39,741 nucleotides of DNA. Origin: Bdellovibrionales bacterium (GTDB taxonomy: Bacteria; Bdellovibrionota; UBA1018; CAIMNF01). The notes under the pieces were generated by a model. It did not search any database. It was given only the letters and a program-made list of their open reading frames with translations, and was not told the origin of the DNA. This document shows, piece after piece, positions 1 through 39,741 of the stretch. Numbering within the stretch: position 1 is the first letter of the stretch; each line of letters starts with the position of its first letter. Location: NCBI GenBank assembly GCA_040380025.1, contig JBEIJY010000023.1:1-39741 (forward strand), in the 5' to 3' direction. Position numbers and translations under genes: made by a program.

Positions 1-51
1 AAGAAGGGAAGGGCTTAAATGGCAATTGGGATTCGGGCAGCATCGTTTCAT
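1..51 (-). CDS. 5' fragment of a gene running off the left edge (MKRCCPNPNCHLSPSLL...), CPxxxC zinc-ribbon-like start
   Basis: ATG at 51-49 is open to position 1 and lies 12 nt downstream of a GG-N10-GC motif. Only 17 codons are visible. Confidence 0.35.
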   Translation of the reverse strand, partial: MKRCCPNPNCHLSPSLL

Positions 52-62
52 GCCTGTTCTAA

Positions 63-79
63 AGCACGAAAAATGCCAA
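63..79 (-). promoter_or_regulatory. Putative sigma54 (-24/-12) promoter
   Basis: Minus strand reads TTGGCATTTTTCGTGCT, with GG at 77-76, exactly 10 nt, then GC at 65-64. Matches the TGGCA-N-TGC consensus. Confidence 0.5.
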
Positions 80-142
80 TCATATCAGCCACGAAAAAAT
101 TTTTGGCCGTCAGGAAAGCGCAGGCTCGGGGGGCAGTTTGGT

Positions 143-3100
143 TTATTTTATAAGGTTACTCATGAGTGTTCGATACGCCTCACCCACCTCATTGATCGCC
201 TTGTAAGTCCCGACCGGAAGGCGCGTACCGAGGTCACCCGGCCACCCCGTTCTCCGGAGAGCATCGCTGTATCCGGATTGAAACGTCTCAAAGAACAAGG
301 GCGCGCAACCCTGAGTATTGAAGTGTCTCGTGAAGAATTCCGCGCCCCATTCACTTTGCAGGCTAATGTCCGGGGTGCCCAGAGTTCTTTTTTGTTTAAT
401 TAAAATCTCATTTTGAAACCCCGCGAGGTCCTGCTCCAAAAACGAAAGATACTTCAGCCTGTTCTCGAGGAGTAGGAGGTACTCGTTCTTCACCACGATC
501 AAGGCAAAGAGATCATTCTGCCTTGCAGAGCCTGTACTGACGGAAGTTTGAAATTTCGCAAGGTCGAGGCCATAGGCCTTCTTCCAAATTTGAGGCCAGG
601 ATTCCGGAGGCAATTTGTTGATGTCCGCAAGGATCTCCTTGTATTTGCCATGATTCGCCAACTGATTCACGACCAGGTCGACGTTTATTCCTGTCGGCGC
701 GTTAGGAGGTGTGACCGCTCTGTCCAAGTCGTTCCCGTAGGATAACAAGGCTTCGATCTCGCTGGTAAGGCGTCGCGTCTCGCCGAGCAAAATTTCCTTG
801 GTCTGCGGGATGATCTCTGTACCAAGTTTAAACCAAGGAAATGCATTCGCGGTCGCCCGTGCCGTCAAATCCACGATCTCCTTTTCGCCGACCCCTGGGT
901 TGAACACAGGAGTTTTAAGATCAAAAACATTTTCTGCAGCAGTTTTGAGCGGGCTTTTCAGATCCGCATGAGCCATGTCCACTGCCATGCCCACTGCCGG
1001 TTCGCCCCCGTGCAGGACCAGGGTCCTGAAGGCATCGCCCGCGGGATGCCGGATCAAGGTCGCCAACCGATGATAAATCGAATAAAAGACCGGAATATTC
1101 ACCGCGGTCGAGATGGCGAAGGTCGTTCGCGCTTCTTTGAGTTTGCCCGAAATCTCACGTACCGTCTCTGCCTCCGTGCCCCCTAAATGATATCCTAGAG
1201 CCGCCTCCTGAAGCTCTTTTGGAAGGTCGTACCGGGACGTCAGCATGATATTGATCCAATCCCAGACGAAGATTCCATCAAGATAAATCATGTACCACTT
1301 CGAAAACCCTCTGTTTCGAATCCAGTTGAAGAGTCCCTTTTGGGCCAATTGCCGCCCTCCCACTGTCCCCGCCGTGGCCAGGGCGTATCGGACCGCACCT
1401 GTCGTGGTGGTCCAAAATCGAAGTCCCTTGACCGCCGATGAGGCAACCGGTGCCAAATCAATCGTCGCAAGAATCGCCACGAGGTAAAGCGATTGATGAA
1501 TGCGGGGTTCAAGATAATCTTCCCTGATTTTTTCCTTCACGGTGCGGGTTGCCTTCTCAAGCTCTTTTTCCGCTTTAAAGAATGCACCTTCTGATCCATC
1601 TTCTCCCTCTTCGTCCAGGCCAATGGTCTTGTTCCGTGAGGAAGTCGAAAGACGAAAGAGCGTTTGAAAGGATTTTTGTCCCTCATTCAATCTCCAGGTG
1701 TCCGCGATCGATCCAGCGAGATTAATCTCCCTCAGGAAATCCTCATTGTCGAAATTTCTCGCGGGCAACAAAGACGCAATGCAGCCTTGACGAAGTTGTT
1801 CCGGCAACTCGGCCACTGCGGCCCGACTTGCGGCGCTGATTTTTTCCTTCGTCAATTCCGAATCCCAACCCTTGCCAGCAAATCGAAGGCCGTTCACCTG
1901 ATCAATCAGCTCATCAAGCAGGGTAATACTGATGTCATTGCCGAATCGATCAATGTTGATCTTTTCTTTTTTTACGAGATTCAGGACCGACTCAGTCTCA
2001 AGAGTGGTTTTCAGGATGATCTCATTCAGGATTTTGTGATCAAGAACCGTCTGGATCAGGCGGGAGGCAATGGTGTTGGCGTCGGGGTCGACGCTTTTCA
2101 GATAATTGAGCCGCCCCGTGAAGGACGTCACCTTCCAGATCGCATACGGTTCATTTTGGTTGATCTCTTCCGATAAACTGTAAGTGTTCAGTATTCTTGT
2201 GTTCGTAGGAACCCAATCGCTGAGACCAAGAAGCGCAAGCGATTCCATAAAATAACAGCGCGATTGAGCTGGGTTTTCCGCACCAGCCGGTAAATCGTCC
2301 CAAGAGGGATCTTCGAAATAAGTGCTCAGGACCTCTCGGATGGTGTCGGGCAAATCTGTCGCCACATTTTCCGGATTTTTATTTTTTTTACGCTTTTCCG
2401 TGAACGTCTCCGAGATTTTCTCGAAAAACTTCACCAAAAGAACCCGCGAATTTCGGTCTCCCAGGATCTTGAGGGCGAGGTTCCTGAGCTCGCTTGGAAA
2501 CGGAGAGCCTGCGAATGCAGCGATTTTTTTCTCGTACATCAGCAAGAGCTGGGCGGGGTAGTTCGGTCCTGCGGATTTGGAGTAGTACGGGATCATCGCC
2601 AGCTGATCATTCCGTGAATCATACACGGCTTTTCTCAAGGGCTCGTCCACGGCGTTGTTCTGGAACCATGTCTTGAAATTCGGCCAAACCCGGTTGTTTG
2701 AAAACTGGTCCACAATCACCTGAAAAACGGTCGACCCGGTCTGGAAGTCCGAGTAATTCACAGGAAGCAAGATTTTGTCTTTCGTCCAGGTATCCTCATT
2801 TTTCTGATACCGATCGTAAAGTTTCCGGAGAATCAACTTCGATTTCGCCGCCGCTTCAACCGTGGGTTGTAGAGATTCCTGAAGCGCATCCAAGCTCGTT
2901 TCTCGTCGCATTCTCAGGCTGAGAGGAATGCCTTCCTGCAATGCCTTTTCGATTTGCGGTTGCATCCTGTTGATCCAACCGGATTTTTTAGTCCCCAGGA
3001 GTGTTTGTGCAAGGCCGGTTGCCTTTTTGACGAATTCAGCCCTGCCTTGTGCCCATACATTTGTCGATCCGTTTGGAGAAAGTGGATCCGACAATTCAAC

Positions 3101-4378
3101 AATGTACTCTTTATGATTTTCCCCGTTCTCAATGAGCAATGCCGCAAGGAACTCGATTTCATACAGATAGGCGTTTTCGGCGATTCTCCTCGCAACTTTC
3201 TTCAAATCCCAATCATCTGAGGGGTAGTGGGCGAGTGTGAACAGGCCATTGGTTTTCTTGGTTTCGTTCCAGAACTTGTTCCTGGAGTTCGTGAAATTCT
3301 TCGGAATCGATTGGTTGTAAAGCGTATCCATGGCTGTTTGCCGATCCGAATAAAGAGACACAAGAATGCCGTAGAGGTAGGATTGTTCAAAAAATCTCCG
3401 AGTCAGGCCCCCCGCGTCCCTTCCGTCGGCGATCGGGTTTTGTCTCACCGGGGTTAAAATCCGAGAAATGAGCGGTTGTTGGTCGGCCCCCATGGTTTTT
3501 CGATCCAGCATGATTTTGTAGGCCTGGTAGGCCTCATGTTTCGATCGAAAATCAAAAAAAGACTTGAAATGCGAGTTCGGGGTCGCCCGAAGACTGATGG
3601 TGTGTTGACCGCAGTCGAAAGGCATTGCGGGCGAGGGGGCATTTGTTTCATTTGTCAAAGCGGAGAGGTTGTAGAGCTGGCTTGCGCGTTGGTACAAGGT
3701 TTGCGCGATCACGAGCTTCGAATACAGCGATCTGACCATCTTCTTGTCTTGTCGATGGAGTTGTTTCAACGAAAGAAGCGCAAATCCTTCGAGGCTGAAC
3801 CAGTCATGAGGAGTGAGTCCCAATTCCACCCGATCAAAAACTCCTGTTCCGGGCTCCAATTCCCGATGCCAAAGGTTCGATCGAAGATCATCAGTCGAGA
3901 GGTCGAACATGATTCCATCCCCGACCTCCACCGGGACCACAAGGTTCAAATTTTCATACTTGTTTGGCAAGAACTCTGAAGGAATCACGGTTTCAATGTG
4001 CGTTGAGTGCAACGATGCGAAGTAGTTCTGATGGAGGTACTTCAGTAAATCCAAATACCGGCGGGCGACATCAATCTGGATCTCTGGCTTCTTCTTGCCA
4101 ATCTGAGTTTCGATTGTTTCTTTCAACTTTCCTAACGATGCAATGAACTCTTGGACTTCTTGCGAAGAGAAATCGTGTACTCTCAGTTCGGGCGCATTCG
4201 GATCATTCCGATCGATAAAAAGCGACTCGGCTTCTTTTTCGATTTTCTGAACCTCCGACACAAGCGGGTCCCCTTGGCTCCATACCGTCAGTCCGATCAT
4301 CATCAGCGCGAGCACGCTCGCCCCTGCCAGTAAAAAACGGAACCGGGACTTCAAGAATTGCAAAAGTAAGGGCTTCAT
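143..4378 (-). CDS. Large (1411 aa) exported or membrane-anchored hypothetical protein
   Basis: Long uninterrupted ORF with a basic N-terminus and hydrophobic segment (FLLAGASVLALMMIGLTVW). Further hydrophobic segments occur at about aa 960-1110. No family motif recognised. Confidence 0.85.
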   Translation of the reverse strand: MKPLLLQFLKSRFRFLLAGASVLALMMIGLTVWSQGDPLVSEVQKIEKEAESLFIDRNDPNAPELRVHDFSSQEVQEFIASLGKLKETIETQIGKKKPEIQIDVARRYLDLLKYLHQNYFASLHSTHIETVIPSEFLPNKYENLNLVVPVEVGDGIMFDLSTDDLRSNLWHRELEPGTGVFDRVELGLTPHDWFSLEGFALLSLKQLHRQDKKMVRSLYSKLVIAQTLYQRASQLYNLSALTNETNAPSPAMPFDCGQHTISLRATPNSHFKSFFDFRSKHEAYQAYKIMLDRKTMGADQQPLISRILTPVRQNPIADGRDAGGLTRRFFEQSYLYGILVSLYSDRQTAMDTLYNQSIPKNFTNSRNKFWNETKKTNGLFTLAHYPSDDWDLKKVARRIAENAYLYEIEFLAALLIENGENHKEYIVELSDPLSPNGSTNVWAQGRAEFVKKATGLAQTLLGTKKSGWINRMQPQIEKALQEGIPLSLRMRRETSLDALQESLQPTVEAAAKSKLILRKLYDRYQKNEDTWTKDKILLPVNYSDFQTGSTVFQVIVDQFSNNRVWPNFKTWFQNNAVDEPLRKAVYDSRNDQLAMIPYYSKSAGPNYPAQLLLMYEKKIAAFAGSPFPSELRNLALKILGDRNSRVLLVKFFEKISETFTEKRKKNKNPENVATDLPDTIREVLSTYFEDPSWDDLPAGAENPAQSRCYFMESLALLGLSDWVPTNTRILNTYSLSEEINQNEPYAIWKVTSFTGRLNYLKSVDPDANTIASRLIQTVLDHKILNEIILKTTLETESVLNLVKKEKINIDRFGNDISITLLDELIDQVNGLRFAGKGWDSELTKEKISAASRAAVAELPEQLRQGCIASLLPARNFDNEDFLREINLAGSIADTWRLNEGQKSFQTLFRLSTSSRNKTIGLDEEGEDGSEGAFFKAEKELEKATRTVKEKIREDYLEPRIHQSLYLVAILATIDLAPVASSAVKGLRFWTTTTGAVRYALATAGTVGGRQLAQKGLFNWIRNRGFSKWYMIYLDGIFVWDWINIMLTSRYDLPKELQEAALGYHLGGTEAETVREISGKLKEARTTFAISTAVNIPVFYSIYHRLATLIRHPAGDAFRTLVLHGGEPAVGMAVDMAHADLKSPLKTAAENVFDLKTPVFNPGVGEKEIVDLTARATANAFPWFKLGTEIIPQTKEILLGETRRLTSEIEALLSYGNDLDRAVTPPNAPTGINVDLVVNQLANHGKYKEILADINKLPPESWPQIWKKAYGLDLAKFQTSVSTGSARQNDLFALIVVKNEYLLLLENRLKYLSFLEQDLAGFQNEILIKQKRTLGTPDISLQSEWGAEFFTRHFNTQGCAPLFFETFQSGYSDALRRTGWPGDLGTRLPVGTYKAINEVGEAYRTLMSNLIK

Positions 4379-4612
4379 TGCGGCGCATAATATACGACTT
4401 TTATAGTCAAGTCACGGAGGAATTCTGCTCACGGTCTGGTCCTGACGCGAGCCTGACCGTTGATATCAATGAATAAGGTAGACTAAAAACAAAAAAAATT
4501 GAATAAGTCAGTTTTTGTTGAGGATCAAATTTCAGAGTTGTCGAATCGGTTAAATTTTGCGAACGTCGGGCCCCTAAGTGGAAACCAAAAACGTGGGAGT
4601 TTGAAGATTCAA

Positions 4613-5593
4613 ATGATGAAGAACAAGTTTCGTGGATTTTTTTCTTTGCTGACCTTGGGCCTGGTTCTTGGCGCCTGTACCTCGGCTCCGGTGGCAAAAC
4701 AATCGGCACTGAATGACAACGAGGGGCGTCTTGCCCGGCAAGCATCGTATCGAATCGCCGTCGATCGTTACATTGCTCAATATTTGATGAATGTTCCGAG
4801 ATTACTTGCTAACGAGATGAAAACCGCGGTCAGCAAACTAAGCGGTGAAGCCCAAACTGCGGCTCGCAATGCCGTTCTGGCCGAGGCGAAATCGGTATCG
4901 GGTCGGCAAATTTTGAGCTTGGATGATCTCATAAATCTCGACAATGAAGAAGCTCTGAAGTTATCGAATAAAATTTTGGAAAATCCCGCAAATTTCAAAT
5001 TTGCGCTGGGGACGTTCACTGCAGACAACCCTTGGGTTAAAGAGGTTACTCGCCTCTCCCAACCCGGAGCTTCGGTCAACGCCCGTGATATCGTTCGTGG
5101 AACTCAGCCGGCCACGGGCGCGGAGCTGACTGATGCAGAAACAGCGCTGGTCAATAGTGTTCTTTTTGAAAAAGGTGCTCTTACCCAAACAGAGCAAGTG
5201 AGGTCTCTGACCACACGCCTGCTGACGATCAATCGGGAACGACAGGTCATCAACGGTACGCTCTTCTTGGAGGCTCATGCCTGCAATCGCATGAACGGAC
5301 AGCTCCAGCTGGAGGCGGTGGAGAATCTCGCGCTCCTCGGAGAGATGGAAAACGCCGCTCTTAATGAGACGAAAGGAAAGGCCCAGTGCGCAGTGTCCCG
5401 TTCGGTCGGAACGGCCTTGGTGAAGTGGTACTCTAAGGCCTTGGGCGGAGCGGAAGCAACGAGCGAAGCTCTTGCGATGAAAGCATCCCAGCGCGCGATC
5501 GATCTTTGCAGTCAATGCAACATTGCGTGTCCGATTGTTCCGGTTGCTCAACAAATTCAAGCAAATAACGGAGCTCTCCCGTCCTGCCAGTGA
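4613..5593 (+). CDS. Hypothetical lipoprotein with Cys-rich C-terminus
   Basis: Start refined to ATG 4613 (or 4616). MMKNKFRGFFSLLTLGLVLGA-C is a signal peptide with lipobox LGAC. Six further Cys lie in the C-terminal third, and the gene ends in tandem TGA TGA. Confidence 0.85.
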   Translation: MMKNKFRGFFSLLTLGLVLGACTSAPVAKQSALNDNEGRLARQASYRIAVDRYIAQYLMNVPRLLANEMKTAVSKLSGEAQTAARNAVLAEAKSVSGRQILSLDDLINLDNEEALKLSNKILENPANFKFALGTFTADNPWVKEVTRLSQPGASVNARDIVRGTQPATGAELTDAETALVNSVLFEKGALTQTEQVRSLTTRLLTINRERQVINGTLFLEAHACNRMNGQLQLEAVENLALLGEMENAALNETKGKAQCAVSRSVGTALVKWYSKALGGAEATSEALAMKASQRAIDLCSQCNIACPIVPVAQQIQANNGALPSCQ

Positions 5594-5617
5594 TGAGCAG
5601 TCCGTTTGAAATGATTC

Positions 5618-5650
5618 AAGCCGGTTCTCCGATGGGGAACCGGCTTTTTT
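5618..5650 (+). terminator. Rho-independent terminator
   Basis: AAGCCGGTTCTCC-GAT-GGGGAACCGGCTT hairpin running into a T-tract, about 25 nt after the lipoprotein stop. Confidence 0.85.
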
Positions 5651-5690
5651 ATTGGGGTGGGGTTTCCATTTGATTTGGAATGATTTTGAG

Positions 5691-5777
5691 TGGTGGCTCC
5701 ATCCGGAGTCGAACCGGAACACCCGTAAGGATACACGATTTTGAATCGAGCGCGTCTACCAATTCCGCCACGGAGCC
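5691..5777 (-). tRNA. tRNA-Leu(CAA), 87 nt, encoded CCA
   Basis: Reverse complement GGCTCCGTGGCGGAATTGGTAGACGCGCTCGATTCAAAATCGTGTATCCTTACGGGTGTTCCGGTTCGACTCCGGATGGAGCCACCA. It has a 7-bp acceptor stem, D-loop GG, anticodon CAA, long variable arm, TTCGA T-loop and discriminator A. Confidence 0.97.
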
Positions 5778-5795
5778 ACAAAATCGAGAATCTAG

Positions 5796-5824
5796 AAGCT
5801 AGCAAACCACTCGGGGCATGGCAA
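5796..5824 (-). promoter_or_regulatory. Sigma70-type promoter for tRNA-Leu
   Basis: TTGCCA-17 nt-TAGCTT with an extended TG, 18 nt upstream of the tRNA 5' end. Confidence 0.65.
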
Positions 5825-5848
5825 TGCGAATTCAAAAGGGGGCAGTAT

Positions 5849-6853
5849 TTACTTCAGCCCGAACCGACCCGAACGACCGAGCCGGTAGGGGCTTCCAAGC
5901 ACAAGCGAGTGGTTCCGGCCTCCGTGCCCCGCCGGAACATCCGAGTATACCGGAATCCCGAGCCGCTCCCCGAACTCCCGAAAAATCAAACAAAGTCCCT
6001 CTTTCTCGCCAAAGGCCCGGCGAAGGGGCTTCAGCGCATCCTTCGGCGGCGAAGACAAAAACTCACCGGGTGATTCCCCGGCGGCAGGCCCCCGCGAAAG
6101 GCCGACCGGCACGCTGTCGCCGCAGTCGGTGAAGTCCCCGAGCACGATCCCCTTGCAACCCCGCAGTCCACCGGCCTGCTCGAGGTGGTGCATCATCCGG
6201 TGGATCCGTCCGAGATTCTCCTGAATCTCCTCCAAAAACAGAATCTTTCCGCGCGCCGACCCCTGATCGGGAGTCCCAAGAAGCGCGCACCACACGGCAA
6301 GGTTGCCTCCGACGAGCGGGGCGCTCACTTCGCGAAACCCTTTCGGCGCATACACCTGCTTCAGGCGAAACGACGTTGCGCGCGCTTTGGTGCGGCCCCC
6401 AGGCGCGCGAATCAAATTCAAAAGCGGATCCCACTCCTCGGGCGGCAAAACCGGGAACACCCGCATGGCGGGCATGGGACCATGAATGGTCCTCCAGCCC
6501 AGGTTCACGCGGTACCACTCCAAGAGCGAGGTGATGTCGCTGAATCCGATCAGGGTCTTCGGTTTCAGGCGTTTTTTTCGAAGCGAGCTCTTCCAGCGTC
6601 GAAGATGCGGAAGCAAATGGGTCGCGCCGTACCCCCCGCGCGCGCACCAAATCACATCAAGATCCTCCCGCGCCGAAAATTCAAGGAGCGCCCGGGCCCG
6701 CATCTCTTCGCTCGCCGGGTATAAAAAGCTCTCTCCCGTCACGAGCGGATGCACCTCAACCCCAAATCCCAGCGCACGAAGATGCGCGACTCCCGCCTCG
6801 AGTTCCAGCTGGGGTACGACCGACGAGGTGGCAACGATTCCTACCCGGATCAT
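5849..6853 (-). CDS. ldcA: LD-carboxypeptidase (peptidase S66 family)
   Basis: ARGGYG, GFSD (catalytic Ser), HGPM, GGNL, LFLEE (Glu) and AGHG (His) motifs. ATGA overlap with engB. Confidence 0.9.
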   Translation of the reverse strand: MIRVGIVATSSVVPQLELEAGVAHLRALGFGVEVHPLVTGESFLYPASEEMRARALLEFSAREDLDVIWCARGGYGATHLLPHLRRWKSSLRKKRLKPKTLIGFSDITSLLEWYRVNLGWRTIHGPMPAMRVFPVLPPEEWDPLLNLIRAPGGRTKARATSFRLKQVYAPKGFREVSAPLVGGNLAVWCALLGTPDQGSARGKILFLEEIQENLGRIHRMMHHLEQAGGLRGCKGIVLGDFTDCGDSVPVGLSRGPAAGESPGEFLSSPPKDALKPLRRAFGEKEGLCLIFREFGERLGIPVYSDVPAGHGGRNHSLVLGSPYRLGRSGRFGLK

Positions 6854-7449
6854 GCGATCTGCTCCCGGAGGCGCTCGAGCGCGCGCTTGTCCTTGACCGA
6901 AACCCAGGTCAGGTGCTCCTCCTCGATTCCGTAGGGAGCGAGCAGTCCTAGCACTTCTGTCTTTCGCTTTGCCCGTTCGGACTGGCTCTTCAGCTGGTCC
7001 GACTTGGTGAAGATGATCTGGATCGGAACGCGCTTCTCGGCAAAAAACTCGAGTGCCTCCAAATCCTGATCGGTCGGTCCGTGGCGGCTGTCAAACAGCA
7101 GGAGCACGCCTTCAAGCCGCGGATCGGCACCGAAATACGCATTCATGAGTTGCGACCACGAGTTCTTCTCGGCACGGGCGACTTTTGCGAAGCCGTATCC
7201 GGGCAGATCGACCACGATCGTGCTTTGCGCGGGCCACAGAAAAAAATGAATCGCCTTGGTTTTGCCGGGGGTCGAAGAGACGCGGGCAATCCTTTGTCCG
7301 AGCAGGGCGTTGATGAGCGAGCTTTTTCCGACATTCGATCTTCCGACAAAGGCGATCCGGCGTTCGGCGCGGCCTTTCAGGAATCCGCCCCGAAAAAGTG
7401 TGGGGATCTGACCAACATCCGCCAGGGTGATGAGATATTCTGATGCCAT
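6850..7449 (-). CDS. engB: Ribosome biogenesis GTPase YihA/YsxC
   Basis: GRSNVGKSSLIN (G1), TPGKT (G2), DLPGYG (G3), TKSD (G4). Confidence 0.95.
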   Translation of the reverse strand: MASEYLITLADVGQIPTLFRGGFLKGRAERRIAFVGRSNVGKSSLINALLGQRIARVSSTPGKTKAIHFFLWPAQSTIVVDLPGYGFAKVARAEKNSWSQLMNAYFGADPRLEGVLLLFDSRHGPTDQDLEALEFFAEKRVPIQIIFTKSDQLKSQSERAKRKTEVLGLLAPYGIEEEHLTWVSVKDKRALERLREQIA

Positions 7450-7455
7450 TCCACC

Positions 7456-7464
7456 ACACTAGCA
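7456..7464 (-). promoter_or_regulatory. Extended -10 promoter, leaderless geometry for engB
   Basis: TG-C-TAGTGT followed by 6 nt and then the ATG. Confidence 0.5.
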
Positions 7465-7507
7465 CAACTGGACAGGCCTTGAATCCCCCGAATTCGAGCC
7501 GGGCTCA

Positions 7508-7524
7508 AGGCACAGGTTTTGCTT
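7508..7524 (+). promoter_or_regulatory. Putative sigma54 (-24/-12) promoter
   Basis: AGGCACAGGTTTTGCTT, with GG at 7509-10, 10 nt, then GC at 7521-22. Close match to TGGCAC-N5-TTGCW. Confidence 0.65.
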
Positions 7525-7535
7525 CTTATCAAAGC

Positions 7536-8840
7536 ATGATGAAACCCCTGTATCTCCAGCTTCGCGATCCGGGCGGGCACCCCCGGACGCTCCGGTGGCC
7601 TGACGGCCCCGTGGTTCTCGGCTCCGATCCCGACGATCGCCAGCAACTGCGCGATCCGAAAATCGAGGCCTCGGCGCTCAAGATCGAGCGGCACCCGAAT
7701 CGCGGTTGGGTGATGATCGCCCTTCAGCCCGATCTGCTGATCCGCGTAGGGGACTTCAAGGTGCAGGCGCTCGATCTTCCGTTTCATATTCCCATTTTTG
7801 TGGGCGATACCGAATTCGTGTTCAGCGAGGGGGTGGTGCGTCCGCCCGAGCTGGAGTTTCCGCCGGGCGAGCGCGCCTGGTTGACTGCAACCGAAAACGG
7901 CCTTCAGATGCTCGCAGGACTCCGAAAATCCTCGCAGAGCCGGCTCTCAATTTACCTGAACGGCGAGACCGGCACCGGCAAGGAAGTGCTCGCGAAGCTC
8001 GTTCACCTCTGGTCCGAGCGGGCGCCGGGGCCGTTTGTTCCGATCAATTGCGGCGCCTTCGCCCTCTCGCTTGCCGAGAGCGAGCTGTTCGGTCATGTGA
8101 AGGGCGCCTTCACCGGAGCCGTCCGCGATCGGCCGGGTGCCCTCCTCCAGGCGCACGGCGGGACGCTTTTTTTGGACGAGGTGGGGGATCTCCCGCCCGA
8201 GCTTCAGGTGAAGCTCCTCCGGTTTCTCGAAAGCGGCGAGATCCGGCCCGTGGGTTCCGATCGCATCCTTCATGCCGATGTGCGGGTCGTCTGCGCGACC
8301 CACAAGCCGATCCTGAGCCTCGTCCGGGAGGGACGCTTCCGTCAGGACTTGTATTATCGTCTGGCGTCCATTCCGGTCCAGATTCCGCCGCTTCGCACAC
8401 GGCCGGCCGACATCCGGCTCCTCGCGACACGCTTCGCCTCCGAGTTCGAAAAAAGCCTGACCCAAGAGGCGATCACCCGCCTGCAGGTGAATCCCTGGCC
8501 CGGCAATGTCCGCGAGCTCCGGCATGCCGTCGAGCGCGCCTGCGGGTCGGTGGGGCCGCTGGAGCGGGTGATCCACGCCGGGGATTTCGATTTTTTGGGT
8601 GATTCGGGCACTGAGGCTTCGATGTCGGCAGACGCATTCCCGGGTGTGACCAGTTTACGAGAGATGGAAAAAGTCCTTCTTTTGCGGGCGCTGAAGCGCG
8701 CCGACGGGAATCGCAGTGATGCGGCCCGGATTCTGGGAATCGCGCGGAGCACGCTGTTTGAGATGATGAAGCGTCACGAGATCGTCGGGCCGCGATCGAG
8801 TGATCACTGGATCAGTCACCTGAGCCGCGAGAGCTCGTGA
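7536..8840 (+). CDS. Sigma54-dependent transcriptional activator (bEBP) with FHA-like N-terminus and Fis HTH
   Basis: GETGTGKE (Walker A), ESELFGHVKGAFTGA, LFLDE (Walker B), FRQDLYYRL, WPGNVREL and C-terminal GNRSDAARILGIARSTL. No receiver domain. Start refined to ATG 7536/7539 because the longer ORF overlaps engB and its promoter. Confidence 0.92.
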   Translation: MMKPLYLQLRDPGGHPRTLRWPDGPVVLGSDPDDRQQLRDPKIEASALKIERHPNRGWVMIALQPDLLIRVGDFKVQALDLPFHIPIFVGDTEFVFSEGVVRPPELEFPPGERAWLTATENGLQMLAGLRKSSQSRLSIYLNGETGTGKEVLAKLVHLWSERAPGPFVPINCGAFALSLAESELFGHVKGAFTGAVRDRPGALLQAHGGTLFLDEVGDLPPELQVKLLRFLESGEIRPVGSDRILHADVRVVCATHKPILSLVREGRFRQDLYYRLASIPVQIPPLRTRPADIRLLATRFASEFEKSLTQEAITRLQVNPWPGNVRELRHAVERACGSVGPLERVIHAGDFDFLGDSGTEASMSADAFPGVTSLREMEKVLLLRALKRADGNRSDAARILGIARSTLFEMMKRHEIVGPRSSDHWISHLSRESS

Positions 8841-9337
8841 CGGACACAGCAGTTCTGCCGGTAAAAAAATGTACCCTGAAAGGGCACGCGTTCGAACACG
8901 AGCGGCAGGAAGTGGCGATCGCCCTCCCAGAGATCAAGCGCCGTCACCTTCGACAACGGAACGAATTCCAGCAAACCCTCCGGCTGATCCGGATCATGGA
9001 GGGGAATGCTCTCTGCTTGTTCCGTCGTCAGGTCGGTGACGAGCACATTCACCCACCAGTCCTCGCCTTTGTGGGCCTTGAAGTTCGGAAAGTGAAGCTG
9101 TCCGAGCCACTGCCATTGCTCTGCGCGGGTCGGGCATCCCGATTCCTCACGGAACTCCCGCACGCTCGCTTCGGTCATCGTCTCATCCGAATCAAGCTTG
9201 CCGCCGAGGCCGTTCCATTTGCCCGGCAAGCCGTCTTTCGGGCGCGAGCGGAGCATGAGCACTCGGTCTTGATGAAAAGCATAAAGCAATACGGCCGGGA
9301 TCACCTTGCGGGTTCCGTCGGTGAAGGCATTGCTCAT
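8816..9337 (-). CDS. Nudix hydrolase (8-oxo-dGTP diphosphatase, MTH1/MutX-like)
   Basis: WNGLGGKLDSDETMTEASVREFREESG Nudix box, plus EG and LWEGD motifs. Confidence 0.9.
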   Translation of the reverse strand: MSNAFTDGTRKVIPAVLLYAFHQDRVLMLRSRPKDGLPGKWNGLGGKLDSDETMTEASVREFREESGCPTRAEQWQWLGQLHFPNFKAHKGEDWWVNVLVTDLTTEQAESIPLHDPDQPEGLLEFVPLSKVTALDLWEGDRHFLPLVFERVPFQGTFFYRQNCCVRHELSRLR

Positions 9338-10014
9338 TGTTTCTCGCTCGCCGAAACCGGCTCGATGGTAAGGTCGGTGAAGTCCACCATCATGATTTTT
9401 CCGCTGAATTTTAGGGTGTTCAGTTTCTCGGCCAAAAGCCGCCGGAGCTCGAGCTTGCTGTTCGGGTTCAGCACCTCTTCGGGCGAGCTCGCCTGCAGGA
9501 TCGGCAGAATCAGATCGCTCACCTCTTCGGGACGGTTCTTCAGCTCATTGCAAGTTTCCTCGGTCGTGCACTCGGCCGTGATGCTGACGCGAAGCTCGCT
9601 TCCGGCCCAAGTCACCCGGAACTGCCCGATGCCCTGCATGAACACCGGATCCTCGCCGGGCCGCGGACGATTGAATGCGAGTTGCTTGTTGAGCCAGCCG
9701 CCATACAAGCGGGCGCGTTCGGCCTCTTCGGCCTGCAGGTCCCGACTCGCATTGCGGTGCTCGATGTAGCGGTAAATCAAAAGTCCGTAACAGGTGAAAG
9801 CAAGAAACCCGAAGGTGATCGAAAGCCAGGTCAGGTACCGGCTCGGAGGATCGGCCGACCGGATCAGTTCCTTCAGTTTGGGCTTGGGTAAATGAATTAA
9901 ATTCAAATCCTCTGATTGCTCGGCAGGAGACTGCTCGGCAGGGTCGGCTTCGGGGGCCGACTCGTCGGACGGCGGAACGGGTTCGGTTTCGGGGGGCGTT
10001 TGCTCTTCTGACAC
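9334..10014 (-). CDS. FliL-like single-pass membrane protein with acidic/Pro-rich N-terminal tail
   Basis: One TM segment (LTWLSITFGFLAFTCYGLLIY), followed by a domain with the FliL-like pattern 'EVSDLILPIL...GK/SKLELRRLLAEKLN...GKIMMVDFTD'. Start refined to GTG 10014 because the track's longer ORF runs antisense to accA. Confidence 0.65.
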   Translation of the reverse strand: MSEEQTPPETEPVPPSDESAPEADPAEQSPAEQSEDLNLIHLPKPKLKELIRSADPPSRYLTWLSITFGFLAFTCYGLLIYRYIEHRNASRDLQAEEAERARLYGGWLNKQLAFNRPRPGEDPVFMQGIGQFRVTWAGSELRVSITAECTTEETCNELKNRPEEVSDLILPILQASSPEEVLNPNSKLELRRLLAEKLNTLKFSGKIMMVDFTDLTIEPVSASEKQ

Positions 10015-10021
10015 CTCCCGA

Positions 10022-10056
10022 AGATTATCACTGAAGGTCCGTTTTTGTGATAAAGT
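10022..10056. promoter_or_regulatory. Back-to-back divergent extended -10 promoters (fliL-like and accA)
   Basis: Minus strand TG-A-TAATCT (10030-10022) and plus strand TG-A-TAAAGT (10048-10056) in a 52-bp gap. Confidence 0.5.
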
Positions 10057-10066
10057 TTCCGGACCC

Positions 10067-11086
10067 ACGGAACTTTTTTTTGATTTCGAAAAGCCGATCA
10101 TCAGTCTCGAAAAGAAGCTCGAGGAGCTCCGGGAAATCTCCAGCTCCGACGGGGTCGATCTGACCCGCGAGATCGCCACCCTCGAAAAAAAGCTGAAGGC
10201 GCTCGTTCGCGAAACCTACGCCAAGCTCGGAAGCTGGCAGCGCGTCCAGCTCTCCCGGCACCCGAACCGTCCCTATACCTTCGATTATCTCGAGGCGCTG
10301 TTCCCTGATTTCACCGAGCTTCATGGCGACCGCGCCTTCGGCGATGACGCCGCGATCGTGGCCGGCACCGCGACCTGGAACCTGAACGGCAAAAAAATCC
10401 CGGTCATGATGATCATCGGTCACCAGAAAGGACGCACGACCAAACAAAAAGTCGAGCGCAATTTCGGCATGGCCCGTCCCGAGGGCTACCGGAAGGCGAT
10501 CCGTATGTTCCAGTTCGCCGAGCGGTTCCGTCTGCCGGTGATCAGCTTCATCGACACCCCGGGTGCCTATCCCGGCATGGACGCCGAAGAGCGGGGTCAA
10601 AGCCAGGCGATCGCCGAGAGCATTCTTGCCATGTTCGAGCTGACCGTTCCGACCTGTTCGATCGTCATCGGAGAAGGCGGTTCGGGGGGAGCCCTCGCCA
10701 TCGGCATCGGAAACTGCGTCATGATGCAGGAATTCACCACCTATTCGGTGATCAGCCCCGAGAGCTGTGCCGCGATCCTCTGGAGCGATTCCACTCAGGC
10801 GGCGCGGGCGGCGGAACGGCTCAAGATTACGGCAAAAGACCTCGAATCCTTCCAGCTTCTCGATGCCGTGATCGAGGAGCCGAACGGCGGAGCCCATCGC
10901 GACCGCATGGGCGCGATCGAGAGCATGGGGCGGGCCCTCGAAACCCGCTTCGGTCCGCTCGCATTGCAGGATTTCACCGACCCGAAATCCAAGACCGCGC
11001 GCAAGATCAAAGAAGACCGCTTCCAAAAATTCCGCAAAATGGGCGAGTTCGCTTTCGTGCCCCTGCAGTCAGGTCTGAAATCATGA
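10067..11086 (+). CDS. accA: Acetyl-CoA carboxylase carboxyltransferase alpha subunit (start non-canonical or uncertain)
   Basis: The frame upstream of the track ORF reads (T)ELFFDFEKPIISLEKKLEELR...WQRVQLSRHPNRP...ELHGDRAFGDD, then GHQKGR, NFGMARPEGYRKA, DTPGAYPG, GEGGSGGALA and YSVISPE. Confidence 0.95.
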   Translation, partial: TELFFDFEKPIISLEKKLEELREISSSDGVDLTREIATLEKKLKALVRETYAKLGSWQRVQLSRHPNRPYTFDYLEALFPDFTELHGDRAFGDDAAIVAGTATWNLNGKKIPVMMIIGHQKGRTTKQKVERNFGMARPEGYRKAIRMFQFAERFRLPVISFIDTPGAYPGMDAEERGQSQAIAESILAMFELTVPTCSIVIGEGGSGGALAIGIGNCVMMQEFTTYSVISPESCAAILWSDSTQAARAAERLKITAKDLESFQLLDAVIEEPNGGAHRDRMGAIESMGRALETRFGPLALQDFTDPKSKTARKIKEDRFQKFRKMGEFAFVPLQSGLKS

Positions 11087-11994
11087 TTCATTCGATGACC
11101 GGATTCGCCTCGACGGTTTTCTCGGCCGGAGAAGACTCGTTTCGCATCGAGGTGAAGTCCCTGAATCACCGCTTCCTCGATCTCAAGCTCCGGATCCCGC
11201 GCGAGCTTCAGGCCCTCGAAGCCCCCCTCCGCACGCTTCTCGAGAGCCGCCTGAAGCGCGGTTCGGTCGATTTCTGGATCGACCGGCAGGGAAAGAAATC
11301 CGGAACGGTCCCGCATCTCGATCTCGACCGCGCGCGGAGTGCGATGCAAGAGCTCACCCGGCTTCGGAGCGAGCTCGGGATCCGCGACGAGGTCACCCTT
11401 CAGGATCTGCTCTCGTTTCCCGAGGTGCTTTCTTCGGGATCGGCCTCCGAGCGCACCGAAGAAGAGCAAGCTCTTCTCGAAAAAGAGGTGCTCCGGGCCG
11501 CAGGGGTCGTGATCGACGATCTGGTCCGGATGAGGCGGGGCGAGGGGGAGCGTCTCACAGCCGCCTTGTTCGCCCTTCTCGAAGGACTCCGGAGTGCGCT
11601 CGGCAGACTCCACGCTCAACGAGAGCAAGTGCGCTCGCGCGTGCGCGAAAAAGTCAAAAAACGCATCGAGCAGTGCTTTGAGGCGTACTCCGCGCCGGAG
11701 GAGCGCGTGCGCGCCCTTCTCGAGACCCGCGTGGCCCAGGAAGTCGCTTATTCTCTCGAGAAACTCGACATCGAAGAAGAACTCACGCGGTTCGAGGGAC
11801 ACCTGCATGCCATCGCCCAGCTCCTTCTCGAGGGCGGCGCGGTCGGAAAGCGTCTTGATTTTTTGTTCCAGGAATTGAATCGTGAGGTGAACACCCTTGC
11901 CAACAAATCGCAGGATCTCGACATCAGTCGCGAGGCGGTCGCCCTGAAGGCCGGAATCGAACAACTCCGGGAGCAGAGTCTCAATCTCGAATGA
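11083..11994 (+). CDS. yicC: YicC/YloC family endoribonuclease
   Basis: SMTGF N-terminus, SLNHRFLD, DIEEELTR, GKRLDFLFQELNREVNT and IEQLREQSLNLE. Canonical position upstream of gmk. Confidence 0.95.
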   Translation: MIHSMTGFASTVFSAGEDSFRIEVKSLNHRFLDLKLRIPRELQALEAPLRTLLESRLKRGSVDFWIDRQGKKSGTVPHLDLDRARSAMQELTRLRSELGIRDEVTLQDLLSFPEVLSSGSASERTEEEQALLEKEVLRAAGVVIDDLVRMRRGEGERLTAALFALLEGLRSALGRLHAQREQVRSRVREKVKKRIEQCFEAYSAPEERVRALLETRVAQEVAYSLEKLDIEEELTRFEGHLHAIAQLLLEGGAVGKRLDFLFQELNREVNTLANKSQDLDISREAVALKAGIEQLREQSLNLE

Positions 11995-12611
11995 CCATGA
12001 TCTCAGGAACCAAAGGGCGTTTTGGCTTGATTGTCGTGTCGGCCCCGAGCGGGGCCGGAAAAAGCTCGTTGTGCGCGCGTCTTTTATCGTCGCTCCCGGA
12101 GCGCGTGGCGCTTTCGATCTCCACCACCTCGCGGAATCCGCGGGGGAGCGAGGAGCACGGCAAGGAGTATTTTTTCGTGACTCCCGGGGAGTTCCAGTCC
12201 GGCATCCAGCGCAAGGATTTCGCCGAGTGGGCGCTCGTCCACGGAAATTACTACGGAACCTCGAAGTCCACCCTCCGCACCTTCTGGGCGCGGCAAAAGC
12301 ATGTGCTTCTCGACATCGACGTGCAGGGAGCGGAGACGCTCCGGCGCACCTATCCGGACCGGTGTCTTACGGTGTTCATCGCGCCGCCAAGCATCGAGGT
12401 GCTTGAGGAGCGACTGCGCGGACGCGGGACCGAGAGCGAGGAAGCTGTGCAAAAACGGATGAAGAACGCGGTCTGGGAACTCGCCCAGCAGGAGCGCTTC
12501 GACCTCGTGATCGTGAACGATGATTTCGAGAATGCCTACGGTGAGCTTGAGGGGGCGGCCATCCGGTTCATGGATGAGCTCGAGAGGGGAACATGGCGAA
12601 AGGGAATGTGA
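11991..12611 (+). CDS. gmk: Guanylate kinase
   Basis: SAPSGAGKSS P-loop, STTSRNPRGSE, YFF, VHGNYYGT, LDIDVQGA and RLRGRGTES. Confidence 0.97.
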   Translation: MTMISGTKGRFGLIVVSAPSGAGKSSLCARLLSSLPERVALSISTTSRNPRGSEEHGKEYFFVTPGEFQSGIQRKDFAEWALVHGNYYGTSKSTLRTFWARQKHVLLDIDVQGAETLRRTYPDRCLTVFIAPPSIEVLEERLRGRGTESEEAVQKRMKNAVWELAQQERFDLVIVNDDFENAYGELEGAAIRFMDELERGTWRKGM

Positions 12612-14773
12612 ATTCGGTCGAGGAAATCTGCAGTACGATTCGCGGGTATTATCCCGATGCGAATCTCGCCCTCGTCCGGAAGGCCTATGAGTTCGCCGAG
12701 AAAGCGCATGGCGATCAAAAGCGCTCGAGTGGTGACCCGTACATCATCCACCCGACCGAGGTGGCGCGGATCCTGGCCGAACTCCGTCTCGATCTGTCCT
12801 CGATTTGCGCCGCATTTCTGCACGATACGGTCGAAGACACCCAGGCCCGGCTCGAGGACATCGAACGGGAGTTCGGCAAGGATGTGGCGACCCTGGTGGA
12901 CGGGGTGACGAAGCTGAACAAGATGTCCTTCCGGACAAGCGAAGAAAAGCAGGCCGAGAACTTCCGGAAGATGATCATCGCGATGTCCAAAGACATCCGG
13001 GTGATCATCGTGAAGCTCTCCGACCGCTTGAGCAACATGCGCTCGCTCCAGTTCCTTCCGGCGCACAAACAAAAAACGATCGCCCGCGAGACCCTCGACA
13101 TCTACGCCCCCCTCGCGAACCGCCTCGGGATGAGCCGGATCAAAGTCGAACTCGAAGATCTGTGCCTGCGGTTCATCCATCCGGACGTGTACTACAAGCT
13201 CGCCGAGCTGGTGTCGAAGAACAAATCCGAACGCGAGAAGCACATCGAAGAGGTCACCGAGCTCATCCACGAGAAGCTCTCGGAATACGACGTGAAGGCC
13301 CAGGTTTCGGGCCGAGCGAAGCATTTTTATTCGATTTACAAAAAAATGGAGCGCCGTCAGGTCGATTTCGACGAGCTTCACGACATCATTGCCTTCCGGA
13401 TCATCGTCGAGAACATCACCGAGTGCTACAAGGCGCTCGGGGTGATCCACGCCGCATTCAAGCCCGTTCCGGGCCGCTTCAAGGACTACATCGCCATGCC
13501 GAAGGCGAACCACTACCAGTCCCTGCACACCACCGTGATCGGGCCCACCGGTGAACGCACCGAGATCCAGATCCGCACCCAGGAGATGCATCTGGTGGCC
13601 GAGCGGGGGATCGCCGCGCACTGGAAGTACAAAGAAGGAAAATTCGAGTCCGCGAACCGCGAAGGGGTCGATTGGGTGAACCGCCTTCTCGAATGGCAGA
13701 AGGACCTCTCGGACCCGAACGAGTTCCTCGAGACGGTGAAGGTCGATTTGTTCTCGGAGGACGTGTTCGTGTTCACGCCGAAGGGAGAAGTGAAAGAGCT
13801 TCCCTACGGTGCCACGCCGCTCGATTTCGCCTATGCCGTCCACACCGATGTCGGAAACCGCTGTGTCGGTGCCAAGGTGAACGGACGGATCGTCTCCCTC
13901 CGGCACCGGCTCAAATCGGGAGACGCGATTGAGGTGATCACTTCTCCGACCCAGACACCCTCGAAGGACTGGCTCAAGATCGTGCGCTCTTCGCGCGCCA
14001 AGGCGAAGATCCGGGCCTTCATCAAGATGCGCGAGCGGGAAACCGCGCGCATCGAGGGAATCGACATTTTCGAGAAGGGAGTCCGGAAGGCCGGCTTCGC
14101 CGTATCCCGCCTCGAAAAGAGCGGAAAACTCGACGAGACCCTGAAGGAGCTCGGGCTCCGGGCGATCGATGAGCTGTACGTCGGGATCGGCTATGGCCGG
14201 TATCAGATGGACCAGCTCCTCCCGCGACTCATCCCGAAAGAGGACCTCGAGCGGCTCCAGCCCTCCGTTCCCGAAGAAGAAGAGGGGTTCCTGAAAAAAG
14301 CCCTCCGCTCGGCCACGAAGAAGAGCGAGGCGCGGAACTCCGTGGTCGTCGAGGGAGTCGATGACGTCCTGATCCGGTATGCGAAGTGCTGCAATCCTGT
14401 TCCGGGAGAGAGCATCATCGGGTTCATCACCCGGGGCCGCGGAGTGACGATTCACCAAGCCACCTGTGCCCGTGCGCTCGACACCGACACCGAACGCCGG
14501 ATCGATGTGCGCTGGAACCAAGCGGGATCGTCGCCCGTCAAGCGTGCCGTGCGGATCCGGGTGTTCTCGCACGACGATACGGGCATTCTGGCCGTGATGT
14601 CCCAGACCATCACCGGATGCGGTGTGAACATCGCGAGTGCGAACATCCGCACCACCAAAGACAAAAAAGCGATCGCGATCTTCGAGGTCGAGGTGGGGAA
14701 CATGGATCAGCTGAACCGCGTGATGAGTGCGCTGGAATCGAAGAAGGGAGTGATTTCGGTCGAGCGCAGTTGA
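12593..14773 (+). CDS. rel: Bifunctional (p)ppGpp synthetase/hydrolase (long RSH, Rel)
   Basis: Intact HD hydrolase (QKRSSGDPYIIHP, LHDTVED), synthetase RFKDYI and YQSLHT, TGS (DFAYAVHTDVG), zinc finger (AKCCNP...HQATC) and C-terminal ACT domain. Confidence 0.97.
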   Translation: MAKGNVNSVEEICSTIRGYYPDANLALVRKAYEFAEKAHGDQKRSSGDPYIIHPTEVARILAELRLDLSSICAAFLHDTVEDTQARLEDIEREFGKDVATLVDGVTKLNKMSFRTSEEKQAENFRKMIIAMSKDIRVIIVKLSDRLSNMRSLQFLPAHKQKTIARETLDIYAPLANRLGMSRIKVELEDLCLRFIHPDVYYKLAELVSKNKSEREKHIEEVTELIHEKLSEYDVKAQVSGRAKHFYSIYKKMERRQVDFDELHDIIAFRIIVENITECYKALGVIHAAFKPVPGRFKDYIAMPKANHYQSLHTTVIGPTGERTEIQIRTQEMHLVAERGIAAHWKYKEGKFESANREGVDWVNRLLEWQKDLSDPNEFLETVKVDLFSEDVFVFTPKGEVKELPYGATPLDFAYAVHTDVGNRCVGAKVNGRIVSLRHRLKSGDAIEVITSPTQTPSKDWLKIVRSSRAKAKIRAFIKMRERETARIEGIDIFEKGVRKAGFAVSRLEKSGKLDETLKELGLRAIDELYVGIGYGRYQMDQLLPRLIPKEDLERLQPSVPEEEEGFLKKALRSATKKSEARNSVVVEGVDDVLIRYAKCCNPVPGESIIGFITRGRGVTIHQATCARALDTDTERRIDVRWNQAGSSPVKRAVRIRVFSHDDTGILAVMSQTITGCGVNIASANIRTTKDKKAIAIFEVEVGNMDQLNRVMSALESKKGVISVERS

Positions 14774-15771
14774 TGCCGCCGGAACAGCCCGTGATGATGA
14801 AGCGATTCCACACCCGGATTCCCCCGTCCGTACAAAAGGCGCGTCTGGACCAGTTCCTTGCGGAGTGGCTTCCGCATGTTCTTGCAAAACCGCTCTCAAA
14901 AAGCGCGATCCGGACGCTTCTTCTGAGCGGATCGGTCTATGTGAACCGGCATCGGGTCAAGTCCGGGCCCACGCCCCTGTACAGCGGTTCGGTGATCGAG
15001 GTGTATTACGACGAAGCGAGGATTTTTCCGAATCGGACGGCGATCGCCGCGCCCGAGAGGCTCGAGACCTCGCGGATCGTGTTCGAGGATGAGTGGCTTC
15101 TTGTGATCGACAAACCCGCGGGTCTTCCGACCCAGCCCACGCTCGATCCGCTCCGGCCGAACTTGTTCGATCTGGCCAAATCATTCCTTCGCGCCCGCGA
15201 AAAGACCGAGGGAGTGTATGTGGGGCTTCATCACCGGCTCGATCGCGACACCTCGGGGCTCGTTTTGTTCACCAAGAAAGAAGCCGCCAATCCCGGGGTC
15301 TCGGTGCTGTTCTCGGGGCATCAGATCCGAAAAACCTACCAATGCGTTACCTGGCGCACGCAGGATGCCCCTCCGCTTGCTCCGGGCGAGGAGCGGGTGG
15401 TCGATGATTTTTTGGGCAAAACCGGTACCCGCAACAAAAAAGCCCTTTGGGGAAGGGTGAACCACGGCGGCGATCGCGCGATCACGAACTTCCGGGTGCT
15501 CGAGAGTTTCCGGTCGGCGTGTTGGTTCGAGGCACGCCCGAAGACCGGACGCACCCATCAAATTCGGGTTCATTCGAGCGGGATGGGCTACCCGATTCTG
15601 GGAGACGAGCTGTATTTTCCCGAAGGGGTGATTCCGATTTTGCCGGCTCCGAGACTCATGCTCCACGCCCTGCGGTTGGAATTCCGGCATCCGATGACGG
15701 GTAAGGATATTGGCATCGAATCCGATCTGCCCCGTGAATTCGTAGACTACCTTGGCTTGATCCGTTCTTGA
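14773..15771 (+). CDS. RluA-family pseudouridine synthase with S4 domain (RluC/RluD-like)
   Basis: RLDQFL, DKPAGLP, HRLDRDTSG (catalytic Asp), TGRTHQIRVH, PILGD and LMLHA. Start at the TGATG overlap with rel. Confidence 0.93.
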   Translation: MPPEQPVMMKRFHTRIPPSVQKARLDQFLAEWLPHVLAKPLSKSAIRTLLLSGSVYVNRHRVKSGPTPLYSGSVIEVYYDEARIFPNRTAIAAPERLETSRIVFEDEWLLVIDKPAGLPTQPTLDPLRPNLFDLAKSFLRAREKTEGVYVGLHHRLDRDTSGLVLFTKKEAANPGVSVLFSGHQIRKTYQCVTWRTQDAPPLAPGEERVVDDFLGKTGTRNKKALWGRVNHGGDRAITNFRVLESFRSACWFEARPKTGRTHQIRVHSSGMGYPILGDELYFPEGVIPILPAPRLMLHALRLEFRHPMTGKDIGIESDLPREFVDYLGLIRS

Positions 15772-15774
15772 ACT

Positions 15775-18700
15775 CTACAACGCCGTCGAGAGGTTCGACA
15801 TGATCTTCAGGATGTCCTTCCGGTCGAGCATGGGAGGTTCCTTGTCCCGAACAGAAGGCCTCTTGTCGAGCTTCCTCCAGTCCTTGAACCAGCAGAAGAT
15901 CTCCTTGATCGCGGCGACCCGTTGCCGGAAGTTGTCTCCCGGCTTGATTCCCCGGGGCGGCTCACCCTTGAAGATCAGGTAGCCGAAAATCGCCTCGACT
16001 TGTTTCGGTTTTTTGCCCGGCTCGCAGGAACCCGCAATCAGCGGGCCGCCCGCATTTTTGATTTCCATGCAAAAAATCGAAAAGCTCTTCATGATTTCCG
16101 AGAACTGCAGATAATCATCGCGGTTCACATTGAAGCGCTGGAACAGGTTCTCGGTGAAGTGGGGGACCGAGACCAGCGATTCCAGCTCTACCCGCGGAAA
16201 CGCCCCGTCTTCCTTCCAGGCGGGATAGATCGCGGTCAGCATCGATTTCCGGAAGCTGTCCATTCCGGCATCATCCCAGGTCACCATCTGCCGGATCAGC
16301 TCGGGCGCGATCTCCCCGTAGATCCTCGCAAAGAAGGCTTTCTGGAAATACACCCGCTTCAGGCACGAAACCGGAATCTCCGAGATCCGGTCGAAATCCT
16401 GCACCTCCGGAAAGCATGCCGGATAAAGAACGGCCTCGATTTCGAGCAGCGCTTTCTTCCCGCCCTGGGTGATGGTCAGGAACTCGGTCGTCTCGGTGGT
16501 ATCGATGTACTGATCCCCGTTCCCGTTTCGGGTGAAGAGATTGATGCTTCGAAGCCGCGCGAGCGCCGACTTCGATGCCGGAGCGTAGCCGTACACGAGC
16601 TTCAGCTCGGTGATGAGGTCGTTCAGATCGGTCAGGAGATCCGTCAGATCCGTCACATTCAGGCGGGCGGTGTTCGGTCCCTGCGGATCTTTCGAGACCT
16701 TGTAGAGCGGAAACAGCATCTCGACGACCTGGAAGACCATGAACTTGAACGACACATCATACAGATTGAACTGGTTCAGGACCTCTCCCGCGCGCGGGTA
16801 GCGAAGCCGGTGTTCCTTTCCGAAGAGCACCGGTTGGATGTTCCGGAGGATTTTCTGGGCCGAAGGGCTCCGGAGCCGGCCGATCAGCTCATCGCGATGG
16901 ACCTCGGTCTCGGGAGAGGGGAACGAGGCCTCCAGCGGGGCCAGCTCGTCGCGGATCCGCGCCGTCAGGGCAATGAACGGACCCAGATCGCGACCCCCGA
17001 ACCCCAACCCTTCGAGGCTTTTCGGTTTTGGGGACTTCATCCGCTTCAGCACGCGGGTGTGGAATCCCGAGAGGAACTTGTCGATCGTGGGTTCCTGCGG
17101 AAACAGCTTCACCCGGCGGAGTCCCTCGCGGATCAAGGCCTTCAGGTCGGTCAGGCGAATCTCGCCTGCGCGTGAGTCAGCAAAGGCCCGAAGACCCAAG
17201 TGCACGAGGTCGAAGGTCTTCGAGTCCACCCCCGGCTTGAAGCCCGATCCGAGCTCCTGATACCGCGGATACACATCGCGAAGGATGTTCCCTCCGAGGC
17301 GGGCGATGACCGAATAGTCCTGCCGCGAAAACGAATCCCGATTTCCACCCACCGCCACCGGCTTCACGAGCCGGATCAGATCAAGTGTGAGGCCCAGGGT
17401 CTCGGTCTGGTATTCCTTGGGCAAAAACGAGTTTACGGCGCTGATCACCTCTGCGATCGGGGCGTTCGGAATCGAGGTGTTCAAGAGAAGATCCGAGACC
17501 ATGAACATCGAGTCCGTCATGCTCTTCCCCCATCGGAGCGGTTCGAACAGCATCGCGGCATCGCGGACCTCGCGAATCGAGATTTTGGTCTCCGGGGTGC
17601 GGAAGAAGGTCGCCTTCAGTTTCATTCCGCGGTCGAGGTAGCTTCGAATCAGATTCCAGTCCATGACCGTCGCGGGAGACATCTCGCGCAGGGTCTCCTC
17701 GAGTCTGGCGAGAAGGCCCTTGATCTGCGTTACGCTCACTTCCTCGAAGCTCGGAGCCCGCACGAGGATCTCGAGCGTGTCTCCCAGTTTCTGATTCATC
17801 GGATCGGTCGACTGCGGATCCCAGGTGGCGTAGAAGTCAAAGCCCTTTCCGATGATTCCGGCCACTTGCCGGGGTCTCAGCGTCTCGCCGTCATTGCCGA
17901 CCAGAAAGGGAAGCACCTCTTTGATGAGGGGCAGGTATTTCTGGAACTGAACCTTCAGGGTCTTGTCCTGAAGCATGGGGTCGAGCTCGTCCAGGTATTG
18001 AGAGGTTCGGGTCAGGCTCAAGGTCGAAACCCGTTGGTCCCAGCCGGAGTCCGAGACCGCGGCGAGTCGGATCACTTCGATCAGATCCCGCACGAGCGGC
18101 GCGAGGACCTTCGGGGTCAGGTGATTCGGATCGAGCTTCAGGGCCTGTTCGGCGAGACGGCCTGCGGTCTTCCGGAGCTCGGCGTTTCCGAAGAATTGCC
18201 GGAGGGCGAGCGAGCCCCGCGTGCGCGGAAACAAAAGGGAATTCACGAACAAGGCCTTCGCGAAGCCATCCGAGAACTGGAGCACGATCGGGCGGGTGGT
18301 CAGTTGTTCGTTCGCAGAGAGACTCTGCAGGGTTTCGATGAGCTTTTGCACCGCGCGGGCCTGTTCCGGCTCGGTCGATTCGACTTCGATCCAGGTTTGA
18401 TCCAGAATCTCGGAGGGCTTTTGGGTGATCAGGAACGCGCCGTACAGGTTTGCAATCGAATTGAAGATGGGTTTCCATTTTGCGGCCTCGATCGCGGACT
18501 CGCTCCCCCCGACCAGAAGAAGCTTCGAATACTGCAACACGGGCAATTGCTCCCGGACGAGTGCCAGCACGGTTTCCGGGGTTTTTCCGTTCCGTCGCGA
18601 AATGAATTTCTCGAGCTCCTCCAAAAAAGTGCCGAGTTCCTTCCATTCCAAAGGGTTTCTCGAATCCGCCAGCACCTCCGGAAGTCCGCGCACAAAGACT

Positions 18701-19245
18701 CCGAGTGCGGTTCCCGCCGCGGTCCTCATCTCGAGGCTCGCATCGGCGGGTTTCATGAGGATGCGCAAATGGGGGGCGAGGGGGGCGATCAGGTCCCCAA
18801 AGCGGAGCACCCGCGACTGGAGGGATTTCAGCTCGTCTTTTGTGATGGTCCGCTCGGTTCCGCCCAGAATCGATTGCTTCAGGACAAAAATGGAGCGGAT
18901 GAACGAATCACTGATCGGATTTTCCGGCGGCAGATTCCGGTTCGCAAAGCTCTGAAGGTCCGAGGACGAATACGCATCCGGTGTTGATCCCCGGGTCATG
19001 GTCCCGAAAACCCCGAGCGCGTGGTTCACGCACGGAAAAATCTGCTGAAGCCGCGCCCCGTCCCCCGCGGAGTCCTCCAGGGTTCCGGTGAACAATGCGT
19101 TCAGGTTCTCGGGGATTTTTTGAAGACACGACAGATCGAGCTTTTCATTCTGGAATCCTTTTTGCGTTTTCGGGTCGTTCCGGATCCACCCGCACGAAGC
19201 GGCAGCCGCCAGGAGCGGCAGAAGAATCAAAACCCTAAAACGCAT
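15775..19245 (-). CDS. Large (1156 aa) hypothetical lipoprotein with two EF-hand-like loops
   Basis: MRFRVLILLPLLAAAAS-C lipobox. 12-residue loops NGNGDQYIDTTE and NVNRDDYLQFSE. Overlaps the upstream gene by 11 nt. Confidence 0.85.
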   Translation of the reverse strand: MRFRVLILLPLLAAAASCGWIRNDPKTQKGFQNEKLDLSCLQKIPENLNALFTGTLEDSAGDGARLQQIFPCVNHALGVFGTMTRGSTPDAYSSSDLQSFANRNLPPENPISDSFIRSIFVLKQSILGGTERTITKDELKSLQSRVLRFGDLIAPLAPHLRILMKPADASLEMRTAAGTALGVFVRGLPEVLADSRNPLEWKELGTFLEELEKFISRRNGKTPETVLALVREQLPVLQYSKLLLVGGSESAIEAAKWKPIFNSIANLYGAFLITQKPSEILDQTWIEVESTEPEQARAVQKLIETLQSLSANEQLTTRPIVLQFSDGFAKALFVNSLLFPRTRGSLALRQFFGNAELRKTAGRLAEQALKLDPNHLTPKVLAPLVRDLIEVIRLAAVSDSGWDQRVSTLSLTRTSQYLDELDPMLQDKTLKVQFQKYLPLIKEVLPFLVGNDGETLRPRQVAGIIGKGFDFYATWDPQSTDPMNQKLGDTLEILVRAPSFEEVSVTQIKGLLARLEETLREMSPATVMDWNLIRSYLDRGMKLKATFFRTPETKISIREVRDAAMLFEPLRWGKSMTDSMFMVSDLLLNTSIPNAPIAEVISAVNSFLPKEYQTETLGLTLDLIRLVKPVAVGGNRDSFSRQDYSVIARLGGNILRDVYPRYQELGSGFKPGVDSKTFDLVHLGLRAFADSRAGEIRLTDLKALIREGLRRVKLFPQEPTIDKFLSGFHTRVLKRMKSPKPKSLEGLGFGGRDLGPFIALTARIRDELAPLEASFPSPETEVHRDELIGRLRSPSAQKILRNIQPVLFGKEHRLRYPRAGEVLNQFNLYDVSFKFMVFQVVEMLFPLYKVSKDPQGPNTARLNVTDLTDLLTDLNDLITELKLVYGYAPASKSALARLRSINLFTRNGNGDQYIDTTETTEFLTITQGGKKALLEIEAVLYPACFPEVQDFDRISEIPVSCLKRVYFQKAFFARIYGEIAPELIRQMVTWDDAGMDSFRKSMLTAIYPAWKEDGAFPRVELESLVSVPHFTENLFQRFNVNRDDYLQFSEIMKSFSIFCMEIKNAGGPLIAGSCEPGKKPKQVEAIFGYLIFKGEPPRGIKPGDNFRQRVAAIKEIFCWFKDWRKLDKRPSVRDKEPPMLDRKDILKIMSNLSTAL

Positions 19246-20674
19246 AGTTCACCCCCAAACGAATCCGACCCAAGGATCTCACATCGGCCAGGAACTCAGC
19301 CCCCCGGTCGGGCGAAACATCGAGGTAACTCGAAAGAACATCGCCCCCGATGTAGATTCCGAGATCCGGCGTGAACCGGTAGGACGCATCGCCCGAGAAC
19401 CAATCCCCTCGGATCGAATATTCATGGATGTACTTGAACGAGATCGCCGGATCATGCACGTTCCCGGGCAAGAATCGATGCTTCAAGGCGATCTGTGTGG
19501 CCATCCGGTAAAACAAATGGGAGCTGAACAGGCTTCCTTGCGAAGAGGCGACCCGGCCGACATCGGCATCCAGTCCTCCTTGCACCCAGATCTGGCTCAG
19601 GGTCACCGAAGAACTCATGTTCTTGAATTCAATCCAAGGCATCCAGGTGCTCGAGAGGGTGAGCGGAGTTGCGGTCAGATTCGACGGAATCGGATCGCCC
19701 ACGGGTTGGTCGATGAGCCCCGCGAAGCCAAACTCGAGGCCGTTCTCCAGGCGGTAGCGAAGCTCCCCGTTAAAGAGATGATGATGAAAGAGAAGCGGTT
19801 GCAACACCACCGGCACTTCGTTGTTCGCAAGGTAGTACTCGGCATCGAAGCCGATCGGAAAATAATTCAAGGGCAGATAGCCGTACGAGAATTTGGCCCC
19901 GTAGGGGAGTTCCGGCTTGGTCTCGGCCGAGAAGGCGAAGCTCGGCCGGAAGAGAATCTTCGTGATGGACGGAATCTCGAGCTGATACCGAAGCGGCACG
20001 GTGCCATTCAAAAGGGGCATGGATTCCGGGGCCGAGTTGATTCCCTGCGGATGCACCGGCACCACGCGGTTGTCCTCGATCACGACGTTCGGCCCGATCT
20101 CGGGAATGAAAAGCGCGGAGGCGAACATCTTGAAGTCAAAGTACCCGCTTCGCATCGAAGCGAAAATCCCGGTGAGCCCCTGCATGGACGGACGAAGCCG
20201 GTCCCACTGGTCCAGTTGTTCGAATTGCCCGAGATTCCAGATCGAGTCCACTTTGGTCCAGCCCATCAGGCGGCGCCCGAACGAGAACCGGATCTGATTC
20301 TCCCTTTTTCCGTCCTTCTGGCCCCAATACAGATTTTTCGAGGTGAGCGCGAAGGCCTTCGGCTGTGCCGCACTCATGCGGAGCTTCACATCACCCGCGT
20401 ATTCGAACTCCGATGCGGGCGCGGCAACGGCGGCAGTTTTGGATTTCGGGTTCTTTTTGAGGACGGGAGAGGCAAACTCGAGTCCCGCGCTCACAATCGG
20501 GAACACCTGCGGGTGGACCACCGGTCGGTACCCCTGGCCCTCGAAGCCGAGCTCAAAACGCATCGGGGCGGCCACCGATGCTTCGGTTCCGAGCGTCAGA
20601 AGAAAAAGAAGGAATAGGAAAAAACGCGGACCTACCCCTCGAGTAAGAAACAGTACCCCCATCCGAATCCCCAT
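19235..20674 (-). CDS. Hypothetical outer-membrane beta-barrel protein
   Basis: Signal-like segment (RFFLFLLFLLTLGTEASVA), alternating amphipathic strands and C-terminal beta-signal RIRLGVNYAF. Start is ATG 20674 or 20662; the track's TTG at 20713 is less likely. Confidence 0.8.
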   Translation of the reverse strand: MGIRMGVLFLTRGVGPRFFLFLLFLLTLGTEASVAAPMRFELGFEGQGYRPVVHPQVFPIVSAGLEFASPVLKKNPKSKTAAVAAPASEFEYAGDVKLRMSAAQPKAFALTSKNLYWGQKDGKRENQIRFSFGRRLMGWTKVDSIWNLGQFEQLDQWDRLRPSMQGLTGIFASMRSGYFDFKMFASALFIPEIGPNVVIEDNRVVPVHPQGINSAPESMPLLNGTVPLRYQLEIPSITKILFRPSFAFSAETKPELPYGAKFSYGYLPLNYFPIGFDAEYYLANNEVPVVLQPLLFHHHLFNGELRYRLENGLEFGFAGLIDQPVGDPIPSNLTATPLTLSSTWMPWIEFKNMSSSVTLSQIWVQGGLDADVGRVASSQGSLFSSHLFYRMATQIALKHRFLPGNVHDPAISFKYIHEYSIRGDWFSGDASYRFTPDLGIYIGGDVLSSYLDVSPDRGAEFLADVRSLGRIRLGVNYAF

Positions 20675-20721
20675 TAACGCGCTGTTTACACCATAGAATC
20701 GGAGCCGAGTCAAAACCCTTG

Positions 20722-20730
20722 TGCTAGTTT
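20722..20730 (+). promoter_or_regulatory. Extended -10 promoter, leaderless geometry for the addB-like gene
   Basis: TG-C-TAGTTT, 7 nt, ATG 20738. No Shine-Dalgarno sequence. Confidence 0.5.
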
Positions 20731-20737
20731 TCCGAAA

Positions 20738-23344
20738 ATGAATCCGAAGATTTCCGAAATCATCGAGCGAATCGCAGGGCTGGAGCCCTCGGCGGTTCTT
20801 GTTCTTGCTCCGGGGTTTGTGCGCGAAGAGTGGAAATCCCTCTGTTTTTCACAGGGAAAGGGACTGGTCGCCTCTGCGATTCAAAGTCCGGTTCAAATCG
20901 CTCAGGTTTTGGTGCCTGAGTCTGGCAATCGGACGCCGGGGCGGGTGGCGCGGGTTGAGATGCTCCGCGCAAATTTTAAGCAAGGAGCATTGAAAGAAGC
21001 ACTCCCCCGACTCATGGAGCACCGGTTCCGTCCGAATTTTTTTGACTCCCTCGACCGGTCTTTGCAAAAGGGCCGCGAGCTGTTCGCGCATGACGAAGAG
21101 GCCGGGGTGTTCCGCGAACGGCTCGACGAAAAAAACGGCCCGGACGAGCGGCGTTCGGAGTTTTTTCTTTTGAATCGCTTTTGGGAAAGCCTCTTGCGGG
21201 TCCGCGATCTTTTCGACGAAGCGCGGATTCTCGAGTTTGCGACCGCGAGGCTTGCCCGGGAGCCGGTGCCAGTGTCGTTCCCCAAAAAAATCTACTGGCT
21301 CCATCATTTCCCGATGAGTCCGAAACTACGACTGTTCGTCGAGGAGCTTTCCCGGCAGGTCGAGGTGGAGCAAATCCATTCCTCACAGGTTTTTCCCCTG
21401 AGGAACGATTCGATTCCACTGGAGCGCAGGCAAACCCATTCGATCGAGGACGCCGCCCACCACCTCGTCGATCAGATCCTCGGTTCCGATGATCCCGATC
21501 TTCATGCTGTGGTGATCGAAGATCGTCCCGCGATCCGGCGAACCTTGGAGCGGGTGGCCTCCTCGCGGGGCTATCCGCTCCGGGACGCGCGCGATCCGAC
21601 CCTTCTTTTGCTGGCCGAGGAACTGAAGTCCGCCCTTCTGCCGCTGGAACTCGCCGCGAAGAATTTTCCGCGGGATCTCGTGCTCGCCTGGATCAACATC
21701 CGGAGTCCCGGCAAGGGCGCCTTGCGCGAAAAAATCCTGGAGCGGAACCCCGAGGGGGGCCTGTTTTCGTATCGCTTCGACCCGGCTCTTTTCGGGGAAC
21801 TCGAGGAGATCTCGCTCCGGTTTCCCAAGAAAATGACCGTGCAGGAGCTTGCTGCGGCCATGGGTGAATCCCTGCGCTCACTCGGGCTTTCCTCCCGTGC
21901 CGGCGAGGCCGTCGATCGCGCCCTCGCGGAATGGTCCGAGGGGCTCGCCCTTCTGGACTCCCTTTCCGGTCCGAAGCCGGCCCGGTTCTGGTGGAAGGAA
22001 CTGAAGGAATCCTTGAAGCGTGCCGCTCCGCCCGTTCCTCCGCTCCGGCACTCGAGGGGACTCGGTTTGTATCGGGTCGATCAGGGGGCGTCCTTCGCGT
22101 TTCCTCCCGAAGTGCGGATCCATTTTTTCGGGGCGAGTGCCTCGTTTTTCGAGCCCAGGGAGGAGAGCACGGAGTGGCTCTCGGGCCGCGATCTCGAGAC
22201 GCTTTCTCGCGAATTCTCCCTCCCCGGACGAAGCGAGCGGCGCATCCTCGCTCGGACCTCGTTCCTCTCTTGGGCCGCGCGATCGGCCGTCGCGCCGGTG
22301 TTTTGGGAGTATCTGTACGACGAGGCCGGCGTCGAGGTCGAATCGCCCGAATTGACCTTGCAGACGCTGGGCGGAATCGAGCTCCGTGAGCCAGTGTCAC
22401 TTCCGGTTCATGCGCTCATTCTGCCGGGGCTTTCTGCGCGCAGAACTCCGCGGGTTCCGGCGGTTCCGCCGCCGGTCGCGACGCGGGAGTTCCCGGTGAG
22501 TTTTCTCGACGCGCTCGGCACCTGTCCGTTCACGGCCTACGTGCGGCATCTTCTCGGTGCGCAGGATGAGCGCGATTCCGATTTCGAGATCGCGAACGAT
22601 GTGTACGGAAACCTCCTTCACAAGGCGATCGAGAAGCTCCTGGGTTCGCAGGGCGTGATGAGCCCATCCGATGCCTTTGATGCCGCATGGAGCGAGACCC
22701 GGAAGCCCGGCTGGATCCGGAGCGAGCGCCTGGGCGTGGCGGCACGGAAAAAGGCGATCCGGGTGCTGGAGCGGCTTTTGGAATCCGAGACCGAATACCG
22801 GGCCCGATCCGGCGCAAGCCTTCGAAGCCAGGAGGAGGAGATCTCCCTCGAACGGGGCGGGTTCGTGTTTCGCGGCAGGATCGATCGCACGGATCAGCAC
22901 GCCGACGGGTTGGTCGTGGTCGACTACAAGACCAGCTCCCGCCTCACCGGGGGGCTCGCTTCGCTCGAGACCGGAAAAGGCCTTCCGCTTGCGGCGTACG
23001 CGCTCGCCCTGCGCGAGCGGACCAAGGAAGAGGTCGTTTCGGCCCAATATGTGATCCTCGCCCAGGACCGGATCAACCGCAATTACGGCGTGCTTTTCAA
23101 GCAATGGAACAAAGGCAAGTCGGCCGACGAGGTCGAGCTCCCGCTCAGTTTTGTGCGCTCCGGTCATTCCTCCTTGTTCTTGACCGGACCGGACGAGGTT
23201 TGGGCCGCCTTCGAGCAGAAACTGCAGGAGCTTCTCGGGCGGGCCGTCGCCGAAGGGTTCCCGCCGAGGCCCGCCGACGAGCGGGATTGCGACGGATGCC
23301 GGTTTTCGACGCTTTGTGGACGCGATCGCCCCGTGATAGCCTGA
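20738..23344 (+). CDS. addB: AddB/RexB-like protein: degenerate helicase-like N-terminus plus PD-(D/E)XK nuclease with 4-Cys Fe-S staple
   Basis: TCPF, GNLLHKAIE, FRGRIDRTD, VVVDYKT and C-terminal CDGCRFSTLC. No intact Walker A motif at the N-terminus. Confidence 0.75.
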   Translation: MNPKISEIIERIAGLEPSAVLVLAPGFVREEWKSLCFSQGKGLVASAIQSPVQIAQVLVPESGNRTPGRVARVEMLRANFKQGALKEALPRLMEHRFRPNFFDSLDRSLQKGRELFAHDEEAGVFRERLDEKNGPDERRSEFFLLNRFWESLLRVRDLFDEARILEFATARLAREPVPVSFPKKIYWLHHFPMSPKLRLFVEELSRQVEVEQIHSSQVFPLRNDSIPLERRQTHSIEDAAHHLVDQILGSDDPDLHAVVIEDRPAIRRTLERVASSRGYPLRDARDPTLLLLAEELKSALLPLELAAKNFPRDLVLAWINIRSPGKGALREKILERNPEGGLFSYRFDPALFGELEEISLRFPKKMTVQELAAAMGESLRSLGLSSRAGEAVDRALAEWSEGLALLDSLSGPKPARFWWKELKESLKRAAPPVPPLRHSRGLGLYRVDQGASFAFPPEVRIHFFGASASFFEPREESTEWLSGRDLETLSREFSLPGRSERRILARTSFLSWAARSAVAPVFWEYLYDEAGVEVESPELTLQTLGGIELREPVSLPVHALILPGLSARRTPRVPAVPPPVATREFPVSFLDALGTCPFTAYVRHLLGAQDERDSDFEIANDVYGNLLHKAIEKLLGSQGVMSPSDAFDAAWSETRKPGWIRSERLGVAARKKAIRVLERLLESETEYRARSGASLRSQEEEISLERGGFVFRGRIDRTDQHADGLVVVDYKTSSRLTGGLASLETGKGLPLAAYALALRERTKEEVVSAQYVILAQDRINRNYGVLFKQWNKGKSADEVELPLSFVRSGHSSLFLTGPDEVWAAFEQKLQELLGRAVAEGFPPRPADERDCDGCRFSTLCGRDRPVIA

Positions 23345-23356
23345 AGGCAGGGGGTA

Positions 23357-25000
23357 GTGGGGGTGTTGAACGGAATCCGCTCCAAGATCTTTGCTTTTCT
23401 TTCGTGCCTGCTCTTGGTGAGCATCGGTGGTGTGGGGATCAGCTTCTGGTTCACCCAGCGCGTGAACGCCCGGTTGTCCGAGGTGAATCTCCGTTCCGTT
23501 CCCCTGCAAAAAGAATTGACCCGCCTGTATTCCGACACCGGGCTCCTGCAACGGGAACTCGAGCAAAGTCTGGGCTTCCGTCATTGGAACGATCCCCGTT
23601 GGAAGCCGAAGCGGATTCCGGTCTGGGCCATCGAAGTTCATCGCTCCACCCTCGAACGAATCAAGCCCGAAGATCTGACGAGCGCGCCCTGGAAGGCCTG
23701 GTATGCGCGGGTGCTCAAGCTCAATCAAGATCTCGCCTCGGGTGCGGAATCGCTGTTCCTGGAACTTCAGGCCTCGCACATCGATCAGGCGGCTCTCTTG
23801 TATCCCGACTGGATTCGCCGGCTCGAGACGCTTCAAAAGGAGGTCGAGTGGGCGCGCCGGGAAATCGACCAAGAAACCCGGAACGCCTTCCGCGATGCGC
23901 AGGACCGCGTTCAGGATCTGCGATTCGCGCTCCAGGTTTTGCTTCTCGTAGTGGTCGGAGTGGCGCTCCTCGTGATCTGGATGGGCGAGCGCGCCCTGCG
24001 ACCGATCGGATCCCTGCGGGCCGTGGTCAAGCAGGTCAACGAACGGGGCTCGATCACCCGCGACGTGCGCGCGGGAATCCCCTCCGCCCCGATCGGCCAA
24101 AAGGACGAGGTGAGCGAGCTTGCCCGGGAGTTCCACCAAATGGCGACCACCCTGATCGAACGCGAAAAAATGATCGAGCACCAGAAGGCGCGGCTCGAAG
24201 AGCAGAACAAGGCGCTGATGCAGATGGGCGAGTTGCAAAAGCGGCTCCAGCAAGCCGAGCATCTGGCCGCGGTGGGGCGTCTCTCGGCGCAAGTTGCCCA
24301 CGAGGTCGGAAACCCTCTTCATTCCATCGGTCTCGAGTCGGAGCTCGCTCTCGAAGTCTTGGACAGGATGTCGCCCGGAAAGTCATCGTCGGCGCTCTCG
24401 ATCAAGCAGTCCCTGGGTTCGATCCAGGTGAGCGTCGAACGCCTGAAGAAGATCATTCAAAACTACCTGAAGCTCTCGCGCATCTCGCCGGGCGGGAACG
24501 AGGCGGTCGACCTGAAGGTCGCAGTTGAAAACGCGATTGCCACCTATGCGAACGAACTCCAGAAGGCCTCCGTCCAGATGGACTGGTATTTCGATCCCGG
24601 CCTTCGGTCGGCGGGTGTGGTGGTCGGAGATCCCGATCTGATCGAGTATGCCGTCGGAAATCTCATCCGAAATTCGATACAGGCCATGGAAGGGGCGGAC
24701 TCGAAAGAACGGAGGATCCTGATCCGTCTTGAGGCCGGAACGAATCGGGCCCGCATCCGGTTCGAGGATTCCGGTCCCGGAATCGCCGAGGAAATTCGTA
24801 AAAATCTCTTCAAGCCTTTCTTCACAACGAAAGCGAACGGAACCGGCATCGGCCTCTCCTTCGTCAAGAAAGTATTCACCGACGCGGGAGGGGATTTTTC
24901 CCTGCGCGCGGGTGGCACGGGAACCGGTGCGGAATTCGAGGGGTACTTTCCGCTCGTTCCGGCGGCAGTCAAAGAAACCCGCAGGGAGGCGAACGTATGA
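23357..25000 (+). CDS. Membrane sensor histidine kinase (2 TM, HAMP, HisKA, HATPase), NtrY/PilS-like
   Basis: Two TM segments, HAMP (DEVSELAREFHQM), H-box AHEVGNPL, N-box NLIRNS, DSGPG, FKPFFTTK and GTGIGL. Confidence 0.93.
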   Translation: MGVLNGIRSKIFAFLSCLLLVSIGGVGISFWFTQRVNARLSEVNLRSVPLQKELTRLYSDTGLLQRELEQSLGFRHWNDPRWKPKRIPVWAIEVHRSTLERIKPEDLTSAPWKAWYARVLKLNQDLASGAESLFLELQASHIDQAALLYPDWIRRLETLQKEVEWARREIDQETRNAFRDAQDRVQDLRFALQVLLLVVVGVALLVIWMGERALRPIGSLRAVVKQVNERGSITRDVRAGIPSAPIGQKDEVSELAREFHQMATTLIEREKMIEHQKARLEEQNKALMQMGELQKRLQQAEHLAAVGRLSAQVAHEVGNPLHSIGLESELALEVLDRMSPGKSSSALSIKQSLGSIQVSVERLKKIIQNYLKLSRISPGGNEAVDLKVAVENAIATYANELQKASVQMDWYFDPGLRSAGVVVGDPDLIEYAVGNLIRNSIQAMEGADSKERRILIRLEAGTNRARIRFEDSGPGIAEEIRKNLFKPFFTTKANGTGIGLSFVKKVFTDAGGDFSLRAGGTGTGAEFEGYFPLVPAAVKETRREANV

Positions 25001-26331
25001 GTTCGAGGATTCTTCTGGTCGATGATGATCCCGAGTCGTTGCAGTCCACGGCGAGGATTCTTCGTTTTTCAGGGCACGAGGTGACGGAGGCCGCATCCGG
25101 CGCGGAGGCCCTCGGGCAAATCCAGGCTCTCCGTCCCGATCTGGTGGTGACCGATGTCCGGATGCCGGGGATGAGCGGTCTTGAGTTCATCGAAGCATAC
25201 CGGAAGTCCGGACAAGACATCCCGTTCATCGTCATGACGGCTTTCGGCGAGGTGAAGGATGCCGTTTGGGCCATGAAAATGGGAGCCGTGGAATTTTTGC
25301 TGAAGCCTTTCAATCGGCAGGCGCTCTTGGATGCGCTGGACTCTGTGATGGTGCGGATTCAAAAACCGGTGAATCCGGATGTCTCCCCGGAGTCCGGCCG
25401 GATCGGCTCTTCGCGGGTCATGAAGGAACTCGGCGTGCTGATCGAACAGGTCGCAAGAACCGATGCTTCGGTGCTGGTGCTGGGGGAGAGCGGAAGCGGC
25501 AAGGAGCAGGTGGCGCGCTGGATCCATGAAAAAAGCGCGGTTTCAAACGGACCGTTCGTGGCGGTCAACTGTGCCGCGATTCCCGAGAACCTGATCGAGA
25601 GCGAACTCTTCGGCTTCGAGCGGGGCGCGTTCTCGGGGGCGAGCCAGAGCAAAGCCGGATTGATCGAAGCCGCAAACGGAGGGACCCTTCTGCTCGATGA
25701 GATCGGCGACATGCCCCTTTCGCTTCAGCCGAGGCTGCTGCGATTCCTTGAGGAGCAGACGATCCGGAGACTCGGTTCCACGGTCGAAAAAAAGGTCTCC
25801 GTGCGGGTGATTGCGGCAACCCATCGGAATCTCCCGCAGTGGGTCCGGGATCAGCGCTTCCGTCAGGATCTGTATTATCGTCTGGATGTGATGAGCCTGC
25901 GGGTTCCCGCACTTCGGGAGCGGATGGAGGACGTGCCCGAACTCGCCCTGCATTTCGTGAACCGATTCTCGCGCTCCTACGGAAAAACCCGGATCGGCAT
26001 CGATCCCGCCGCGATCGCGCTCCTGCTCGATCACGATTGGCCCGGGAACGTGCGGGAGCTGTCGAACGTGCTCGAGCGTGCCGTCGTTCTGAACCGGTCT
26101 GGAACGATCGGAGTCGCTGACCTTCCTCCCCATCTGCGATGCGCGGTCACCGCTCCGGAGAGCGGCGAAACCATCACGATTCCGATCGGCATGAGTTTGC
26201 GCGAGGTCGAAGATCTCATGATCAAAAAAGCACTGCAGGCTTCGCAAGGCGACCGCGCCGGGGCCGCCCGGCTTCTGGGTGTGAATGAGCGGACGATTTA
26301 TCGCCGGATCAGCAAGACCAAAGAAGACTGA
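24997..26331 (+). CDS. NtrC-family sigma54-dependent response regulator
   Basis: Receiver (LLVDDD, TDVRMP, MTAFG, KP), AAA+ (GESGSGKE, ESELFG, GAFSGA, LLLDE, WPGNVREL) and Fis HTH. ATGA overlap with the kinase. Confidence 0.95.
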   Translation: MSSRILLVDDDPESLQSTARILRFSGHEVTEAASGAEALGQIQALRPDLVVTDVRMPGMSGLEFIEAYRKSGQDIPFIVMTAFGEVKDAVWAMKMGAVEFLLKPFNRQALLDALDSVMVRIQKPVNPDVSPESGRIGSSRVMKELGVLIEQVARTDASVLVLGESGSGKEQVARWIHEKSAVSNGPFVAVNCAAIPENLIESELFGFERGAFSGASQSKAGLIEAANGGTLLLDEIGDMPLSLQPRLLRFLEEQTIRRLGSTVEKKVSVRVIAATHRNLPQWVRDQRFRQDLYYRLDVMSLRVPALRERMEDVPELALHFVNRFSRSYGKTRIGIDPAAIALLLDHDWPGNVRELSNVLERAVVLNRSGTIGVADLPPHLRCAVTAPESGETITIPIGMSLREVEDLMIKKALQASQGDRAGAARLLGVNERTIYRRISKTKED

Positions 26332-27019
26332 ACCGCACGCATGCGGTTCCGGCGAGTTCTGTTTTCGCGGCACTCATGCGGACCGCCCGGCTCAGCGAGT
26401 AGAAACATCCGCGAATGAAATGTTCGTGCAGATCAAGCAGCAATCCGATTCCTTCCGAAGACTGCAGCGCGGGATTCCGCAGCGGAGATTTTTTCCAGAT
26501 CAGCGCGACCTCGCGGTCCGACTCCCGCTCCGGCAGGAAGGCACGCTCGCCGTAAAGCTGGCTTTCCAGAAAGGCACGGGAGGCATCGCGCAGGGGCAGA
26601 TCCCCCGATCCTCCCCAGATCGCATCCATGAAGGATCTGCCATGGTTCCAGCTCGCTTGCTGGAGCACATTCGCGGTCTCGGCCGGATTCTCCGTGCGCG
26701 AGATCACATTCTCCGCCGTGGAGCCCTGGATGATCCAGACGGTCTCCTCCAGCTCCTCCAAAAAATCCCCGATCCGCTGGGAGCCGACCAGATCCTCGAG
26801 GTTCAGGGGAAGCTCGTCGATTCTCGCCTTCTCGAATTGCCAGAGATTCTGATTCAGCGTCACGCGGGTCATGCGTTCCATCCGGTGGGCCGGCTCGGTT
26901 TTCGAGAGGATGCTGCCGGTCCACGCATCCGTGAGCGAGTGCAGGGCGATCAGGCGGCGGAACCGGCGTTCCTCCTCCAATGAGGCCTTTCGCTCATGCC
27001 AGCATCCCGCTTTCCTCAT
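26309..27019 (-). CDS. Hypothetical protein, V4R/H-NOX-like fold suspected
   Basis: ATGA overlap with the upstream 897-aa gene. The C-terminal pattern 'KSPL...LDLHEHFIRGCFYSL...AGTACVRFSLLW' resembles V4R-type domains. Confidence 0.7.
   Translation of the reverse strand: MRKAGCWHERKASLEEERRFRRLIALHSLTDAWTGSILSKTEPAHRMERMTRVTLNQNLWQFEKARIDELPLNLEDLVGSQRIGDFLEELEETVWIIQGSTAENVISRTENPAETANVLQQASWNHGRSFMDAIWGGSGDLPLRDASRAFLESQLYGERAFLPERESDREVALIWKKSPLRNPALQSSEGIGLLLDLHEHFIRGCFYSLSRAVRMSAAKTELAGTACVRFSLLWSC
26330..26349. terminator. Hairpin at the convergent gene junction (possible terminator)
   Basis: GAACCGCA-cgca-TGCGGTTC, a perfect 8-bp stem directly after the regulator stop. No clear U-tract. 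Confidence 0.3.
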
Positions 27020-29709
27020 TGGAGAAGCCCGATTTTATCGGCGCTTTCCTTGCGGGGGGCGAGGCACACGCTGATCAGATGATTCAGTTCCCGGCGACGG
27101 AGCTTTTCGGACGAATAGGCTTTCAGGATCTGCCCCGCCATCACCTGCGCCTGATCCGGATTCCGCGGAAGAACGATTCTTTGAGTGATCTCGGCCCAGG
27201 TGGGTTCGGGAATCTCGCGCCGCAGGTTCTCGATCATTTCAAAACAACGGTCCCGGAGCCATTGATCCTGGATGTAAAGCGTCTGGGTCAGGCCCTTGGC
27301 TGTTCCCAGCAGGATTCCCGAGACCGGCGTCTTGAGCGAGGTGACCACCTGAATGGCCTGATGGGGCGTCAGTGTCGGATTGTACCGGATCAGCGGATGC
27401 TGATGGACTCCGGTCAGATCTTTTTCGGTCATCACCGACCGGAAGAAATCCGAATAGCGGATCTGCTCGTCCGGAGAGATGAGCGAGAAGAGCGTATTCT
27501 GGTGCTCTTCGAGCTGGACCAGCGTCTGCGAGGCGTGCACGAAGGCATGGCCCTTCAGATGGGGCAGGCTCTCGATGGCCTTCAGTGCCGAATCCGGCTC
27601 CGTTGAAATCATTCCGAGGATCTGCTCCTCATGAGGCGGGAGCACCATCTCGTTTCGGGCCAGTTTTCCGAGCACCTCTCCGAGGTGTTTCGGTACGGGG
27701 ACCTGTTTCAGATCGGATTCCTTGATCAGCCAGGCGCCCTTCTTCCGCTCCACCGAATAGTCGAACCAGTCGCGCGCGAGCGAGGACCGGATCAGGGTCT
27801 GGAGGGGCTGATTCCACTCGGGCTTCAGGGGCGCGATGTAAAACAAGGCGTGATTGTTGCGAAGATACCCGGGAAGACGATCTTCCGGTGCGGTGAAGAT
27901 CTCGTTGCCGTTCTTGCTGTGCTCGACCCACAGGTAAAAGCCAGTGTCCGCGCGCATGTTCGATTCCGGAAAGAGGTGGGGTTCCCGCTTGTCGAAAGAG
28001 AACTGCAGGGACGGATTGAAGGTGCGGATGGTCGCGAATTGGCCGAGCGGAGCCGAGTTCCGCTTCAGGTCCTCGATCTGATCGACCATCTCGTTGTCTT
28101 TCGGATTGAACCAGTGTTGTTCCCATTCCCGCTGGTCCACCGGACTCACCCGGGCGTGGAGCTGGAACGGCTCTGCCGGAAACGCCTGGTCCGGCCGGTG
28201 GATCAGGCCGAACGCGCGGTCGAAAAGGGTCTCCAGATCGCGTTCCCCTTCGAGGGATCCGTAGGCCTTCAGCAAGAGCGGCCGGTGGCTCTTCCGCTCC
28301 TCGAGCCGGTTTTCCCGGCGCAGAACGTAGATCACCTTGGGGAGATCCCGCTCCAGTTCCGGTGTCTTGCAATGCAGGGCCGAAAAATCCGCGATCATCA
28401 AAATTTTCGCATGATCGAGCAAAAAGTGGAGAGCGGGTTTTCCGGCTTCCTCCGAGAGCACTTCCTCCCGGGCCCACACGAGGATCCCGTCCTGGCGGAG
28501 CTTGTCGAGGGTCTGGCAGGCCTGATAAATCCCGCGGGTCGTGTTCGGTTGCTTGATTTTTTTCAGAATCGAGTGCTGGTCGACGGTGCGCTTGAGGGCC
28601 TGTGAGGCGAGTCCCTTGCCCGTCGCCCGGATGGAGCTTTCTTCCGAGATGATCGCCACTTCGGCGCAGGAGATCGCATCCATTTGCTTCAGGATGTTCA
28701 GTTTCCCCGAATGGGTGAGGAGCAGGGAGCCTTGTTGCTCCATGCTCATCTCGAGGCCTGAGCCTTTTGCCCAGAGAGGCGGATTTTTCGGTTCTTTCCA
28801 GAAATGCCGGACTTCGCCGAACAAGAGCTCGAACGAAAGCGACTCGAATCCCACCCATTGGATGGACGGGGGAGCGTGCTCGAAGAGGGAGCCATCCCGC
28901 AGCGTCGGACTGAAACCGATCCGCTGTTCGCCACGGAACGAAAGGAGCCGGTGCTTCTCGAGGGACTTCCACAGATTCCGGTAGAATCCTTCGCCGTAAC
29001 GCTGTCTCTCGCCCAGGGTTTCCGCCGAGAGGATCCGTGCTCGGTGCAGGAGCCAGTCTTTCAGGCAATCCGGATCGGCCACCGACTCCAGGATGATCCA
29101 GAGGAAACTCTGCGTTTCCGGGGTGAGCTTGTACCACGAGTAAAAATTCTGCTGGATCAACTGGCAGGTGGAGGTCTGGAGATTCACATAAGATCTCAAA
29201 TCCCGCTCCACGGACGCTGTCAGATCCTTCAGGTCCGCGCGTTCGAGCCGCGCACCCGCGCGTTTTCTCCACGAGAGGAGCAATGCCGCCTTTGCGATTT
29301 GCGCGAGAGCGATCTGCCGGAAGAGCTGTTTCAGGGCTTTCTGCTCCGCCTCGCTCCGGTCCGGTCGCACGAAATGCCGGAGCGCCAGCTGCGGGTCGAG
29401 CGGCTCCGGTGTTTGCGAGAGCTCTGTGAGGAACCGGCCCATTCCCTCCCTCCGGGAGGAGTTCAGCTTCAAGAGGTCATCCGGTTTTTTGAGCTGATCG
29501 GCGACCATGGCGTTCATCAAGGCCTCGAGCTGCTCAAAAAAGGGAGAGGGTGGGGAGGGGGGCGCTTCTTTCGGCTGGAGAAGTTCCTGCACCGAGGATC
29601 GGGGAGGGGAGTCGCTTTTTGCGGTGTCTTCGATCGTCTTCTCCAGGCGGTCTTTCTTGATCCACCCGGAAATATCAATCGATTCAGAATCAAAAAGCGA
29701 AGAAGACAT
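27016..29709 (-). CDS. 897-aa protein resembling an inactive TaqI/Eco57I-like N6-adenine methyltransferase + TRD scaffold
   Basis: Ordered gamma-class MTase-like segments with degenerate motif I (SPTLRDGSLF) and motif IV (AIISEESS), plus a TaqI_C-like segment LIRSSLARDWF...IKESDLKQVPVP. Confidence 0.75.
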   Translation of the reverse strand: MSSSLFDSESIDISGWIKKDRLEKTIEDTAKSDSPPRSSVQELLQPKEAPPSPPSPFFEQLEALMNAMVADQLKKPDDLLKLNSSRREGMGRFLTELSQTPEPLDPQLALRHFVRPDRSEAEQKALKQLFRQIALAQIAKAALLLSWRKRAGARLERADLKDLTASVERDLRSYVNLQTSTCQLIQQNFYSWYKLTPETQSFLWIILESVADPDCLKDWLLHRARILSAETLGERQRYGEGFYRNLWKSLEKHRLLSFRGEQRIGFSPTLRDGSLFEHAPPSIQWVGFESLSFELLFGEVRHFWKEPKNPPLWAKGSGLEMSMEQQGSLLLTHSGKLNILKQMDAISCAEVAIISEESSIRATGKGLASQALKRTVDQHSILKKIKQPNTTRGIYQACQTLDKLRQDGILVWAREEVLSEEAGKPALHFLLDHAKILMIADFSALHCKTPELERDLPKVIYVLRRENRLEERKSHRPLLLKAYGSLEGERDLETLFDRAFGLIHRPDQAFPAEPFQLHARVSPVDQREWEQHWFNPKDNEMVDQIEDLKRNSAPLGQFATIRTFNPSLQFSFDKREPHLFPESNMRADTGFYLWVEHSKNGNEIFTAPEDRLPGYLRNNHALFYIAPLKPEWNQPLQTLIRSSLARDWFDYSVERKKGAWLIKESDLKQVPVPKHLGEVLGKLARNEMVLPPHEEQILGMISTEPDSALKAIESLPHLKGHAFVHASQTLVQLEEHQNTLFSLISPDEQIRYSDFFRSVMTEKDLTGVHQHPLIRYNPTLTPHQAIQVVTSLKTPVSGILLGTAKGLTQTLYIQDQWLRDRCFEMIENLRREIPEPTWAEITQRIVLPRNPDQAQVMAGQILKAYSSEKLRRRELNHLISVCLAPRKESADKIGLLQ

Positions 29710-29870
29710 AAGATTAGTATTTTCCCCCGTTCATCCCGTCAGTCCCCGAATTCGAACCGTATCGGAGAGATATATCAACAGGATCGAGCTCTCGTCCAGA
29801 ACCGAGCGTTAAAAATAAAACTCCATGGTTTCAATGGATTACCGAATTTTGATTCCAGTACGATCTTCCC

Positions 29871-29898
29871 TCAAGAACAAGAGCGCTTTCGCCGATCA
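29871..29898 (+). promoter_or_regulatory. Putative sigma28 (FliA) promoter
   Basis: TCAAG-15 nt-GCCGATCA versus the consensus (TAAA/TCAAG)-N15-GCCGATAA. Confidence 0.6.
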
Positions 29899-29908
29899 GG
29901 GGAGTGAG

Positions 29909-30328
29909 ATGTCGCAATCGCTCAATCGAATCCGTAGCTTGATTTCCGAAATCGATCAGATCCAGAAGCAGGGGCAGAAGTCCCATCGGTCTCCGGGCGG
30001 AATGGATGCACTGGTCTTTGCCGAGCAACGGTCTCTTGCGGCCGCTCCGGTGCCGGTTCCGGCACCGGCAGCCCAAGTGGCCGCGCCAGGAGTTGCGCCA
30101 GTGGCAGCCCCGATCCCGGCGCCCGTATCTGAAGCAAAGGCTCCCGAGCCTGCGCCTGTTTCCGCTCCCGAAAGTCGCGTCAAGGTGGAGTGGAGCGGAA
30201 CCGTCATTCTGGAACTTCAGCTCTCCGAGGCAGACGAAAAAGTCGAACTCCGCCAGCGGAACGGTCAGATCGAGATTTCCTTCTCGGACGGAAAAGCGTT
30301 TCACATCCCTTTTAAAGCCGTGGCATAG
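29909..30328 (+). CDS. Small hypothetical protein with Ala/Pro-rich linker
   Basis: ATG 29909 follows GGGGAG and the sigma28 motif. N-terminal helix, APVPVPAPAA-type linker and small beta-rich C-terminal domain. Confidence 0.75.
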   Translation: MSQSLNRIRSLISEIDQIQKQGQKSHRSPGGMDALVFAEQRSLAAAPVPVPAPAAQVAAPGVAPVAAPIPAPVSEAKAPEPAPVSAPESRVKVEWSGTVILELQLSEADEKVELRQRNGQIEISFSDGKAFHIPFKAVA

Positions 30329-30335
30329 TGAGGGC

Positions 30336-30908
30336 GTGCTCAAGATCACTTCAGGGATCCATCGGGGTCGCCTCATCAAAACCTTGCCGGGAATCGCCAC
30401 CCGGCCCACAACCGAGCGACTGCGCCAGTCTTGGTTGAACAGTCTCCAAATGCGGCTTCCCGAGTCCCGGGTCCTCGACCTTTTTTCGGGCTCCGGCGCA
30501 CTGGGACTGGAGGCTCTTTCCCGCGGAGCGGATTCCGTGGTGTTTGTCGAAGAAAACCCCAAAGCCGTCCGTTTGATTCTCGAAAATGCGAAGACTCTCG
30601 GATTGCAAGAACGGGTTCGAGTTCTCCAGAAGCGGGTCGATCAGGTGTTGCCGTTCCTCCGGGATGAGCCGCCCTTCGATTTTGTGTTTGCCGATCCGCC
30701 GTATGAGGCCGGACATGAAGAAGCGCTCCTCGGGGACTGGCCGTGGGAGGAAATCCTCGCCGAATCGGGCACTCTCTGCATCGAGAGCGCATTCCGCAAA
30801 GAAGGCGCATTTGCGGCGCCGGCCCCTTTGCGGGTGGTCCGGCATGAGCGCTACGGAGACAGTCAGCTCACATTTTATCGCCACAATGAAAGGACGGCCA
30901 TGCCATGA
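30336..30908 (+). CDS. rsmD: 16S rRNA (guanine(966)-N2)-methyltransferase
   Basis: LKITSG...RGR, TRPTTERLR, VLDLFSGSGALGLEALSRGA, DPPY and RYGDS. Start refined to GTG 30336. Canonical rsmD-coaD pair. Confidence 0.95.
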   Translation: MLKITSGIHRGRLIKTLPGIATRPTTERLRQSWLNSLQMRLPESRVLDLFSGSGALGLEALSRGADSVVFVEENPKAVRLILENAKTLGLQERVRVLQKRVDQVLPFLRDEPPFDFVFADPPYEAGHEEALLGDWPWEEILAESGTLCIESAFRKEGAFAAPAPLRVVRHERYGDSQLTFYRHNERTAMP

Positions 30909-31387
30909 AAGCACTTTATCCCGGATCCTTTGATCCCTTCACGAACGGCCACCTCGACATCCTGGAGCGAAGTCTGCGGATTTTCTCCGAGATCACGATC
31001 CTCGTCGCCGGCACCTCGCGCAAGGTGACGCTTCTCTCGGCCGACGAGCGGGTCGGGCTCATCCGCGAGGTCACGAAAGGAATGAAGAACGTGAAGGTAG
31101 ACTCCACTCCGGGACTGATCATGGAGTACGCGCGGACCCACTCCATCGCTTCTGTGATCCGCGGACTCCGCACTCCGAGCGATTTCGAATACGAATACAT
31201 GATGGCGACCATGAACAAGCGGATCCATCCGTGGTGCGAAACGGTTTTCATGATGAGCTCGCAGGGACTTTATTTTGTGAGTTCCACCATGATCAAGGAG
31301 CTTTACTATTACGGGGGCGACATCTCTCCGTACGTGCCCTCGCCCGTGCTCCATAAGTTCCACGAGAAATTCTCAAACCCGAAATGA
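30905..31387 (+). CDS. coaD: Phosphopantetheine adenylyltransferase
   Basis: YPGSFDPFTNGHLDI, IRGLR...DFEYE and VSSTMIKE. Confidence 0.97.
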   Translation: MKALYPGSFDPFTNGHLDILERSLRIFSEITILVAGTSRKVTLLSADERVGLIREVTKGMKNVKVDSTPGLIMEYARTHSIASVIRGLRTPSDFEYEYMMATMNKRIHPWCETVFMMSSQGLYFVSSTMIKELYYYGGDISPYVPSPVLHKFHEKFSNPK

Positions 31388-32589
31388 CAGGAAAAACCCC
31401 GATGATCTCGAGCCGAGTCCGAAAACTGAATGAAAGCTCCACTCTGAAGGTGAACGCGCGCGTGACCCGGATGAAGCAGGAGGGAAAGACAGTCTTCAAT
31501 CTCACGGCGGGAGAGCCGGATTTTCCTCCCCCCGACCAGGCCAAACAAGCTGTGCTCGATGCCGTGGCCCGGAACCTCTCCAAGTACACGCCCACCGCGG
31601 GCATACCGGAGCTCCGCGAGCTGGTGGCGGCGCGAACCAATCTGCAGCAACCCGCTCTTTCGGCGTCGAGCCCGTGGACGGCGTCGGAGGTGGTGGTCTC
31701 GAACGGCGGAAAACAAGCCATTTTCAACACTGTTTTTTCGCTGATCGATGCCGGCGAGGAGGTCATTTTCGGGGCGCCGTACTGGCTCAGCTACCCCGAG
31801 ATGGTGAAGGCCGCCGGGGGATCGAGCGTGGTCATTCCCACCTCGATGCAATCCGGCTACCGGATGAGCCCCGATCAGCTCGAAGCGGCGATCACTCCGC
31901 GAACCAAGCTTCTCATTCTGAATTCGCCCTCGAATCCGACCGGTGCGGTTTATTCCCGGGACGAGCTCCGGGCATTGGGAGCGGTTCTCGGGCGGCACCC
32001 GAAGGTCTGGATTCTCAGTGACGAAATCTACGACCGGATCGAGTTCGAGACCGGATCCTGGTGCTCGTTTCTGGATGCGAATCCGGAGTTCCGGAACCGC
32101 ACGGTGACCGTGAACGGACTTTCCAAGAGCGGTGCGATGACCGGGTGGCGGGTCGGGTGGTCGGTCGCTCCCAGTTCTTTGACATCGGCAATCCTTGCCT
32201 TGCAGGGGCACTCCACTTCGGGAATTTGCAGTCTCTCGCAGGCCGCCGCGGTGGCAAGTCTCAAAATTCCGCCGGAAGCGTTTGAAAACCAACGCCTTGA
32301 ATATCGACGGCGCCGTGATTTGGCATTGGAAGTCCTCCGGAAATCAGAGAAAATCGAGGTAGGGGAGCCCGGAGGGGCATTCTACCTTTTTGTGGAATGC
32401 CGACGGATTCTCGGTTCCCACCGGGATGCAAATGGACTTGCTGAACAAATTCTCGAGGACGCGCAGGTCGCGGTCGTTTCCGGAGTCGACTTCGGAGCAC
32501 CTTCCTGCATCCGGATCAGCTTCGCGACCGATCCGGCAACCCTGGTCGAAGGGTGCGAGCGCTTGCTTCGTTTCTTTCATTCTCGTTAG
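31384..32589 (+). CDS. PLP-dependent aminotransferase class I/II (aspartate aminotransferase-like)
   Basis: GEPDF, KYT, GGKQA, PYWLSY, NSPSNPTG, SDEIY, SKSGAMTGWRVG (PLP Lys), GAFY and IRISFA. Confidence 0.95.
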   Translation: MTGKTPMISSRVRKLNESSTLKVNARVTRMKQEGKTVFNLTAGEPDFPPPDQAKQAVLDAVARNLSKYTPTAGIPELRELVAARTNLQQPALSASSPWTASEVVVSNGGKQAIFNTVFSLIDAGEEVIFGAPYWLSYPEMVKAAGGSSVVIPTSMQSGYRMSPDQLEAAITPRTKLLILNSPSNPTGAVYSRDELRALGAVLGRHPKVWILSDEIYDRIEFETGSWCSFLDANPEFRNRTVTVNGLSKSGAMTGWRVGWSVAPSSLTSAILALQGHSTSGICSLSQAAAVASLKIPPEAFENQRLEYRRRRDLALEVLRKSEKIEVGEPGGAFYLFVECRRILGSHRDANGLAEQILEDAQVAVVSGVDFGAPSCIRISFATDPATLVEGCERLLRFFHSR

Positions 32590-33517
32590 TGCGATTGCGG
32601 TTTCCTGCGCGCGACCGCCCGGAGAGTACGATCTCGAGAGCGAGTCCGATCGGGAGGCGATGATCATCGACATCGAGAATGCACTCACCTCGGGAAACTG
32701 CTCCTCGGCCCTCGGCAATTCAAAACGACTCTATCAATCGCGGTACACCGACAATCGGATCCGGATGCTGTATGCGAATTCGCTCGCCTGCAAGGCCGGA
32801 ATCCGTCTTTACGAGGTGATTGACGAGTTGACGAGCTTCTCTTCTCCGAATGCGCTCGGTCAGTTCGCGCGCGTGTTCCCGTCCGCGGTGGGCGATCAGA
32901 GGCTCGAGAGCGGGTGGCTTGCGCAGGATGCGCTCCAGTCCATGCTGGCATCGGGTTCGGTCATCGGCGTGCATGATCAGATCCTTCCGGAAACCTGGAA
33001 CCCCGGATCGACGCTCGCGACAGATCGGACGGATTCATCGAACTTGTACGGATTCTTCATGTCCATGTCGGTCATCGGAAACACGCTCAGCCGCTACGGC
33101 GCTCCCACTCCGGTCTGGGGAAAAGGAGCGGATCTCATCTGGACCTCGCGGGCCCTCGTCCAAGCCGATCTTACCGGGTCCGCCTGCGGACTGGTTTCCG
33201 CATTCTTCAATCTCATCGATGGATTCCGCAGGTCGGAGGCTTCGGGGGCTTTCGGCTCGGCAGGGAGCGGGGTGAAAGTCATGGTGGACGGTCTGGACGC
33301 GCAATTGGTCCAGGGCGGAGCGCTTGCGTGCCTGACTTCCGGCGGAACTTACGCCTGCCATCAGTATTACAGCCCCGGAGTCGCTCCCTCGGCGACCACC
33401 ATCGCCCGCTGCGCTCTCGCGAAAGCGAGGCTCCGCTACCGTGGTGCCTGCTCCGAAACCGAAGAAAATGCCGTTTTTGCGGCAGGAATGATCTCATGCG
33501 TGAACAATCTCTGGTGA
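32553..33517 (+). CDS. Hypothetical Cys-containing lipoprotein (start ambiguous)
   Basis: Lipobox AVS-C at about 32597-32608, followed by a helical domain with several Cys. No in-frame canonical start lies near the signal peptide (see findings). Confidence 0.75.
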
Positions 33518-34593
33518 GGGCGATTTCCGGTTTCTTCTTTGTGACATCACTCTTGTTTTCGGGCGGCCTTGCCCGCGCATCCCAGGGGATGGCCACGCTG
33601 ATCCAGATGCCGCGCGTGTTCGCCATGGGAGGGGCCGGGGTGGGGCTTGCGGACGACGAGTATGCCCTTTTTTTGAATCCCGCCGGACTTGCTGGTCAGG
33701 ATGTCCGGAAACTTCGCATCCTCGGACTCGGCGCGGAGGCCACGATGGATACGTACCAGACCCTCTCGACCTCGCTCTCGGGGCTCAAGGATTTCAGCGC
33801 GGCGACGCTGAATACCCTGATGGGCAAGGACATCTATCTTCGCTCGAGCATTGTTCCGATGCTCCAGCTCCCGAAGTTCGCAGTGAGCTACTTTGGCGAT
33901 CTCCAAGGAGGGATCGAACAGCTCAATCAGGCCAATCCGAATTTCAATCTGACCAACATGGTGACCCACGGGGTTCAGGCCGGCACGGGGTGGTCTTACA
34001 AGAAGGGCCGAAGGGCGAAAGACGAGTGGCGATTCGGCATCGCCGGAAAAATGCTCTGGAGGCGTGGCGGATATTACGAAAACGTCCCGTTCATCGACAT
34101 CACGAACGGAGGACAATCCTATCTTGCCTCTCTGGTCGGGGAGTATGGCACGGGATTCGGAGCGGATGCCGGGGTCCAATATGTGAACCAGATGAATCGC
34201 AAGGAAGAGATCCGGATCGGCGCGAGCGTCACGGACATCGGCGGGGTCGCTTTTTCGAGCCCGAAGGCTCTCCGGATCAAGATGAATCCATCCGTCGGGA
34301 TTGCTTACCGGAACCAATCGGACTTCATGAAAATGAAATTCGCCTTCGATCTCCGGAATCTCGATCAAGATGTCTCGTTTGTGAACAAGACCCATTTCGG
34401 TGCGGATTTTTCGTTTCCGTTACTGAACCTGTACGCTGGACTTAACCAGCTGAACACCACCTTCGGAGCCGCATTCGATCTTTGGATCCTCCGCGTTTCC
34501 GCGCTTTCCTATGCGGAAGAACGGGGAGTCGAGTACCGTCAGCGGCCCTCGCGCCGGTATCTGCTTCAGATTGACTTCAGCATCCCCATCTGA
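33514..34593 (+). CDS. Outer-membrane beta-barrel, TraF_2/PorV/FadL-like superfamily
   Basis: GTG overlaps the upstream TGA. Signal peptide ends in ARA, followed by the plug motif PRVFAMGGAGVGLADD..ALFLNPAGLA. Beta-strand-rich body. Confidence 0.8.
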   Translation: MRAISGFFFVTSLLFSGGLARASQGMATLIQMPRVFAMGGAGVGLADDEYALFLNPAGLAGQDVRKLRILGLGAEATMDTYQTLSTSLSGLKDFSAATLNTLMGKDIYLRSSIVPMLQLPKFAVSYFGDLQGGIEQLNQANPNFNLTNMVTHGVQAGTGWSYKKGRRAKDEWRFGIAGKMLWRRGGYYENVPFIDITNGGQSYLASLVGEYGTGFGADAGVQYVNQMNRKEEIRIGASVTDIGGVAFSSPKALRIKMNPSVGIAYRNQSDFMKMKFAFDLRNLDQDVSFVNKTHFGADFSFPLLNLYAGLNQLNTTFGAAFDLWILRVSALSYAEERGVEYRQRPSRRYLLQIDFSIPI

Positions 34594-34691
34594 CCACCCC
34601 GATCAAAATCGGTTTACGAACCCTCGGACCCATGCAATAGTCACGTTCAGAAAAATTCATTGGGTTTCGTGGAACTTGGATTGAGGAAGGC

Positions 34692-36257
34692 ATGAGTCTG
34701 AAAGTCATCGTTTTGTTGTTCGTCATCCCCGCATACATCTTCTTTGTTTTGCAAAAGGCAAGGCAGGTTCATCCGAAAGGGCTTTTTGTCCTTTTCTTCA
34801 CCGAGATGTGGGAGCGGATGTCTTACTATGGAATGAGGGCTCTCCTGGTCCTTTATATGACCCAGTATCTTCTGGTGGACCCGGAACGGTTCCAGAATGC
34901 CATCGGTCTTTCCTGGCTGAGGACTTCTCTCGAAAACGGCCTCGGAACCGTCCTCGATGTCCAGCCGTATTCGTCGCAGATTTATGGTTTGTACACCGGT
35001 CTCGTGTATCTTTCTCCTTTCTTCGGCGGGATCATCGCCGATCGCGCCTGGGGCAAGAAAAAGTCGGTCTACGTCGGCGCCTTCCTGATGGCGGTCGGCC
35101 ATTTCCTGATGTCGTTCGAGAACCTGTTTCTCATCGCGCTTCTGTTCCTCATTTTCGGGAACGGGGCATTCAAGCCCAATATTTCCACGCAGGTCGGCGC
35201 GCTCTATAAGGACGGCGACCCGAAAAAAGACGGGGCTTTCACCCTCTTTTACATGGGTGTGAATCTCGGAGCATTCTATTCCCCGTTCCTTTGCAAGGAC
35301 TTCGCGATGTGGATCTGTGAAGTCGCCGGGCTTACTTCGCCCGGAGCGGTCTGGCATGTCGGATTCGGCATGGCCGGAATCGGAATGATCATCGGAACAT
35401 TGATTTATCACCTGATGCGCAAGGATCTTCCCGCAGAAACCGCAGTTCTGGCGCCGCAAGAAAAGCGTGCCGGGATCGCGATCAAGACGGTCACCGGATT
35501 TTCGGCGATCATGATCGGGTTCCTCGGGTTTCTGCTCGTGAGCAATGCCATCAAGGCCGTCATTCTGATCGGAGTGATCGTGGCGGTTCTGTATGCGATC
35601 TCCTCGATCCAGGATCAGTCCGACCGGAGCCGGGTCGGGGCCCTGGTGATCCTTTGCCTCGGAACCGCAGCGTTCTGGGCGATTTTCGAGCAGCAAGGGA
35701 ATACCCTCCAGCTCTGGGCTGATGAGAAGGCGAACTGGGAGTTTTTGGGGCTAGAGTCCACCACCTATCAGGCCTTCAATCCGGCATTCATCTTCTTGCT
35801 TGCGCCCTTGCTCGATCGTCTCTGGATGATCCGCGAGATGCGTGGCAAAAAATCATCCTCGATCCGCAAAATGGCCGTGGGATGTCTGCTCGCCGGAGCC
35901 GCTTTCCTTGTCCTGGCGGTGGGAAGCCACTACATCACCGAGAGCAAATCTCTCATCAATCTGGCATGGCTCACGCTCGCGACGCTCATCTTCACGGTCG
36001 GAGAACTTTATCTCTCTCCGATCGGGCAGTCCTTCGTGGCGAAGGTCGCTCCCGCGCGGTTCCTCTCCATGCTGATGGGGATGTGGTTCATGTCTTCCTT
36101 CATCGGAAACTTCCTCGCCGGCTATCTCGGGGGGTTCTACGACACCATGAGCAAGGATTCGTTCTTCATGATGTTCGCCGTTCTGGGCGGTGTGGTCGGA
36201 GTCTTGTTCCTGATCGCCGAAAACCGCCTCCGGAACGTGGTCGGAAGAGATCTTTGA
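34692..36257 (+). CDS. Proton-dependent oligopeptide (POT/PTR) MFS transporter
   Basis: HPKGL, EMWERMSYYGMR (ExxERxxYY), GGIIADR, GNGAFKPN, FYMGVNLG and GELYLSPIG. SD GAGGAAGG. Confidence 0.95.
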   Translation: MSLKVIVLLFVIPAYIFFVLQKARQVHPKGLFVLFFTEMWERMSYYGMRALLVLYMTQYLLVDPERFQNAIGLSWLRTSLENGLGTVLDVQPYSSQIYGLYTGLVYLSPFFGGIIADRAWGKKKSVYVGAFLMAVGHFLMSFENLFLIALLFLIFGNGAFKPNISTQVGALYKDGDPKKDGAFTLFYMGVNLGAFYSPFLCKDFAMWICEVAGLTSPGAVWHVGFGMAGIGMIIGTLIYHLMRKDLPAETAVLAPQEKRAGIAIKTVTGFSAIMIGFLGFLLVSNAIKAVILIGVIVAVLYAISSIQDQSDRSRVGALVILCLGTAAFWAIFEQQGNTLQLWADEKANWEFLGLESTTYQAFNPAFIFLLAPLLDRLWMIREMRGKKSSSIRKMAVGCLLAGAAFLVLAVGSHYITESKSLINLAWLTLATLIFTVGELYLSPIGQSFVAKVAPARFLSMLMGMWFMSSFIGNFLAGYLGGFYDTMSKDSFFMMFAVLGGVVGVLFLIAENRLRNVVGRDL

Positions 36258-36282
36258 GTTTTGATCGGACGGCTCTTCTGGC

Positions 36283-37173
36283 TCATGCGGTTTGCATGAG
36301 CCAGAAGCCGGCCAGGAACAGCGCAAAAGCACACCACAGTTCCTTGCTGGGCCAGGTGCGGAGCCTTGCATGCTCGATCAACGAAACCCACACGGGGGAA
36401 GTGATCGAAATCGCAGTGAGGCTCGCGACGTGGGCGGACTTCAGCGCCGAGAGATACAGGGTCAACGAAAGAAACGTTCCGAAGACGCAAGCCGCAACCA
36501 CCTGTCTTCGATCCTTCCTGCTCATTCCTGAAAGATCCCGGGCTAGTTCGGGCATGAAGGTGGGGCTCAGAATCAAGAATCCGACAATGGCCCCGATGGC
36601 CCGGGTTGCGTTTGCCTGGAACGGACCGAGTCCGGGCGTCTCTTCATAAGCCTGCCGGGACATCATCACCCCGAGGGCATCGAAGCAAATTCCGACAAAG
36701 GCGAACGCGAAGCTCCTGAGATCATACTTCCCGGTTTCACGGCTCCGCTCGATGACAAAGGCGAACACGCACAGGATCATGCAGCCAATCGCAAAAATCT
36801 GCCGGCCATTTATGGTCTGGGACAAAAACAAGTAGCCGTACAATCCGAGCAAGAACGGCTGGAACGAATAGAGAACCAGGGTCCTTGACGGGCCCAGGGT
36901 CGCAAACGATCGAAAAAGGAAGTAATCCCCCATGAAAAGTCCGAACAGGCCGCTCCCGAGGAGGGCGCCATGTCCGGTCAGGCTCAGGCGGGTGTACGAT
37001 TCGCTCACCCAGAATGCGATCAGGAATCCGGCAAGTCCGATGGTCACCTTGAGCTGGTTCACCCACGTCGGGGAATGGCTCCGAGAAAACCGCGAAAACG
37101 TGATGCTGGCGGTCCCGAACAGAAGATTCGATCCGATCGCGAGCAAATAGGGCGTCGTGGAAGGAGCGGGCAT
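36283..37173 (-). CDS. DMT/EamA family transporter
   Basis: About 10 hydrophobic helices in two repeats, with SGLFGLFMGD...LGPSR and SITSPVW patterns. Confidence 0.85.
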   Translation of the reverse strand: MPAPSTTPYLLAIGSNLLFGTASITFSRFSRSHSPTWVNQLKVTIGLAGFLIAFWVSESYTRLSLTGHGALLGSGLFGLFMGDYFLFRSFATLGPSRTLVLYSFQPFLLGLYGYLFLSQTINGRQIFAIGCMILCVFAFVIERSRETGKYDLRSFAFAFVGICFDALGVMMSRQAYEETPGLGPFQANATRAIGAIVGFLILSPTFMPELARDLSGMSRKDRRQVVAACVFGTFLSLTLYLSALKSAHVASLTAISITSPVWVSLIEHARLRTWPSKELWCAFALFLAGFWLMQTA

Positions 37174-37176
37174 GGT

Positions 37177-38931
37177 CTACATCTTCTCGGGCTTCGGAAT
37201 CCCGAGAAGGTCGAGTCCCGAACCGAGCACTGTTTTCGTGGCGAGAACGAGCGAAAGCCGCGCCAAGGTCAATTCCGCGTCTCCCGTATTCATCACCTTG
37301 CACTCCCGGTAAAAATGGCCGAAATCACGCACAAGATCGATCAGATAGGTGGTGAGTTGGCTCGGCTTTCTCAACTCAAGCGTCCGGTCCAGATGTTCCT
37401 CGAAGCGAGCGAGGGTTCCGAGGAGCCTCGTTTCTTCGGGGGATTCGAGCTTGCTCCTAAGCACAGAGAGAGGCGTTTTTGCGATCGTTCCGATCGCTTC
37501 TCCGGATTTGCGGAGAATGCTGAGACAGCGGGTGTGAGCGTATTGGAGGTAGGGGCCGGTTTCGCCTTCGAAAGAAATCACCCGGTCGATATCAAAATCA
37601 AGATCTTTCGCCGGATCCGTGCTGAGGTCGGCGAACACAAGGGCTCCGATCGCCACCTGATCCGCGATCCGTTCGATTTCTTCTCCGGTGAGGGAGGATC
37701 CGGTCTGGCTCTCTGCACTCTCGGTTCTGCTCTTCATGAGATCGAGCGACTTCCGGACGCACATCTCGTTCACTTCCTCGAGAGTGATGAAGTTCCCCTT
37801 CCGCGTCGACATTTTCGCGTCCTTGAATCGGTACAGGCCGGTCGCGATATGCTCGCACCGCGGTTCCCAGTCCAGCTTCATCGCGCGGAGAACCCCGAAA
37901 ATCTGCTCAAAATGTAGCTTTTGCTCTTTGCCCACGACATAGCTCATGCGGTCAAAGCGGAATTTCTCGAACCGGTAAAGCGCCGCGGCCACGTCCCGGG
38001 TCGCATAGATTGATGCTCCGTCGCTTTTTTCGAGGATGCACGGAGGAATCTCTTTTCCGTCCCGCGAAGAGACGTGCACAACCTGCGCTCCCTGGTCCTC
38101 GACGAGGATTCCTTCTTGCTTCAGACGCGAAAGAAGCGGCTTCAGGTGATCCTCGTAGTGGGATTCGCCCCAAAAATGATCGAATTTCACCTGGTAGCGG
38201 GAATAGGTTTTTTCGAATTCCTTCATCGAGATGTCGACGCATTTCTTCCAGATCGCACGCATCTCGGGGTCGCCTGCCTCAAGCCGTTTGAATGCGTCTT
38301 GTCCGGCTTTTTCGATGGTCGGATCGGTCTCCATGTCTTTATGGATCCGCACGTAAACGTCCACGAGGTGCTTGAGAGAGAGTTCTTCCGGAAGTTCCTT
38401 CTCATAGCGTTTCAGGGCGATGGCGAGTTTTCCGTATTGCGTTCCCCAATCCCCGAGATGGTTGATGGTCACCACGTCATGTCCGCGGAGGCGCGCGATG
38501 CGCGAAAGAGTCGCACCCACGATGGTGGTGCGAAGATGGTAGATCTGGAAGGGCTTCGCGACATTGGGTGAACTGAATTCGAACACCCATCGATTCTTGG
38601 ATTTTCCTGGTGCGGATCCGTAGGACTCGCCGGCTGCGAGGATTTCAGAGAGTACCTCATTCACGAGTGCCTCCCGGTGAATCCTGAAGTTCAGATAAGG
38701 TCCCGCGGTCTCGGCCGAGATTTCGCCAGCAGGCAGAAGCGGAGCCACCTTTTCACAAAGTTCTTGTGCGATCAGGACCGGTGTTTTGCCTGCGCTTTTG
38801 GATAAGCGGAAGCACGGAAACGCGAGGTCTCCCTTTGTCCGATCGGGAGGAGTCTCCAGATCCGAGGGTTTCAACTCGAGGGGAACCAACGGGCCAAGAA
38901 CGCCGAGAATTCTATGTCTGAATTTTTCCAT
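37177..38931 (-). CDS. argS: Arginine--tRNA ligase
   Basis: GDLAFPCF, GPYLNF, EFSSPNVAKP, NHLGDWGTQYG, KSDG..IYATRD, KMSTRKG, GETGPYLQYAHTR and C-terminal LLGIPKPEKM. Confidence 0.97.
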   Translation of the reverse strand: MEKFRHRILGVLGPLVPLELKPSDLETPPDRTKGDLAFPCFRLSKSAGKTPVLIAQELCEKVAPLLPAGEISAETAGPYLNFRIHREALVNEVLSEILAAGESYGSAPGKSKNRWVFEFSSPNVAKPFQIYHLRTTIVGATLSRIARLRGHDVVTINHLGDWGTQYGKLAIALKRYEKELPEELSLKHLVDVYVRIHKDMETDPTIEKAGQDAFKRLEAGDPEMRAIWKKCVDISMKEFEKTYSRYQVKFDHFWGESHYEDHLKPLLSRLKQEGILVEDQGAQVVHVSSRDGKEIPPCILEKSDGASIYATRDVAAALYRFEKFRFDRMSYVVGKEQKLHFEQIFGVLRAMKLDWEPRCEHIATGLYRFKDAKMSTRKGNFITLEEVNEMCVRKSLDLMKSRTESAESQTGSSLTGEEIERIADQVAIGALVFADLSTDPAKDLDFDIDRVISFEGETGPYLQYAHTRCLSILRKSGEAIGTIAKTPLSVLRSKLESPEETRLLGTLARFEEHLDRTLELRKPSQLTTYLIDLVRDFGHFYRECKVMNTGDAELTLARLSLVLATKTVLGSGLDLLGIPKPEKM

Positions 38932-39006
38932 GGTTTTGCAGTCAAAAACCTTCTCATATTTTCGCCGAATCGGGTATCGTTTTGATCGGCTATGATAGAA
39001 AAAGAC

Positions 39007-39429
39007 ATGAATTTAGTTGAATTTCCCGCGCACGAGTATCCTACACTGATTCGAGAACGGCATCTGGATGCCTTCGGGCATGTGAACAACGCTCAATATC
39101 TCGTTCTTTTCGAAGAGGCCCGGTGGGAGATGATCACCTCGAGAGGCTATGGAATTCGGGAAGTTCTCGCGAAAAAAATCGGAACGGTGGTTTTGGAGTG
39201 CCAGGTTCGGTTCAAGCGCGAGCTCCGGCTCCGCGAAGAGATCGTGATCCGCACCCGGGTCCGGGAGCTTCACAAAAAAACCTTGGTTCTTATCCACGAA
39301 ATCGTTCAGGAAGACGGCAAGATCGCCGCTGAAGCAACCTTCACTTTGGGGTGTTTTGATCTCGAGCGCCGAAAACTCATTCCGCTCTCTCCAGAATGGC
39401 TTCACGCAGTCGCAGGAAAAACCCCTTAA
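39007..39429 (+). CDS. Acyl-CoA thioesterase (4HBT/YbgC/FadM hotdog family)
   Basis: LDAFGHVNNAQYL..FEEAR motif. Start is ATG 39007 (or 38992, whose ATG lies within a TATGAT -10-like hexamer). Confidence 0.9.
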   Translation: MNLVEFPAHEYPTLIRERHLDAFGHVNNAQYLVLFEEARWEMITSRGYGIREVLAKKIGTVVLECQVRFKRELRLREEIVIRTRVRELHKKTLVLIHEIVQEDGKIAAEATFTLGCFDLERRKLIPLSPEWLHAVAGKTP

Positions 39430-39741
39430 AAAAGGCTCTAAAAATAAAAAATAAAAATAATGTATTTTCTCCCCTTGCCAATTCCAGAAGTTTGACATAC
39501 CACATTTGAACTCTCCGAGACGGTGACTGAGACGAAAGTCAAAAACAACGAAAACGGAGCTGTTCTTTGAAAACCTGAAACTCAATGAATCCCCGGTCTC
39601 GGTGGCCAGTTTGGCTGCTTTGATGGGAGGGATTCAGTGATGACGATGAAATATTTGAAAGAGAAGACGGGCCTATGGGTTTCGGTGCTTTTACAGACCG
39701 GAGCCGCCTGAATTCAATTCAATTTGAGTCATAAGAAATAC
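39430..39741 (+). promoter_or_regulatory. Probable rRNA operon promoter/leader with boxA
   Basis: A-tract UP-like element (39439-39460), -35-like TTGCCA (39475) and TTGACA (39492), boxA-like TGTTCTTTGAAAA (39561-39573), long hairpin at about 39582-39640, and no credible ORF. Confidence 0.65.

Follow-up and report, generated by a model that had tools for sequence, protein, structure and literature searches.

Most restriction-modification (R-M) systems are mobile and short-lived; defence genes are patchily distributed. The domesticated methyltransferases Dam, CcrM and CamA are conserved vertically across whole lineages and stay active. In eukaryotes, the pseudo-methyltransferases METTL14 and DNMT3L keep a dead methyltransferase fold under selection and assist an active paralogue. 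A nuclease-less R-M scaffold with a linked small gene is described for Ronin, whose methyltransferase activity is dispensable; it is reported as a type I HsdMS whose NPPF is intact and whose effector is a membrane protein of 61 aa, linked to BREX or other R-M loci (10.1101/2023.04.06.535777).

The window (the whole 39,741-nucleotide stretch of DNA that was analysed) carries two genes that a sequence-only reading had proposed to be a domesticated, catalytically dead R-M scaffold coupled to a V4R-like protein (Table 1). Both open reading frames were confirmed as intact, the ATGA by which they were said to overlap is seen at 27016-27019, and their composition is host-like as claimed, with GC/GC3 of 0.59/0.76 for the large gene and 0.61/0.75 for the small one, compared with a genome GC of 0.58 and a GC3 of 0.66-0.81 in five housekeeping neighbours. 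The large protein has no family match in Pfam, PADLOC or NCBIfam, and a promoter scan gave chance-level results only. Literature listings contained no description of the family; comparative-genomics supplements, a possible source of core hypothetical proteins, lay outside that search.

Table 1. Positions of the two genes, their neighbours and the main parts of the large protein in the window.
Feature	Residues	Position	Strand	Remark
Large gene, nuclease-less, catalytically degenerate type IIG R-M-derived protein	897 aa	27016..29709	-	
Helical connector domain	~54-230	29020..29550	-	boundaries from model
Methyltransferase-fold domain	~231-545	28075..29019	-	
Degenerate motif I, GFSPTLRDGSLF	265-276	28882..28917	-	replaces DPATGSG
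KNPPLW	308-313	28771..28788	-	
QGSLLL, beta-clamp-binding-like motif	326-331	28717..28734	-	opens low-confidence loop
Motif IV position, SEES	355-358	28636..28647	-	replaces NPPY
Shrunken target-recognition domain	~546-675	27685..28074	-	
C-terminal domain and long helix	~690-885	27055..27642	-	intact P0203 has both too
Small gene, V4R/H-NOX/Bet3/BcsD-like fold	236 aa	26309..27019	-	ATGA overlap with large gene
Convergent histidine kinase and NtrC-family sigma-54 activator		23357..26331	+	within class, often adjoin small gene
Conserved divergent neighbours: 167-aa hypothetical, rsmD-like, coaD, aspC-like		29825..32589	+	

Structural comparison supports the gamma-class N6-adenine methyltransferase and type IIG scaffold that had been recognised by eye. 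Using the AlphaFold model of the large protein (pLDDT 81.8), the best Foldseek matches were 7eew, DrdV, M.BseCI and BpuSI (E 7e-11 to 2e-9), and VIA returned 19 DNA methyltransferases at Z 19.9-13.2 before falling to 11.2. Alignment by hhalign to the intact type IIG enzyme P0203 gave 100% and E 8e-54 over 802 columns; searching solved structures by sequence and by profile yielded nothing meaningful. As in type IIG enzymes, a helical connector, a gamma-class methyltransferase fold and a recognition domain form one chain, and the LNxxRR and NxYSWY segments of the connector are common to P0203. Columns S191, W192, G408 and P848 are invariant across clades and are best read as structural, while no catalytic residue is common to all clades.

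The motifs for catalysis have been replaced. The segment GFSPTLRDGSLF had been placed correctly at motif I, and profile alignment to P0203 bears out the loss of motifs I and IV, with SPTLRDG against DPATGSG and S355-E356-E357-S358 against NPPY. A motif I-like sequence is lost in 285 of 292 members and retained in seven, for example as DPTMGSG followed by CPPE. The pattern [NDS]PP[YFW] occurs anywhere in just 2/292 non-intact members, both times outside the motif IV column (0/292 at the column), and in 61 of 64 relatives from a metagenome scan; of the remaining three, one is a fragment and two belong to the dead family. Decay is graded across related lineages, from NPPY through CPPE to SEES, and the motif IV region of other clades reads CPPE, HFPD, DHP, CFP, EE or LNLTELP. 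The nuclease is missing as well, in line with the reported lack of a PD-(D/E)XK motif: the alignment begins at P0203 residue 218, residues 1-217 of that enzyme (including its nuclease part of about 190 residues) have no counterpart, and just ~53 low-confidence residues precede the helical domain in the model. Since the N of KNPPLW is retained in only 10 of 50 close homologues, this segment is not a displaced catalytic motif; its rejection as a relocated catalytic loop also follows from the P0203 alignment and from its place in the model, about 45 residues before SEES, ahead of the motif III position and on the preceding strand. That the large protein is catalytically dead is largely supported, a probable lack of SAM binding and methyl transfer being read from the loss of the motifs.

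Despite this decay, the gene behaves as a core gene, and the suggestion that it was domesticated among housekeeping genes was upheld by its fixed rsmD-coaD-aspC locus, its near-universal carriage and strong purifying selection. It is present, essentially in single copy, in 100 of 102 genomes of the window's class, in 100/100 Bacteriovoracaceae (family f22) and in 13 of 14 genomes of four further families. Another family (f21) has it in 0/53 genomes, and families f15, f16, f18, f23 and f25 gave weak matches only, the four inspected being intact enzymes; searches thus missed the gene across much of the phylum, and it does not meet a phylum-wide need. Homologue loci usually adjoin rsmD-coaD-aspC, and rsmD is divergent and upstream in 19/20 and 11/13 distant loci of two sets, compared with 0 of 78 loci of intact-type relatives beside rsmD or coaD. 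Values of dN/dS, calculated for pairs of relatives that do not include the window's own gene, were below 1 as predicted, at 0.026-0.046 in eight of nine pairs (one was saturated), next to 0.012-0.050 for coaD. When the four domains were compared, dN/dS was lowest for the methyltransferase fold in most of these pairs (0.012-0.030). Near-universal carriage and low dN/dS together reject a decaying pseudogene. The large-protein tree, built with FastTree, follows host families, with 9 label changes compared with a minimum of 8 and a shuffled mean of 30, vertical descent being judged on GTDB family labels alone; of the 16 supported AspC+CoaD splits, three disagree with this tree. Among 52 viral-contig candidates no relative was confirmed, using search patterns drawn from close homologues only.

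The small protein has the V4R-like fold proposed for it, at modest scores, and carries SP where CP is typical. VIA gave Z 9.0 to TRAPP (rmsd 3.9, 144 aligned), 7.8 to PoxR and 7.7 to DmpR, and almost all of the top 18 entries (Z 9.0-6.6) belong, judging by their titles, to the V4R/H-NOX/TRAPP-Bet3/BcsD superfamily. The Foldseek matches come from the same set (E 2e-3 to 2e-2); Pfam gave just a sub-threshold Alpha-E, and PADLOC and NCBIfam gave no match. A CPH motif is found in 13/27 small homologues and was compared, at the level of sequence, with the zinc-binding C151, E172, C177 and C185 of DmpR. The proposed coupling of the two genes is seen as linkage inside the window's class, where the small gene is found in 88 of 102 genomes, within 10 kb of the large gene in all 77 same-contig cases and directly downstream in 51/88; of 14 close loci, seven show the ATGA overlap. 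The coupling does not hold as a rule, because the 113 genomes outside the class that carry the large gene contain no credible small-gene match; pairing is not obligatory, and an obligate two-gene system was rejected.

The target-recognition domain has lost about 100 residues and retains its C-terminal part and a basic ERKKG loop. Its W533-W648 anchors are 116 aa apart in the window protein; across all 30 dead members aligned this span measures 93-127 aa, compared with 213-215 in two intact enzymes; even the least-diverged members match TaqI_C only over Pfam positions 38-118 or less, below cut-off. Because these ~100 residues are absent from every aligned member, the sequence reading through TaqI_C that had been suggested is doubtful. 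Methylation reading and defence sensing, also put forward by the sequence-only reading, found little support given the core-gene behaviour and an own genome (98% complete) in which searches with five Pfam families brought up no DNA methyltransferase above cut-off; SeqA was likewise not found in that genome. The terminal loop of the recognition domain is net positive in 100 of 123 representatives. The large protein as a whole carries no marked charge (pI 7.2), so its charge gives no sign of DNA binding.

It is unlikely, on this evidence, that the large protein reads specific DNA sequences or modifications and regulates transcription or the cell cycle under the control of a ligand-binding V4R-fold partner. 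Such a regulator would account for the strong constraint on the methyltransferase-fold domain, for the close linkage and frequent overlap of the two genes and for the resemblance of CPH to the cysteines that bind zinc in the V4R domain of DmpR, but it would have to work with a specificity domain about 100 residues short, in a genome with neither SeqA nor a methyltransferase above cut-off, and without a credible partner in the 113 outside carriers. The small gene, moreover, adjoins the NtrC/kinase pair as well.

The loop that follows KNPPLW offers a different clue. Beta-clamp partners such as DnaE, MutL and Hda carry Q-x-x-L-[LF] or Q-L-x-L-x-L in a flexible loop, and the same source gives the consensus as Q-phi-x-[LM]-[FL] or Q-phi-x-[LM]-x-[FL], with both pentamer and hexamer forms among known binders (PMC11139829). 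In our family the two forms likewise alternate at a single site, and Q326 is invariant in 50/50 close homologues; the host's own DnaE has QSSLF and its MutS QLSLF. The strict literature pattern occurs in 47 of 123 representatives compared with 8.2 expected (19/35 Bacteriovoracaceae-type, 23/55 f3-type and 5/27 in a mixed group). It occurs in 0/6 representatives of the window's own family, whose QGSLL is non-canonical at position 2, failing the phi position, and several f13/f14-type members retain only xxLF. Looser patterns, picked post hoc from the alignment, occur in 98/123 compared with 28.6 expected. Among intact relatives the loose pattern is found in 17 of 61 (5.3 expected) and the strict one in 1/61, so the motif is sharper in the dead family; given that a weaker form is also present in intact relatives, the loop may simply have been inherited and may serve structure. 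Complex prediction with the host's own DnaN and residues 231-545 scored 0.00, which counts neither way. The clamp-type motif in this loop is a new observation here, and clamp binding is putative.

Our preferred reading, to which we assign a probability of about 0.4, is that the large protein is a domesticated non-catalytic DNA scaffold that would dock on the replication clamp, with both clamp and DNA binding putative. A type IIG restriction-methyltransferase became fixed next to rsmD-coaD-aspC in an ancestor of several Bdellovibrionota lineages. Its nuclease domain, its catalytic NPPY and the central part of its specificity domain were lost, and most lineages later lost motif I too; vertical inheritance followed, with purifying selection matching that on coaD. 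This ancestry, the losses and the vertical inheritance are demonstrated by sequence, model and tree together, and we infer the order of the losses. The helical, methyltransferase-fold and cut-down recognition body would grip DNA with little or no sequence specificity, and the Q-x-S-L-[LF]/QLSLxL loop would bind the beta sliding clamp, bringing the protein to newly replicated DNA. There it may serve as a non-catalytic scaffold for chromosome upkeep, in replication-coupled repair, fork protection or organisation. The class-restricted V4R-fold neighbour may modulate it through a small ligand, which is the weakest step. More tentatively, a defence enzyme may have become a near-indispensable, clamp-tethered replisome factor in Bacteriovoracaceae and neighbouring classes, V4R-tuned in one class.

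A non-catalytic structural scaffold for a protein or RNA partner, unrelated to the clamp and with the Q-motif merely an inherited loop, seems rather improbable. The neutral charge, the structural character of the invariant columns, the lack of catalytic residues common to the clades and the non-canonical motif of the window's family would all suit it, but it leaves unexplained the enrichment of the strict pattern over intact relatives and the alternation of motif forms that known clamp binders share. Improbable to a greater degree is a role as decoy or guard that senses the anti-restriction proteins of phages (Ocr/ArdA) and acts through the small protein. A nuclease-less R-M scaffold tightly followed by a small gene does recall Ronin, which works independently of methyltransferase activity, and the best structural match, 7eew, is an Ocr-bound methyltransferase; patchy defence genes, however, differ from a near-universal single-copy gene at a fixed housekeeping locus with dN/dS ~0.03, PADLOC matches neither window protein, and the partner, not found in 113 of the carriers, has a fold unlike those known from toxins. 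That the protein is still an enzyme, with a changed chemistry or substrate and with or without dependence on SAM, is very improbable, because R271, E356, E357 and R361, although invariant in 50 close homologues, are not retained in other clades, and the motif I-like sequence of seven members is lost in the other 285.

Unlike the active domesticated methyltransferases, the R-M enzyme retained here in several classes is dead, although it is constrained about as strongly as coaD, and lineages alive today display intermediate stages of decay. If the clamp-tethered replisome version is true, these lineages would preserve intermediate decay stages of a defence enzyme, whose intact ancestors may already have reached new DNA via the clamp; the motif also raises the question of whether some intact type IIG enzymes ride the clamp. 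The family is directly testable, since homologues annotated as hypothetical exist in the cultured predators Bacteriovorax stolpii (C8D79_2148) and Halobacteriovorax sp. JY17, HLS and GB3.

Set against known systems, the large protein differs from METTL14 and DNMT3L in that no active DNA methyltransferase above cut-off was found in its own genome. The small protein shares the alpha/beta fold of the V4R/H-NOX/TRAPP-Bet3/BcsD superfamily, at modest scores, and departs from it in having no Pfam match, no CPH cysteine in the window copy and no activator fusion. Unlike established clamp partners, the large protein is a putative binder, and its QGSLL has Gly where an aliphatic residue is preferred. 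Where Ronin is a type I system, we see a single type IIG-derived chain, encoded by a core gene at a housekeeping locus beside a soluble, globular 236-aa V4R-fold neighbour. Orphan adenine methyltransferases (CamA and M.BseCI among the structural matches) likewise keep an R-M-derived fold without a nuclease, but they are active, whereas in the large protein the catalytic motif is gone, as is most of the specificity domain. Closest are the type IIG enzymes (BpuSI, DrdV and the Eco57I family), and among them an unnamed subfamily of about 1,200 aa, P0203 and its relatives L129-L205. The large protein is unlike these in lacking the nuclease, NPPY and ~100 aa of the recognition domain, in having mostly lost motif I and in its core locus, but it retains their helical connector, gamma-class N6-methyltransferase fold, TaqI_C-type domain and C-terminal helix in identical order.

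Both overlapping reading frames described in the sequence-only reading (897 and 236 aa, joined by ATGA) are present and intact, and their composition agrees with host values. They also lie among housekeeping genes as proposed: a kinase and an NtrC-type activator adjoin them on one flank, and the opposite flank carries the gene of a 167-aa hypothetical protein together with rsmD-like, coaD and aspC-like genes. Neither the large nor the small protein had a significant match in Pfam, PADLOC or NCBIfam. The closest named loci belong to MAGs titled Bdellovibrionales, Oligoflexia, Bdellovibrio or Proteobacteria, and two come from one bin titled Nitrosovibrio.

The N6-methyltransferase/type IIG fold suspected for the large protein was recovered by structural comparison. 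Its AlphaFold model (pLDDT 81.8, pTM 0.59, 50 homologues as input) matches 7eew, DrdV, M.BseCI, BpuSI and CamA (E 7e-11 to 4e-8; Z 19.9-13.2), and by language-model features the best 10 rows are Eco57I/N6_Mtase clusters alone (0.92-0.94). Most structural rows cover residues 53-543 alone and so probe the C-terminal domain less well. Profile searching gave 174 representatives, including an intact 1,220-aa type IIG enzyme, P0203. A family profile made without intact members aligned to P0203 with probability 100 and E 8e-54, covering 802 columns.

Alignment to P0203 upholds the proposed loss of catalytic parts: the nuclease domain has no counterpart in the large protein, SPTLRDG stands where P0203 has DPATGSG (motif I), and SEES where it has NPPY (motif IV). 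In addition, the recognition-domain span between two tryptophan anchors is 93-127 residues in 30/30 dead members (non-intact homologues), compared with 213-215 in two intact ones. BpuSI is described with the same domain order and the same place of NPPY (PMC3185434). In a non-redundant set of 292 non-intact members, each 780 aa or longer, a motif IV-like string occurs in two, both times at another place in the chain, and a motif I-like string in seven. The least diverged members, which carry DPTMGSG with CPPE, are still recognised by Pfam Eco57I; further clades have HFPD, DHP, CFP, EE or LNLTELP instead.

Of the 401 Bdellovibrionota genomes sampled, 220 had a match to the widest profile of the large-gene family, 213 of them strong and seven weak; the four weak matches inspected are all intact enzymes with NPPY. 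Strong matches were found in 100/102 genomes of the own class, 100/100 Bacteriovoracaceae and 13/14 of families f19, f20, f24 and f26 together. The survey found none in f21 (0/53) or in the small families, and coaD neighbourhoods from families lacking the large gene held no family member in 9/9 cases. For one Bacteriovoracaceae protein, the named homologues come from Halobacteriovorax, Bacteriovorax stolpii and MAGs of Bacteriovoracaceae, every one labelled hypothetical. coaD lies upstream of the large gene in all 14 close loci having upstream DNA, rsmD is divergent from it in 19/20 and 11/13 distant loci (two sets), and among 80 P0203-related metagenome loci two dead-family members alone sit beside rsmD/coaD. 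The large-gene tree of 55 loci requires nine switches between GTDB family labels, where 8 is the minimum and shuffling gives 30; its distances follow those of AspC+CoaD (rho 0.77, 23 loci), with 10 supported splits in common and 3/16 conflicting. Between close relatives, in pairs that do not include the window's own gene, dN/dS lies well below 1 (0.026-0.046 in 8/9 pairs, one saturated); the small gene gave 0.020-0.065 and coaD 0.012-0.050. We put the probability of an enzyme origin of the large gene, with loss of catalytic parts, fixation and selection, at about 0.9.

For the small protein, the model (pLDDT 83.8) matches TRAPP/Bet3, BcsD, PoxR, DmpR and H-NOX (Z 9.0-6.6; Foldseek E from 2e-3); these predicted similarities are mutually consistent, each one modest, and agree with a V4R-like fold. 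The window copy has SP at the expected CP, and CPH is found in 13/27 homologues; the zinc ligands of DmpR are C151, E172, C177 and C185 (PMC7264223). A 192-aa form (L011, L015; truncated in L012 and L013) has about 45 residues fewer after the first helix. The small gene was found in 88/102 genomes of the own class, with one weak, partial match in Bacteriovoracaceae. By its coordinates it lies directly downstream of the large gene in 51 of the 88; 19 have it farther away with the strand unchanged, 7 have it on the opposite strand, and in 11 the two genes are on different contigs. The NtrC/kinase pair adjoins it too. The pairing is old, yet loose and confined to one class.

As to function, we give somewhat less than even odds to a role in chromosome upkeep, in which the large protein would bind DNA non-specifically and dock on the beta sliding clamp via a loop motif. 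In the loop that follows motif III, Bacteriovoracaceae have QMSIF/QISLF, the window's order has QLSLxL, its genus QxSLL and f19/f20-type members QLEF/QLDM, the published clamp-binding consensus being Q-phi-x-[LM]-[FL] or Q-phi-x-[LM]-x-[FL] (PMC11139829). Among 123 representatives from clustering at 50% identity, this consensus occurs within an 81-residue span in 47, versus 8.2 in shuffles, and looser patterns, picked post hoc with the data already seen, in 98 versus 28.6. Clamp docking is also favoured by the invariant Q326 (50/50 close homologues), by the low model confidence of residues 329-337, and by QSSLF in host DnaE, as non-canonical as the window's motif and, judged by position, probably the internal clamp motif of DnaE. 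The strict pattern in 0/6 members of the window's own family, with groups assigned approximately, counts against it. As intact relatives carry a weaker form (70-residue span: loose pattern 17/61 versus 5.3, strict 1/61), the motif looks inherited and then sharpened in the dead family. The nearest active relative is an unnamed intact type IIG subfamily of ~1,200 aa (P0203, L129-L205), and many of its members show EQLxL or QxLF in this loop. In P0181, P0174, P0069, P0096 and P0199 the disordered N-terminal tail bears a second string of clamp-like type (QLSLDL, QLEFGF, QLDLS).

Readings in which the large protein reads its own genome's methylation, or supports an active methyltransferase paralogue, are weakened because that genome (98% complete) gave no DNA methyltransferase above cut-off for five Pfam families and no SeqA; below threshold there is a single Eco57I match in a 296-aa frame. 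A decoy role has a precedent in Ronin, where nuclease-less restriction-modification scaffolds can be decoys (10.1101/2023.04.06.535777), but fits poorly with the core-gene behaviour of the large gene. The clamp docking that we favour is compatible with a regulatory role as well, since a clamp-dependent transcription activator exists (10.1101/2025.01.04.631326).

Further features are collected in the table. The 167-aa protein has a short N-terminal helix, a low-complexity middle and a conserved ~50-aa C-terminal part, without a convincing family match; similar-looking proteins occupy the same place in Bacteriovoracaceae loci. Many distant lineages encode, immediately downstream of the large gene or the pair, a hypothetical protein of 516-569 aa that has a GDxH motif and resembles ChaN/TIKI-type proteins; two members had no NCBIfam match. 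The C-terminal motif of the large protein is common to the window's family and the distant f13 type, even with the next gene >140 nt off, and is possibly a partner or protease signal. The 1,411-aa ORF was possibly acquired, and paralogues of the 1,156- and 397-aa hypotheticals lie together on another contig, C21.

Additional features of the window and of related loci
Feature	Position or loci	Strand	Remarks
1,411-aa ORF	143-4378	-	no Pfam match; lower-GC stretch, GC 0.50, GC3 0.59
1,156-aa hypothetical	15775-19245	-	divergent from 397-aa hypothetical
397-aa hypothetical	19424-20617	+	divergent from 1,156-aa hypothetical
Large-protein C-terminus GLLQ/GILQ/GFLQ	27019-27033	-	
167-aa hypothetical	29825-30328	+	upstream of rsmD; in close loci
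GDxH-motif hypothetical	L053-L056, L062, L069, L071, L072, L074, L076		

The large-protein family is real and apparently undescribed so far: in the open-access literature we found neither a description of it nor a clamp motif reported in restriction-modification enzymes. It is open to test in cultured predators. Judged by the tests that define the active type IIG and N6-methyltransferase families, the large protein falls outside them; it is an exapted derivative of these enzymes rather than a member.
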